This document shows, in pieces, positions 1-54,940 of a stretch of DNA of 54,940 nucleotides. The notes beneath the pieces are model-generated. The model worked only from the letters and a program-made list of their open reading frames with translations, was not told the origin of the DNA and made no database searches. The DNA comes from a virus (taxonomy: Duplodnaviria > Caudoviricetes). The stretch lies in IMG/VR virus record IMGVR_UViG_3300037264_005663, positions 1 through 54,940 of that record, one strand, 5' to 3'. A program made the translations under genes and the position numbers. The number at the start of each line of letters is the position of its first letter. The first letter of the stretch is position 1.

Positions 1-380
1 ACTACCATACGAAGCAAGAACGAATTCGTGTGGAGGAGGAGGTGAGATTTCAAGAACTCGCCCGCAAGAAAGCGGAGGGGGAGGCCCTCCTCGCAGCGCA
101 GGCGGCGGAGGACATGGGCGACGTGGCAGCAGCCGAAGAAATCCTGTCCGCTCCCGTCGTGCCGCGGATCGTGAAACTGGATTCTACCGTCCCTATGACT
201 CCCGGGCTGTCCATGACTGACACTTGGTCCTACCGCATCGTAAATATCGGGCAGATCCCGCGTGAGTATATGATGCCGGACGAGAAAAAGATTGGCGCCA
301 TGGTGCGCGCCAGCAAGGGGACTGTGGTGATTCCCGGAGTTGAAGTCGTGAAGGGAACGTCTGTCGCGCAGCGCTCGTAA
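1..380 (+). CDS. 5'-truncated phage protein (coiled coil plus IPREYMMPDEKKI...IPGV C-terminus)
   Basis: Frame is open from the window edge; C-terminal motif is typical of proteins in phage recombination/replication modules. Confidence 0.6.
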   Translation, partial: YHTKQERIRVEEEVRFQELARKKAEGEALLAAQAAEDMGDVAAAEEILSAPVVPRIVKLDSTVPMTPGLSMTDTWSYRIVNIGQIPREYMMPDEKKIGAMVRASKGTVVIPGVEVVKGTSVAQRS

Positions 381-385
381 CAATT

Positions 386-1459
386 ATGAGCATCCAAGCC
401 ATCGCCTGGGTATTTGAACGATCACCGAGCGTAGGGACAGAGCGTTTGGTGCTTTTGTCTATTGCCAACCACGTTGATCCAGACGGCGAAAATGCGTGGC
501 CCAAACTCGCAACCATCGCGGCGGAAGCCAACTGCTCGGTGAGAGTCGCACAACGAGCGATTCAGAGATTGGTAGAGCATGGCGAATTAGAAATCCATGG
601 GAGAGACCCCACATCGAGAGCAGATAGGGCGGGGCGGAAATTCAGAATGGCGCAATTCAATATATGGAGACGGGGTGACGCCGGAGACACCCCGCAACGG
701 AAACCAACCACCCAACCAGGGATTACTGACGAGATAATCGCCGCCATGGAACGGGGTGACGCCTATGACACCCCGCGCTTGGAACGGGGTGACGCCGAAA
801 GTATTGACGGGGTGACGCCGGTGGTAAGACGGGGTGACGCCGGTGGCGCTGGATTGCCTCGCGATATAAAGGAACGCGTGCGTCGGAGATCCGTCCCTAA
901 CCGTCCGGAACCGTCCGAAAGAAGCGCACCAGTGCGCCGTAAACGTTCAATCGGGGATCCAGCCCCACACGGATTCGACAAATTCTGGGAGGTCTGGGGC
1001 CGGCGCGAGGCGAAACTCGAAGCCATGAGGGCATGGGAGGAGCAGGGACTACATCTAAACCAGCAATTAGCCGCTCGAGTCGTATCGGCAGTAGAGGAGC
1101 AGGAACGCCGCGGGATGCTAGATTGGACGACTAGGGACCCCCGCACCAAACGTCTCCTAGTCCCACACCCTGCAACTTGGCTCCGCGGACAACGATGGGA
1201 GGACGAACCACCGAGATCGAAAGCCGAGAAACCACTACCACCGGAGCATCGCGCCCAACTCGATGCGTTGCGCCGCGAGAGCGAGCAACTTAGACTCGAG
1301 ATGTCGCGCCATGGAACAGGTGGTGTCTCACCTGAGGCACAGCAGAAGGTGACGGCTATCGTCTCGAGTATTAAAACCAAGATTCCGGATACGCCAACAC
1401 GCAACGCCGCGGAAGAAGTTGAACGTCTTAAACTCTGGGATAGGGACAGGACGAGATGA
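386..1459 (+). CDS. Replication initiator with N-terminal winged HTH (lambda O-like organisation)
   Basis: RLVLLSIANH..D..G..AWPKLATIA..ANCSVRVAQRAI..L HTH; C-terminal FDKFW..W...PHPATWLRGQRWEDE; internal iterons. Confidence 0.85.
   Translation: MSIQAIAWVFERSPSVGTERLVLLSIANHVDPDGENAWPKLATIAAEANCSVRVAQRAIQRLVEHGELEIHGRDPTSRADRAGRKFRMAQFNIWRRGDAGDTPQRKPTTQPGITDEIIAAMERGDAYDTPRLERGDAESIDGVTPVVRRGDAGGAGLPRDIKERVRRRSVPNRPEPSERSAPVRRKRSIGDPAPHGFDKFWEVWGRREAKLEAMRAWEEQGLHLNQQLAARVVSAVEEQERRGMLDWTTRDPRTKRLLVPHPATWLRGQRWEDEPPRSKAEKPLPPEHRAQLDALRRESEQLRLEMSRHGTGGVSPEAQQKVTAIVSSIKTKIPDTPTRNAAEEVERLKLWDRDRTR
670..841 (+). repeat. Iterons / probable replication origin
   Basis: ACGGGGTGACGCC at 670, 751, 784, 807 and 829; the first two are followed by an inverted half-site (CACCCCG). 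Confidence 0.8.
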
Positions 1460-1650
1460 TTGTGTTTGTTGTGCTGTGGTTGGCGATCACGGTAGCTCTC
1501 GGTTTGTTTCTTGTGGTTGTGGCTTCCGTGATGGAACGAAGCACTCAGCGCCAGATTCAGCGGGATTTGGTGGCCGAGGAATTGGAGGGGTTGCGCCTTT
1601 GGTGGGACTGGAGATATCCTAATTTGTGCGATCGTTCGAAGACGGAATAG
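1456..1650 (+). CDS. Small membrane protein
   Basis: N-terminal hydrophobic helix; ATGA overlap with the initiator stop. Confidence 0.6.
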   Translation: MIVFVVLWLAITVALGLFLVVVASVMERSTQRQIQRDLVAEELEGLRLWWDWRYPNLCDRSKTE

Positions 1651-1676
1651 ATCAACACCAGAACCAAGGAGAATTC

Positions 1677-2144
1677 ATGCAAGACGTCGAACGTTTCACC
1701 GGCAAAGAATCTATCACTCTTCGCGATGTCGTGGACTTCCTGAATGCCGCGCTGCAATCCGACCGGATCGGCATTAGCAACTTATTTCTGCGACGTGTCA
1801 CTGTCAACAGGACACTAGCGGAGCACCCGACGCTGCAGGTAGCACGCGAGCAGGGGAATTTCTACACCAGCCCGCTCGGGCTCCTCAATGGTCTGTTCGG
1901 TAGAGCTCCTGACGGTAAGGGCGCCATCTGGTACGATACCAACCAGGGCAGACTAGGTGAGGCCCGAATCGTCAGATTCTACGTCAGAGCGGAGCCGGCG
2001 AAACCGGCATCACCGGTCAAGGCTGCGGCGCCGGCGCCGAAGAAACCATCGCGCCGCGAGAAACCAAAGGCCACGGCGAATCGCGTTGTCAACGAGGCGC
2101 TTGCACCGAAGAAGCACAAGACCAAATCCACCGTGGAGGAGTAA
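1677..2144 (+). CDS. Hypothetical protein with basic C-terminal tail
   Basis: AAGGAG upstream of ATG; LGLLNGLFG motif. Confidence 0.6.
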   Translation: MQDVERFTGKESITLRDVVDFLNAALQSDRIGISNLFLRRVTVNRTLAEHPTLQVAREQGNFYTSPLGLLNGLFGRAPDGKGAIWYDTNQGRLGEARIVRFYVRAEPAKPASPVKAAAPAPKKPSRREKPKATANRVVNEALAPKKHKTKSTVEE

Positions 2145-2929
2145 TGGAACCCGAAGAACTCGTCTATCTCGCCTGTCCGTATTCACATGACGATCCGTCC
2201 GTTCGTATGTGCCGTTTCGTCACGGCCAGCTTGACCGCAGCCGATCTCATGCGCAAGGGCGAGTTGGTGTTTTCTCCAATCTCGCACGGCCACCCGATTG
2301 CCATGATGGGGTCGCTACCACTTGGATTCGACTATTGGGGACGACACAATCGAGCTGTTCTGTCGCGATGCTCGAAACTATATGTGCTCGAGATCGACGG
2401 GTGGGACAAATCAGTGGGTGTCGCAGCCGAGATCGATCTGGCGTGCCGGATGGGTATATTCACCGAGTTCATTCGTCCGCCCGTGGACCATTCACCTCCG
2501 TCGGCGGATGCCCCGTTTGATTTCCGCCGGCTGCAGAACGAAGTGCAGGAATGGGTGACGCGCAACTTCGGCGACAGCCCAGCGCACCGCCCGCTCCTCG
2601 GAGTAGCGGAGGAGGTGGGCGAACTCGCACTCGAGCACATGCAACACCTGGAGACGATTTTCCTGGGGCTGGTGCGCTCGACAGGGGAGTTGGCGCATTC
2701 GCAGCTCAAGCAGGAGCAGGGTGTGCGTGGGACAGCGGCGGAGCACGAGGAATTAGCCAGGGACGCCGTGGCAGATATCGTCGTCTTCCTGGCCGCATAT
2801 TGTACGGCGCGCGGGTTTGATTTTCAGGAGATAGTCGAGACGACGTGGACCAAAGTTCGCCAACGGGACTGGAAGCGCAACCCCAAGACTGGAGTGGCGC
2901 CGTTTATCGACGCTATGGGAGGTGCGTGA
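2144..2929 (+). CDS. DUF1937 (nucleoside 2-deoxyribosyltransferase-like) domain fused to MazG-like NTP pyrophosphohydrolase
   Basis: N-domain YLACPYSH...VFSPISHGH...DGWDKSVGVAAEI; C-domain LLGVAEEVGELA...DAVAD...RDW. Confidence 0.8.
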   Translation: MEPEELVYLACPYSHDDPSVRMCRFVTASLTAADLMRKGELVFSPISHGHPIAMMGSLPLGFDYWGRHNRAVLSRCSKLYVLEIDGWDKSVGVAAEIDLACRMGIFTEFIRPPVDHSPPSADAPFDFRRLQNEVQEWVTRNFGDSPAHRPLLGVAEEVGELALEHMQHLETIFLGLVRSTGELAHSQLKQEQGVRGTAAEHEELARDAVADIVVFLAAYCTARGFDFQEIVETTWTKVRQRDWKRNPKTGVAPFIDAMGGA

Positions 2930-3117
2930 TGGGGCACGCTTCTAACGTTCATCTTCCGCCGGAATCGGGGAAATATGAGGTCCGTTTCCGCGATTCGGGA
3001 ACGTGGTACGTGCGCTGGTGGAACGCCGAAGAGCAGCGCTGGTTGCTTGACGCCGGCGGCAGCCACGCGGCCTACGAACCGCGGATTGTGGTCGCGTGGA
3101 GGGAGGCGTCGGCGTGA
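2929..3117 (+). CDS. Small hypothetical protein
   Basis: GGAGG upstream; coupled to both neighbours. Confidence 0.55.
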   Translation: MGHASNVHLPPESGKYEVRFRDSGTWYVRWWNAEEQRWLLDAGGSHAAYEPRIVVAWREASA

Positions 3118-3740
3118 CGCCATACTATCAGGACGAATGGGCCACGATCTACCACGGGGACTGTAGGGAGGCGATGTCTGGGTTGGTGGCGGATGTTGTA
3201 GTGAGTGACCCGCCGTACGGATTAGGACTTGCTTCTTGGGATGAAGATGTGCCACCACAATCAGTTTTACAGCAATGTTTATCCGTTGCGTCTGGACCAT
3301 GCTTGTGGTTCGGCGCGGCGGTACCGCGCCGTTTGTTTGCTTTCGCCTCTTACGATCCTCCCCCCGATCTCTGTATCGTCTGGCACGCAACATTTTCTCT
3401 CGCTGCTACGGCTGCGCATGGCATGTATTACAGATGGCACCCCATCTGGCTATGGGCACGCGGCACCAAGATTGGATTAGAGCGTGATGTTATCGAGATA
3501 CCGTGTGATGGACACAACGGCTGGAGCCACCCGGGAACTAAGCCGCTTGCACTAATGAAGAGATTAGTGAAGGCGATAGAAGGCGGAACGATCCTCGACC
3601 CCTTCATGGGCTCCGGCACGACGTTGCGCGCCGCGAAAGACTTATGCCGCCGGTCCATCGGAATCGAGATTGAAGAGCACTACTGCGAGATCGCGGCACG
3701 ACGGTTGAGCCAAGAGGTGTTAGAGTTTGACCAAGCGTAA
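3114..3740 (+). CDS. Amino-DNA methyltransferase (N6-A/N4-C, beta class)
   Basis: IYHGDC, SDPPY, HPGTKP, LDPFMGSGTT, GIEIEEHYCEIA. Confidence 0.92.
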   Translation: MTPYYQDEWATIYHGDCREAMSGLVADVVVSDPPYGLGLASWDEDVPPQSVLQQCLSVASGPCLWFGAAVPRRLFAFASYDPPPDLCIVWHATFSLAATAAHGMYYRWHPIWLWARGTKIGLERDVIEIPCDGHNGWSHPGTKPLALMKRLVKAIEGGTILDPFMGSGTTLRAAKDLCRRSIGIEIEEHYCEIAARRLSQEVLEFDQA

Positions 3741-4194
3741 CCGCGGCATCCGCCTCACCGAACAAGAGCTGCGCGCCCTGATGACTCGCGGCTTCACGGT
3801 TAAGGGGTATGAGGTTGACGGCCGACGTCCTCCCTCCGGCTCGGAACTCGAGGTGATCAACAACACAGAACCCAAATTCAAGTCGCTGGAGGAGCGCGAT
3901 TACGCCGGACATCTTGGGGCGCTGGGTGAGCCATGGTTGTACGAACCACAGGGATTCAGCGTCGGGCTGGCCGGCAGATATTGGCCGGATTTCCGTCTGC
4001 GCGCCAACGGACGCGGGGGCTTTACATTCCACGAGGTCAAGGGTTCCACGAAGCGCGTCAGGTTCCTGCGGGCGCGGTCGCAACGTGGAATAGACAAAAT
4101 CCAGATTGCTGCGCTCCTGTTCCCTGAGCACGATTGGTTCCTGGTGCGGTGGGACGCCGCTAGGGAGTGGTGGGATGTCCAAGAAGTCAAGTAA
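3727..4194 (+). CDS. PD-(D/E)XK endonuclease (DUF1064-like)
   Basis: FKSLEE..Y, YEP..F, YWPDF, HEVKG. Confidence 0.75.
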   Translation: MTKRNRGIRLTEQELRALMTRGFTVKGYEVDGRRPPSGSELEVINNTEPKFKSLEERDYAGHLGALGEPWLYEPQGFSVGLAGRYWPDFRLRANGRGGFTFHEVKGSTKRVRFLRARSQRGIDKIQIAALLFPEHDWFLVRWDAAREWWDVQEVK

Positions 4195-4717
4195 GAAATC
4201 CAGGCCCGCTCCAGGTACACGACGAATAACAAAGAAACCCCCGGTAGCCGTGGTGAAGAAACGGCGGATAAAACCTAGGAGCCACGCGGCCAAGCCCGGG
4301 CAGCCGAAGGGACGCGGCCAGATCCCGGCGGTCCAGTCGGCGACCGCACGACAACCGCGGCGACAAATTCTACCACCTCCGGAAGATTGTGGTCCAATAA
4401 TCGAGTCCGCCCCTCCGATACCCGCGGAGCCACCTGCCTTGCCTCCGGTTCCACCCCCGGGCGCCGGCCGGCCCCACATGCCGCGGCTACCACAGAAGCC
4501 CTCCTGGCGGGACCCCGCGCGCCGGGCCAAAGCCGAGGAGCGCTTCCGGGCTGGAGGCGAGACTCCAGAAGATCGCGATGTCCTCCGCCGGTGGGGTATT
4601 TCGCGTCTGATGGTGGGCGGCAGATGGAAGAGTACCGAAGAGCCAGGAGAGCCACACATAGTCGAGGAGGAACGCCGGCACACGCCGCGCGTCAGGAGGG
4701 CGAGTGTCGCGAGGTAA
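4175..4717 (+). CDS. Basic proline-rich hypothetical protein
   Basis: ORF fills the gap between neighbours; low complexity. Confidence 0.5.
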   Translation: MSKKSSKKSRPAPGTRRITKKPPVAVVKKRRIKPRSHAAKPGQPKGRGQIPAVQSATARQPRRQILPPPEDCGPIIESAPPIPAEPPALPPVPPPGAGRPHMPRLPQKPSWRDPARRAKAEERFRAGGETPEDRDVLRRWGISRLMVGGRWKSTEEPGEPHIVEEERRHTPRVRRASVAR

Positions 4718-4824
4718 TGCTGGGCCCGGCGCCGCGTCAACCGGGGAGAAGGATCTGGTTGTGAACGCTCCCGACCTGCACGGGCGGTGTTCACAAGGGC
4801 AGGGAAGCCCACCCAGTAGATATC

Positions 4825-4854
4825 TTGACAGTGGGGGGCCAGTGGGGATAGAAT
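4825..4854 (+). promoter_or_regulatory. sigma70-type promoter
   Basis: TTGACA-N18-TAGAAT in an intergenic gap; 30/35 nt identical to the promoter at 50002-50036. Confidence 0.75.
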
Positions 4855-4876
4855 GGGGCACAACACCGGAGTGTTG

Positions 4877-5107
4877 ATGATTAGGAAGGCCACGATTGAT
4901 AAATGTCCGGCCACCGGGAAACCAATCCGCGTGGACGATCGTAGGATGTGGGCTTCAACTATGACGATCCCGAAGGCGGCAAGCGACCTCATCTGCATCA
5001 TCGAACGCGGGTCCGGACCACGGTTGTGTCCATATCAGCAAGGTTGTACGAAGACTATCGAGGGCAGGGTAGTTGACTGCCGCTGGGAGAGGCTTCATGA
5101 TGGATGA
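4877..5107 (+). CDS. Small Cys-containing protein
   Basis: First ORF after the promoter; GGAG upstream. Confidence 0.5.
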   Translation: MIRKATIDKCPATGKPIRVDDRRMWASTMTIPKAASDLICIIERGSGPRLCPYQQGCTKTIEGRVVDCRWERLHDG

Positions 5108-5300
5108 GTTGCGTCGCGTACATCTTCGTGGTGGACCATTCGACGGCGCCATTCGTGTAATTCCCGAGGGCGACAGGCTCCTCGTCGGTATCGAGCGCAA
5201 CGGTAAGAGGTTCACACTCACGTATGACAAAGTAGACGCGGTGACGGACACGGGGCTCGTGATGTTTCAATTCCGCGGGGAAACGACGAGTGGAGATTGA
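5097..5300 (+). CDS. Small GGPxDG-motif protein
   Basis: VHLRGGPFDG; similar proteins elsewhere in the window. Confidence 0.6.
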   Translation: MMDELRRVHLRGGPFDGAIRVIPEGDRLLVGIERNGKRFTLTYDKVDAVTDTGLVMFQFRGETTSGD

Positions 5301-5487
5301 TGTGGATGTTGCAAGACGTGTTGTCGATGCGCTCTGTCGTTCATATAATCTCGTGCTACACATCGACAGCACGCGTTCCATTCTGGCCGGCGAAACTGAA
5401 ATTAGCGAATCACCGCTTACCCGCGATTTAGAGCGGGCCAAGAACGAAATGCGAGAGACACTCGATCGAGATGGAGTCGCGTGGTAG
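5290..5487 (+). CDS. Hypothetical protein
   Basis: Co-oriented ORF filling the gap. Confidence 0.45.
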   Translation: MEIDVDVARRVVDALCRSYNLVLHIDSTRSILAGETEISESPLTRDLERAKNEMRETLDRDGVAW

Positions 5488-5514
5488 TCACAGAAGTACA
5501 GGGGGGATAACATT

Positions 5515-7137
5515 GTGCGGCGTATCGTACTGATTTCTGGTCCTGTCGGATCGGGGAAGACGACTCTGGCCGACAGACTAACGTCGAGCTTCCGTCTGCA
5601 GATGGTCAAGAGTCGCGATGTGATTCGGTCACTCGAAGATATGCACAGCAAGGGCCGCGGGCTATTCCAGGCGGCCGGCGACCGGTTGGACCAGCATACT
5701 TCTGGCGGATGGCTCGCGAGCTGGATCGCACAGCAGGACGAGGCTGTATCGGACTCCGCGGAGTTCGTAATCGATGCTGTGCGCACGAGTCCGCAGATCG
5801 AGGGCATCCGCGAGAGGTTCGGGTCGCGCGTCGTACACGTTCACCTCACTGCATCAGACGGCGCCCTAAAGCAGCGCTATGGTTCACGTCACAACCGCGA
5901 CGTGGACGAGATGTCTTCGTACGAAAAGGTCAAGGCCAATGCCACAGAGCGCAACATCGGCAATTTGGCGGTGATCGCCGATCTGGTGATCAACACGGAG
6001 CGCTCCACGCCTGAGGACGTCTTCATTCGTGTGGCTGCGGCACTCGGATATTTCGGGCGAGGGACCGACCGTCTGGTGGATGTACTGGTCGGAGGACAAT
6101 ACGGCAGCGAGGGTAAGGGGCATATCACGTCGTACATCTCCGGAGAATACGGAGTGCTCGTGCGCGTTGGTGGCCCCAATGCCGGCCACAGCGTCTACCT
6201 CGAGGATTCCAGCAAATACGCACATCACCACCTCCCGTCAGGGACGCTGCATTCCAGTGCGCGACTTGTACTGGGGCCAGGCGCCACACTCTACGTGCCG
6301 AAGCTGTTGCGCGAGATCGCCACATGTAAGGTTGGAACTTCGCGTCTCTCTATCGACCCGCAGGCCATGATCATAGAGGATGGGGATCGGAAGGCTGAAG
6401 ACCGCACGCTGAAGAAGAGCATCGCCTCGACCGCGCAGGGCGTAGGATTCGCCACCGCGCGCAAGGTGCTCCGCGGTGCATTCCCCAGCCGAGTCCCTGT
6501 TCGTCTCGCGAGGGACATCCCCGAACTGCGCCCGTTCTTGTGTGAGACTCGTCGCGTGTTGGACGACGCGTTCCGCACCGGGACACGTGTCCTCCTCGAG
6601 GGGACCCAGGGGACGGGGCTCAGCATCCATCACGGCAGTTATCCGCACGTGACATCCCGCGATACTACAGTAAGCGGGTGCCTAGCGGACGCCGGTATTC
6701 CGCCCAGCCGCGTGCGCAGGATCATGATGGTCTGTCGTTCGTACCCAATCCGCGTGCAGGATTCCGTAACCGGGCAGACGTCGGGTCCGATGAGCCAGGA
6801 TCTGTCGTACACCGAACTCAGCCGGCGCAGTGGTATTCCATTGAGCGAATTGAAGGCAACGGAAACCACCACCACCACCAAGCGGCAGCGCCGGCTGTCG
6901 GAATTCGATTGGAGACTGTTTAGGGTGGCAACTTCTCTGAACGGACCGACAGATATTGCACTCACCTTCGCTGATTATGTGAGGGTCGAGAATCGCCAGG
7001 CACAACGTTTCGAACAGCTGACGAGCGAGACCATCCGGTTCATCGAGGAACTCGAGCGGGTGTCTGGGGCTCCGGTTTCGCTCATTTCGACGCGTTTCGG
7101 GCCGCGCGCTATTATAGATCGCCGCAGGTGGTCGTAA
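5515..7137 (+). CDS. purZ: P-loop NMP-kinase-like domain fused to PurZ/PurZ0-like adenylosuccinate synthetase homologue
   Basis: N-terminal ISGPVGSGKTT and VIDAVR; then GGQYGSEGKG (Ser where PurA has catalytic Asp13), GGPNAGHS, EGTQG, YPHVTSRD, RSYPIRV, TTTTKRQRR, LTFAD. Confidence 0.8.
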   Translation: MRRIVLISGPVGSGKTTLADRLTSSFRLQMVKSRDVIRSLEDMHSKGRGLFQAAGDRLDQHTSGGWLASWIAQQDEAVSDSAEFVIDAVRTSPQIEGIRERFGSRVVHVHLTASDGALKQRYGSRHNRDVDEMSSYEKVKANATERNIGNLAVIADLVINTERSTPEDVFIRVAAALGYFGRGTDRLVDVLVGGQYGSEGKGHITSYISGEYGVLVRVGGPNAGHSVYLEDSSKYAHHHLPSGTLHSSARLVLGPGATLYVPKLLREIATCKVGTSRLSIDPQAMIIEDGDRKAEDRTLKKSIASTAQGVGFATARKVLRGAFPSRVPVRLARDIPELRPFLCETRRVLDDAFRTGTRVLLEGTQGTGLSIHHGSYPHVTSRDTTVSGCLADAGIPPSRVRRIMMVCRSYPIRVQDSVTGQTSGPMSQDLSYTELSRRSGIPLSELKATETTTTTKRQRRLSEFDWRLFRVATSLNGPTDIALTFADYVRVENRQAQRFEQLTSETIRFIEELERVSGAPVSLISTRFGPRAIIDRRRWS

Positions 7138-7467
7138 ATGTCCATGAAGTGCCAATGTTGGCGTTGTGTGGACCACGAATCCCAGCCGAGGCATCCGATC
7201 ATGATCTTCGCGCAGGACATGGAGTCATCACTCGCGAAACACGACGAGGAACGCGGACCGACTGGATGGCGTAATAAGTCGCTCGCGTTTCTGTTCTATC
7301 GGTTGCATCAGGAAGTGCTGGAGTTGCACGAGGTCATCCTGTCCGGCGACAGTAGGAACATCCGGAGCGAAGCGGTGGATGTGGCCAATTTCGCCATGAT
7401 GATCTCAGATATCCAGCCAATCGTTGCGCACGTCTGTGACAACCAGGTGGCGGAGTCAGATGATTGA
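7138..7467 (+). CDS. MazG-like all-alpha (d)NTP pyrophosphohydrolase
   Basis: RLHQEVLEL...EAVDVANFAMMI (ExxE...ExxD pattern); starts immediately after the purZ-like stop. Confidence 0.7.
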   Translation: MSMKCQCWRCVDHESQPRHPIMIFAQDMESSLAKHDEERGPTGWRNKSLAFLFYRLHQEVLELHEVILSGDSRNIRSEAVDVANFAMMISDIQPIVAHVCDNQVAESDD

Positions 7468-7499
7468 CTCCACAGAACACGCGGAGGCATGGTAAGGAC

Positions 7500-7676
7500 A
7501 TGACCACGAAGAGTGAGGACCGATTCCACGCCAAAGAAATCAAGCTCCGCGTGGAGCGCCCACATCACACTCTGTTTATCAAGGCGGCGAAGAACGCTGG
7601 GCTCAATTTGTCGGCGTGGATTCGTGCGCGCTTGCTCGATGCCGCCAGGAGAGAAACGAATGGTGGCGGCAGATGA
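7500..7676 (+). CDS. Ribbon-helix-helix DNA-binding protein
   Basis: IKLRV strand followed by KAAKNAGLNLSAWIR helices. Confidence 0.7.
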   Translation: MTTKSEDRFHAKEIKLRVERPHHTLFIKAAKNAGLNLSAWIRARLLDAARRETNGGGR

Positions 7677-7804
7677 TTCCTGGTGTCTTCGAGTGGTCGA
7701 TCTGGAAGCTGATCTGCGTGGCGATCGGACTCATCATCGGTGTGCGCCTCGGGGATCATCTCCATGATCTCGAACAGGGCATGATTCGCCGTGGGTGGTG
7801 GTGA
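7673..7804 (+). CDS. Small membrane peptide
   Basis: Hydrophobic stretch; ATGA overlap. Confidence 0.5.
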   Translation: MIPGVFEWSIWKLICVAIGLIIGVRLGDHLHDLEQGMIRRGWW

Positions 7805-7806
7805 GA

Positions 7807-7926
7807 ATGAAACGATACCTAGTGGTTCGAATCATCCTCGCTGTCGTCGTGGTCGGATTGCTGTTCCTCGTTTACCGCATCAATCCGGATGCCCTGAACC
7901 TTTTCTGGGCGTGCGAAGCTCGATGA
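7807..7926 (+). CDS. 39-aa membrane peptide (MKRYLVVRIILAVVVVGLLFLVYR...)
   Basis: Translated from the sequence; below the ORF-track cut-off. Confidence 0.5.
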   Translation: MKRYLVVRIILAVVVVGLLFLVYRINPDALNLFWACEAR

Positions 7927-8015
7927 AGGCGGCGTTGGTCTATCTGGTCGGCGCCGCAGTCGGAGCAGCGGTGTCCCTCACCCTGCTCATTCGCATCGGT
8001 CTCTTGCCTTGGTGA
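7923..8015 (+). CDS. 30-aa membrane peptide
   Basis: MKAALVYLVGAAVGAAVSLTLLIRIGLLPW; ATGA overlap. Confidence 0.45.
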   Translation: MKAALVYLVGAAVGAAVSLTLLIRIGLLPW

Positions 8016-8302
8016 GGGAGGTGGTCATCGTTGGACTCGAGTCTCCTTCCTGTGATTTGCGGCGTGGTGGTCGCCGTGATCGACATTTTCTGGTGGATTC
8101 GGTAGATCCACCATGACTCTTCGCCCCGCCTTCCTCGGTGCGCTCATCTTCGCATGCACGATGTCGAGTCGGGCGTGATCGAGGCGGCGGGGCGTTTCTC
8201 CCCTCTCATCGTAGCGGTGCATCGTGACGGTTGTGCTTATCGGTGCGCGAGCGGTGAGAGGGGAGAAGCGGCGGTAGTAGAGCCAATAACAAGGAGGGTG
8301 CG

Positions 8303-8722
8303 GTGAGCCAATCAGGGATTTATCCCGATGAAACACGGTACGCGAAGCGATGGGTTGTATGGCTCGCGGTGTTCGTGATGATCGCCAGCGCGGCGGGGTG
8401 GGCGATCTCGCATGTAGGGCGCGCTGGTGACAAGGTAGTAGGCGAAGCGTTCATCAACTACGAGCAGTTTCAGGAAATCTACAACACATGCCAGAAGATC
8501 AACGCCGACCTCGGAGCGATCCGATCGGCCGATTCCACTGATCCCATGTTCTCGCAGTTCAGTCAGGGCGCGATGGTGCTGGCAAAACAGCAACAGCTCA
8601 CGCGATGGGTCGAGGAGTACAACGCCAAGTCGAAGATGTGGCACCGCGCGATGTGGAAGTCCGACGCTCTCCCGTACCAATTGAGCGTTGAGCAGTTCAG
8701 CAACTACGGAGGTTCACGATGA
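8303..8722 (+). CDS. Single-pass membrane protein
   Basis: GGAGG RBS; N-terminal TM helix; EYNAKS motif. Confidence 0.75.
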   Translation: MSQSGIYPDETRYAKRWVVWLAVFVMIASAAGWAISHVGRAGDKVVGEAFINYEQFQEIYNTCQKINADLGAIRSADSTDPMFSQFSQGAMVLAKQQQLTRWVEEYNAKSKMWHRAMWKSDALPYQLSVEQFSNYGGSR

Positions 8723-9297
8723 AGGCGAGATGGTTCCTTGCGCTGCCAGTGGCGGCGCTGCTCATGGGGGCAGCGGAGACTGGCTGTGATGGGCGGCCGC
8801 GCAACACGACGGCCCTGGACGAGCAGGCACGAACCGAAGTGAACCAGCGCGGCCTACTCCAGTCACAACCGCCGCCGCAGCTCACATGGTCCCTGGAGCG
8901 CGACAACCTCATCAAGAGGTTCAAACTCCAGAACGACCGGGCAATCTCGTTCTATATGTACCTGTTCATCGAAGGTTGCCCGGACCCCATCGGCTACTAC
9001 CAGATCAACAAGGTGTCGTCCGTCAACTCACAGCTCACGAATCCCGAGCAGATCCTTGATCGTGGGTCGCAAGCAGTTATTGCGATTGCTTCCCCCGCTG
9101 AGGACGGGAGTTACGGAACCAACGGAGACGGCGTGTTCGGGTTCACACCGGAAGATGTCTATATCGAACACAACATGCATTACCTCGTCGCCACGATCCC
9201 ACTTCAGTTCGCGCGGCCGGTGATTCGTCTGGCGATCATCAACACCGAAGAGGCGCGCCATCTGGTTGCGGCCAGCAAGAAGGCGATGGCAGAGTAA
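8719..9297 (+). CDS. Putative lipoprotein
   Basis: Signal peptide ending ETGC; QPPP..WSLERDNL; SPAEDGSYGTN. Confidence 0.75.
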   Translation: MKARWFLALPVAALLMGAAETGCDGRPRNTTALDEQARTEVNQRGLLQSQPPPQLTWSLERDNLIKRFKLQNDRAISFYMYLFIEGCPDPIGYYQINKVSSVNSQLTNPEQILDRGSQAVIAIASPAEDGSYGTNGDGVFGFTPEDVYIEHNMHYLVATIPLQFARPVIRLAIINTEEARHLVAASKKAMAE

Positions 9298-9401
9298 CCC
9301 ACAACCCCCGGCGCAGTCGGTCGGCGAGGCTCTAGCGTGAGCGCTGGTTCACGCGGTCTCCCGTCAACCGGCCGACGCGCGCGGGGGGAGAGGAGGAGAA
9401 C

Positions 9402-10004
9402 GTGAGAAAGATTCCGACTCTGTTTGTTCGTGACCCTTCGAACATGAAGCGCGTGACGCGTGACGTGACGCCGGGCTGTGAATGGGTGCTCGCTGGTGAA
9501 GGACGGGCCACGCGCAAGATTGACGGGACCGCGTGCATGGTACGAGATCGCGTGCTCTACAAGCGGTACGACGCGAAGAAGGGCCGAACTCCTCCGCAGG
9601 GATTCGAGCCCGCGCAGCCGGAGCCCGACCCGATTACGGGCCATTGGCCGGGCTGGCTCGCCGTGGGAGACGGCCCTGACGATCAGTACCACCAGGAAGC
9701 CCTGGCGAACGCTACCGATCTGTCGGATGGCACCTATGAGATGGTGGGGCCAAAGGTGCAAGGCAACCCGGAAGGGTACGAGGCGCACGAACTAATCCCA
9801 CACGGCGCGGATGAGATCCGCGATGTTGATCCTCGCTCCTACGATGCGCTGGCAGAATTCTTCTCTACGAACGCTATCGAGGGAATCGTTTGGTGGCACG
9901 AGGACGGGCGCATGGCGAAGGTGAAGCGCAGGGACTTCGGATTCGAGTGGCCGATCGCGCGAGACGACCGCGCTCCACGTCGTGTGTCACGGTGGGCGAA
10001 GTGA
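9402..10004 (+). CDS. ATP-dependent RNA ligase-like nucleotidyltransferase (DUF5565/RLIG1-like)
   Basis: KIPTLF, motif I RKIDGT, GTYE, EGIVW, MAKVKRRDFG. Confidence 0.75.
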   Translation: MRKIPTLFVRDPSNMKRVTRDVTPGCEWVLAGEGRATRKIDGTACMVRDRVLYKRYDAKKGRTPPQGFEPAQPEPDPITGHWPGWLAVGDGPDDQYHQEALANATDLSDGTYEMVGPKVQGNPEGYEAHELIPHGADEIRDVDPRSYDALAEFFSTNAIEGIVWWHEDGRMAKVKRRDFGFEWPIARDDRAPRRVSRWAK

Positions 10005-10267
10005 CCGCCCCCGCGCCCTTGCCCTCGTGGCCGGAGGCGGCGCTGCGGGAGATCAATAAGGCTCGCCGGTTCTGGGATCTGGACGACGCGGATACGATCC
10101 TGCGCGACGTTGACCGCATCCTCGCGAAGCACGGCGTGAGCCTGGGGGCTAAGCCGGTGCTGCCGCCTGTGAGTCACGATGATGCTGCCTATCACAATGG
10201 GGGCCAAACCTATCGCGACATGCTCGTGGCGCAAGGCATCGGGCGGCTTCCCGAGGAGGAGCGATGA
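10001..10267 (+). CDS. Hypothetical protein
   Basis: GTGA overlap. Confidence 0.5.
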   Translation: MTAPAPLPSWPEAALREINKARRFWDLDDADTILRDVDRILAKHGVSLGAKPVLPPVSHDDAAYHNGGQTYRDMLVAQGIGRLPEEER

Positions 10268-11100
10268 GCGAGAAGGCGCAGCATCTTGGCGCGCACATCC
10301 GTCAGTTCGGACACATTACGCCCGCTGGTATCGAGCCGCTTGCGGCAATGGCCGATACTCTCGAATCCTCTCTTGCCGAGGTGACGCGCCAGCGCGACCA
10401 GTGGATGGAGGAGGCCGACAAGGACACGGCGGAACTGGAGCGGCTCGACGCGGCGCTGACCGAGTCCCGCCGCATGTGCGATACGGGAAGCGCCGAAATG
10501 GACAAGGCCGTAGCGCAATTGAACCTACTGCTTCAACAGCGCGACGCCGCCCGCGCGGAACTCGCGGCGGCGCGAGAGCAGACCGCAAGAGACGGAGAAG
10601 CTACCCGCGAACTGCACGCAGAATGTGCCCGCCTCTACGAGCATCTACACGCCCTCACCGACGCCCCCGCGCCTGCGATGTGCTGCGAGCATTGTCATGT
10701 ACCGCCTGCTCCATCGTGTCCCACGTTCGAGGCGGGAATGAACGGGCGCTGTGTGTACTGCGACCATGCGGAGCAATGCCACCCAGGGCCGAATCTCTCC
10801 GGGCCTCTGGGAGATGCAACGGAATTGGTCATGCTCTGCCTCACCTGCGGCGCGCCCGTCGTGTCCGCGCCTCATCCGTGCGGCGGTGTGCCCGGTGGCC
10901 CGGAGTGCCCGCAGACCTGGGTGAAGGCGAGCGAGGAGCGGGTGCGGGCGCTGGAGGCGAAGCGTCAAGGGCTTGCTGATGATGCTCTAGCAATCCTTCC
11001 GCACGTGACGATGTTTGATCGTTATGAACACAGGCTCGAAGCGGATCGTGTGCTGGCCGCTCTAGCCGCCCTAACCGCCCTGGACCGCGCCGATGGGTGA
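10264..11100 (+). CDS. Coiled-coil protein with Cys/His clusters
   Basis: Heptad-rich N-half; CCEHC, CVYCDH, CLTC. Confidence 0.6.
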   Translation: MSEKAQHLGAHIRQFGHITPAGIEPLAAMADTLESSLAEVTRQRDQWMEEADKDTAELERLDAALTESRRMCDTGSAEMDKAVAQLNLLLQQRDAARAELAAAREQTARDGEATRELHAECARLYEHLHALTDAPAPAMCCEHCHVPPAPSCPTFEAGMNGRCVYCDHAEQCHPGPNLSGPLGDATELVMLCLTCGAPVVSAPHPCGGVPGGPECPQTWVKASEERVRALEAKRQGLADDALAILPHVTMFDRYEHRLEADRVLAALAALTALDRADG

Positions 11101-11464
11101 GCGCGTGACCCGCGAGCGGATCGAGGAGTGGAAGGCGCTGGCGGACAAGGCTACGCCGGGGCCGTGGACGTTCGGAGTCTACAAGAGGCATGAGCCCCGC
11201 CAAGGATCGCTGGTAGCGGCCGTGGCACCGGGGCATCAGATTCTCGCAGGCAGCGGCGGGGCCACCTATCCAGCGAATGATGGTGAACTTGTCGCCGCCT
11301 CCCGCACGGCGCTCCCCGCGATGGCGCGCGAGATCGAGCGGCTGAACGAGGCGATGGAGAAGGCGCTTCCATTGCTGGCCGGTGCGGATAGCCGCCCGGT
11401 CGAACGTGCGGCGGCGATTCTCCGCTCCGCCCTCACACCTGCGACGGAGGACCCCGATGCATGA
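11093..11464 (+). CDS. Ead/Ea22-like phage protein
   Basis: LADKATPGPW...NDGELVAASRTALP. Confidence 0.65.
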   Translation: MGERVTRERIEEWKALADKATPGPWTFGVYKRHEPRQGSLVAAVAPGHQILAGSGGATYPANDGELVAASRTALPAMAREIERLNEAMEKALPLLAGADSRPVERAAAILRSALTPATEDPDA

Positions 11465-11699
11465 CGTTTCGTTTGTAGATGGACCGTACGACGGAGTGCG
11501 CGTTGTTGCGCGGTTCGCGGCTATTCCTTCGCACGTTGCGGTGATTACGGACCCGCCAGGTCGCCGCGAGCGGTGGTTCCTGGTTCTTGACGACAGCGAC
11601 AGCACGGCCACCGAAGGCGCGATTTACGATATGGAGGACTTTACACACGAGCGCGCTGTTTTCAAGTTCGCAAGGATGGCCCACGATGCGGCTGACTAA
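11457..11699 (+). CDS. Small GGPxDG-motif protein
   Basis: VSFVDGPYDG; GGAGG RBS. Confidence 0.6.
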   Translation: MHDVSFVDGPYDGVRVVARFAAIPSHVAVITDPPGRRERWFLVLDDSDSTATEGAIYDMEDFTHERAVFKFARMAHDAAD

Positions 11700-11934
11700 G
11701 GCGGAACTGGTGGCGCTCGCGGACATTTTAGCGCCACCGCCATCCACACTGTCCCCGGCCGAAAGCACACTAAGTGTCTTGGGGAATCTTCTCCGATGTG
11801 TGCTTCATGGTGGGCGCGGTATAGGCGAATCCAAAGGACTACTTAGGGAAGCGATGGGCCCTGATTGGAAAACTGACAAACCGGCAGACATCGCGGCTCG
11901 TCTCCGCGCCGCCGCCGAGCGCAGGGAGGAGTGA
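11686..11934 (+). CDS. Hypothetical protein
   Basis: Co-oriented overlapping ORF. Confidence 0.5.
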   Translation: MRLTKAELVALADILAPPPSTLSPAESTLSVLGNLLRCVLHGGRGIGESKGLLREAMGPDWKTDKPADIAARLRAAAERREE

Positions 11935-11936
11935 CG

Positions 11937-12101
11937 ATGTTCACGGAACAGGCGTGGTGGTCAGGCGTCTGCGCGGGCGCTGTTATCGGGTTTCTCGTGC
12001 GCGCTATCATGGCCGCGAGAGACGACGAGAAGTTGGTGGAGATCGTAGAAGAAATGCGCGCGGTTCTACATTCCGCCGAGCGCAGGGAGGACGCGCCGTG
12101 A
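11937..12101 (+). CDS. 54-aa membrane protein
   Basis: Translated from the sequence: MFTEQAWWSGVCAGAVIGFLVRAIMAA...; GGAGG RBS. Confidence 0.55.
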   Translation: MFTEQAWWSGVCAGAVIGFLVRAIMAARDDEKLVEIVEEMRAVLHSAERREDAP

Positions 12102-12358
12102 AGTACCGCAAGAAGCCCGTCGTGATTGAGGCGGTACTGTGGACGGGAGGCCGCGAGTGTTTCGGCGGAACGATTCGACCGTTCTGCGACAAGGCGATAT
12201 GGCACTACAACCATGACACCCTTGCAATTGAAACCACCGAAGGCATCATGACCGTGCAACCTGGAGACTGGATCATTCGAGGCGTGAAGGGTGAATACTA
12301 CCCCTGCAAACCTGACATTTTCGACGCGACGTACGAAAAGGTGGAGGACGCGCCGTGA
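12098..12358 (+). CDS. Conserved phage protein (KYRKKPVVIEA...GEYYPCKPDIF family)
   Basis: Recognisable widespread motif. Confidence 0.8.
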   Translation: MKYRKKPVVIEAVLWTGGRECFGGTIRPFCDKAIWHYNHDTLAIETTEGIMTVQPGDWIIRGVKGEYYPCKPDIFDATYEKVEDAP

Positions 12359-12594
12359 AGCGGGTCAAGGTGAGCTCCCCCATGCCCCTGATCCGCGCGC
12401 TGTGGGAGCGAGTGAGGGCGGGGAGGTGCCGTCACGAGTGGCGGGCATTCTGCGACTACTACCCGACACGCATTGATTGGTGCACGCGATGCAAGGATAA
12501 GCGGTGGTGGGACTACGAGACGCTCCGTTGGATCAAAGGCACGCCGGGATTCCCGATGAACGCCGCCCAGCGCGCGGCACGGGAGACGCGGTAA
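12355..12594 (+). CDS. Small Cys/Trp-rich protein
   Basis: CRHEW...CTRC; GGAGG RBS. Confidence 0.55.
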   Translation: MKRVKVSSPMPLIRALWERVRAGRCRHEWRAFCDYYPTRIDWCTRCKDKRWWDYETLRWIKGTPGFPMNAAQRAARETR

Positions 12595-12794
12595 TGGCCG
12601 CATGCGGTTCATATCCACGCACTGCTACTGTGTTGCGTGCTGCGATGGACGCGGCGGTGCGCAGGGAGATCACGCTGGCGTTGGCCCGTTACGCAGGGAG
12701 TATGAGCGAAGCCGCTCGGTATCTAGGAGTAACGAGGCCGGGATTATATGGAATGATGGCGCGGCTCGGGATGAGCAAAGATACCAACATCTGA
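12594..12794 (+). CDS. Stand-alone Fis/NtrC-type HTH protein
   Basis: EITLALARYAGSMSEAARYLGVTRPGLYGMMARLGM matches the HTH_8 pattern. Confidence 0.8.
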   Translation: MAACGSYPRTATVLRAAMDAAVRREITLALARYAGSMSEAARYLGVTRPGLYGMMARLGMSKDTNI

Positions 12795-12844
12795 CGGGTG
12801 AGAGTTCGGGTCGTTACGATCTTTAACCTCGAATTGGAGGACGG

Positions 12845-13978
12845 ATGAAATCGCTGTTTATGTGTGCTGCGATAGTCATAGCCTCGATGGGCAAAGCATC
12901 CGCATCTGATCCATGCCCGGACACAACCATTGTGGGGCTCGTCCCACTCACGGAGATGGTTGGTACGTACGAGGGACAGTCGGGTGGGCTCTATCCGGGG
13001 GGGAGCAACGAGACACCCACAGCGCACCTAGAGGCGGGGCTCGACATCGTTCGCGGTGTCGTGCCGCGCAATGCGGCCGGCTCCCCGGATCAGCTGGGAA
13101 TCGTTGGCGTCCTGCTCATCGGGTTTAGTATGACGTACCAGATGCACATTGCTCTGGCCGACAGTTTCGAGCTCGAGCCGTGGCGCGCGCCGTGGGTCAC
13201 ATTGGTGAACGCCGCGGCGCCGGGCAAGACTGCCGATCTCATCGCAGAGCCGTCCAATCCATATTGGGCACAAGTTCAAGACAGCGTGGAGACGGCCGGG
13301 CTCGACCCCAGACAAATCCAGGTGGTGCTCCTCCAGCAGACCAACTCTTGGCCAACAGAACCGTTCGAAGAGTTCACGGACTCGTTACGTGTGCGCGTTG
13401 AGAGGATTCTTGCTATCACCCGGACGATCTTCCCCAATGCGGCGGTGGCGCACATCTGGGGCAGGGAGTTCGCCGGCTACGCGACTACGGCGCTCAATCC
13501 GGAGCCGTGGGCCTACCAGACGGATTTTGCCATGAGGACGGTCATCGGGGACCAGATAGACGGCGACCCAGCGATGACCTACGGTCCAGGTGGCGTCGTC
13601 CCATGGACCGACCGCGGACCATATCTGTGGGCCAACGGCAACGATCCGCGAGAGATTGACGGATTGGTATGGTTGTGCCGAGATTTCAGTCCAGACGACG
13701 GCACACACTACACCAACAGTGGCTGGCTAAAGGCCGCGAGCCAAGTCATGGAGTTCATCAGAACAAACCCGGTGGCACAGGCGTGGTTCGGAGGCGCGTC
13801 AACGTCCGTGGATGCCGATCCCGATATCGCGTTCGTGGTCGATGTCAATGGGGCCGATGCGCTCCAGGCCGTGGCGTGGTATGATGTGCGAGGGCGCCGG
13901 ATGGAGCGCGCTCCGCGGACCCCGGGAATCTACGTGGGATTCATCAATTCGAAAGCTGCAAAGGTCATCGTGCGGTGA
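12845..13978 (+). CDS. Secreted SGNH-like hydrolase-fold protein with C-terminal sorting-like tail
   Basis: Signal peptide; LLIGFSMT; DDGTH; C-terminal WYDVRGRR...PGIYV...KVIVR. Confidence 0.6.
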   Translation: MKSLFMCAAIVIASMGKASASDPCPDTTIVGLVPLTEMVGTYEGQSGGLYPGGSNETPTAHLEAGLDIVRGVVPRNAAGSPDQLGIVGVLLIGFSMTYQMHIALADSFELEPWRAPWVTLVNAAAPGKTADLIAEPSNPYWAQVQDSVETAGLDPRQIQVVLLQQTNSWPTEPFEEFTDSLRVRVERILAITRTIFPNAAVAHIWGREFAGYATTALNPEPWAYQTDFAMRTVIGDQIDGDPAMTYGPGGVVPWTDRGPYLWANGNDPREIDGLVWLCRDFSPDDGTHYTNSGWLKAASQVMEFIRTNPVAQAWFGGASTSVDADPDIAFVVDVNGADALQAVAWYDVRGRRMERAPRTPGIYVGFINSKAAKVIVR

Positions 13979-14235
13979 GTGTCTGGCCACACAAACGATT
14001 CTGTACGTCATACGGCCGACCGTCCAGCCCGCGGCCAGGAGACGAACCTTACCATGAGTTCTACGAATGGTGGGAAGAAGGCAGGCGCGCGGCTGAAGAC
14101 GAAGAAATCTTTGCCCCGCCCTACAATTGTGCCCCATCCACCAGAGAAATCGGGGCGTGGATCGAAGGCTACCTCTCGGGCGAGAAAAGAGCCGCGACTG
14201 ACGCCTCCCAGGGCCGGCAAGAGGAAACGTCCTGA
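13975..14235 (+). CDS. Small RMF/CrpP-like protein
   Basis: WEEGRRA...PPY...AWIEGY; GTGA overlap with the upstream stop. Confidence 0.4.
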   Translation: MSVWPHKRFCTSYGRPSSPRPGDEPYHEFYEWWEEGRRAAEDEEIFAPPYNCAPSTREIGAWIEGYLSGEKRAATDASQGRQEETS

Positions 14236-14935
14236 TGGTCACTTCCAGGTATCCGGGAGTGAGGAAGAATTCTGGCAGCGGTGTGAGGATGCAGCTGTCC
14301 AATTCGCTCGATTTACGCCCTTGCGCGATATCGCGGCCTCTCTCGGTGTTTCACACGTCATGGCACACAAGTACATCGGCCGCTACCTGTCCACCGCGGC
14401 CAGGTTTTACCGTGCCCCCGAAATCCGACAGCGGATATCGATGCATTTCCGAGAGATTGGGACGCAGGCCATGACGATGTTCTTGGAATTGGACAGGCCT
14501 TCAGCCAAGGCCATCGACCAGGCGAAACGGATGGAACTCAAGCTCCAGTGCCTTGACCGGATGCAGTCGGCCATGGTGCAGGAGGCGAGACTTTTTGGGT
14601 TCGGGACCAAGATCGATATAACGTTGTCGACTGGCACCGGCGAAGTCGGGCGCGACAGCGAGCAGGTGCTCCCGGTCCCAGACGCGGAAACCAGGAGGGT
14701 CTTGCGTGGTCTGGTGCGAATGCAGAGGTCCATCGTCGAGAGCGGGGAACACGTTCCAATTGGCGAAATGAGGAAGTTGGTGGAGGCGACATTCTCGGAG
14801 AAGGGAGGGGTGCATGATGGCCCCCCAGTCGAGGGACCCGCGGACGAGGTTCCTGGTCCTGATGCGGACGCCGATGCCCATCCTGACCGGGAGCTCGATG
14901 GACTCGATGATGATGTGCACCTCCGCGGGGTGTGA
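14054..14935 (+). CDS. HTH protein, probable terminase small subunit (start uncertain)
   Basis: PLRDIAASLGVSHVMAHKYI HTH; helical body ending EARLFG; upstream of terL. Confidence 0.55.
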   Translation: MSSTNGGKKAGARLKTKKSLPRPTIVPHPPEKSGRGSKATSRARKEPRLTPPRAGKRKRPDGHFQVSGSEEEFWQRCEDAAVQFARFTPLRDIAASLGVSHVMAHKYIGRYLSTAARFYRAPEIRQRISMHFREIGTQAMTMFLELDRPSAKAIDQAKRMELKLQCLDRMQSAMVQEARLFGFGTKIDITLSTGTGEVGRDSEQVLPVPDAETRRVLRGLVRMQRSIVESGEHVPIGEMRKLVEATFSEKGGVHDGPPVEGPADEVPGPDADADAHPDRELDGLDDDVHLRGV

Positions 14936-15032
14936 TTGGTCGGGGACGATCGCGGATTGCGATCGTGACAAGGATGGGTGGCTGGTCTGTCCCGTGACCG
15001 GCGACCCGGTGGATTTCGTTCCGATGGACTGA
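14814..15032 (+). CDS. Small Zn-ribbon-like protein
   Basis: CTSAGCDW...CPV. Confidence 0.45.
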   Translation: MMAPQSRDPRTRFLVLMRTPMPILTGSSMDSMMMCTSAGCDWSGTIADCDRDKDGWLVCPVTGDPVDFVPMD

Positions 15033-15054
15033 AGAGGTCCGAGGGGAGAATCTA

Positions 15055-15402
15055 ATGGGTGAAGATGCTGCCGACAAGGTGACTCCGCTCCGCAACAAGC
15101 GCACCCGCAAGCCGAAGCAGGCAGACCTCCCGGGAGCCGAGGGCAAGGCTGCCGGTCAACCCCGCACCAACCGGGTCCGGGTGCCGGCGTTCGACATCCC
15201 GGAAATCCGGTTTGGTGTCCCCATCACGAAACCGGTCAAGATTCCCGGAACCCCCGTACGCCGCGATACCATCATCGTCACCGTCTATATCCCCAAGACC
15301 GAGGAAATATGGCGCCGGATCAAGGCGCTGCAGGGGCAGACCGCCGCCGGCCGGCTCGAGCCGGTACAGGCGGAGATGCCGCTCGAGGCCGACGAGGCAT
15401 GA
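15055..15402 (+). CDS. Hypothetical protein
   Basis: GGGGAG RBS. Confidence 0.55.
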   Translation: MGEDAADKVTPLRNKRTRKPKQADLPGAEGKAAGQPRTNRVRVPAFDIPEIRFGVPITKPVKIPGTPVRRDTIIVTVYIPKTEEIWRRIKALQGQTAAGRLEPVQAEMPLEADEA

Positions 15403-15584
15403 AATTTCCGGCGTGGTGGTGGTCCGTGGCGTACAAATGTCCCGTGCGCGCTGCGGGGCCGCGCGAGACGACGTCCGGGCCACCACCCATCCCGCACGAT
15501 GGGTTGGTGTTCGATGAGGACCAGGAAGCGGCGCGCGATCTCCTCGAGGTGGAGTGGATGGTGCGCCTGGTGGAGAAACAATGA
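15399..15584 (+). CDS. Hypothetical protein
   Basis: ATGA overlaps on both sides. Confidence 0.45.
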   Translation: MKFPAWWWSVAYKCPVRAAGPRETTSGPPPIPHDGLVFDEDQEAARDLLEVEWMVRLVEKQ

Positions 15585-15937
15585 GCCACAGACATTTCTT
15601 GGGGATCAGCCGATCAACCTACGAGGAGATAGTGCACAAAATGCGCGAGGCTGGGCACGCACAAGCGATCCGCGATGACGGCGTCATCGAGATGGTCGGC
15701 ATTGGGTTGCGGGTCGAGTCAGCGACCGGTGGAGAGGCCCGCGCTGGTGAGTTTCCCTGTTGCGCGGTGTGGGACGGCGACAAATGCAATCGAATGGCTA
15801 TCCATTGGATGCGCTACACGGACAGGAAGACTCGCAAGACTGTACCCGCGGCTCCGGTGTGCGAGAAGTGCGGGATGCGCGAACTGAAGATGCCCGATCT
15901 CGGCCAGTTGCGTGTCCTGGGGCCGATGGCGGAATGA
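15581..15937 (+). CDS. Cys-containing hypothetical protein
   Basis: CCAV..C, CEKC. Confidence 0.55.
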   Translation: MSHRHFLGISRSTYEEIVHKMREAGHAQAIRDDGVIEMVGIGLRVESATGGEARAGEFPCCAVWDGDKCNRMAIHWMRYTDRKTRKTVPAAPVCEKCGMRELKMPDLGQLRVLGPMAE

Positions 15938-16188
15938 CGCAGCTGAAATACGTGGATGATCCACAGTACGGTTTACCAATGTGCCCCGAATCTGTGCCGG
16001 CCATCGTCCCCTCTATTAACGAGGAACGATGCTGTGACACATGCGATCGATACTCGTTCAAGGTGTGTTATTCGGATGACGAAGAGCCCACAGCCGGGAA
16101 GTGCTTCCGCCACTATCCAGGGCACGTCGATTGGACTCGGTCTGATTATGTTTGCCCTTTATGGGAAGCAATTAGGATCACAGAATGA
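15934..16188 (+). CDS. Cys-rich small protein
   Basis: CCDTCDRY...GKCFRH...VCPLWE. Confidence 0.55.
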   Translation: MTQLKYVDDPQYGLPMCPESVPAIVPSINEERCCDTCDRYSFKVCYSDDEEPTAGKCFRHYPGHVDWTRSDYVCPLWEAIRITE

Positions 16189-16412
16189 AGATCCGGTGTA
16201 TCGGTGGTCCACTCGACGGCGTTGAGATCGACATGGGAGATTCGCGAAACGATCGCTTGGAGTTCCGTGACGCGTCGATCGAAGTTAATGGTGTGGAACT
16301 AGGGTATTGCCGGGATGCCATAGTGAGATTGGCGTCTCTGGTTTACGTCTTCCACTTCACTAATAGATATGAGGACGACGGGGAAACTCCGATCTACGAG
16401 TTCGTGCAATAG
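16185..16412 (+). CDS. Small GGPxDG-motif protein
   Basis: IRCIGGPLDG. Confidence 0.65.
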   Translation: MKIRCIGGPLDGVEIDMGDSRNDRLEFRDASIEVNGVELGYCRDAIVRLASLVYVFHFTNRYEDDGETPIYEFVQ

Positions 16413-16641
16413 TAATGGATTGCCCACACGGACAGATGCGCACGCCGGCGACAGGCTCCATGGTTCGTCGGCCGTTCACCGCTCGAGGCGGACGAAGACC
16501 GGGGTCTCGCACCCCCGGGTTTCGCTTTGAGGAGGACCCGTGTGGAGCGCGGGAAGACCGAGTGCGCCAATTGACCCACCGACAGAGAGCGGGCTGTCGT
16601 GTTCGCTCGTTAATCACGCCAAAAGAGTTAGGGGGGGTGTT

Positions 16642-16833
16642 GTGATTCTGCGTCGCGAGAAGCACAAATCAGGTGAGTGTCGTGTACGATCGCGATTCCT
16701 CTTCCTTCCCAAGAGGATCACCACGTCTGTGTCTGACGATATCCGGTGGCTCGAGTTTGCACGGTGGGAGGAGGAATGGCACTGCGGCATCTCGAGTGGG
16801 TATTGGCTTCCTACCAAATTCGTCGATGAATGA
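16642..16833 (+). CDS. Small Trp-rich phage protein
   Basis: RFLFLPKRI...IRWLE. Confidence 0.55.
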   Translation: MILRREKHKSGECRVRSRFLFLPKRITTSVSDDIRWLEFARWEEEWHCGISSGYWLPTKFVDE

Positions 16834-17077
16834 TTCAATGACGCTAGACGGCACGAACGAAGTCTGTGTCTTTGTTGGTGGTGGGAGTTGGGACGGTCAT
16901 CGGTTTCTATTGTGGCGCCCGCTCCCTCTGGTGTTGAAGAGACCCATGTTCATAAACCAGGGAGTGATTCGGCCTCCAGGGGATCTCGATATCACGAAGT
17001 CCAATATCTTGATGCTCACGTTCCACCGTGATGGTCGCGATGACGAGGGTTGTGTCCGCTACGTCTACCAAGGATGA
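16826..17077 (+). CDS. Small GGPxDG-like protein
   Basis: VFVGGGSWDG...YVYQG. Confidence 0.5.
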   Translation: MNDSMTLDGTNEVCVFVGGGSWDGHRFLLWRPLPLVLKRPMFINQGVIRPPGDLDITKSNILMLTFHRDGRDDEGCVRYVYQG

Positions 17078-18741
17078 TCCATCGCGCCGGCGGATTCCCA
17101 AATCTCCCCTTCCCGTCAGCCCCTGACGACGATCCCTTCTCGGTAGTCCTGCCCGACGAGGTAGAATCCGACGACGACATCCTTGGCGAGTACGAGCGCG
17201 AAGCCGTTCGTGTTGCGCGTGTCGATCCCGTCACCTTCCTCGAGTACGCGTTCGACTGGAAGTGCTGTCCATTCCACGAAGAGTGGCAAGATTTCCTCAC
17301 CGAGAACAGGCGCGCGCAGATCTTTGCTCCTACCGAGCACGGCAAGACCGGCCAGATATCGCAGGGCCGGGTGCTGTGGGAACTCGGCCGTAATCCAAAC
17401 CTCCGAATAGTCATCGCCTCCGCCGGCTCGACACACGCCTCGAAACCGGTCGGGCTCATTAAGCAGGCCATCCAAGTCAATCCGCGCGTCAGGCGCGTAT
17501 TCCCATGGCTGCGGCGCGAGTCGGATCCCAACCGTATGCGGGCGTGGGGTACGACCAAAGTCATTGTAGCGCGCCCCGACCTCACCAACCGCGATTTCTC
17601 GCTCCAGGCCCTCGGCGTTCACGGTATCATCGAGGGCGCCCGCGTCGATCTCCTGGTACTGGATGATGTCCTCAACAATCTCAACACGGCGACCGCCGAG
17701 CAACGCGAGGCAGTTATCCAGTGGCTCAAGAGCACCGCCATCCCGCGAACGACTGTGCGCGCTCGAGTCTGGTCAGTCGGTACGCCGTGGCACATCGACG
17801 ACGCCATGCACTGGATAGAGAAGAATCCGGAGTACGTCTCCAAGCGTTACGACGCGGATGGCGGACTTTGGCCCGAACTCGTTATGTCTGAGGGCCAGGA
17901 ATACGGATGGCCCAAGTGGCGACTCGAGCAGCGCAAGAACGAAATAGGCACGCTCGAGTATAATCGCTGCATGCGGTGCCGCGCGCTCTCCGACGAAATG
18001 CGCATCTTCCAGGTGTCACACATCAACCGGTGCATCGAACTCAGCGGGAAGCGCGAATTCGCGAGAACCTATCGCGACAGCAGGCTTTATGTGGTGACCG
18101 GGCAGGACCTCGGACATCGAAAGAAGCGAAGTTCCAATGAGACGGTGCTTTTCACTGGTGGAGTCGATTTACAGACGGGGATTTACGAGACCATTTCCAT
18201 AGACAGCATCCGCGGCGAGATCGCCGATATTCTGCGCCTCATGATAGACGTCTACATCCGATATGCACCGCAGGAGTACGTGGTCGAGAACAACGCTGCC
18301 CAAGCATACCTCGAGCAATTCATACGACGCAAGGACGAGATCCTGCAGATCATCGGCGCCAAGGCCGACCCCAGGACCCCACAGATTCTGAATTTCCTGC
18401 GAATCATCCCGTTTACCACCGGTCGCCAGAAGGCGGATACCGAATTCGGAATCCGGGCCATGACCGCGGACTTCGAACACGCGCGATGGCGCGTTCATGA
18501 CAACGACCAGACCCACAGGTGGCGAGACGAAATGGACCGATATACCGAGACGTCACACCCGGGAGATCGGGTGATGGGTGGATGGTTCTGCTGGTGGCGC
18601 TTGCGTCAAAAGTCGCAACGGAGTAAGATACGGGTACTCAAGAGGTCAGGGGGACCACCAGATGGCCAGCAAGAAATCGGGGGGAGCACGCAAGACCGCG
18701 GAATCCAACCCCGCAGAATCCGCACCCTCCGGGCCAGGTAG
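17074..18741 (+). CDS. terL: Terminase large subunit
   Basis: APTEHGKT (Walker A-like), LLVLDD (Walker B), GTPWH..D, GQDLG, VVENNAAQ, HPGDRVM. Confidence 0.9.
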   Translation: MIHRAGGFPNLPFPSAPDDDPFSVVLPDEVESDDDILGEYEREAVRVARVDPVTFLEYAFDWKCCPFHEEWQDFLTENRRAQIFAPTEHGKTGQISQGRVLWELGRNPNLRIVIASAGSTHASKPVGLIKQAIQVNPRVRRVFPWLRRESDPNRMRAWGTTKVIVARPDLTNRDFSLQALGVHGIIEGARVDLLVLDDVLNNLNTATAEQREAVIQWLKSTAIPRTTVRARVWSVGTPWHIDDAMHWIEKNPEYVSKRYDADGGLWPELVMSEGQEYGWPKWRLEQRKNEIGTLEYNRCMRCRALSDEMRIFQVSHINRCIELSGKREFARTYRDSRLYVVTGQDLGHRKKRSSNETVLFTGGVDLQTGIYETISIDSIRGEIADILRLMIDVYIRYAPQEYVVENNAAQAYLEQFIRRKDEILQIIGAKADPRTPQILNFLRIIPFTTGRQKADTEFGIRAMTADFEHARWRVHDNDQTHRWRDEMDRYTETSHPGDRVMGGWFCWWRLRQKSQRSKIRVLKRSGGPPDGQQEIGGSTQDRGIQPRRIRTLRAR

Positions 18742-20368
18742 CCGCGTGGTGGTCCCTCGACGGCTCAAGGCGTATACCGCAGGCGCCGGGCGGGGCGATC
18801 CAGGCCGCGGTGTCGGGCGGTCCCGGCAGGAACATGAAACGTGGGCCGGGCGCACTGGCGCCCCCTCTCTGGTGGAACCGCCGCTCGACCTCGCCGACCT
18901 CGCGGGGCTCCTCCTCGAAAGTACCGATTTCTCGGCCTGCGCATTCCAGATAGCCGCCGATACCGTGGGGCTGGGTTACGACCTCGAGGAGACGGAAACG
19001 GGGAAGGTCACTCCCAAGGACCAGATGGAGCGCGACCGCAGGGCGGTCAATGAATTCTTCGAGAATGCGCCTGGCGGACAGGACGAGGAGATGGCCGCCG
19101 GCGACGAGACACTCGAGCAGACGCTGACCTGCTCGGCTGTGGACTGGGAATCCGGCGGCAACGGCTACATCGAGATATCGCGTGACGAGGAGTACACGGC
19201 TGACGGTCTGTATCACCTCCAGGGCACGCGCATGCGAATCCGGAAGGACCGCCGCGGGTTCGCGCAGATAAGCCCCAGCCGTTCCAAGGTCGTCTGGTTC
19301 CGCAATTTCGGATCGCCAAAGGAACTCGGGGTTGACTGGCCGGGACGGTTCATCGCCCCCGATGAAGACAAGAGTATGCTGCTCAACGAGGTGCTGTGGG
19401 TTCGGCACTATCATCCGGCTAGCTTCTTCTATGGTCTGCCGCGCATCGTCCCTGCTATTTCTGCCGTGCGCGGGAACACGTTCTCCGCAGACCGCAATAT
19501 CAAATTCTTCTACAACAAAGCACTGCCGGAGATTGCGATTCTCGTTGAAGGGAACACCGAGACTGTCGGCGACGAGGACATGCAGGCATTTATCGACGAA
19601 ATCTGTGACCACTTTATGACGGAGCTCCAGGGCGAGCACTTCAAACCGCTCATTCTCCAGCTTCCGCAGGGCATCACGATCAAGATAGAGAAAATGTCGC
19701 CGGAGATGAAGGACGCCGACCACCGCACCTATCGAATCGACAACCGCGATGAAATTCTGCGCGCACACAATATGATGCCGAACCGGCTGGGAATCATCGA
19801 GTCCGGCAACTTGGGAGGCGGTACCGGCGAGTCACAGATCGAAATCTACAAGCAGAGTGTTACACGCCCTCGCCAGGGCATCTGGAATCGCAAGCTCACG
19901 CGTGTAATCGAGTTGGGCCTCGGCATCAAGACGTTGCGTTTCAAGTTGCGCGAAATCGACACCATCGACGAATCGCGCGAGGCACTCATCCTCCAGATCC
20001 TCGTGCTCACGGGGACCATGACGGTGAACGAAGCACGCAAATTCGCACGCGAGCGGCTCCAGGTGGAGTGGCTGGAGAAAATCGAAGACCAGTGGGCCGA
20101 CCTTCCGCTCCCTGTGATCCAGCCGCAACTTGCGCTTTTGCCGCTGGGCCTGGAATCAATAGAGCCCGTCCAGGACCCAACGGAACCCGTGGGTCCGCAC
20201 GCTCCATCGCTCGCCGGGGGGAAAAATGGACTCCTCCAGAGGATCCTCGTTGATGACGCCTACAAGCGCCTCGTGCGGAAGGTGGGTGGACGGACCGGAG
20301 GGAACGGTGCTGGTGGTGCCGTTCCGGAAGGCCGCACGCGCACGTCGTCGCACAACCGGTCTCGATAA
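18662..20368 (+). CDS. Portal protein
   Basis: GNGYIEI.RD, FYGLP, FFYNKALP, EILRAH.M.P..LG, TVNEAR. Confidence 0.9.
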   Translation: MASKKSGGARKTAESNPAESAPSGPGSRVVVPRRLKAYTAGAGRGDPGRGVGRSRQEHETWAGRTGAPSLVEPPLDLADLAGLLLESTDFSACAFQIAADTVGLGYDLEETETGKVTPKDQMERDRRAVNEFFENAPGGQDEEMAAGDETLEQTLTCSAVDWESGGNGYIEISRDEEYTADGLYHLQGTRMRIRKDRRGFAQISPSRSKVVWFRNFGSPKELGVDWPGRFIAPDEDKSMLLNEVLWVRHYHPASFFYGLPRIVPAISAVRGNTFSADRNIKFFYNKALPEIAILVEGNTETVGDEDMQAFIDEICDHFMTELQGEHFKPLILQLPQGITIKIEKMSPEMKDADHRTYRIDNRDEILRAHNMMPNRLGIIESGNLGGGTGESQIEIYKQSVTRPRQGIWNRKLTRVIELGLGIKTLRFKLREIDTIDESREALILQILVLTGTMTVNEARKFARERLQVEWLEKIEDQWADLPLPVIQPQLALLPLGLESIEPVQDPTEPVGPHAPSLAGGKNGLLQRILVDDAYKRLVRKVGGRTGGNGAGGAVPEGRTRTSSHNRSR

Positions 20369-21155
20369 ACCAGCCCGCGACCTCCAAGAGGACCTCGCGC
20401 GATCAGCGAGGATACTCCGCCGGGATGTCACCTCGCGGCTCGTCGGCGGTGGCGCCATCCAGCGCATCGCACGTCGTGCGGAGAAGGCGGCCGGCGACCG
20501 CGTCGTATTCCAGGAGACGGTGGACCTCGAGGGCATCTTCGAAGAGTATCGGTTGCGTGTGGCTGGCGACCTGAACGGCTCCGCGGTACGCTCCTACAAT
20601 CTCTCCGGCCAGAACACTCTAGTCACTCTCGGTGGCCGCGGTAATTTCGAGTTGCGAAACCCCAGGATACTTGCGGCGCTGGAGGAGCGCGCGAACATGC
20701 TCGCCGGCGGAGTGGTGGATTCCGTGTTCGATGGCATCCGCGACACCATACGAGTAGGGCTGTACGACGAGCGCAAGGGCGTGGAGGAGATAGCACGGCG
20801 CCTCAGTGACCGTTTCGACATCCTCGAGCGCAGCCGGGCGCGGATGATCGCCCGCACCGAGACCCTGGTGGCGATAGAGCGCGCCACGCAGGAGTCGTTC
20901 GTAGAGAACGGGATCGCCGAGAAACAATGGGCGGCGGCGATCCTGAATCCGACCCCACCGCGCCCCAGCCACATGGCGGCACATGGGCAGACAGTCCGGG
21001 TGTTGGAACCATTCAAGGTGGGGGATTCCAACCTCATGCACCCGGGAGACCCCGACGGGCCGGCGAAGGAAATCATCAATTGCCGGTGCGACGAACTCGC
21101 CATGATCCCCGAATTCCTGGATGTCACCGAGTTGTGGATGGGTGAAGCAGCCTGA
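20253..21155 (+). CDS. Head morphogenesis protein (SPP1 gp7 / Mu gpF family); start uncertain
   Basis: RARMIARTET, R.SH...HGQ, HPGDP.GPA.EIINCRC. Confidence 0.88.
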   Translation: MTPTSASCGRWVDGPEGTVLVVPFRKAARARRRTTGLDKPARDLQEDLARSARILRRDVTSRLVGGGAIQRIARRAEKAAGDRVVFQETVDLEGIFEEYRLRVAGDLNGSAVRSYNLSGQNTLVTLGGRGNFELRNPRILAALEERANMLAGGVVDSVFDGIRDTIRVGLYDERKGVEEIARRLSDRFDILERSRARMIARTETLVAIERATQESFVENGIAEKQWAAAILNPTPPRPSHMAAHGQTVRVLEPFKVGDSNLMHPGDPDGPAKEIINCRCDELAMIPEFLDVTELWMGEAA

Positions 21156-21226
21156 CCACCCTATCCGTTCTTGGCCTCTTCTGACAAATTCCATATGCTC
21201 TTTTGCGTCTTCTAGCAACTGAAGTA

Positions 21227-21255
21227 TTGACAGCCCATGGGGGCCAGTGTTAAGT
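21227..21255 (+). promoter_or_regulatory. Putative sigma70-type promoter for head genes
   Basis: TTGACA, then a spacer containing GGGGGCCAGTG, then a weak -10 (TTAAGT); AT-richer intergenic gap. Confidence 0.5.
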
Positions 21256-21263
21256 GATACCCG

Positions 21264-22196
21264 ATGCCGTACACCGAGAGCGATCCACCGGAGGCGATTA
21301 AGGCTCTCCCCAAGGACGCCCAGCGGATCTGGGTCAGTGCCTTCAACTCCGCATTCCGCGCACTCGAGGGTTCGTCCAAGGACCGCGAACAGCGCGCCCA
21401 CCGTATCGCGTGGTCTGCCGTGAAGCAGAAATTCCAGCAGAACGAGAACGGCAAATGGGCCGAGAAGAGGTCCGCGAAGCGCTCATTCGTCGCCGGCGAC
21501 CGCATCGTGGTCGAGATGAATGAAGGCCTGGACGGCTACAGTTCACTCACTCACCGCGCGGTTGATGCCGGGTTGGGCGTTTATCAGAACGAAGGGACGG
21601 ACCCCGAAACGGGCGCCCGCGAGGCGGCGGCCCTCTACTTCCTCCAGTCATCGGGTTGGGACGTTGCGCGCGCAGTTACATGGGCCCGCCAGTGGGCGAG
21701 TGTCCGGAATCAGAGTGTGAAGCGGGTGGGCATCGAATCCGACGATGACGACGGGGAGGATGAGACGCTCTTCGTCCCATTCCATGAGGGCCGGCTCCGC
21801 AAGTCGGTAGAAGATCCACTCCACGCGCGCAAGCGTATTGCATTCTGCGTGGTCTATTCACCGTGGGAGGTGGACATCCACGGAGACATGGCCACTCCCG
21901 ACGAAATCGAGAAGGCGGCATACGGATTCATGCGCAAGATGGCCCGCGGCGAAGCGGCCATCGGGATCCAGCACCAGAAGTGGGGTGGCATCGGCCACGT
22001 CGCCGAGACCTTCATCGCCCGGTCTGGTGATTCCGATTTCAACGAAGGAGAATGGGTCGTGGGTGTGGAGTTTACCGAGGGCGCCTGGCAAAAGGTGTTG
22101 AACGGCGAACTTACAGGGCTGTCCATGGGCGGACACTGGAACCGCATCCCGGTGGACGAGACTGCGGATCTCGCAGCCACCGGGACGGAGGGGTGA
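21264..22196 (+). CDS. ChaB domain plus XkdF-like prohead serine protease
   Basis: LPKDAQRIWVSAFNSA...AHRIAWSAVK (ChaB); VYSP..VDIHGD...EIEKAAY.F...QH...GLSMGG. Confidence 0.85.
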   Translation: MPYTESDPPEAIKALPKDAQRIWVSAFNSAFRALEGSSKDREQRAHRIAWSAVKQKFQQNENGKWAEKRSAKRSFVAGDRIVVEMNEGLDGYSSLTHRAVDAGLGVYQNEGTDPETGAREAAALYFLQSSGWDVARAVTWARQWASVRNQSVKRVGIESDDDDGEDETLFVPFHEGRLRKSVEDPLHARKRIAFCVVYSPWEVDIHGDMATPDEIEKAAYGFMRKMARGEAAIGIQHQKWGGIGHVAETFIARSGDSDFNEGEWVVGVEFTEGAWQKVLNGELTGLSMGGHWNRIPVDETADLAATGTEG

Positions 22197-22197
22197 T

Positions 22198-23361
22198 ATG
22201 GCGAAGCGCGTTCATTGGTTGAAGGACATCGACCTCGACGAGATTTCGGCCGTGGACGTCGGAGCCAACCGCAAGCGCTTCCGTTACTTCAAGAGCGAGG
22301 GAGGGCCGGGCATGAAGAGCGTCCACGCGCGACGGCGCGGCAAACAGGAGGAGCCACCGCCGGAGGAGACGCCGGTGGACGAAACGCAGCCCGAATCTCC
22401 GATGATGGAGGAGGGCGTGGCCCTCTATCCTTGGGAGCAGTGCGTGCGGGACATGGAGGTCGCCTTCTCGAAGGACGACGGTCCGCGTGTCGCCGCGTTG
22501 CTCTTGGCGAAGTACGGGGAAGGTGAGAACGGCTCAATCAAGATGCCGTCAGACATCGACCCCATCGAAGCAGCGAAGGCCGCGATCGGCGAGGCCAAAG
22601 GGCTGCTGAAGGAGAGTCCTCTGTTGCGTCCGGAAGGAAACGCCAAAGCGACCACCGCGACGAAATCGGCAATGCTCGGTGCGTTGTCCGAGTTCTTCTC
22701 GGATCTTCTGCCGCGCGGGAAGAAGGTCAGCGGGCACAAGAGCGCGGGCGCCGCGGTTGCGGACGCCGAGGACGAGGATCAGGATGGCGTCGATGTCGGC
22801 GCCCAGATCCTCGAGGAGCTGCAGAAGCTCAACAGCAGCATCTCCGGCACGAAGGCGAAGGCGAAGCCCAAGGGCAAGACCAAGCCGAAGCCCGGGAAGT
22901 TCAAGGTGAAGCCCAAGTCGCGCAGCAAGGATGCCGACGAGGACGAGAGCCCCGACGAGGACGACGACGAGGAACCGAAGGACAAAACGAAGTCCGACGG
23001 TGATGACTCTGACGCGGAAGACGACTCCGACGAGGAGGAAGAGGTCAAGGAGGACGCCGACGCCGACGACGAGGACGAGGGCGCCGAGAAGGGAGAATTG
23101 GCCGAGGTCGCCAAGGCCATCCGCAGTGTGGGCAAGAGTCTCAAGGACATCAACCAGCGCCTCGATCTCCTCGAGGAGGCGGGACCGCGCCGGCGCGGGA
23201 AGTCCTCCGCCATCCATGACGAGGACGACGACGCGGAACCCACCGTCCATCGCTCGTTCCTCTTCCCCGGGGCCCGGATGGACCACAAGGCAGTCGAGCC
23301 CTATGTCAAGAGCGTGAAGGAGCGCGCCAAGGCGCGCGAACGGAGTCCCAAAGTCGCGTAA
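22198..23361 (+). CDS. Scaffold-like protein with N-terminal protease strand
   Basis: LDEISAVDVGAN; long acidic/basic low-complexity region; precedes the capsid gene. Confidence 0.7.
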   Translation: MAKRVHWLKDIDLDEISAVDVGANRKRFRYFKSEGGPGMKSVHARRRGKQEEPPPEETPVDETQPESPMMEEGVALYPWEQCVRDMEVAFSKDDGPRVAALLLAKYGEGENGSIKMPSDIDPIEAAKAAIGEAKGLLKESPLLRPEGNAKATTATKSAMLGALSEFFSDLLPRGKKVSGHKSAGAAVADAEDEDQDGVDVGAQILEELQKLNSSISGTKAKAKPKGKTKPKPGKFKVKPKSRSKDADEDESPDEDDDEEPKDKTKSDGDDSDAEDDSDEEEEVKEDADADDEDEGAEKGELAEVAKAIRSVGKSLKDINQRLDLLEEAGPRRRGKSSAIHDEDDDAEPTVHRSFLFPGARMDHKAVEPYVKSVKERAKARERSPKVA

Positions 23362-23412
23362 ACCCCCAACCCCACCGGAAGTGGGTCTGGAGTCAGAGAA
23401 GGGAGCCACGAA

Positions 23413-24483
23413 GTGAAAACAGGATTCCGGCGGGCGGGGGAACTCCTCGGAGTGGGCCCGACCAGCCGAAAGCGTGACAACTACGATTACCGCAAGGCGA
23501 TCACGACCGACTCGGCGCCGTCAGTTATCCAGGAGGAGGATGCTGACCGCCTCATCGACCTCATCGTGGACGAGTCCAAGACGTGGCAGATGGCGAGTGT
23601 CGTCCGTATGCGTACGCAGGAGAAGATCGTGCGTTACGTCGATCTCACCGACGCCATCATCCGCCCGCGGGTGTGCGGCACCGAACACGACACCGCGTCC
23701 ATCACGGCCAGTGCGTGTACGCTGCACACCCAGGATCTCGTGGTGCAGTTCTACATTTGCGACGACATGCTCGACTACAACCTCGAGGGACCGGAACTCG
23801 AGGCGCACGTGCTCCGCATGGTCGCCAAAAAGATGGCGAACGAACTCGAGATCCTCGCGTGGATGGCGAACACTGACGGCAGCTACTCGACCTCCCTCGT
23901 TCACGCGAGCACTCTCGCCTTGTTCGACGGATGGTACAAGCAGCTGCAGGATGGCCACGTCATCGACGCAGGTGATGCGGTGGACACGTCGGGGCGCGCG
24001 CTCCACGTCTGCAAATTCACCGATCTCATGCGGGCGCTGCCGACCAAGTGGCGAACCGACAAGGGCGCGCTGCGGTACTTCATGCCCGACGACATGCACC
24101 TGGACTGGCAGTCGATCCTCGCCGGCCGGCAGACCGGTCTCGGCGATCAGGTCTTGACTGGTGGTGCGGTGGACAAGTTCGGCGTGACTCCCATTGTGCC
24201 GGTGCCGCTGCTCCCTACCGACCTCACGAACTGCTCGTCTGGATCCTTCGCGCCGGCCAATGGGGCGTTCATGGCGCTGTCGGATCCGGCCAACTTCGTG
24301 CTCGGCATCCAGAAGCAGATGGAGTATGAGCGCTGGCGTGAAGCGCAGAAGGCGCGCACGTGGCACATCTGGAATATCCGCTTCGACGCCAAGATCTGTG
24401 TGCCCGACGCGACGGCGCTGTACGACTGCATGCAGATCGGACCGTGTTCGGATCTCTACTGCCAGGCGCAGGCCTGCGTCTAG
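23413..24483 (+). CDS. Major capsid protein (HK97 fold, XkdG-like)
   Basis: EDADRLIDLIVDES, DDMLDYNLEG, FDGWYKQ, LMRALPTKW, DPANFVLG; size and position fit. Confidence 0.88.
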   Translation: MKTGFRRAGELLGVGPTSRKRDNYDYRKAITTDSAPSVIQEEDADRLIDLIVDESKTWQMASVVRMRTQEKIVRYVDLTDAIIRPRVCGTEHDTASITASACTLHTQDLVVQFYICDDMLDYNLEGPELEAHVLRMVAKKMANELEILAWMANTDGSYSTSLVHASTLALFDGWYKQLQDGHVIDAGDAVDTSGRALHVCKFTDLMRALPTKWRTDKGALRYFMPDDMHLDWQSILAGRQTGLGDQVLTGGAVDKFGVTPIVPVPLLPTDLTNCSSGSFAPANGAFMALSDPANFVLGIQKQMEYERWREAQKARTWHIWNIRFDAKICVPDATALYDCMQIGPCSDLYCQAQACV

Positions 24484-24527
24484 GGAGAACGTCTCTGGGT
24501 TGATTTTCGTCGCGCCGCCGCGCGATA

Positions 24528-24570
24528 GGAGCGGGGCTTCCTGGTAGGGCCACACCAGGGGCCCCGGCTC
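24528..24570 (+). terminator. GC-rich hairpin after the capsid gene (attenuator/terminator-like; no U-tract)
   Basis: GGAGCGGGGCTTCCTGG...CCAGGGGCCCCGGCTCC. Confidence 0.4.
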
Positions 24571-24629
24571 CGCCATCTCACCGGGGTCACGGCGGTGGTC
24601 CCTCCGCCCTCCGATAGCGAGACCGAAAA

Positions 24630-25703
24630 GTGAAACAGCGACCGCTTCGCTTACAACTGAAGCGCGGCCTGACATGGAAATCGGGCTCGTATCTGTTTCG
24701 TCGTGGGATGCCGGTCACGATCTCAGACGAACCCACCTACTATCACCTGCTGCGCAGTGGTTACGTCATAGATCCGGACCAGCTCCTGCGGTATATCAAC
24801 CCACGGATGATGCGTCGCGTGCCTGACGGTTCTGAGGTGTTGGTCATGCGTGATATCGGTCTTGGCGATGTACTCATGGTGTCGGTGGCCGCTCGAGCGC
24901 TGGCCGAACAATGGCCGAAACTCAAGATCAGCCTCGCAACAGACAGCCGCTATCTGGAACTGTTCCGGCATGCAGCATTCCTACATCGTGTAGTCGCGAT
25001 AGCCTCGATCGAGGGGCGCCAGGAATATGTGCTCGATCTCCGCGGGTGGTCGGAACGCGCACCACAGCGTCATGTCCGCGATCGTATCGAGATTTTCGGT
25101 GTTGCGCTCGGAGTCGAGGTTCGCGATTTTACGATTCCGTATCGAGTCACACCACAGGAGCAAGAGGTCGCCCTGACCACTCTGGGGGATGCACCACAGC
25201 CCACAGTCGCCCTCGCCATTCGCGGTTCAACTCGCGTGCGCACTTGGCCGATGCGCCACGTGCAGGCGTTCGCTGCGATGGCCGTCGAGCGTGGGTGGGG
25301 TGTCGTGCTGATCGACAACTCTGAGCATGAGTTCCCGGTGGGGGGAATCAAGAACCTTGCCGGAAAGCTGGGGATGCGAGGACTCGCTGCGGTACTCGCT
25401 GAATGCGATCTCGTCGTGGCACCGGACACTGGCATCGTACACCTCGGCGAGGCAGTTGGTACGCCGACACTCGCCATTTATTCGACCATAGACCCCGCGG
25501 TGAGATTGTCGCATTACCAGAACGTGCAGGTGCTCTGGCGCGGCCACGACAGGAACGCCGCCGGCCAGAAGGAGTTGACTTGTTGTCCGTGTTGGGACCG
25601 CGGTTGTCACGACCTACCCTGCCTCGAGGGCATGACGCCGGAGCGCGTGATGGTGAAGGCGTGCGAGATGCTCGAAGGCGCGTCCGTCGCGGTCGGAGGT
25701 TGA
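24630..25703 (+). CDS. GT9 (heptosyltransferase-like) glycosyltransferase with a small extra N-terminal domain
   Basis: RDIGLGDVLM; RTWP; DLVVAPDTGIVHLGEAVGTPTLAIYS; CCPCW...CLEGMTPERV. Confidence 0.9.
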   Translation: MKQRPLRLQLKRGLTWKSGSYLFRRGMPVTISDEPTYYHLLRSGYVIDPDQLLRYINPRMMRRVPDGSEVLVMRDIGLGDVLMVSVAARALAEQWPKLKISLATDSRYLELFRHAAFLHRVVAIASIEGRQEYVLDLRGWSERAPQRHVRDRIEIFGVALGVEVRDFTIPYRVTPQEQEVALTTLGDAPQPTVALAIRGSTRVRTWPMRHVQAFAAMAVERGWGVVLIDNSEHEFPVGGIKNLAGKLGMRGLAAVLAECDLVVAPDTGIVHLGEAVGTPTLAIYSTIDPAVRLSHYQNVQVLWRGHDRNAAGQKELTCCPCWDRGCHDLPCLEGMTPERVMVKACEMLEGASVAVGG

Positions 25704-25704
25704 T

Positions 25705-26091
25705 GTGGCACGGGTGACTATCGGCCGCGTGCTCAGTTACCTGGTCGATTCCATAGTCGCTCGGTTTTTCGTGGACGAACAAGTGTTCGTATCGAAGACG
25801 CTCGACTGGGCGGGCGCGATAACCGGATCGACCATCTGGGACCCGACCACAGGAACGAGATTCAACATCACGGACATCGAGATTGGTTGCAGTGCCGCCT
25901 CTACGGTCACAATCTTCGACGAGACCGATGACACAACGAACCGCGTCTGTAAATTCGACCTGTCGCAGTACGGGGGCGTGGTGATTACATATCGGAAGGT
26001 GCGACGCAGTGCTGCGGTAGACAACATCCTGAAGGCGACTTGCTCGGCCGCTGGCGGATACATCACCGTGAGTGGATACGAGTCTTCATGA
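25705..26091 (+). CDS. Putative virion structural protein
   Basis: Beta-rich; position in head module. Confidence 0.55.
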   Translation: MARVTIGRVLSYLVDSIVARFFVDEQVFVSKTLDWAGAITGSTIWDPTTGTRFNITDIEIGCSAASTVTIFDETDDTTNRVCKFDLSQYGGVVITYRKVRRSAAVDNILKATCSAAGGYITVSGYESS

Positions 26092-26762
26092 GCCTCGCGT
26101 GGTCGCGCTTCATCATGGACCCGGGGTATAACCCGATGCTTCCGCCGTTCCCGATAGACATGGTAGCAACACAAACCTGGGTCGGGACGTACCAGGGATG
26201 GTACGGATCGCGCGGTACGAACAACGCAACACAGAAGACGTTCGAGGGCGGTTTCGAATTCGATTTCGGTTCCCATGCGACTAATACTGGAGACACCATC
26301 TTCATTCGTGGCTTCAACGTCGTGTCTCCGCTGATGAACCAACCTCTTACAGGATCCATTACCTTGGTGGCCAACATCCATTGTCGCCGCGAGAACTTGA
26401 CTGCTGGTATCACGGTCCGTCCTGTCGCCGCATTCTACGTGTGGAACGCGAACGATACAGTTGGGACGGTATACGCCAATGCGGTTGTGGGGCCGGTGGT
26501 GGGCGCCACGACTTATGGCGCCATCTCGAGCATGTCCTCGCTGCAAGCTGGCGGAGTGACGTTTCCCGCGGGCTGTCGATTTGGTGTTGATTTGTATTAC
26601 AGAGTGCAGAATGTGTCGGCTGGTGGGATTTTCGGTCGGTACGCGTACATGCAATTCGGAGACGCGACGTTGAACGGCAATTTTGGGGTGTCGGGAGCGT
26701 CCAATCTCAGGATGCTGCAGGGAATCTTGCAGCCAATGGCCGGCGCCTGGGGTGCGAATTGA
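26088..26762 (+). CDS. Putative virion decoration/fibre protein
   Basis: Gly/Thr/Asn-rich beta protein in structural block. Confidence 0.5.
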   Translation: MSLAWSRFIMDPGYNPMLPPFPIDMVATQTWVGTYQGWYGSRGTNNATQKTFEGGFEFDFGSHATNTGDTIFIRGFNVVSPLMNQPLTGSITLVANIHCRRENLTAGITVRPVAAFYVWNANDTVGTVYANAVVGPVVGATTYGAISSMSSLQAGGVTFPAGCRFGVDLYYRVQNVSAGGIFGRYAYMQFGDATLNGNFGVSGASNLRMLQGILQPMAGAWGAN

Positions 26763-27133
26763 CGCTAGCCGAGATCATAACTCCAATCCGTGGTGTTACT
26801 ATTTCAGTTCGTTTGCGTGCCGGGTCTGAAACTGGGATACAACTCACACACATGGAATACTACGACTGCCGCGCGGCGATTGCTGCCGTGTTCTGCGCGG
26901 TGCCGTCGCTTGGTGATATCAGGGCTGGAGATTTCAGTACCAGAATTCAGGCGCTCCGAACCGCGGCGGTGGTTTACGTTTGTCCAGACGAACAGGACGG
27001 CTTGTCGTATGAATTGACGGCCATCCGATCTGCGGTGGGTTTTGGTCTCATCCTCGAGCATTCCCAAACTGTGGCCGGCCAAGTGAACGACCTCACGCGC
27101 CTCGAATTGCGGGGAGGAGTTGCTCACGCATGA
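26759..27133 (+). CDS. Hypothetical protein
   Basis: Coupled ORF. Confidence 0.5.
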   Translation: MTLAEIITPIRGVTISVRLRAGSETGIQLTHMEYYDCRAAIAAVFCAVPSLGDIRAGDFSTRIQALRTAAVVYVCPDEQDGLSYELTAIRSAVGFGLILEHSQTVAGQVNDLTRLELRGGVAHA

Positions 27134-27624
27134 ATTGGGCAATCTACGAGGTGGGAGCGTCTGTGATCCCGCTCACACTCACCATCGACCAGGAGGGAGC
27201 AGGTGGTGTGGTCGGGAAGTCGCCTACTGTCGCGCTGCGCAACGCCGCGACCAGCAATTCGTACCTCGATTGGGCAGACAGCACGTTCAAGGCAGCGGGC
27301 TGGACTACGAAGTACGCTTCGATGACTGAAATCGAGCGCGGGCACTATCAGCGCATTCTCGACTCGAGCGCGGTTGCGGCAATCGTCGATGAAACTGTCC
27401 TGGCTGCAGAATTCCATGTGGACGACGGGGGCGACGTCGTGGGGGACGATGCGGATCTCCTCGTGTTTACTGACGGGTTCGGCGGTGGTGGTGGCGCGTC
27501 GGCCGCGGCCGTGTGGGATGAAATCCTCGCCGGCCACGTGATCGCCGGAAGTGCCGGGAAGGTCTTGCAGGAGATCCGGATAGAAGAGGAAGAGGACGAC
27601 TTCAGGATGGAGCCCGCGTCATGA
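27130..27624 (+). CDS. Putative structural protein
   Basis: Ig-like N-part; AAAVWDEILAGH..AGSAGK.L motif common in phage structural proteins. Confidence 0.6.
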   Translation: MNWAIYEVGASVIPLTLTIDQEGAGGVVGKSPTVALRNAATSNSYLDWADSTFKAAGWTTKYASMTEIERGHYQRILDSSAVAAIVDETVLAAEFHVDDGGDVVGDDADLLVFTDGFGGGGGASAAAVWDEILAGHVIAGSAGKVLQEIRIEEEEDDFRMEPAS

Positions 27625-27716
27625 CAACGAACCCACCAAAACCGCCACCGCCTGCTGGAGACGTGCGGCGTGATGTGTTGCGTCCGCCTCCGCCCCCACC
27701 GAAGAAGGATCGATAA

Positions 27717-28706
27717 ATGGCCGCCTCCCGCTACAATGCCGAAGTCGGGCAAACCGTGCGGTTGAAGGCGCGATTCGACCAGAACCAGACCACGCTCATC
27801 GATCCCTACGAGATCACACAGGTGGAGATCCTGGATCCAACCGACGCGGTGGTGCAGACCATCCCCGGGGCTTCGGCGGTGCGGGAGTCGCTCGGCGTGT
27901 GGTACGTCGATTACGCCATCGCGGCCGGCGCCACGACTGGCCTGTGGCGAGACCGCTGGACGTGGCGTCCCTACTCTGGCTACGATCTTCGTGTTGGTTC
28001 AAGTAGCTTCCAGGTGTTCCCGGCAGGAACATTCTCCGCGGCCGAGGGATACCTGACGGTGGCGCAGATCCACGACTTGGGATTTATCGATTCTTCGAGT
28101 CCACTCACCGACGCACAGATCGATTATCTCTCGCGTTTGGCTACCACGTTTATCGAGCGCGCGCTGGGCCAGGTGTTTCGATCCTTCGCTGGCGCCGTCG
28201 ATGTCGATGGTACAGGGCGCCCGTTCCTGCATATGCCGAGTTCGCACTGGGTGCGCAGCCTCACGAACATCGTCAACCTGGACACCGGAGAGTCCATCGA
28301 CGTCACGCCGTTGCGATTCCGCGGCGCCGAAATTTTCCACCGCGACTGGCGCCCGTGGCCTCACCGTTACGAGAGCCCGCCATATCTGGGGTGTGTGACG
28401 CAGGACGTTTTCCCGCGCGGGCACAAGAACATTAGAGTCACTGGGACTTTCGGCCAATTCGAATCGCCACCGGTGGATCTCCAGCATGCGGTGGGTGTCA
28501 TGGTGAAGTACGCCGGGATGGACGACACAGTGACGGCACCCTGGATACTCAACTATACAAGCGAAGGCGTGGACGGCCAGCAGGTGAGCTATCGCGACAT
28601 GGACCCGGACAGTCGCAAGAAGGCACTCACTGGGATTGCGGAAGTGGACGCGATTCTCAACAATTACTACAACCGCCGGCCGCGCATTCGGTCGTTGGTA
28701 CGATGA
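27717..28706 (+). CDS. Head-tail adaptor with N-terminal Ig-like domain
   Basis: YLTVAQI...ATTFIERALGQVF...FPRGHKNIRVTGTFG...VDAILNNY. Confidence 0.7.
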   Translation: MAASRYNAEVGQTVRLKARFDQNQTTLIDPYEITQVEILDPTDAVVQTIPGASAVRESLGVWYVDYAIAAGATTGLWRDRWTWRPYSGYDLRVGSSSFQVFPAGTFSAAEGYLTVAQIHDLGFIDSSSPLTDAQIDYLSRLATTFIERALGQVFRSFAGAVDVDGTGRPFLHMPSSHWVRSLTNIVNLDTGESIDVTPLRFRGAEIFHRDWRPWPHRYESPPYLGCVTQDVFPRGHKNIRVTGTFGQFESPPVDLQHAVGVMVKYAGMDDTVTAPWILNYTSEGVDGQQVSYRDMDPDSRKKALTGIAEVDAILNNYYNRRPRIRSLVR

Positions 28707-28828
28707 GTTTCAATCCGGCATGCAATGAGCACGCGGCGCTTCACGATCCGTGGCACCGGTGGTGTCTGCGGTGTTGGCTCGAGCGGAGGGGCATCTATTG
28801 GTCTTTTGTGCCCTGGAGGGTGTAGGCT

Positions 28829-29182
28829 GTGCCCCGTCATCGTGGCTTGCTCAGAAACGAGCGAGTACAGATCTGGCGCCGGGCAACGACGGAAGATGGG
28901 ATGTGTGGGGTTTATCCGTCGTTCACGCTCGCGATCTCTCGGTATCTGTGCAGGATCTGGTGGCCGGAGACGGAGAAGGAGCGCCACGACCAGGGCGAGG
29001 AGAAAATCGAGGGACCGTCGATGTTCGGGGACCCCGCAGATATTCGCGAGGGTGACAAGGTGATCAGGACCAGTGGCCAGGAGTATCTGGTTACATCTGT
29101 GCGGAAACCATTGGATGGCAGGGTCATTCACCACCAGCGGTGTCTGCTCCGGAGGATGGATGGGGGAAGTTCGGCGAACTAG
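28829..29182 (+). CDS. Head closure/stopper protein
   Basis: ADIREGDKV...YLVTSVR...HHQRC; position. Confidence 0.65.
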   Translation: MPRHRGLLRNERVQIWRRATTEDGMCGVYPSFTLAISRYLCRIWWPETEKERHDQGEEKIEGPSMFGDPADIREGDKVIRTSGQEYLVTSVRKPLDGRVIHHQRCLLRRMDGGSSAN

Positions 29183-29567
29183 CCGATTCCAGCAACTCGG
29201 CGAGCACATGAAACGCGCCGGCGGGCCTATCTGTTTTCAGGCGGGACAAATCGTGCTTACTGCGGCGAAACAGAAAATCACTACCAAAGACTTCATCGTG
29301 TCGGGGACCTTGCACCGCATTGGGTTCGTATCTCCCCCGGTATTTTTCGAGGGGATAAGTGATGCGCATTGGCGGGTGCAGGTTTCCTTTCCGCTCGAGT
29401 ACGCGCCATGGATTGAGTTCGGCGTGCGGGATGATCCGCGATATGGACGTGTGGTCATGCGCTCGAAAAATCCTGGTTACCTGTTCGAGACGGCGCTCGA
29501 GCAACAAGACCGCGTGCAGTCGTTCATTGCCAGCTCGTATCGAGCCACCATGAGGAGTTTCCGTTGA
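29160..29567 (+). CDS. HK97 gp10-like tail completion protein
   Basis: VSGTLHR, EYAPWIEFG, PGYLFETALE. Confidence 0.7.
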   Translation: MGEVRRTSRFQQLGEHMKRAGGPICFQAGQIVLTAAKQKITTKDFIVSGTLHRIGFVSPPVFFEGISDAHWRVQVSFPLEYAPWIEFGVRDDPRYGRVVMRSKNPGYLFETALEQQDRVQSFIASSYRATMRSFR

Positions 29568-30064
29568 TTTACAATCCGATACGGGACCTCCTTGGACACA
29601 TCTGCGACACCATGGGCGAGTGTGACGAATTGGCCGACATCCTCGATTCAGCGGATGGGGTGCGGCGGATACAGCGCGGATTGGAGGCACCATGGGAGAA
29701 TGTGATTTGTTATGGCAAAGCCATCCGGACGAGGCCGTTCGCCCAGAGTCAGCCCATCTGGCGGGTGAGCGTCCTGTTCGTTCCATGGATTCGAGGCGAG
29801 GCGAGTCTCCAGACGTCGGGAGATTTGATTCTCGCCGACATCGAAGCCATCCTCATCCGCATGTGGAATCCGCATCATCCGGCCGATGTGCTGCGGCCGG
29901 ATTGCCAGGACGGCACGTTTAGGCTGATGGACACCAGGTTCGAATTCTCGACGGAACCCGAATTCCAGACGCCAGTGCAGGCCTGGACACAACAGCACCG
30001 AATCGCGTACGATATCGTGGTGCCGACATGTAGGGCAGTGGCACCTTGTTTGACGTGCCCGTAA
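29564..30064 (+). CDS. Tail terminator protein
   Basis: Size and position before the tube gene. Confidence 0.55.
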   Translation: MIYNPIRDLLGHICDTMGECDELADILDSADGVRRIQRGLEAPWENVICYGKAIRTRPFAQSQPIWRVSVLFVPWIRGEASLQTSGDLILADIEAILIRMWNPHHPADVLRPDCQDGTFRLMDTRFEFSTEPEFQTPVQAWTQQHRIAYDIVVPTCRAVAPCLTCP

Positions 30065-30085
30065 CGGGGAGGAGGACCAACCCCC

Positions 30086-30634
30086 ATGCCGCCTGAAGTT
30101 TGCGTAGATTGCACCGAAGTGGCCAACGACGCCTACACCCTGCACACCGGAGATCTGTACATCTGCGGTCCTGATGGGACAACGACGTCAGTCGGCAACG
30201 TCCAGGTGCTCGCTTTCAACTTCCGCCCGAACGTCGTCGAACACCGTAAAGGTAAGACTGGCGGTCTCGATGCGTTACTTCCACTCACCGAGGACTTCGA
30301 ACTCGTGGTGACGGTAGACGAGATGAACCCGTTCAACTGGGCGACGGCGCTCGGGGTGGACGTGATCGAGACCCAGGGCGGGTGTATCGTTCCCTTCAAG
30401 CGCACGGAGTGCAACCGAGTCTACGGCATCCAGTTCGTCCACACGTTCCCCTGTGGCGACCGCACGCTCACCATCGACATCTGGCGCGCGCTCATCGTGG
30501 CCGAGGTGTCGGTGGAGTTCGGTGAGACGCCGGCCTCGTTCCAACTCACGATCCGGGCCACCGAGTGCGAATCCTCGCATCCGGATGCGCCCTATGGCCA
30601 GATGACCTTCAACGTGGCGTGTCCGACGTCGTAA
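30086..30634 (+). CDS. Major tail tube protein
   Basis: YTLHTGDLY...VGNV...VTVDEMNPFNW..ALG...HPDAPYG; strong GGAGGA RBS. Confidence 0.7.
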   Translation: MPPEVCVDCTEVANDAYTLHTGDLYICGPDGTTTSVGNVQVLAFNFRPNVVEHRKGKTGGLDALLPLTEDFELVVTVDEMNPFNWATALGVDVIETQGGCIVPFKRTECNRVYGIQFVHTFPCGDRTLTIDIWRALIVAEVSVEFGETPASFQLTIRATECESSHPDAPYGQMTFNVACPTS

Positions 30635-30650
30635 GGAAGGAACCGAACCC

Positions 30651-31130
30651 ATGACGCAAGGTGCCGCGGCGGCGGTGCTCAACATCCGCAAGCCGCTCGA
30701 TCTCTCGGATGGTCGCCGGCTGATGGTCCGACGACTCAAGACCAGGGAGGTCAAAGAACTGGTCGAGCAGGTGGGTGCCGATCTGGTGAGGGCCATGGGT
30801 GGCAGGAGCGCAGTAGTCACTACGTGGGCCGAGATCGCACCACAACTCATCGGGCAATTCGGCGAGACGTCGTTCCAGATGTTCTCGAAGATCTGCTCGT
30901 GGCCGGAACAGGACGATGGACACCTGTCTCCTGAAGAGGTTGGGGATCTCGATGTCGAGGACTACGCCGCCCTCTGTGCCTTGTTCGCCGAGATGCATGA
31001 GGCAGCGATTGCCAATTTTCGGCGAGCTGGCGCGAAGTTCGAAGAGAGGAGGAAGCCCGCCGTCGCGGCCAGCGTATCAGAAGGCGGAAACGGGGCGAAC
31101 CGCTCGAGCGAACCCTCGACCGACTCGTAG
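30651..31130 (+). CDS. Tail assembly chaperone (gpG-like)
   Basis: Lies between tube and tape measure genes. Confidence 0.7.
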   Translation: MTQGAAAAVLNIRKPLDLSDGRRLMVRRLKTREVKELVEQVGADLVRAMGGRSAVVTTWAEIAPQLIGQFGETSFQMFSKICSWPEQDDGHLSPEEVGDLDVEDYAALCALFAEMHEAAIANFRRAGAKFEERRKPAVAASVSEGGNGANRSSEPSTDS

Positions 31131-31441
31131 GGGCCGGTTATCGGCTCGACGACTTGGGAGACGTCCCTTATGATGGGTTGCTCGCACTGGCCCGCGAGGC
31201 CGAGGCCAGGCAAAAGCGCGACTTGAAAGCGCTCCTCGTGGTGATCCACGGGAAGCCCAAGGATGTGCACCGCGACCTTACGAGGGCAGAACAGGCCGCG
31301 CTCTCGCGACCCGCGGATGGCAAGCAGGAGCCGGCTGGAGTCAGACTCGGTGATTTGTTCAAGGCCTTCGGGAAACCGAAGGTCCAGATAGTCCCGCGCG
31401 AGGAGATACATGGGCGCCGCGATCAACGTCGGGGGGATTGA
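31085..31441 (+). CDS. Tail chaperone extension (gpT-like), probably reached by -1 frameshift
   Basis: -1 frame open 31001-31441, reading LERTLDRLVGAGYRLDDLGDVPYDGLLAL; no good independent start. Confidence 0.55.
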   Translation, partial: RKRGEPLERTLDRLVGAGYRLDDLGDVPYDGLLALAREAEARQKRDLKALLVVIHGKPKDVHRDLTRAEQAALSRPADGKQEPAGVRLGDLFKAFGKPKVQIVPREEIHGRRDQRRGD

Positions 31442-33635
31442 AGCCACCGTCACAACGGCGATGGCGCCGTTCCTCCGTTCGATGGAGCAGGCGGATAAAC
31501 GCCTGGACACGACCGAAAAGAAGATGGACAGCCTCGTGGCGAGCGCCGAGAAGGTCGGGGTTCGTTTGGCTGCCATCGGCGCCGGTATCACCGCGGCATT
31601 CGGGCTCGCCGTCAAGGCAGCCGACAATGAGCAGCGGGCCATCAACCGCGCAAGCGCTGCGATCCGTGCGGCCGGCGGCGATTTCGAGGATATACACGGC
31701 CGGATAAAGCCGGTCATAGACGACCTCGAGGCGCTGGGCGGTCCCGGAAGCGATCGTCTTATCGAGTCGTTCTCGCGTTTGTTCGCGGCGACGGGAAACG
31801 AAGCCGCGTCACTCGATATCCTCGGAATTTCGACCCGCCTCGCGGCACAGGGCGTCGGCGACCTCGAGCAGAATTCCATGGCCATGTTGACCGCCCTTTC
31901 CGGACAGCCGTCGTTGCTCCTGCGTCTTGATAGGTCGCTCAACACGGTCAAGGCTAGGTGGGACGAGCAGGCGAAGACCATAGGCACCGCGCGCGCCGAG
32001 GTGGGCTTCGTCAATGAAGCGCTCGAGATCCTGCGCAAGAAATCCTCCATCGCACCCGACCTCACGCCGCTGCAGCGACTAGGTTTTCAGATGGGCGAAC
32101 TTCGCGAGGAAGTCGGCGGCGTCGTGGCTGAGGCATTCGAGCCGTTCTTCAACCTCTTGGTGAACGGAGTCCGAATCGCGCGCGAATTCGCCAATACGGG
32201 GCTGGGTCGTGTGGTGACGGTGGGCGCGGCTGTAGCCGGCGTACTCGCGACGGTCGCCGGCGGGGCGCTACTCGTTGGATCGCAGCTCATCAAGGCCGGT
32301 AAGGATGTCCTCGGATTCGCAAGAGCTGGCGGAGCTGCGGGGACGGTGTTCCAATCGCTCGGCACGGTCCTCTTGCGCACGATCGCCATCGCCGGTGCCC
32401 TCGAGGTGGGTCTCCAGATCGGCAACCTCCTCAACCAGTGGGAGGGGTTCCGCGTCGTCGTCCAGCGTGTATTCGCCGGCTTGTCATTCGGAATCGAGAA
32501 GGTCAAGGGTCTCTTCGGCAAGGGGAATCAGGATCTCGCGCAGGCGTACTGGGACATCGCCAGTGGTAAGGTCGCAGTGGGGGACGAGGCGGTGTCGCGC
32601 ATCTCCATCGTCGAGACCATCGCCAATAAGGTGCGCGAACTCATGCAGGCTTCGCAGGAGGCGGCCGCGGCCACCGGGCAACAGGTGGACTTCAATAAAT
32701 TGCTGGCCGGCAGTTACGACGATGTGGGTAATGCGGCGGATGGGGCTGCCGACAAAATCGCGAAACAGAACGAAGAAGCCCTGCGTGATGCGAAGAAACA
32801 GGCCGCAGAAAGAGAGCAACGCAGGCAAGAACTCGACGAGGAGCTGCAGTTACAAGCGGGGAACCACGCGCAGATCCTGGCGTTACTAATCGAACGACGT
32901 GATGAGACTCTGGCCACCGTAAATGCCCAACGCGCAGCCGCAGGCGCCGCCCAGGTGGAGGAGCTCGAGCGCCTGGTTGAACTCAACGAGCAAATCGCCA
33001 CTCTGACGGAGGACCAGAAACAACGCCTCGTCGATCCATGGAAGAGTGCGGCCGACGAAGCGCAGAGTTTTGGTGGTTTTGCACAGAGTGTGGTTGGAGG
33101 CGTGCAGCAACTCGCTGGCGGATTGGCTGACGCGTTCGCCACTCAAGTGGTCGGAGGCATCGATCAGGCACGGCAGTCCTTCTCACAATTCGTCACACAA
33201 TTCTTCAAACAGATTGCCGCCATGATCGCTCGTGCTTTGGTATTATCGGCCATCCTTTCGTTCCTCCCCGGAGGTGGGACGTTCGGCGGGCAACTGGGGA
33301 AGTTCTTCGGCAAGGGTGGAGGTGGGGCTCCGGGTGCGTTGGCTGGTGCGGCGTTCCCAAGCAAAACAGGGTTCGACGATCCCGTAAACGATGCATTACT
33401 GCGCGCCGAGGGCGGGCGCATCGGCGATCTGTTCGCGGAGGGCATGAGCGGAAGAATGGCGAACATGGGCGTGGGACAGGCCACGTTCCCGGGTGCGGCT
33501 GTTGGCGGTGGTACTGGCGCCCAACCACAGGTAATCGTCCACGAGGCCACACCACGGACATGGGTAGAAATAAGCGATAGATTCATCGAGCCGCGGTTGC
33601 GCGACCGGGAAGACCGGCAGACGGAGCGCACGTGA
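31410..33635 (+). CDS. Tape measure protein
   Basis: 741 aa, Ala/Gly-rich helical protein with hydrophobic segments; position. Confidence 0.85.
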   Translation: MGAAINVGGIEATVTTAMAPFLRSMEQADKRLDTTEKKMDSLVASAEKVGVRLAAIGAGITAAFGLAVKAADNEQRAINRASAAIRAAGGDFEDIHGRIKPVIDDLEALGGPGSDRLIESFSRLFAATGNEAASLDILGISTRLAAQGVGDLEQNSMAMLTALSGQPSLLLRLDRSLNTVKARWDEQAKTIGTARAEVGFVNEALEILRKKSSIAPDLTPLQRLGFQMGELREEVGGVVAEAFEPFFNLLVNGVRIAREFANTGLGRVVTVGAAVAGVLATVAGGALLVGSQLIKAGKDVLGFARAGGAAGTVFQSLGTVLLRTIAIAGALEVGLQIGNLLNQWEGFRVVVQRVFAGLSFGIEKVKGLFGKGNQDLAQAYWDIASGKVAVGDEAVSRISIVETIANKVRELMQASQEAAAATGQQVDFNKLLAGSYDDVGNAADGAADKIAKQNEEALRDAKKQAAEREQRRQELDEELQLQAGNHAQILALLIERRDETLATVNAQRAAAGAAQVEELERLVELNEQIATLTEDQKQRLVDPWKSAADEAQSFGGFAQSVVGGVQQLAGGLADAFATQVVGGIDQARQSFSQFVTQFFKQIAAMIARALVLSAILSFLPGGGTFGGQLGKFFGKGGGGAPGALAGAAFPSKTGFDDPVNDALLRAEGGRIGDLFAEGMSGRMANMGVGQATFPGAAVGGGTGAQPQVIVHEATPRTWVEISDRFIEPRLRDREDRQTERT

Positions 33636-33846
33636 TGCAGTCCTGCGCCCCAGAAGCCGACCCCAGCCCACAGAACCCAACCGGAGCCAAGGGGAAAAGC
33701 AGGAGATATATCCGGGATGTGTGATCGATGACCTCCGATCTGTGGGTTCAACTGTTCCGGCTGGTGTGGCTCCTCCGTGCGCGCCGTGATCAGTTGGTTT
33801 ATTGGCGCGACGAGGTGTACGGCGCCCGGGACGCGAGGCATGGACT

Positions 33847-34266
33847 ATGAGGAACGTGCTCGCCATCCAGGCGGTCGGACTCACTGATGGGATTCTCTAC
33901 TTTAGCGACGAGGAGGTGGAGGATGAAATCGTGGTGGCGCCGCGGCAGGAGGTCGTCCACCGCCGCACGCAAGCAGGCGACCAGCGCACCTACTACAAGG
34001 GTGGGGTTCACTACGAAGCCGAGATTCCGGTGCGCATCGCACGATACGACACACTGCTCAAATTGGCGGAGATATTCAACCTCCAGGCTGAGGTAGAAGT
34101 CTTTCCGCACCTTCCCGAAGACCCAGTCACGAGTTACGTCATGGTGTGGACGAATCCTGAAGTATTCCATGAGCGATGGCGCCGCGGCTATCCGCGGGCG
34201 AATTACACCATTCGGCTGGAGTTCCGCGAGCCGCGCGGCGCCATCTGTACGCCGCCGGAGTCCTGA
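33847..34266 (+). CDS. Distal tail (Dit-like) protein
   Basis: Follows tape measure; beta-rich; ends YTIRLEFRE. Confidence 0.55.
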   Translation: MRNVLAIQAVGLTDGILYFSDEEVEDEIVVAPRQEVVHRRTQAGDQRTYYKGGVHYEAEIPVRIARYDTLLKLAEIFNLQAEVEVFPHLPEDPVTSYVMVWTNPEVFHERWRRGYPRANYTIRLEFREPRGAICTPPES

Positions 34267-34269
34267 TTT

Positions 34270-34824
34270 ATGCCGTGCGTCGAATGCAGTGAACTCACCG
34301 ATCACAACCTCACCATCAGGACGTTCGACCTATATCTGGCCGAAATCGACGCCGCCGGGCAGATCGGGGAGGATGTCCTGGTCGGCAATATTGTGACCGG
34401 GACATTCGATGATGACGGCGAGACGTTCGACGCATTCGAGCCGCTGGGAGGCGACAACGAGCCGATTGAGGTATTCGCCAGGTTGGGCGTGCGCCTCTCG
34501 TTCACAACTGACGAGATCGCATGTCAGAACCTCCTGAGGATGTTCGGCGAATCGGCAACTGCATCCGGCGCCGGCGACAGACTCGGCCTAGATCCCACGG
34601 TGCGCCGAGCTCTCTACCGTGTGACACTCGAGCACGAGATGCCGTGTGGCACGACCATTGAGGTTCGCTTCCATCGTGCCTCGATTGTGAGCCGCGGAAC
34701 ATACCTATTCAGTCCAGACACCATCCACGGGTTGCCGTTCGAGATAAAGTCGCTCCCTTCTGACGACGAGACGAATCCATTCGGCTATATTGAAATCACT
34801 CCTGGTAATTGTGCGGTGAGTTGA
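34270..34824 (+). CDS. Second tail-tube-like paralogue
   Basis: Aligns end to end with 30086-30634 by eye. Confidence 0.65.
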   Translation: MPCVECSELTDHNLTIRTFDLYLAEIDAAGQIGEDVLVGNIVTGTFDDDGETFDAFEPLGGDNEPIEVFARLGVRLSFTTDEIACQNLLRMFGESATASGAGDRLGLDPTVRRALYRVTLEHEMPCGTTIEVRFHRASIVSRGTYLFSPDTIHGLPFEIKSLPSDDETNPFGYIEITPGNCAVS

Positions 34825-37800
34825 TGGCATACGCCCCCGACGCTGTCGCTCTTTGTATCGATGCCTGCGGGTCGTTCCCACCGGACGGCACCTGCGTCTA
34901 TGCTACGATGGTGAGCGCCTCGTTGGGTTTCCCACGTAATAATATTGCGAACGCGCTTGCTGCTGGATTCCAGCTCATTTTCGTCACGTCGGGGACCTAC
35001 GCCGGCTTTTCCGTGATTGCCCCAGATCGGATTATCGCTGGCCAGTACGACAACTTCCTCGGCACATCACAGGTAGAGATTACGACCGCAGTAACGGCGG
35101 CCACAACGCTGCAGCTCCTAAATATGAATTTCCAGACAGGCATAAATGCCGGGGGTGGTGCACATGTCCGCGCGCGAGATTGTTACCTCACGGGTACTGC
35201 GGCTGGGAGTTCATGCGCTTCGTGCTCCAGCACTGTGAGTACCAGTACGTCAGAACTTATCCTGCATCGATGTACCATAGAAACGACGGCGACCAATGGT
35301 GCCAGGGCGAATGGAGCTTATGGCTTTCTGGAACTTAACGAAGTCACAATCAAAAGGTTGTTGGGGGGTGGAACCAACGCTGTCTTAGCAGAGAACGGAG
35401 GCCACATCAGTGGAACGGACGGCGTCACGGTAGAAGGCACGTGGACCAACGCCGTCCGCGTGGAGGCGACCGGTGGTTCTATCGATCTCACGTGGATTAC
35501 CGCAAACCTCGGTGGCGTCTCCAATGGTGTCTCCAATAATGGCGGAGACATTATAGTCCGCGGTCTCGATTTCGCCGGGCCGGGCATTGCTTCCGGAGCT
35601 GGGATCTCGAACTCGAGCAACTCCAGCAACACCACCATCTACCCTAACGCGCGTACTGGCGCCGACAGTCAAATTCGGGATTGTCAACGTGGCGTCGATT
35701 CGCAGGCATCTACGGATCTCGCCAAATTATATCGAACGACAATTCACACCTGCCGTCAGGGCGTTCGAATAGATGCCGGGCGGGTTGAGCTCTACGGATG
35801 TCTCATCCACAGCTGCACCGGACAGGCAGCGACGGACGGGGGTGGGTGCTACGTACTAAATGGTGGCGATTTGGTGATTGATTTCTGGGCAGAATCTTCG
35901 GATCTGCCCTTTGTCGATAATCAAGTCCATGTGACGGAGATTTACAATTGCCAGCCACCGATCAACCAGGATGGAGGGGCAATCGCAGCGACTGGATCTG
36001 GATCAACAGTTACTGTCTCCGGTTGTAGAATACACGACTGCGTCGCCACCGGCACTGGACGTGGCGGAGCTATTCGCGTGGAGAACGGCGCCACACTCAC
36101 TATTGGTTCCTATGAAAACCACCCCACTGGGAGCACATTTGATGGAGGAGAAGATGGTCGCGACATCTGGCTGGGTTGGGACCCTTACGACTCGGGACGC
36201 GTCGATCAGGGCGCAGTAGAGATAACTGCATGCAGCGCCCAGGACGGCGGAGGCATCTCAGTTGATGTCAGCACACTTGTGCTTACAAATAGTCGTGTTC
36301 ATGCCAACAATGCCCGGAATGTCTCCGCCGCAACCGATGGCGCCGGAGGCGGGGGGATCCACGCCAACAATTCAACAGTGACAATCCGCTCCAGCCTCAT
36401 TGACACGAACAGCACCGGCGGGAGTGTTGGTGCTGGGGTCCACTACTCGAACACGGTGGCCGGCCGCAATCTCGTCATCTTGAAGTGCGATTTCCTGGAC
36501 AATGACCCGGGGGGTGGCGCCGGCGGACACCTCTACCTGGGCGGAGATTCCGATTCTAATGGATCGGCCACGAATTCGATCTTTAAGGGTGCGGTAGGGA
36601 GTGTGGCCGTCCACCTGAAGACGGGGACGAGTTTCAACGAGTCCAAGAATTGTTGGTTCGACAACGACGGCGGGAGTCTAAACTCTGGCTCCATCGGCGC
36701 CAATTCGTTCGAAGCCGACCCCGTGTTCTGTGGCCTCTACCCCAAGGATTTTGCGTTGTTTCGCACCGTCCGAATCAACAGATTGTCGCCATGCGCTGCC
36801 GCCGGAGACCGCTCGCTCGCTTTCGGTTCTGAGGACCCATTCGTAGACCCTGTGGTGGGATGCTCCGGCGTGGCGTGCGGCACGTGGCAGCAGGAGCTCC
36901 CGACGCCGTCCGCGGTATCTGGAGAAACGCTGGATCCGGGCATTGGTACGTGCGACTACGAAACGTTCGCCGGCGCCTACGACGAGGACTGGACGGCAAT
37001 CCTCGAGCAAACAACGGGCGTGGATCATCGGACGATTGTCTGTCTCGACCCGGGTGGACTAGGAATCCAACTCACGTGTATCCTCGAGGGGATGCGCCCA
37101 CTCACCCAGTCTCGCGACGTGCGTTTCCAGGAGTATCAAGGACAGGATGTCGATCTTGTACTGAACGACCCCGAAGGCGTGATGGATCCCGCGGTGAGTG
37201 GTTCTCTTCTGGATGGTGTCGCATGGGAGGGGCTTAAAGTCTTCGTGGGATCGTGGCTTGTTGGCACACAGCGTGTACTTGCACACGCCATCTATTATCT
37301 CGAGGATGTGCAGGTCGAGGAAGGCAAAGTCGTGTTCCGATGCAAAGACGCCTTTGCACGGCTACAGGATACACAGGTCCGCGCGAATGTTGCGATACAA
37401 ATCGTCGAAAGCGGTGGTGGCACACTCTCAGCGGCCACAGTAGGTGTCTCTTATGCTCCCATTGAGACGTGGACAATCACCTTCGCGAGTGCGGCGGCAT
37501 TCCGGGTCCGCGGGTCGATATCTGGAGCTGACGGCGAGGGATCTACCGCGTCGGATTTCACGTCGGATTCTGGCGCCATCACAATATCTTCCTCGGCGTG
37601 GGGCGGAACTTGGGCCGAGGGGGACACAGCCACATTTCGAACCGTGGCGCAATACAGTGGAAACCTGTTCACGGTCTGTCGAACGATATTGGTAACGAAC
37701 ACCGACCTTAGTGAAGCCGACCTCAACACCACGAGTTGGGATGCCGCAGTGGCGTCATTCTCTCTGCACGAGGGGGCATTCACACAGCGGACCACCACGA

Positions 37801-38408
37801 CCGCGCTGTCGTTGCTTCGGCTTCTCATGAGGCACGGGCCCGCGACGGCCTATCCGGACCACGAGGGTAAGATCGCTATCGCGTACTTCTTGCCCAGACT
37901 CGGCGTGGGAGTCGAAACAGAGGTATGTCGTACCTACGATCTCGAGCGGTTGCAGACGGAGCGCAACGATCGTTACACATCCATCACGGTGCGGTATGCG
38001 CCGGACACCAACGGTGATCTGCAACTCGCGAGCCGATGGCCGCGGGAGGAACCAGGGAATCTCCCGTTCGAAATGGATTTGCCGGGGTTTGGGGCCGAGG
38101 ACGAGAGCATCGTTGACTTCGTGGCACAGCGGATCTTTGCGCTGTTCGAGGAGGGACGCGAAATCTATGGGGTCGATCTCTTACTCCAGGATCTGAATTT
38201 CCAGCTCGAGGATATCGTCTACATTGATAGTCGGTATCCGAACCGTACTACCTATGGCCAGGTGATAGGGTTCGAGAAAGCATTGACGGATTTACAAATC
38301 CGTGCGAAACTGTTGGATGTTTCCTGGTTGGTACAATCGCCAGGCGGGTGCGGTTACGCTTTCTGTGACGTAGGGCACCGTTGCGACGATTGCTGGATCT
38401 GTTGGTAG
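34824..38408 (+). CDS. Large tail tip protein: N-terminal right-handed beta-helix plus C-terminal hub-like region
   Basis: Repeated GGGI/GGAI...I..C/N parallel beta-helix units; C-terminal DVDLVLNDPEG, DHEGKI, EDIVYID hub-like segments. Confidence 0.7.
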   Translation: MAYAPDAVALCIDACGSFPPDGTCVYATMVSASLGFPRNNIANALAAGFQLIFVTSGTYAGFSVIAPDRIIAGQYDNFLGTSQVEITTAVTAATTLQLLNMNFQTGINAGGGAHVRARDCYLTGTAAGSSCASCSSTVSTSTSELILHRCTIETTATNGARANGAYGFLELNEVTIKRLLGGGTNAVLAENGGHISGTDGVTVEGTWTNAVRVEATGGSIDLTWITANLGGVSNGVSNNGGDIIVRGLDFAGPGIASGAGISNSSNSSNTTIYPNARTGADSQIRDCQRGVDSQASTDLAKLYRTTIHTCRQGVRIDAGRVELYGCLIHSCTGQAATDGGGCYVLNGGDLVIDFWAESSDLPFVDNQVHVTEIYNCQPPINQDGGAIAATGSGSTVTVSGCRIHDCVATGTGRGGAIRVENGATLTIGSYENHPTGSTFDGGEDGRDIWLGWDPYDSGRVDQGAVEITACSAQDGGGISVDVSTLVLTNSRVHANNARNVSAATDGAGGGGIHANNSTVTIRSSLIDTNSTGGSVGAGVHYSNTVAGRNLVILKCDFLDNDPGGGAGGHLYLGGDSDSNGSATNSIFKGAVGSVAVHLKTGTSFNESKNCWFDNDGGSLNSGSIGANSFEADPVFCGLYPKDFALFRTVRINRLSPCAAAGDRSLAFGSEDPFVDPVVGCSGVACGTWQQELPTPSAVSGETLDPGIGTCDYETFAGAYDEDWTAILEQTTGVDHRTIVCLDPGGLGIQLTCILEGMRPLTQSRDVRFQEYQGQDVDLVLNDPEGVMDPAVSGSLLDGVAWEGLKVFVGSWLVGTQRVLAHAIYYLEDVQVEEGKVVFRCKDAFARLQDTQVRANVAIQIVESGGGTLSAATVGVSYAPIETWTITFASAAAFRVRGSISGADGEGSTASDFTSDSGAITISSSAWGGTWAEGDTATFRTVAQYSGNLFTVCRTILVTNTDLSEADLNTTSWDAAVASFSLHEGAFTQRTTTTALSLLRLLMRHGPATAYPDHEGKIAIAYFLPRLGVGVETEVCRTYDLERLQTERNDRYTSITVRYAPDTNGDLQLASRWPREEPGNLPFEMDLPGFGAEDESIVDFVAQRIFALFEEGREIYGVDLLLQDLNFQLEDIVYIDSRYPNRTTYGQVIGFEKALTDLQIRAKLLDVSWLVQSPGGCGYAFCDVGHRCDDCWICW

Positions 38409-38417
38409 GGGGGCCAC

Positions 38418-38669
38418 ATGACGAAGCAAAATTCACCACAGTCCCAAATGCAACCACGAGTAGCGCACGCGGCATCACTCCCACATGCCGGGATGTTACC
38501 ACGCTCTTTCGTGTGCTCGGTCTGCACTGCCGTGGTGGCGGAGACGATTTATGGCGGCGGGTTCCGGAACTGCGGAATGGTACAGGCTACGTCGACCAAA
38601 TGGCTGTGTGCCGAATGTATGGCGAAGGTTATCGCCTTCCTCGAGGAGATGAAAATTGGCCGTAGGTGA
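38418..38669 (+). CDS. Small Zn-finger protein
   Basis: CSVC...CAEC. Confidence 0.55.
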   Translation: MTKQNSPQSQMQPRVAHAASLPHAGMLPRSFVCSVCTAVVAETIYGGGFRNCGMVQATSTKWLCAECMAKVIAFLEEMKIGRR

Positions 38670-39237
38670 GTGGACGGACGGCCGCAATTTTTGGTTCTTC
38701 CAGGCGCTGGTCGAATCGGCCAAACTCGATATCATGTGCGAAAATTCGCACAATCTCCTCATCCAATCCGGGGTTATCTTGTCCCAGCATGCTTACTCGG
38801 GACCGTCTCAAACCCCTTCTGCCCAGCCCACAACTGCAACAACTGAAACAATACCTGTCGGCGGTGTGATTGACGTTGGTGGATTCATTGTAGAATTCAA
38901 TGTTGAGATTTTTGATTCCTGCCCATGGAACAGGCTCCGTGTGTCCACACACGTTCGCGAGATGGTAGCTCTCGGTGGGATTGGAACGGGGGGCAAAATT
39001 CGTCTGTATCGCCACCCAGGACTCGGCACGTCGGCAGCATGGACCCAAGTCGCGGAGTTCTATGAGGACATCAGTCCTCCAGGTCGGCGTGTCTCCCTTG
39101 CTGATGACATAAGTGGTCTTGTTCAGGGATTGTACGGCTACAGACTCCAGGCTTGGGAGGGACTCAGTGGAATCCTTGACATGTCACAGATTGCTATTCA
39201 GCTTGTAAATACAGTCACTGGTGTGTCCATTGGGTGA
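38656..39237 (+). CDS. Putative tail fibre/minor tail protein
   Basis: N-terminal F.ALVESAKLD.M.EN pattern; position. Confidence 0.5.
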   Translation: MAVGEWTDGRNFWFFQALVESAKLDIMCENSHNLLIQSGVILSQHAYSGPSQTPSAQPTTATTETIPVGGVIDVGGFIVEFNVEIFDSCPWNRLRVSTHVREMVALGGIGTGGKIRLYRHPGLGTSAAWTQVAEFYEDISPPGRRVSLADDISGLVQGLYGYRLQAWEGLSGILDMSQIAIQLVNTVTGVSIG

Positions 39238-39294
39238 TGGTCCCTCAATACTTGTTTGTGCAGCACCGTCGCTGGTGTCTCATAGGAGGATCAC

Positions 39295-39792
39295 ATGCAA
39301 ATCTATCGAGCTGCGACTAACTCGGTGTTGGTGACTGTCGCCAGCAACCTCCCATTCTTCGCACTGTTTGGTCCAACAGATCCGAACAAAGTCGTCCGTG
39401 TTCGCAGAATATTCGCCTCCCTTCCGACGCTGGGATCGGCAACCCACAAACAGATAAGTCTCGTCAAGTACAAAAACCAACTGACTGGAGGAACGCCCAC
39501 TAACCTCGGGAAGATATCACTAGACTCGTCGGCGCCGGCGTCGGATGCTGCAATCTGCGCCGTATATGCCACCGCGCCCACTGTGGGCAACATGGTTGGC
39601 GTGATCGGTGCGCGCCGCGTAAACATGCAGGACACGTCGCCTGCTGGCACCGAGACGTCAGACTTCGCGGATTTCGATTTCCGCGACGGTCCAATTACCC
39701 TACACAACGCTAACGAGGGTGTCTGTCTACAGATGGACGCTGTCACTGGGTCGTTCTCGATTTCGGTCGAAGCAGAGTGGAGTGAGGAATGA
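39295..39792 (+). CDS. Putative structural protein
   Basis: AGGAGG RBS; beta-sandwich ending EAEWSEE. Confidence 0.6.
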   Translation: MQIYRAATNSVLVTVASNLPFFALFGPTDPNKVVRVRRIFASLPTLGSATHKQISLVKYKNQLTGGTPTNLGKISLDSSAPASDAAICAVYATAPTVGNMVGVIGARRVNMQDTSPAGTETSDFADFDFRDGPITLHNANEGVCLQMDAVTGSFSISVEAEWSEE

Positions 39793-40577
39793 GCATCCAG
39801 ATCGTCAGCGTTGCCAACCGTATCCCGGACAGGAATCGTGAGCCGTATTATCGATTCCAGACTTTCGTGGACAGTCTCGCGCGGTTTGGTGTGAAGCCTG
39901 GCACGCACCCTGGAGACCTACTCATCCTCGGCATGAACGAGTGGTGGGGTGGTCTTATGACGAAGCCACGCCGGCTACGTGATTGGCTCCGGGGCGACGG
40001 GTGCAAGTGCGACACCCTCATCGTGTGCGACGCGTTCGATATCGTATTCTCGGCGCCACCGGCTGAGATCGAGGCGGCGTACGAGCGGTGGGAAGGGAGG
40101 CCCGGGGCGTCGGGCCCCTCCGTCGTGTTCAACGCGGAGAGGGGCCTCTTCCCGCGTCCGGAACTCGCACACGCCTTCTCCGACAACGGGCTGCCGTGGC
40201 GATATCTGAACTCGGGGTTCTTTATTGGCCCGCCGGCGCAGATCCTCGCGCTGCTCGAGGCGATGTGGCTCGACGATATCGCCGACGATTACCGGAGCCC
40301 CGATCAGCTTCACGGCGGCGGCGGGCGGATGATTCATCCGAACGACCAGGGCTGGTATCAGCTCATGTACGCCGCCCAGGTGGTCCCCATGGATTTGGAC
40401 TCCCGCGGTGAGATCGCGCAATGTCTGAGCGCTTGCACACTCGATGAATTCGACCTCTCAGGTCCGCGGATTCGTAACCTCGTGACCGGCACCGAGCCTC
40501 TGGTGTGGCACTTCAACGGCGGGAGCAAGAACGATCTCATGCCCGTGTTCCTGCAGAAGTGGGGGATTCCTACATGA
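39789..40577 (+). CDS. GT-A glycosyltransferase resembling the PLOD/LH3 glycosyltransferase domain
   Basis: WGGLMTK, CDAFDIVF, VVFNAERGLFP, RYLNSGFFIG, NDQGWY, LDSRGEIAQCL, HFNGGSK. Confidence 0.8.
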   Translation: MSIQIVSVANRIPDRNREPYYRFQTFVDSLARFGVKPGTHPGDLLILGMNEWWGGLMTKPRRLRDWLRGDGCKCDTLIVCDAFDIVFSAPPAEIEAAYERWEGRPGASGPSVVFNAERGLFPRPELAHAFSDNGLPWRYLNSGFFIGPPAQILALLEAMWLDDIADDYRSPDQLHGGGGRMIHPNDQGWYQLMYAAQVVPMDLDSRGEIAQCLSACTLDEFDLSGPRIRNLVTGTEPLVWHFNGGSKNDLMPVFLQKWGIPT

Positions 40578-41107
40578 ACCTCCTCGAACTCGCGGGGCTG
40601 ATCGGGGTTGAAGGATTCCTGCATTGCAACGAACTCGAGAAGCTCGTCGAACTCGCGGTAAACCGAGATGTGCTGGAGATCGGGTCCTACCGCGGACTCT
40701 CGGCGTGGGGCATGGGGATGGTCGCCCGCAGCCTCACTTGTGTTGACACCTTCCGCGCCGCGAGCGACGGCCAACGACAGACTGGTAGCCACACGACTCT
40801 CGATGCGTTCAATCTCGCGGTGCGCCGATATAACCACGTGAAGGTATATTCAGTGTCGAGCGAGCGCGCCATAGATCTCGTCGTGGATGACTTCGATATG
40901 GTGTTCGTCGATGCCATGCACACCTATCCCGAAGTCATCGGCGACGTTCAACGTTGGCGTCCACACGTGCGGCCCGGCGGGCTTCTAGTGTTCCACGATT
41001 ACGGGCATGATGCCTTCCCGGGTGTGAAAGAGGCGGTGGACGAGTGCTTCGGTCCGGCGCCGGATGGAACAGTCGAGGTAACGTTGCGCTGGATCGAGAT
41101 CAATTAG
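40574..41107 (+). CDS. Class I SAM methyltransferase (Methyltransf_24-like)
   Basis: VLEIGSYRGLS, FDMVFVDAMHTY, GGLLVFHDY. Confidence 0.9.
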   Translation: MNLLELAGLIGVEGFLHCNELEKLVELAVNRDVLEIGSYRGLSAWGMGMVARSLTCVDTFRAASDGQRQTGSHTTLDAFNLAVRRYNHVKVYSVSSERAIDLVVDDFDMVFVDAMHTYPEVIGDVQRWRPHVRPGGLLVFHDYGHDAFPGVKEAVDECFGPAPDGTVEVTLRWIEIN

Positions 41108-41658
41108 TGTCGATTACTCACTGGTGGGACCGTTCGGTACATGGGATCCCCGTCGTCCGTGAAATCTTCATCGAAACAGGATGCAAAGCGGGAGACACAT
41201 TGTGGCAGGCGAAAGACAAATTCCCGACATGCCATTCGATCGAGATCAATGGGGCCGCGTATGCCGCTTGTCTGGATCGTTTCCGCGATTTCCCGCATGT
41301 CCAGATCCATCTCGGCGACAGTCGCGACGTGCTCCCGCGCATTATTGATCCCACGCGTCCCACCACATTCTATCTCGATGCGCACTGCGAGGGGGCGCCC
41401 TCGACAGTCCCAGAGGCCGACACCGAGTGTCCGCTCCTCGATGAGCTCGATATCATCGTGTATGCGCGATGGACCACACGCCCCACAATTATCATCGACG
41501 ACATTCATATGTTCCACCCTGGATATTGGCGAGATCCCCATAGTAATTGGAGATTGTTTACCCCAGCAGATTGGCCTCGGTTTGAGCAGATCTGTGAACT
41601 CCTGGCGGATTATCGTTTCCACGAAGACACCGAGAATCGGGTTGGTCTGTGGGTCTGA
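41107..41658 (+). CDS. SAM methyltransferase-fold protein
   Basis: FIETG..AG, HSIEI, GDS, FYLDAH, PLLDEL, IIIDD. Confidence 0.75.
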   Translation: MSITHWWDRSVHGIPVVREIFIETGCKAGDTLWQAKDKFPTCHSIEINGAAYAACLDRFRDFPHVQIHLGDSRDVLPRIIDPTRPTTFYLDAHCEGAPSTVPEADTECPLLDELDIIVYARWTTRPTIIIDDIHMFHPGYWRDPHSNWRLFTPADWPRFEQICELLADYRFHEDTENRVGLWV

Positions 41659-42317
41659 TCCGCTCCCGGTGGCCGGGGCTCCTCGTGAACGAAGACAGAG
41701 TGATTGCAGATGAAGGAGCGCTACAGGAGTGTTACGTTGACGATGTATATGGCATTCGTGGATTGCGGGACGTCGAATTCGCACTGGATGTGGGTGCGCA
41801 CATAGGTGGAGCTTCGGCGCTGCTCCATGAATGTTTTCCGAGTGCCCGCATCGTTGCGGTGGAGTGTTGCCCCGAAAACATGCCGTGCCTCGAAGAGAAT
41901 GTCGGGCACTTCGCTGATGTTCTTCATGGTGCTGTGACTTATGAAACTGGCAATATCGTGCTGGCGAGCACGGTCTACGAGGGATGCCGAACGTCTGGGA
42001 GTAGTGTGGTCGTCACGCGCGAACAGTGGGAAACGAAGCGGGTTCCGTGGACTTGGGATCCTGATGATTACCATCTGGACGATCGTCCATTGCTCAGGTG
42101 GACCATCGAGGACATCGTAAAACTAGTGGGCGGACAACAAATCGATCTCTTGAAGCTCGATTGCGAGGGAAGCGAGATCAGCATCCTCATGGGGTGTTCT
42201 ATCTTCGATCGGATTCGAACGATCGTCGGCGAATACCACGACGCCGCGGCATTTACCGCCGTGGCGCCGCCGGGTACCGAGATGTGGGACGGACATTTGT
42301 TTCGAGTGTCGCGATGA
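41649..42317 (+). CDS. FkbM-family methyltransferase
   Basis: LDVGAHIG, IDLLKLDCEGSE, IVGEYH. Confidence 0.9.
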   Translation: MGLIRSRWPGLLVNEDRVIADEGALQECYVDDVYGIRGLRDVEFALDVGAHIGGASALLHECFPSARIVAVECCPENMPCLEENVGHFADVLHGAVTYETGNIVLASTVYEGCRTSGSSVVVTREQWETKRVPWTWDPDDYHLDDRPLLRWTIEDIVKLVGGQQIDLLKLDCEGSEISILMGCSIFDRIRTIVGEYHDAAAFTAVAPPGTEMWDGHLFRVSR

Positions 42318-42436
42318 TCTATCGGTGTCACCCCCATACCGGGCCATCAATCTGGGAGTTCCTGATCGTCCTCGCGGCATTGTTGGCTGTGGGGTCGCTC
42401 TTGGGTTGGCTGACTGGCAGGAAGATGTTCGGATGA
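42314..42436 (+). CDS. 40-aa membrane peptide
   Basis: ATGA overlaps on both sides; hydrophobic helix. Confidence 0.5.
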   Translation: MIYRCHPHTGPSIWEFLIVLAALLAVGSLLGWLTGRKMFG

Positions 42437-43929
42437 AGCCGGCGGTCTGCCTCATCACTCCACCGTCAACGTTCCTCCTCGACGAACGGGTTTTCGTGTC
42501 GTTGGGCATCCTGCGGGTGGCTGCGGTTCTCGAACGGGCCATGTTTCACGTGGAACATCTGGACCTATCGGGGATCGAGAATTACGAGGAAGCGGTGTCC
42601 GACTATGCCTCGCGCACTACAGCCACGGTTTTCGGGCTGACAGCCACGACGCCCCAGATGCCGGCGACCACCAAGATCCTGTCTCGACTGCGCCGGGGCC
42701 GTCCTGGCGTCCGGCTGGTATTGGGTGGCCCCCACGCTACTCTCGTCGCAGCCGCGCGCAGGAGAGAGGCCAAGGCGGGCACTCCGGGGCGGGCCACGGT
42801 CGCCTTCCAGAATATGTCTTCGTTGGTTGATGTGGTTGTCGCCGGCGACGGCGAGGGCGCCATATTCCGCGCTCTTGAGGATGAGCCACCGGCGTTCATT
42901 GATGCCGATGATCCGAAGTCTGATCTGTGGCTTACTGACGAATCTTATGAGACGTTGCCATTCCCGGCTCGGCACCTCGTGGACATGGACTCCTATCACT
43001 ATTCGGTCGAGGGAGAACGGGCAACCTCCATGATCGCGCAGTTGGGGTGCCCGTTCGAGTGCTCGTTTTGCGGCGGCCGGCTCTCCTCTATGTTGCGCAG
43101 AATCCGGACACGCAGCACTTGGTCGGTCGTCGCGGAAATTCGGCATCTCTTTGAAAGTTACGGTGTCCGCGGGATCATGATGTACGACGACGAGTTGAAC
43201 GTCAACAAACAATGCGTCCAACTCATGCGGGCCATCGCGGATCTGGGACGCGATCTAGGGATCGAGTTTAGGCTCCGCGGATTCATCAAGGCGGAACTGT
43301 TCACCGAGGAACAGGCCGAGGCCATGCATGCTGCGGGTTTCCGGTGGATCCTCGTGGGTTTCGAATCGGGATCGCCACGCGTGCTCACGAACATCAACAA
43401 GAAAGCCACACGCGAAGACAATTCGCGCTGCCTCGCGATTGCGCGCCGGCATGGGCTCAAGGTGAAGGCGCTCATGTCGATCGGTCATCCGGGGGAAAAC
43501 TTCGAAACAGTCCAACAGACGCGCGATTGGTTACTCGAGGAGAAGCCTGACGATTTCGACTGCACGGTGATTTCTTGCTATCCTGGGACTCCGTACTATG
43601 ATCACGCCATACAAACGTCTCCCGATGTCTGGACTTACACTGTGCCGCGCACCGGGGACAAACTGCACGCGGTGGACGTCGATTACAGTACCACCGCGGA
43701 CGCATACAAGGGAGTCCCAGGCGACTACCGCGCTTACGTTTTCACCGACTACTTGAGAAGCCAAGATCTAGTCGCCTTGCGTGATTCGCTCGAGTCCGAT
43801 GTGCGCAGGATTCTTGGGATCCCGTTCAACTCCGGCGCTCCTGGCGTGAGATATGAGGCCTCAATGGGACAATTTCCAGGTCATATTCTGCGTCACTCAA
43901 TAAACACTGGGGTGGCAGCGTGCGCGTAG
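42433..43929 (+). CDS. Cobalamin-binding radical SAM enzyme (class B methyltransferase-like)
   Basis: SLGILRVAAVL, VLGGPHAT, GDGE, GCPFECSFC (CX3CX2C), GFESGS, GHPGE, YPGT. Confidence 0.92.
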   Translation: MKPAVCLITPPSTFLLDERVFVSLGILRVAAVLERAMFHVEHLDLSGIENYEEAVSDYASRTTATVFGLTATTPQMPATTKILSRLRRGRPGVRLVLGGPHATLVAAARRREAKAGTPGRATVAFQNMSSLVDVVVAGDGEGAIFRALEDEPPAFIDADDPKSDLWLTDESYETLPFPARHLVDMDSYHYSVEGERATSMIAQLGCPFECSFCGGRLSSMLRRIRTRSTWSVVAEIRHLFESYGVRGIMMYDDELNVNKQCVQLMRAIADLGRDLGIEFRLRGFIKAELFTEEQAEAMHAAGFRWILVGFESGSPRVLTNINKKATREDNSRCLAIARRHGLKVKALMSIGHPGENFETVQQTRDWLLEEKPDDFDCTVISCYPGTPYYDHAIQTSPDVWTYTVPRTGDKLHAVDVDYSTTADAYKGVPGDYRAYVFTDYLRSQDLVALRDSLESDVRRILGIPFNSGAPGVRYEASMGQFPGHILRHSINTGVAACA

Positions 43930-44921
43930 CGTTCCTCCTGTCAAATCTCGGCGGCTCGCCTCTCACCATCGGGCTCGAGCGCGGCATGCGCCTCCTCGGT
44001 CATCAAGTTGTGGACTACACGCCGGATGGAAACTGGGACCTTTTGTTGGTGTTTAATCAATGCGCCCACGTTACGAACTACGCCTATCCTCCGCTCCCAC
44101 CGAAAAATCACGGCCGGCGCATTGCTTTCATTGATACCGCCGAGTACGGATGGACGAAACGAGTGAAGGAGCCAATCGGCACCTACTGGAATGCGTTCGC
44201 TGAGGGCAGCATGACACACGACACCAAGAATCCTGAACAGCAGACGCTGTTGCGCGATTGGCTCGATTGCCAGTCGTTCCCATACTTCGTGCGGGAATTC
44301 TGGAATGCGTGGGCGTTCCCGGCGGCGTACCATCCGATCGATTATCCGCTCTACCAGCCAAGCGCGCACCGGCGGGCGCCAAAACGTGATGAATATCTCA
44401 GGAGGACAACCCAAGTCGCGTGCCTGTGGGGACTGTCTAATCCGTGGAGGGTGAACCTCACAGCGGAGATGGAGGCGTCTCCAGTCGTTAAGGATGTTTA
44501 CGTCATCGAGCGTGATGGTCCGCGGCTCCCACAATTCGGACCGCGCGGATATTTCGAGCGCCTCGAGGCCGCTCGTTGTTCGGTGTCCTTTGACGGCTAC
44601 GGCTCCGGATCGTTTCGCATGACGGAGGTCCTCTGTAGGACTCTGCTCATGCAGGGCCCGCTCGCCATCAAAACCCACGCACCACTCATCCACGGTGACA
44701 CGTGTTGGGCCTACTGCGTATGGGTGGACGGCGAGCATTATGTCCGCAGCGACCTCGTCGAACAGATTCAGGCGGCGATGGCTGACCCAGAGAGGTGCTT
44801 CGAGATTCATCATCGCGGGTTCAATCATTGTATGGCGCATCTTACCGAGCGGGCGACCGCGGAGTATGTGCTCCGCGTGATTGACGCTCACGACTTGAAC
44901 CAAGTGACGAGGATCTATTAG
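43920..44921 (+). CDS. Putative GT-B glycosyltransferase
   Basis: LERGMRLLGHQV; C-terminal YFERL..ARCSVSF.G.G..SFRMTEV...TLL. Confidence 0.6.
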   Translation: MRVAFLLSNLGGSPLTIGLERGMRLLGHQVVDYTPDGNWDLLLVFNQCAHVTNYAYPPLPPKNHGRRIAFIDTAEYGWTKRVKEPIGTYWNAFAEGSMTHDTKNPEQQTLLRDWLDCQSFPYFVREFWNAWAFPAAYHPIDYPLYQPSAHRRAPKRDEYLRRTTQVACLWGLSNPWRVNLTAEMEASPVVKDVYVIERDGPRLPQFGPRGYFERLEAARCSVSFDGYGSGSFRMTEVLCRTLLMQGPLAIKTHAPLIHGDTCWAYCVWVDGEHYVRSDLVEQIQAAMADPERCFEIHHRGFNHCMAHLTERATAEYVLRVIDAHDLNQVTRIY

Positions 44922-44934
44922 TGGGGGAACATCA

Positions 44935-45480
44935 ATGACACTCCGATCTGCGCTTCCTTCCGATACTCGCTATCGCAGCGAGACTGACGTGTACCGGCAT
45001 GTGGTGCTGCCGTGGATTCCGCAGGAAGGAAACGGGCTGGACATTGGGCATGGGGGAGATCCGATAGTTCCATGGGCGGCTACCGTGGACAAGGGCGATG
45101 TCCACATGTCGAATTGCGGCGAACACCCGACGAATTTCTCCGGCGACGCATCGCATCTCCCCTGGTTCACGGATGGAGCGCTGGACTGGATCTACAGCTC
45201 CCACTGCCTCGAGGATTTCGAGGACACGGAATCCGTACTGCGTGAGTGGTTGCGTGTACTACGGGTGGGAGGACGCCTTGTCCTTCTTCTGCCTGACCAG
45301 CGACGCTACGTCGCGCACTGCATCGCTGACGGCACAGAGCCCAACGGCGCCCATAAACATGGAGATTTTGGGCTCACATATATGGAAGCCATCGCTGCTC
45401 GAATCGGCGGTTTGCGCGAGGTCTTTCGTTGGGACCCAGGCGAGGGATACAACTTCGCCGTGGCTTACGAGAAAATCTGA
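44935..45480 (+). CDS. Class I SAM methyltransferase (Methyltransf_11-like)
   Basis: GLDIGHGG, LDWIYSSHCLED, EWLRVLRVGGRLVLLLP. Confidence 0.9.
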   Translation: MTLRSALPSDTRYRSETDVYRHVVLPWIPQEGNGLDIGHGGDPIVPWAATVDKGDVHMSNCGEHPTNFSGDASHLPWFTDGALDWIYSSHCLEDFEDTESVLREWLRVLRVGGRLVLLLPDQRRYVAHCIADGTEPNGAHKHGDFGLTYMEAIAARIGGLREVFRWDPGEGYNFAVAYEKI

Positions 45481-45620
45481 CATCGCCCCCGGGTGCAGCG
45501 AGGGTGGGAGTGTCGGCGTCGTGGTTGCGTCGGCACGGAGGGCCGTCCGTCCGGTTCCGCGGCTCCGGAACGTGTGGCCGGCGAGGTAGCGACTCGGGGG
45601 CGCCACCAGGAGACGACGCG

Positions 45621-45851
45621 ATGCCGTGGCAAGTTGAAGGCGTGGCGGCGAAGTATGGCTGCTGGCGCCGCGCGTGTGCAGTCGCACTCACCAGGGCCAA
45701 GAAAGGCTGGTCATCTACGGTGCGCTGGGTCGGACACAAAAAACAATTTCCGAACAGCGATCCCATGAACCTCGATTTCGTCATGCACGCTGACGGCAGT
45801 AAGGATTACTCCATCGACCCGACGTGGAGCGGACACCCGACACCACCGTGA
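45621..45851 (+). CDS. Hypothetical protein
   Basis: AGGAG upstream. Confidence 0.45.
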   Translation: MPWQVEGVAAKYGCWRRACAVALTRAKKGWSSTVRWVGHKKQFPNSDPMNLDFVMHADGSKDYSIDPTWSGHPTPP

Positions 45852-45867
45852 GATGTGAGCGGAATAG

Positions 45868-46227
45868 ATGGAGGGTCTCCTGATGGCGCCGGATTCGAGC
45901 CACGACCAAGTTACTCTAATCCATCTGACGGAGGGTATTGGTCATCTCAAGGGATCGGTCGGTGCATTGTCGCTGCAAGTCGCTGCGATTCAGACTGAAC
46001 AGATGAACATCCGTCGAGAGATCGGCCAGGGGCTGACCGATGTGCGCCGCGAGATGAAGGCGGATATCCAGGCGATAGCGAATGGTGCGAAGTCGTCGAG
46101 CGGAGATAACGAAGACGAGATCCGCAAGGTGCGAGAGAAGATCGTGTTTGCGTCTGGATGGGTAGCGGCGGCTGGTGTCATTGTCGGATTCCTGGTCCCA
46201 TGGGCCCTCAAAAAGTGGGGTGGATGA
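45868..46227 (+). CDS. Coiled-coil protein with C-terminal TM (XhlA/holin-like)
   Basis: Architecture and position after the structural genes. Confidence 0.55.
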   Translation: MEGLLMAPDSSHDQVTLIHLTEGIGHLKGSVGALSLQVAAIQTEQMNIRREIGQGLTDVRREMKADIQAIANGAKSSSGDNEDEIRKVREKIVFASGWVAAAGVIVGFLVPWALKKWGG

Positions 46228-46537
46228 CGTGGATCTCTCCGGCTTTATGCTCTTCCTCTCTGTTGTGGGCACACTCTCTTACGGCACGGTCGGGACGGTG
46301 CTGGTCTTGCCGGCAGAATCCAGTACAATGCTCAGACTCATTGGTGGCATGCTCCTCGTGACGTCTGCTCTCTTCTTTCTGTCAGCCTTCTATTATTTCG
46401 CCAGTGCGGGGGGCGACTCCGGCGCGGCATCGGCGATGCTCGATTCGCGCGTCGTGTTCTTCGTGATCGCGGATATCCTCGCAGTCTCCGCGATGGTCAA
46501 ACTACTCCGAGAATCGAAAGGGAGACGGAAACAGTGA
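46220..46537 (+). CDS. Three-TM membrane protein (possible holin)
   Basis: Three hydrophobic helices; basic C-terminus. Confidence 0.5.
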   Translation: MDDVDLSGFMLFLSVVGTLSYGTVGTVLVLPAESSTMLRLIGGMLLVTSALFFLSAFYYFASAGGDSGAASAMLDSRVVFFVIADILAVSAMVKLLRESKGRRKQ

Positions 46538-46950
46538 AAATCACTCCGGCTATCGTTCACAAGAACTGGGGCCACGAGGAAATCGTGGTAAACGAGCGCA
46601 AAGCCGGATACTGCGGCAAAATCATGCGCGCGCGTCCTGGCCGGGCCTCGCGCATTGAGCGCCATCGCACCAAGGACGAGACATTCTACGTTCTCGATGG
46701 ATGTGTACGACTCGAGTTGTTCGAGAATTACGACGTTCCCGCGGTTCCAACCGATGCCATCGCGGGATCGTTGCCGGGACAGGGAGAATTCCACGGGAGG
46801 ATCGATCTTCAATCCGGCCAAGGATTCCGCATTCCTCCTGGTGTCTGGCACAGATTCGGCGCCATGGACCCAGGGACGCGGTTCGTCGAATTCTCGACCT
46901 TCCACGACGACGCCGACACCGAGCGCTGGGAGCCATCTAATGCGTGCTGA
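46534..46950 (+). CDS. Cupin, sugar isomerase-like
   Basis: KNWGHEEI, YCGK, HRTKDETFYV, IPPGVWHRF, EFSTFHDD.D. Confidence 0.8.
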   Translation: MKITPAIVHKNWGHEEIVVNERKAGYCGKIMRARPGRASRIERHRTKDETFYVLDGCVRLELFENYDVPAVPTDAIAGSLPGQGEFHGRIDLQSGQGFRIPPGVWHRFGAMDPGTRFVEFSTFHDDADTERWEPSNAC

Positions 46951-47004
46951 CAGATCCAGTACGCATCTTTGCGTTCTCTGACAGATCCAGTACGCATCTT
47001 TGCG
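46947..47004. repeat. Perfect 27-bp tandem direct repeat (period 31)
   Basis: CTGACAGATCCAGTACGCATCTTTGCG at 46947 and 46978. Confidence 0.9.
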
Positions 47005-47055
47005 CCCGTCAACCGGGTGCCTCGGCTCCAGCCCCCATCGCCCGCCCACGACCGT

Positions 47056-47158
47056 TCGCACCCTGCAATCGCCTACCCTTGCACGCTGCAATCCACATTA
47101 TCAGAATCCGCAAAAGATCACCACAGACGGCAAAAGATGATACTGGCATGAGGTATGC
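47056..47158 (+). promoter_or_regulatory. sigma54-type promoter A with paired upstream palindromes
   Basis: TCGCAcccTGCAA 47056, TTGCAcgcTGCAA 47079; TGGCATGAGGTATGC 47144-47158. Confidence 0.7.
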
Positions 47159-47198
47159 GATGTTTGGTTGTGTCTCGGGGAAACAAGGAGACCCTTCG

Positions 47199-47495
47199 AT
47201 GAGCACCAAGCAGAGCAAGACGACGACGATGGGGCAGTGCCCGGGTTGCTCCTCCACCCGCGGTCGTGAGACGGATGTCGTGGGTGTGTACGAATGCGCC
47301 AAATGCGGCGGCGTCGTCGGACAGTGCTACCGCGGCGATGCCTCGCGTTTCGTCGCCATCCATCAACCGATGCAGGCCGAGTGTGAAGACGGAGACGCGC
47401 GCTACTTCGACCTCATGCTCCTCGGATCTCAGGGAATCGAGCGCGTGCACGGATGGATGGACCGCAACACCAAACGGGTCGTGCAGTTCGGTTGA
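47199..47495 (+). CDS. Zn-ribbon protein
   Basis: CPGC...CAKC; RYFDL...RVHGW...VVQFG; AAGGAG RBS. Confidence 0.7.
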   Translation: MSTKQSKTTTMGQCPGCSSTRGRETDVVGVYECAKCGGVVGQCYRGDASRFVAIHQPMQAECEDGDARYFDLMLLGSQGIERVHGWMDRNTKRVVQFG

Positions 47496-47593
47496 CAACT
47501 AACACCCGGGGCGCGCTACGGGGAGGCGCGCTCCGGGACGAGATGCGGCAGTTCAAGGCACGGTGCTACGCGCGGGAGCGCGGGGGGTGGTGC

Positions 47594-47809
47594 GTGGTGA
47601 CTTCCTATGAATTGATCTGTGGAGCGGTGGAGGAGCGCGGGGGCGTGAGCATCTTTCATGAGCATGGTACGTACCATATCCGCTCGCGGCGCTGGCGCGA
47701 GGAGTTACCGGTGATACAATCGTGGTGGAGATGTTCACCTACTCTGCGTGAGGCTAGGCGTCATGCGGCGGAGATTCGGCGCGAGATGCGGCAGTTCGAG
47801 GCGCGGTAG
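47594..47809 (+). CDS. Hypothetical protein between 51-bp direct repeats
   Basis: GTG after GGGGGGTG; FHEHGTYHIR. Confidence 0.5.
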   Translation: MVTSYELICGAVEERGGVSIFHEHGTYHIRSRRWREELPVIQSWWRCSPTLREARRHAAEIRREMRQFEAR

Positions 47810-47838
47810 GACGCGCGGGAGCGCGGGGGGTGCGAGCG

Positions 47839-48042
47839 ATGACTAGGTTCTACGTTTCCCTTTGGCATGGTGAGGGCGGCAGCATCGCCACGGTTATTGA
47901 CCGTCAGGACGATGCTTGTCTGGGCTACTACAGCACGATCCGCGACGGGGCACGCTTCCGTGAGCTGGCCGACATTCAGGCTACCGCCCTCAATCGTGCT
48001 GGTGATTGTGGCACATTGGCCCCTAGGGTTTGGAGTAGCTAG
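47839..48042 (+). CDS. Hypothetical protein
   Basis: ATG after hairpin-GGGGGTG element. Confidence 0.55.
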   Translation: MTRFYVSLWHGEGGSIATVIDRQDDACLGYYSTIRDGARFRELADIQATALNRAGDCGTLAPRVWSS

Positions 48043-48145
48043 CACCCGCCCCGTGGCGCTCGTGTCCCACCGACTAGGTGGCACTCCCAGCCCTGGCCCT
48101 CGCAGGCGCGCGGGGGCTGTGAGCGAGCGGCGGGATCCGGCCGGG

Positions 48146-48545
48146 GCGACCAGCGGCGCGGGGACTGGTCGCAACAACTTGAACAGCTGCGGGAGCAGCG
48201 GGGGTGAGCGGTGCGATACGTCAAGGGAACGATGCTAACTGCTTCAGACCAGCGGCACGTACTAGCCGCCTACGTCCACCGATACACGCTGGAGCATGTC
48301 CCAGCATGGGCTCGCGCTCCACGTCCGAATGGATCGGCCTACCCCGTTCAGTTCGCCTCGGATCGGGAGTGGCTTGAGCATACGGTTTTCGCGGTCAAGT
48401 CCAACGGTAGTCTTGACGCTAGGGTTCGGGCTTGTCGCTCCACCCCGACATGGTGCGCATCGGTTACGGCCTAGCGGCCAGCCGGGGCGACCGGCGGCGC
48501 GGGGACCGGTCGCATACTTGAACGGGCCCGGGAGGGCCGGGGGTG
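48146..48545 (+). repeat. Two copies of a ~60-nt double-hairpin leader with compensatory changes
   Basis: 48146-48206 and 48487-48545; see findings. Confidence 0.75.
48211..48474 (+). CDS. Conserved-looking phage protein
   Basis: YVHRYTLEHVPAWA...QFASDREWLEHT.F. Confidence 0.65.
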   Translation: MRYVKGTMLTASDQRHVLAAYVHRYTLEHVPAWARAPRPNGSAYPVQFASDREWLEHTVFAVKSNGSLDARVRACRSTPTWCASVTA

Positions 48546-48552
48546 CAAAGCC

Positions 48553-48804
48553 ATGACCGACATGATTCCGCCGATCGTTCACATGAACGGGACTTCACGC
48601 GAAGCGCTCGAGAAGCAGCTCCTCGATTTACACAAGTCGTTGCGCGCAACCAGTGAATGCCTGAGTCATGCGTGGCCGAACGGACGCGATTATTATCCCG
48701 AGCCGGGCCGCATGGATCGGGCGCTGCCCTGGTGGGTCGAACTCCAGGCGACGATCGGGAAGGCGATCCAAGACATCGAGGCGTGTCACGCGGAAATGGA
48801 GTAG
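48553..48804 (+). CDS. Hypothetical phage protein
   Basis: VHMNGTS...PNGRDYYP. Confidence 0.65.
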   Translation: MTDMIPPIVHMNGTSREALEKQLLDLHKSLRATSECLSHAWPNGRDYYPEPGRMDRALPWWVELQATIGKAIQDIEACHAEME

Positions 48805-48808
48805 AACG

Positions 48809-49393
48809 ATGCGAACGATCAAGACGAAATTCGCCGGCGAGTGCCGCAAATGTGGGGCGGATCTGGCCGTGGGCGTCGAGGTGGTGTACGAGCGACGGAT
48901 GGGAATCTTCTGCCCTGCCTGCGCCCCGACCGATCCCGAAGAGATCCGCTCCTATCGGCAGGAGGCGGCGGACCGCAAAGCCGATCGGCTCGACGGCTGG
49001 GCGGAGAAGCGCGAGGAGCGAGCCTCTGCCACCCTCAACAGCAATCCGGAAGTGCGGCGCGACTGGGCGTTCATCACACAGCCGGGGCGGATTCCGCTCC
49101 GCGAGAGGATGAATCGTGCGGATGACCGGGCGTGCGAGAGTCTCGGTAAAGCGCGCGAGATGCGCGGCCGTGCGGACAGAATCCGTAAGGTGCGTGTGGC
49201 CGGCGATGCGGAGCGCGCGCGCGAGGCCCATCGCGAGGAAGTGCGCGCGTGGATCGCCAAGGGGCAGCGTGTCTTCTGTCATCACTGGGGAGAGGGAACT
49301 GTCCAGCGTGTGAACCGCAAGACGGGAACCGTGCTCTGGGACAGGATCGCCAAGGCATACCCCGAACCGCTCGAGTGGCTGCAACGAGTCTAA
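48809..49393 (+). CDS. Zn-ribbon plus DUF3560-like protein
   Basis: KFAGECRKCG...CPAC; helical core with QPG; SH3-like GTVQRVNRKT end. Confidence 0.55.
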   Translation: MRTIKTKFAGECRKCGADLAVGVEVVYERRMGIFCPACAPTDPEEIRSYRQEAADRKADRLDGWAEKREERASATLNSNPEVRRDWAFITQPGRIPLRERMNRADDRACESLGKAREMRGRADRIRKVRVAGDAERAREAHREEVRAWIAKGQRVFCHHWGEGTVQRVNRKTGTVLWDRIAKAYPEPLEWLQRV

Positions 49394-49402
49394 CCCTGGA
49401 TG

Positions 49403-49512
49403 TTGCAGATTGCGATGGTGTGCCGTTGCACCGTGCAATTTTCTCCTGTGGTCAGCCCGTGTGGTGCTCTCCGTGGGCTCTCCTGGGCGTTTCGCGTTGG
49501 CACACCAGTTGC
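49403..49512 (+). promoter_or_regulatory. sigma54-type promoter B with paired upstream palindromes
   Basis: TTGCAgatTGCGA 49403, TTGCAccgTGCAA 49426; TGGCACACCAGTTGC 49498-49512. Confidence 0.8.
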
Positions 49513-49563
49513 GATGTTTCGTTGGTGTCCGGGGCAACGAAACGACGAACGCGGGAGACGACG

Positions 49564-49791
49564 ATGAACCAGTACCTGGGATACGAAGTCGAGTGGACCG
49601 ACAACGACGCGGCGCCGGCCATCTTCAAGGGTCCGCGTGGTGCGGTTTATGGTGCGATGCGCTATCGCGACTCCGAGTGGTGCTTCATCGTGGACCTCGG
49701 ACCTCGGACCCCTGGCGTGATCCGCTGGCTGAAGGGCAACGGCTCCGTCGAAATCCCGCGCGGAACTCACGAGATCACCCGCTCGCGGTAA
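49564..49791 (+). CDS. Hypothetical protein
   Basis: GGAG RBS; FKGPRGAVYG. Confidence 0.6.
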   Translation: MNQYLGYEVEWTDNDAAPAIFKGPRGAVYGAMRYRDSEWCFIVDLGPRTPGVIRWLKGNGSVEIPRGTHEITRSR

Positions 49792-49821
49792 CGATCGAAG
49801 ACCGAACAGGAGGACACCACA

Positions 49822-50001
49822 ATGAAGCTCTGTCACATCGCCGACACGGACCACTCAATCGAGACGGTCACTTTGAATTTGGACGACGGAGTGGAAGAGG
49901 TCGAGGTGCTGCGCGCATTCCTGTCAGCTCTCGGATGGGACGGACCATTCGATGGCGCGGGCGATGACTGGGAGCACGGAGCGACCGGGGGAGACGTCTA
50001 A
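49822..50001 (+). CDS. 59-aa acidic protein
   Basis: AGGAGG RBS; translated from the sequence. Confidence 0.55.
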   Translation: MKLCHIADTDHSIETVTLNLDDGVEEVEVLRAFLSALGWDGPFDGAGDDWEHGATGGDV

Positions 50002-50006
50002 ATATC

Positions 50007-50036
50007 TTGACGTTGGGGGACCAGTGGGGGTATAAT
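50007..50036 (+). promoter_or_regulatory. sigma70-type promoter
   Basis: TTGACG-N18-TATAAT. Confidence 0.8.
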
Positions 50037-50078
50037 CGAAGAGCCCACGGCGTCGGAATCACCAACAGAGGAGCACAC

Positions 50079-50342
50079 ATGACGACAGTCAACGTCAACG
50101 ATCTGCCGGTAGTCGAGCATTCGGCGATTGAGGCCGGGAAGGGATACGCCTACCGCCGAAGGCAACCCTGGAGAGACGGCCGCTTGTGGGGGACCGGTAC
50201 AGCCAAACTGACGCGGTGCTACAACTGGGACAGATCACACATGGTCATCCGCAGGGACTCTGGCGATTGGACGTGGTCGGACTTCGACGGTGAGAGGGAA
50301 ATCCGCGGTCCGATTCCTCCCGGGGTCGAGGTGGTCGAATGA
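50079..50342 (+). CDS. Hypothetical protein
   Basis: GAGGAG RBS. Confidence 0.6.
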   Translation: MTTVNVNDLPVVEHSAIEAGKGYAYRRRQPWRDGRLWGTGTAKLTRCYNWDRSHMVIRRDSGDWTWSDFDGEREIRGPIPPGVEVVE

Positions 50343-50530
50343 AATCGCGACTCGAGCGCGAACTCGCGTCGTTCTTCAATCCAAAGAGAACAGCACAGGA
50401 CGACGAACGTTCACGAATCCGCACGGCCAACGAGCACGCCGACGCTGACGAGAAGTGTGGACGCGAGTGGTCCTGCACGTGTGCAGCGTGCCGGTGGTAT
50501 CGGCGCGAACTCAGTCTTGGAGGTCCATGA
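50339..50530 (+). CDS. Small Cys-cluster protein
   Basis: CGREWSCTCAACR. Confidence 0.55.
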   Translation: MKSRLERELASFFNPKRTAQDDERSRIRTANEHADADEKCGREWSCTCAACRWYRRELSLGGP

Positions 50531-50814
50531 TGACCGCTGAACAACGACGCGCGAAGCAGAAGGTTGTCGCCCTCGCGTGCAAGCTCGGAGCGACCCTCGA
50601 TTACGCCGGCGGTGAGATCAATGTCGAGGCTCCTCCTTACCACACGTGGAAGGAGAACCCAGGCGTCCATGAATTGGTGAACTCGCCATGGGATGATGAG
50701 ACGCAGGACGACCTCTGGGCCCGGGCCCTCGAGCGGATGGAATTCGGAGTCGAGCCGTGTACAATCCAAGAGTGCGAGTGGTGCGCAGACACGAGGGCGG
50801 AGGGTGTGTCGTGA
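50527..50814 (+). CDS. Hypothetical protein
   Basis: GGAGG RBS; C-terminal CTIQECEWC. Confidence 0.6.
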   Translation: MMTAEQRRAKQKVVALACKLGATLDYAGGEINVEAPPYHTWKENPGVHELVNSPWDDETQDDLWARALERMEFGVEPCTIQECEWCADTRAEGVS

Positions 50815-51314
50815 GTTCACCAACCAACTACGAGAACGCCTTCCGCGCGGCCGCGGCGCTACTCGATGCGAGCGCCGAGGCCGGCACGCTGGCGTACGAC
50901 ACCCGCGAGCACGTTCGATTCATCATATCTGCCGGGGCGCACGTGGCCAGAGTGCACTGCGACGACGCAATATACTGTCGGTGGAAGGCCGCCGGCGAAT
51001 CGCTCATTGGATATCTCGACACGCTCACCATCTGGTACCAGAGCAGCCGTGTGGAATTCGCCAACGCCGACTGGCTCGAGCTTGCTGGATTCTGGCGCGC
51101 TCTGGAGGTGTGGGCGTTCGGTAAAGCCGACCAGCCGTGCATCAGATGTGCGGTTCGCCATGGTGTGTACGATCCAGACGACGTCACGGCCGGTAATCCG
51201 AATGATCGATACGACAGCGACCGCGGGTGCCCGGAGTGTGTGGCGGAGGTGCTGAGCGGACGTGGTGACCGAGCCGAACTCGAGCGTGATTACGCCCGCT
51301 CGCGGGGTGTCTGA
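50811..51314 (+). CDS. Hypothetical protein
   Basis: GTGA overlap; CIRC...CPEC. Confidence 0.55.
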   Translation: MSSPTNYENAFRAAAALLDASAEAGTLAYDTREHVRFIISAGAHVARVHCDDAIYCRWKAAGESLIGYLDTLTIWYQSSRVEFANADWLELAGFWRALEVWAFGKADQPCIRCAVRHGVYDPDDVTAGNPNDRYDSDRGCPECVAEVLSGRGDRAELERDYARSRGV

Positions 51315-51320
51315 CTGACG

Positions 51321-51430
51321 TTGCACGCTGCAAGGTGGCGCGATTGCAGAGTGTAGTGCAGCGGTGTGTCGCACAGACGGAGGACCCTCCGAGAGTCAAC
51401 GTTGGCACATTGGTATGGCAAGAACCTTGC
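51321..51430 (+). promoter_or_regulatory. sigma54-type promoter C with paired upstream palindromes
   Basis: TTGCAcgcTGCAA 51321, TTGCAgagTGTAG 51344; TGGCAAGAACCTTGC 51416-51430. Confidence 0.75.
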
Positions 51431-51483
51431 GATTGTTTTGGTGTATGGGTGGTGGGGGCAGCCAGCAACGGAGGGAATCGGCG

Positions 51484-51753
51484 ATGAAGCTGAATCGAAT
51501 CAAGGTGATCACGGGCTACGCCGCACATGCGCGGTTCCTGGCCGAATGTGAGGACGAAGAATTCCTCATCCATCCGGTGGGAACGATCCCGCGACAGTCC
51601 CAGATTCCGAGCCCCTACCGCTATTCGCCGACGCACGATGTGCTCGGCTGGAATGGTCGGAAGGTGGTGATCGTCGAGACTCGCCATCGTCGCTACGAGG
51701 TGTTCGAGGTGATTGATGGAACGATCGATCCGTGGGAGGAGGGCTCGCTGTGA
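51484..51753 (+). CDS. Hypothetical protein
   Basis: GGAGG upstream. Confidence 0.6.
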   Translation: MKLNRIKVITGYAAHARFLAECEDEEFLIHPVGTIPRQSQIPSPYRYSPTHDVLGWNGRKVVIVETRHRRYEVFEVIDGTIDPWEEGSL

Positions 51754-52055
51754 TGAAGACCACAACGCAAATCTACGAGCAGCGCCAGCGGGTGTTCAGA
51801 CTCGCGATGTCAGTCGCCAGGGACTCCGCACATCGAGTGCATCCGGAGACGGGCGGCCAGGAACTCCTGGTCCACAACTGGGGGAATGCGGAATCCAAGG
51901 CGGCGTGGGCTCGTGGCTGGGATCGATGGCATCGGATCGCCGGCGCCTTTGACTCAGCGTACGACGCGGCGGAACACCGTAATCATGTGACGCGCGGATT
52001 CAAGCCGCACTGGTGCGAAGACTGTAAAAGCAGCCGGAAGGGGCGTGCATCGTGA
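51753..52055 (+). CDS. Hypothetical protein
   Basis: LLVHNWGN; WCEDC. Confidence 0.55.
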   Translation: MKTTTQIYEQRQRVFRLAMSVARDSAHRVHPETGGQELLVHNWGNAESKAAWARGWDRWHRIAGAFDSAYDAAEHRNHVTRGFKPHWCEDCKSSRKGRAS

Positions 52056-52267
52056 CCCACAAGGAGCGTAGGGCGAAGGGCGCGGCGGTTGCGTATTGGC
52101 ACAAGGCGACTGACGCGGAAAGGCAATTCCATCGCGACCGCGCGCGTCCCGGAGGATCCAGATTTACGGCCGGCTATGCACCGTGGGAACCGTTCACAGC
52201 GTACTTCTATGGCGTTGCCACTCGTGAGTTCGGCATCGCAGTGGGCGAGATCGCGAGGAAGTCATGA
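52052..52267 (+). CDS. Hypothetical protein
   Basis: GTGA overlap. Confidence 0.5.
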   Translation: MTHKERRAKGAAVAYWHKATDAERQFHRDRARPGGSRFTAGYAPWEPFTAYFYGVATREFGIAVGEIARKS

Positions 52268-52455
52268 GCGAGCGTAACGCAGATCACCATGTAACGCTCC
52301 TGGTGTCTCGCGCACAGATTGACCGACTGGTGGAATCACTCGCGCCATCGGTGCTATGTGATACGTACGGCCTCGGTCCAGAGGCCCAGGCAAACCCGCT
52401 GTTCTGGCAGGCACTAGAACGGCGCGCGCGCATGGAGGTCCTGCGCCGCGATTGA
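52264..52455 (+). CDS. Hypothetical protein
   Basis: ATGA overlap. Confidence 0.5.
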   Translation: MSERNADHHVTLLVSRAQIDRLVESLAPSVLCDTYGLGPEAQANPLFWQALERRARMEVLRRD

Positions 52456-52565
52456 TTGCGGCTTGCAAGGTACTGCCATTGCGTGTTGCACGATATCGCA
52501 CGGACGGCCACGGGGATGCCGCTTCCGTGGCCACGGAAGGCGTTATTCACTGGCACGGCGCGTGC
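52456..52565 (+). promoter_or_regulatory. sigma54-type promoter D with paired upstream palindromes
   Basis: TTGCGgctTGCAA 52456, TTGCGtgtTGCAC 52479; TGGCACGGCGCGTGC 52551-52565. Confidence 0.75.
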
Positions 52566-52620
52566 AATACGTAATTGGTGTCCGGGGCGAGTCGAGACCC
52601 TAAACGCGGGAGACGAGACG

Positions 52621-52839
52621 ATGACGAGCAAAGACGTTGAGACTTTCGCCTTCGAGCGGTCACAGGGAAGGAAGCCGCGGGGTCGTGGATGCTGGGCGTT
52701 CACCTTCGATTCGACATCGTACAGGGACGTTTCGGAGGTTTGGTTCGCGCCCGGGTCGATGCTCTACCAGGAAGCCAAGAAACTCGCGGTCGCCGAGGGG
52801 AATCGGCGCGGCGCTCACTTCGCGATGGTGCAGCCTTAG
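52621..52839 (+). CDS. Conserved-looking small phage protein
   Basis: FERSQGRKPRGRGCWAF...YQEAKK. Confidence 0.7.
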   Translation: MTSKDVETFAFERSQGRKPRGRGCWAFTFDSTSYRDVSEVWFAPGSMLYQEAKKLAVAEGNRRGAHFAMVQP

Positions 52840-52905
52840 CCTGCCTCGAAACCCGAACGAGGCCCAACGCCGCGCGCCCGCCCCGCGCGGAGAAAGAACA
52901 CGACG

Positions 52906-53139
52906 ATGGCCACGCAAGAACAGATACTCGCAGCGCAGCGCGAGGAGACTCGATACATCGAACTCCTACGCGAGGCCGACGCAATCGGAACGCGGTGCCG
53001 CGAGTGGGCGCTCGCGACGAATCCGAAACGGGGCGACTGGGAACTCGATCTCATCGAGCGTGCGGCGCGATCTGCGGCGGGTGACATGGCGGCACGGGTC
53101 AAAGCGAAGGGCTACCTGCGATCGGAGGTGTCACGATGA
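52906..53139 (+). CDS. Hypothetical protein
   Basis: Co-oriented ORF. Confidence 0.5.
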   Translation: MATQEQILAAQREETRYIELLREADAIGTRCREWALATNPKRGDWELDLIERAARSAAGDMAARVKAKGYLRSEVSR

Positions 53140-53387
53140 AGATTCCCATTGGCAAATACCACGAACTCGAGGACTTCGGTCCCTCCACTGGACGTTCTGA
53201 TTTCCAGACTGAGTACGTCATGGGAATCGCACAGCGCTCGGACTTCGATTTCTACTGCATGGATCCGATGTGCGACGGTCAGTACAAGGGCCCGTTCAGG
53301 TTGATGTTCTATACCAAGGACGGCGCCCTGCACGCGCACTGGGTCGGGGTCCGCAAGGTGCTCAATACGGCCGTGGCCGCGGACTGA
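53136..53387 (+). CDS. Hypothetical protein
   Basis: GGAGGTG RBS; ATGA overlap. Confidence 0.55.
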   Translation: MKIPIGKYHELEDFGPSTGRSDFQTEYVMGIAQRSDFDFYCMDPMCDGQYKGPFRLMFYTKDGALHAHWVGVRKVLNTAVAAD

Positions 53388-53394
53388 TGCGGAG

Positions 53395-54940
53395 ATGAGG
53401 CTCCTGTTCAACGGTGGGCGGTTCGAGTTCGCCTGCCACTACGAGGACCGCTTCGTCCCCAAAGAGGCGGGGTTCCGCTGGGACAAAGTGGCGCGCGTGT
53501 GGTACACCGATAACCAACGCAACGCATCGCGGCTCATCGAATACGCGAGTGACGACTACGTTCGGTCTGTGCTCGAATCGGTGCGCGAGGAGGTGGCCGA
53601 GGCCGTCAATATGTCGAGCGCGGCGGACGCCGACATTGAGATTCCGGCGCCGGCAGGCTACGAGTACATGGGCTTCCAGCGCGCTGGGATTGCGTTCGCA
53701 CTCCGGCGCAAGGGGACCCTCATCGGCGACGAGATGGGGCTTGGCAAGACCATCCAGGCCATCGGAGTCATGAACGCCGACGTGGCAACCCACCGCTCCC
53801 TCATCATTTGCCCAGCATCACTCAAACTGAATTGGCAGCGCGAACTCGGCCGCTGGTTGGTACGGCCGACTATGGTGTGCCTGGCCACCCCCAAGGAGTT
53901 CCCGCGGCTCGAGCCCGACTGGCCGAAGCGAGACGCCGTGGTGATCGTGAATTACGACGTCCTATACAAGCACGAAAAATGGATTCGCGCGGTGGAGTGG
54001 GACCTCATCGTGGCTGACGAAGCTCACTACATCAAGAATCCGAAGGCGCGGCGGTCGCGCGTGCTCCTGGGCTACCGTGGCAACCCAGCGATCAAGGGTG
54101 CGAGAGGCCCCTGGATTCCAGGTATCGACGCGCGGCGGGTGATCTTCATGACCGGGACTCCCATCGTGAACCGCCCAAGTGAACTCTGGTCGATCATCCA
54201 CAGGCTCGATTCCGAGACTTGGAGATCGTGGCGAGACTACGTCGTACGCTACTGCGGATTCACGCGGAACCGGTGGGGCAGCGATGTCAGCGGTGCGTCG
54301 AATCTCGATGAGTTGCAGATGAAGCTCCGCTCCAGTGTCCTGGTGCGCCGCCTCAAGAAAGACGTGCTGAAGGAATTGCCGGCGAAGCGGCGCCAAGTCA
54401 TCGAAATTCCGGCGACTGTCGAGACGCAGCACCTCGTGGCGCGCGAGCGTGCGGCCATCGCGGCCAACGAGGACCGAATTCTGCAGCTCAAGATCGCGGT
54501 GGAGTTGGCCAAGGCATGTGAGGATGACGAGGCATATCGCGTAGCGGTGCGCGCGATGTCCCGCGGGATTATGACGGATTTCACGGAGATTTCGAAGTTG
54601 CGCCACCAGACGGCATTGGCCAAAGTGGGCGACGTCATCGAGCACCTGAAGGAGTTGGTTGACGAGGAGGGCGTCAAGGTCGTGTGTTTCGCACATCACA
54701 AGGATGTAATCGCCCAGATCGCCGGCGCCTTCAAGGGTAAGTCGGTCGTGCTCACCGGCGACACCTCACTCGAGGATCGCCAGCGCGCGGTTGATCGATT
54801 CCAGAAGGACGGGGCTATCCGGCTCTTCGTGGGATCGATCACTGCCGCGGGCGTGGGACTCACGTTGACGGCGTCCTCTAGTGTGGTGTTCGCCGAATTG
54901 GACTGGGTTCCCGGGAACGTGACACAGGCCGAGGATCGCT
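53395..54940 (+). CDS. SNF2/HARP-like (SMARCAL1-type) helicase, 3'-truncated
   Basis: Absent from the ORF track because it has no stop. Read from sequence: GFRWD..ARVWY, GDEMGLGKTIQA, ICPASLKLNW, DEAHYIKN, MTGTPIVNRP, VRRLKKDVL..LP.K, GVGLTLT, ELDWVPG...QAEDR. Confidence 0.92.
   Translation, partial: MRLLFNGGRFEFACHYEDRFVPKEAGFRWDKVARVWYTDNQRNASRLIEYASDDYVRSVLESVREEVAEAVNMSSAADADIEIPAPAGYEYMGFQRAGIAFALRRKGTLIGDEMGLGKTIQAIGVMNADVATHRSLIICPASLKLNWQRELGRWLVRPTMVCLATPKEFPRLEPDWPKRDAVVIVNYDVLYKHEKWIRAVEWDLIVADEAHYIKNPKARRSRVLLGYRGNPAIKGARGPWIPGIDARRVIFMTGTPIVNRPSELWSIIHRLDSETWRSWRDYVVRYCGFTRNRWGSDVSGASNLDELQMKLRSSVLVRRLKKDVLKELPAKRRQVIEIPATVETQHLVARERAAIAANEDRILQLKIAVELAKACEDDEAYRVAVRAMSRGIMTDFTEISKLRHQTALAKVGDVIEHLKELVDEEGVKVVCFAHHKDVIAQIAGAFKGKSVVLTGDTSLEDRQRAVDRFQKDGAIRLFVGSITAAGVGLTLTASSSVVFAELDWVPGNVTQAEDR

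Follow-up and report, generated by a model that had tools for sequence, protein, structure and literature searches.

Four probable sigma-54-type promoter regions with identically spaced dyad pairs in the presumed early region of an uncultivated phage

The window analyzed here is the whole 54,940-nt record of an uncultivated sediment phage, with a G+C content of 57–64% and a gene content comprising terminase, portal, protease, capsid, adaptor, tape measure, replication initiator, and helicase. Its cultured relatives are distant, with a portal 31% identical to those of Streptomyces phages and a helicase about 40% identical to those of Thermus, Microcystis, and Rhodothermus phages, and our search turned up no prophage relative. 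Based on gene content only, the block from 47.2 to at least 54.9 kb is presumed to be the early/replication module of a tailed phage. It divides into four consecutive co-directional units (47.2–49.4, 49.6–51.3, 51.5–52.5, and 52.6 to at least 54.9 kb), each of which would be headed by one candidate promoter and which would encode about 20 small proteins of no assigned function together with an SNF2-family helicase.

All features described next lie on the + strand. Unit 1 is set off from the preceding gene block by a pair of perfect 27-nt direct repeats (46940–47004), both bearing a terminator-like hairpin, which form a likely boundary of the upstream transcription unit. The putative enhancer of unit 1 (47056–47091) consists of a distal dyad (47056–47068, 1 mismatch) and a perfect proximal dyad (47079–47091), followed after 52 nt by a sigma-54-type core (47144–47158); the intervening spacer includes two GCAAAAGAT repeats 20 nt apart. 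Transcription is predicted to start at about 47170–47171, by extrapolation from the Vibrio Qrr loci described below, and the transcription unit (47199–49393) contains six small ORFs (98, 88, 67, 80–87, 83, and 194 aa), none of which could be assigned to a family above threshold. In unit 2, dyads at 49403 (1 mismatch) and 49426 (perfect) form the enhancer (49403–49438), the core (49498–49512) lies 59 nt after the proximal dyad, and the predicted start, at about 49524–49525, falls within a conserved TTGGTGTCCGGGG motif; the ORFs that follow (49564–51314) are 75, 59, 87, 63, 94–95, and 167 aa long. Unit 3 has the enhancer at 51321–51356 (dyads 51321, perfect, and 51344, 2 mismatches), the core at 51416–51430 after the same 59-nt gap, a predicted start at about 51442–51443, and ORFs of 89, 100, 71, and 63 aa without a family (51484–52455). 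Unit 4 repeats the arrangement with an enhancer at 52456–52491 (dyads 52456, 1 mismatch, and 52479, 2 mismatches), a 59-nt gap, a core at 52551–52565, and a predicted start at about 52577–52578; its transcription unit (52621–54940) encodes proteins of 72, 77, and 83 aa and then the helicase, which runs from 53395 onward and is interrupted by the end of the record.

The core element, TGGCA-N7-TGC, occurs exactly four times in the whole record, at the four positions listed above and always on the + strand, with GG and GC exactly 10 nt apart in every copy. This count alone is unremarkable (shuffle mean 1.83; at least four in 13 of 100 shuffles). Scored over 12 positions against the sigma-54 consensus (TGGCAC-N5-TTGC-like, with GG and GC dinucleotides 10 nt apart), the cores of units 1–4 reach 9, 10, 10, and 11, respectively. 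This plain consensus score does not single out the four cores, as two minus-strand sites also score 10/12 and unit 1 stays at 9. Each core is located in one of four 165–248 nt gaps, the largest within the 46.9–53.4 kb region, 40–55 nt before the start codon of a co-oriented ORF that is preceded by a Shine-Dalgarno-like purine run (4/4). A simple consensus scan detected no sigma-70-like promoter in these gaps; the sole + strand candidate between 46.0 and 54.9 kb is internal to transcription unit 2 (50007–50036), and others occur elsewhere in the phage at 4825 and 5321.

Allowing at most one mismatch, TTGCA-N3-TGCAA is found six times in the genome, and all six copies lie inside the four gaps (47079, 49426, and 51321 without mismatch; 47056, 49403, and 52456 with one). 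The partner dyads at 51344 and 52479 carry two mismatches each, and the 10 further two-mismatch dyads across the genome correspond to chance level (18 in total compared to a shuffle mean of 16). In all four pairs, the two dyads begin 23 bp from each other; such pairs by themselves occur four times in the record and never in shuffles. A composite pattern (dyad with up to two mismatches, N10, dyad with up to two mismatches, N45–70, TGGCA-N7-TGC) likewise gave four matches compared to none in 300 dinucleotide-preserving shuffles, and a pattern fitted to units 2–4 gave three compared to none in 100 shuffles. Units 1–4 have 52, 59, 59, and 59 nt, respectively, between the proximal dyad and TGGCA, so that unit 1 is 7 nt shorter, a difference that is not a helical repeat. 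When the four units are aligned, dyads, TGGCA, TGC, and the start region are conserved, whereas the 59-nt spacers vary in sequence and are constant in length in three of the four units, which suggests that selection may act on the dyads, core, and start region. The 13-nt leader motif TTGGTGTCCGGGG begins 9 nt after TGC, and the leader RNA folds no better than shuffled sequences. The initial annotation had described the shared architecture of the four gaps, the 23-bp pairing, the gap lengths, the cores, and the ribosome-binding sites after the leader, and all of these were recovered at the coordinates given there. Its account of the dyads holds in part: six of the eight proposed dyads have at most one mismatch, but the first reads TCGCA and two are weak. 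The leader motif, described there as similar, has one and the same sequence in units 2 and 4 and is degenerate in units 1 and 3.

Searching bacterial genomes for the same palindrome pair, a check that the initial annotation had suggested for candidate host genomes, identified perfect dyad pairs with the 23-bp spacing at 95 loci of the bacterial genome collection, where by our own estimate roughly one would be expected by chance. An exact TGGCA-N7-TGC lay 40–125 nt to one side of the pair in 21 of these 95 loci, compared to 10 of 1637 random control positions in the same loci. Systems other than sigma-54 ones must also have the dyad pair, as the other 74 loci, including Arthrobacter and many Acetobacteraceae, lack a sigma-54 core. 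A GAFTGA-type ORF was present in 11 of the 95 loci, seven of these genes ending 3–700 nt upstream of the dyads and co-oriented with a sigma-54 core beyond, and all eight proteins tested from dyad-pair loci matched NtrC-family activator models. In the seven activator-adjacent loci (L143, L150, L164, L167, L169, L212, and L219), which belong to Desulfobacterota, Deferribacteres, and Gammaproteobacteria, the order is activator, dyad pair, sigma-54 promoter, and target; none of their activators reaches an NCBIfam equivalog cut-off. These loci resemble the phage units in having a perfect dyad, pairs spaced by 23 bp, and a co-oriented sigma-54 core downstream of them, but differ in a dyad-core gap of 74–86 nt and in an activator gene adjoining its site, whereas the phage window has no activator gene. 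Across the 21 perfect-pair loci with a core, this gap clusters at 52, 62, 74–76, 83–87, and 101–107 nt, and the 59 nt of the phage falls between clusters.

The pattern fitting units 2–4 matched 37 bacterial loci, three of them in Vibrio, and in all three a Qrr RNA (Rfam RF00378) begins 12–13 nt after the GC. Qrr RNAs are known targets of the regulator LuxO. The three Vibrio loci also have a second, weaker dyad 23 bp upstream, as in the phage, and their proximal dyad lies 60–62 nt before TGGCA, compared to 59 nt in the phage; LuxO-Qrr offers the closest geometry to that of the phage units. As the initial annotation had recognized, this is the layout of enhancer-dependent sigma-54 promoters, since both the NtrC-family and the Qrr loci share the dyad pair and core; judged from these loci, bacteria use the dyad pair as a sigma-54 enhancer, and the phage units share the architecture of that design. 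In a V. cholerae ChIP-seq report, LuxO sites are given as ttgcaNNNtgcaa (PMC10328515); the phage dyad, TTGCA-N3-TGCAA, resembles them in its outer bases. Relative to the LuxO site TTGCA-W3-TGCAA, the outer 5+5 bases are perfect in three of the eight phage dyads and have one mismatch in three others, while the three central bases are G+C-rich in the phage and A+T-rich in the Vibrio and LuxO sites. The two systems also differ in output, since LuxO-Qrr promoters make Qrr RNA whereas the phage units would drive protein-coding operons: no Rfam family, Qrr included, matched the phage window, and downstream of each promoter there is instead an ORF with its ribosome-binding site. Unlike the Vibrio Qrr loci, the virus has four copies of the design within 5.5 kb. 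Its G+C content contrasts with that of the Vibrio loci (about 45%), which makes a Vibrio host improbable. At the glnAp2 promoter of enteric bacteria, two NtrC dimer sites lie about 100–140 nt upstream of the -24/-12 promoter and activation proceeds through looping and ATP hydrolysis, but NtrC half-sites and their spacing probably differ from the phage dyad.

Taken together, we consider it reasonably probable that all four regions are promoters of the enhancer-dependent sigma-54 (RpoN) class, their activator most likely being a LuxO/NtrC-like response regulator of the host. Following the established mechanism of the sigma-54 family, host RNA polymerase with sigma-54 would form a closed complex on the -24/-12 element that is unable to open alone. 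Dimers of an NtrC-family activator would then occupy the two dyads, whose centers lie about 85–115 nt upstream of the predicted starts (about 92 and 115 nt, or 85 and 108 nt in unit 1) and so within the roughly 80–150 nt usual for such enhancers, form an ATPase ring, contact the polymerase through DNA looping, and open the promoter. Counted from the C of GC, transcription is predicted to begin 12–13 nt downstream, on the G of a conserved TTGG. Consistent with the initial annotation, and for the window only, no AAA+ activator was found: Sigma54_activat (PF00158) had no match at E-values up to 1, no GAFTGA-like motif occurs in the six frames, the phage-family model of the activator ATPase (phrog_7998) matched only a P-loop, Sigma54_DBD was not found, and the window carries no sigma-54 gene. 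Since 54.9 kb contain no activator, this protein is most likely a host response regulator, in which case the block would fire only when that host signaling pathway is on. If so, the early/replication genes of this phage probably switch on only while a signaling protein, most likely the host’s, is active.

It is unlikely, in our estimation, that genuine sigma-54 promoters here depend on an activator of the phage's own, encoded on the part of the genome missing from the record; an early gene product would then turn on the four units in an internal timing cascade without a host-signal read-out. The record does end within the helicase gene, with the break inside motif VI and without the 50–160 residue tail that all three relatives (L002, L221, and L222) possess; CheckV estimates its completeness at 56%, and a public DNA contig extends about 599 nt past the window end, so an activator gene may lie beyond this truncated end. 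Phage or prophage copies of the activator ATPase exist, as phrog_7998 matches this domain with an E-value of 3.8e-52, and the sigma-70-like promoters at 4825, 5321, and 50007 indicate that the housekeeping polymerase is used as well. However, structural and replication genes, from terminase through helicase, are already in the window, and little of the genome is probably missing: in L221 a replication-initiator homolog directly follows the helicase, and the same type of initiator opens the phage window, suggesting that the missing stretch may be about 0.5 kb. Phage-borne activators also look rare, with an activator-like match in 82 of 50,697 deposited phage records, and among the matches listed, 11 of 15 are bacterial genome contigs or records with host glnG/atoC annotation.

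Similarly improbable is a coincidental resemblance to sigma-54 promoters, in which a duplicated cassette would carry sites for other proteins, such as a regulator of the phage or a dimeric factor of the host, and be transcribed with another sigma factor. The host lineage may lack RpoN (Streptomyces hosts are not known to have sigma-54), and this reading would accommodate the dyad-pair loci without a nearby core, the non-significant core count, and a conserved leader that is not known to serve sigma-54 promoters and shows no folding signal. The design is also conserved in none of the relatives examined, and the nearest helicase relatives (L002, L221, and L222, 44–50% identity) have no such promoter sites, L002 having sigma-70-like promoters instead. 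Yet TGGCA and TGC, with GG and GC at their exact 10-nt spacing, are kept in all four units while the spacer between them varies, and dyads and core follow each other in the order and at the distance seen in bacterial sigma-54 loci, Qrr promoters among them. A different sigma factor is further disfavored by the lack of a sigma-70-like hexamer pair in the gaps and of another polymerase or sigma gene among the ORFs scanned, which were part of the total.

A small Fis-type HTH protein (12594–12794), put forward in the initial annotation as a possible modulator, could in principle bind the dyads and tune the four promoters by competing with or assisting the activator, an addition compatible with host-activated sigma-54 promoters. 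Its ORF is real-looking and translationally coupled to the preceding one, and the protein matches HTH_8, the fold with which NtrC-family activators and Fis bind DNA, at 30.2 bits (cut-off 22). We nevertheless regard this role as very doubtful, since its recognition helix is unlike the T-L-W/Y-R-K helix conserved among the 11 activators near bacterial dyad pairs (weak BLAST similarity, best E-value 3.6e-5), the gene lies 34 kb from the promoters, no PHROG family was matched, and most of its 55 relatives at E-values up to 1e-3, itself included, are small stand-alone proteins (38 of at most 175 aa, and 11 activator-like ones of at least 400 aa).

For sigma-54 promoters of this kind in phages, our searches yielded few precedents, in line with the initial annotation. 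CtrA, a host response regulator, acts at sigma-70-type promoters and needs no ATPase, whereas the phage units are sigma-54-type; a sigma-54 promoter stays silent unless its activator is there, so phage-host coupling would here be obligatory, unlike with CtrA. Pseudomonas phage YuA has one promoter assigned to sigma-54, as proposed for the phage units, reported beside sigma-70-like and phage-specific promoters; the passage on it describes no enhancer architecture (PMC10914365, citing Ceyssens et al. 2008b). In phages of Alphaproteobacteria, clusters of CtrA-binding sites are reported in connection with “lytic deferment”, where sites for a host response regulator in phage promoters imply that phage expression follows the signaling state of the host (PMC9437464).

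Four intergenic gaps in the record share a composite layout that chance does not reproduce. The sequence TGGCA-N7-TGC occurs four times, on the plus strand only (47144, 49498, 51416, and 52551), a count that is unremarkable in itself as 13 of 100 shuffles reach four. A TTGCA-N3-TGCAA palindrome (dyad) with at most one mismatch is found six times in the record, always inside these four gaps, and partner dyads at 51344 and 52479 carry two mismatches each; the ten other two-mismatch matches in the genome correspond to the chance level. Dyad starts lie 23 bp apart in all four gaps, and the distance from the end of the proximal dyad to TGGCA is 59 nt in three of them and 52 nt in the first, which places the core of unit 1 7 nt off the others. 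The composite of dyad pair and core was found four times in the record versus never in 300 dinucleotide-preserving shuffles, as were 23-bp dyad pairs taken without the core requirement (likewise 4 versus 0 in 300). A pattern fitted to units 2–4 returned three matches in the window, as a positive control, and none in 100 shuffles. The initial annotation had thus described this architecture correctly, in its coordinates, its spacing, and its composite nature; of the eight TTGCA-N3-TGCAA-like dyads it reported, the six with at most one mismatch stand, two are weak, and the first one begins TCGCA.

These gaps (248, 170, 169, and 165 nt) are the largest within 46.9–53.4 kb, and each leads into a purine-rich ribosome-binding site and an ORF. 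Alignment of the four shows conservation of the dyads, of TGGCA, of TGC with A/G-A-T after it, and of a leader block from 9 nt after TGC, which includes 13 nt identical between units 2 and 4, while the 59-nt spacers have a common length and differing sequence. The spacer of unit 1 holds two GCAAAAGAT repeats 20 nt apart, in place of which units 2–4 have G+C-rich inverted repeats; spacer hairpins are weak (z −0.8 to −1.7) and are not claimed here as terminators. The conserved leader RNA folds no better than shuffles (z +0.2 to +1.3), and the leader has no known role in sigma-54 promoters. Unit 3 has a second TGGCAC 13 nt 5′ of its core (51403–51415); a GC at the proper distance is missing there, and the site is likely a decoy or remnant.

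The record, a complete IMG/VR entry of 54,940 nt, is that of a tailed phage, with a G+C content of 57–64% per 2-kb window (first and last 30 kb), a positive GC skew throughout, and nearly all convincing ORFs on the plus strand; neither a tRNA nor a tyrosine integrase was found in it. Assigned phage genes include a portal, prohead protease, capsid-like structural protein, adaptor, and tape measure, along with a replication initiator (386–1459), a large terminase (17050–18741; phrog_38, E 1.8e-56), and a SNF2 helicase whose gene begins at 53395 and is cut by the 3′ end of the record. Three Pfam terminase families had no match among the initially called ORFs, which omitted ORF 17050–18741, so that the terminase provides no argument for incompleteness of the record. 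Proteins of the four units are without family assignment, with only weak zinc-ribbon hints below threshold, and the provisional label “early” for this block is based solely on its make-up and its place ahead of the helicase.

When scored against the sigma-54 consensus (TGGCACG-N4-TTGCW, 12 positions), the cores of units 1–4 reach 9, 10, 10, and 11 of 12, respectively. The core alone is not convincing, because two minus-strand sites elsewhere in the record also score 10/12. Bacterial genomes offer the stronger argument for a sigma-54 design. Perfect dyad pairs with the 23-bp spacing were found at 95 loci in the species-level genome collection, against about one expected by our own arithmetic, and 21 of these 95 carry an exact TGGCA-N7-TGC 40–125 nt to one side, compared with 10 of 1637 random positions within the same loci. 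The 59-nt phage gap falls between the gap clusters of these 21 loci. An ORF with a GAFTGA-type loop is present at 11 of the 95; in seven cases the gene ends 3–700 nt upstream of the dyads and points toward a downstream sigma-54-type core (five exact, two CGGCA variants). All eight GAFTGA-type proteins scanned from dyad-pair loci are NtrC-family response-regulator activators, none at an equivalog cut-off and two nearest to the LuxO model. As a spacing control, perfect dyad pairs were sought at 18–28 bp: among the matches listed, 21 bp is the commonest spacing (66 of 131, mostly Planctomycetota genomes in the sample L237–L350), but only 2 of 56 such loci (per-locus tally, among the matches listed) have a sigma-54 core nearby, and another regulator therefore probably uses these pairs. 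The 23-bp pairs thus form a minority class that is nonetheless tied to sigma-54.

The pattern of units 2–4 was also detected at 37 bacterial loci (about 6 expected by our own arithmetic), mostly from Alpha-, Beta-, and Gammaproteobacteria, Desulfobacterota, and Bacteroidales, with a single match each, so that none is a prophage copy. Three are Vibrio loci, in all of which the proximal dyad lies 60–62 nt before TGGCA, a Qrr small RNA is found (Rfam RF00378, 65–86 bits), and the first Qrr base is 12–13 nt after the C of the GC. The LuxO ChIP-seq sites at qrr1–4 of V. cholerae are given as ttgcaNNNtgcaa (PMC10328515). The phage units resemble this LuxO–Qrr system in the outer bases of the dyad, its paired arrangement, the core, and the distance to within 1–3 nt, but differ in that their dyad centres are G+C-rich and that they drive protein-coding operons. 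A Vibrio host is unlikely, since the base composition of the phage differs. By analogy with the Qrr geometry, transcription is predicted to begin near 47170, 49524, 51442, and 52577, which in units 2 and 4 would be the G of the conserved TTGG. We consider it probable that the four sites are working sigma-54 promoters with enhancers.

Use of the paired TTGCA-N3-TGCAA enhancer extends well beyond Vibrio, to sites next to NtrC-family regulators whose signal is not known and 5′ of unannotated conserved non-coding regions. In seven loci from Thalassospira and other Rhodospirillales (L132, L159, L187, L193, L209, L210, and L213), a perfect dyad pair lies 105–107 nt before a sigma-54 core that is followed by a conserved stretch with no credible ORF. 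This stretch, which had no Rfam match in the three loci scanned (L159, L187, and L210), may encode an as yet unannotated small RNA controlled by a LuxO-like activator.

Sigma-54 promoters stay silent until an ATPase activator fires them. The initial annotation had noted no AAA+ activator in the window, and this was borne out: Sigma54_activat had no match at E up to 1, no GAFTGA-like motif was found in six frames, and phrog_7998, the PHROG family matching the activator ATPase, matched the window over an 18-position P-loop only. No sigma-54 DNA-binding domain was found in the window either. The alternative to a host activator is one encoded by the phage outside this stretch, and the record, classed as linear by IMG/VR with a CheckV completeness of 56%, is indeed incomplete: the helicase ends inside motif VI at the window end, while three viral relatives by this helicase (L221, L002, and L222) continue with a conserved tail of 51–161 residues. 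A simple circle was rejected, as the cross-end frame is open but continues neither motif VI nor this tail. The missing portion may nevertheless be small. A public DNA contig extends about 599 nt past the window’s end, and in L221 the helicase is directly followed by a homologue of the initiator found at the window start, suggesting that the two ends are probably close in the genome; the CheckV estimate may stem from remote references with large genomes. Deposited phage records rarely contain activator-like genes (82 of 50,697), and 11 of the 15 matches listed are contigs from bacterial genomes or bear host glnG/atoC annotation. Given real promoters, we clearly favor a host activator over a phage-encoded one, and the full statement, that these are sigma-54 promoters fired by a host activator, is somewhat favored overall. 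More tentative is the strongest version, in which the phage, with no activator of its own, would keep its whole early and replication block shut behind four obligatory sigma-54 switches, and these would open solely in response to a phosphorylated host regulator of the LuxO/NtrC type.

A Fis-type protein of the phage had been proposed as a modulator of the four promoters, but no link was found. Its HTH_8 domain (12663–12749, 30.2 bits) lies within a 66-aa ORF (12594–12794) for a stand-alone protein. A cysteine-rich 79-aa ORF precedes it, with a 1-nt overlap at the stop of the latter; the two are translationally coupled and together span 12355–12794. The 55 relatives at E up to 1e-3, the protein itself included, are mostly small (38 of at most 175 aa, 11 of at least 400 aa), with 32–55% identity, and its recognition helix does not resemble the T-L-W/Y-R-K helix common to activators encoded near bacterial dyad pairs.

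Sigma-70-like promoters are absent from the four gaps in a simple consensus scan, while the plus strand has strong sites of this kind at 50007–50036 (11/12), 4825–4854 (11/12), and 5321–5349 (10/12). The first of these sits in a 77-nt gap within unit 2, so both forms of polymerase seem to serve this phage. In L002, which by its helicase (49%) is nearest among the viral relatives, sigma-70-like promoters (CTTGAC-N18-TATSTGTGTGTC) recur at 330–360 and 2685–2715, before early genes; related phages therefore meet the same task by other means.

The composite is found in none of the relatives. Helicase relatives (44–50% identity) lack both the dyads and a positioned core, and no other viral contig in IMG/VR matches the pattern of units 2–4. 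One perfect dyad plus core is found there at no fewer than 119 loci (at least 128 matches), none of which, among the matches listed, has a second dyad with at most two mismatches at ±23 bp (best, three mismatches). A strict two-dyad pattern matched no viral contig but would not match the window either; the single match of a 9-N-gap pattern (L125) is unrelated, as it falls within coding sequence. No other viral contig contains an exact 50-mer taken from the window’s end. Deposited phages included no near match, with remote protein relatives only; the portal had no relative in the genome collection, and the protein atlas returned viral capsid clusters only; none of these comparisons pointed to a host.

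The region is present as contigs in one DNA run and in three metatranscriptome runs of another study. RNA-library contigs span unit 1 (46900–47471) and unit 4 (52152–52838), and short ones begin at 51401 and 51427; because DNA may be present in these libraries, they show neither starts nor transcription. A contig from DNA run X1, of the likely source sample, matches through 49568, shortly after the codon that opens the first gene in unit 2, and differs from there on, which hints at a mosaic relative with the same promoter and another gene.

The initial annotation knew of few phage examples, which the open-access literature bears out. The nearest are a single sigma-54-like promoter described for Pseudomonas phage YuA (PMC10914365, citing Ceyssens 2008b) and, as a conceptual parallel, CtrA sites in alphaproteobacterial phages (PMC9437464); further precedents are a putative sigma-54-like protein of Pectobacterium phage Q19 (PMC7693777) and Gifsy-1 prophage genes affecting the RtcR regulon (PMC9879122). 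We found no report in this literature of a phage with several enhancer-equipped sigma-54 promoters. The elements are canonical; what is new is their setting, as four successive copies at the head of the early/replication block in a virus whose 55 kb encode no activator. By placing some 8 kb of early and replication genes under four sigma-54 promoters, the phage would leave the decision to proceed to a signalling protein. If the activator is the host’s, this would be a clear and testable example in which simple DNA sites let a virus sense a host two-component or quorum-type pathway without encoding a receptor itself. Under such host gating, with no phage activator, that host signal would decide whether infection goes on or stalls; this would be eavesdropping, or “lytic deferment”, in a sigma-54 version that is essentially free of leak.

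Other features of the record concern DNA repeats and enzymes. Two perfect 27-nt direct repeats (46947–47004, starts 31 nt apart), each a terminator-like hairpin followed by CTTTGCG, directly follow the gene that ends the preceding block and lie 50 nt ahead of the first enhancer. Within unit 1, two pairs of repeated segments (48137–48173/48478–48514 and 47534–47589/47777–47832; 92% and 88% identical) directly precede small ORFs, and the former contains an 8-bp hairpin with a compensatory change between copies (A-T versus G-C). A 540-aa fusion at 5515–7137 joins a P-loop kinase-like domain to a short adenylosuccinate-synthetase-like domain; the best solved relatives of this PurA/PurZ-like protein are the short enzymes of archaea (E 1.7e-52), followed by phage PurZ (E ~5e-32), and it could be a pointer to modified purines in DNA (the Z-genome idea), with no MazG- or HD-type partner among the ORFs scanned. 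A series of modification-type enzymes is encoded at the end of the long gene block (39789–46950): a PLOD-type glycosyltransferase, an FkbM methyltransferase, a B12-binding radical SAM enzyme, a class I methyltransferase, and a cupin or lyxose-isomerase-like protein.
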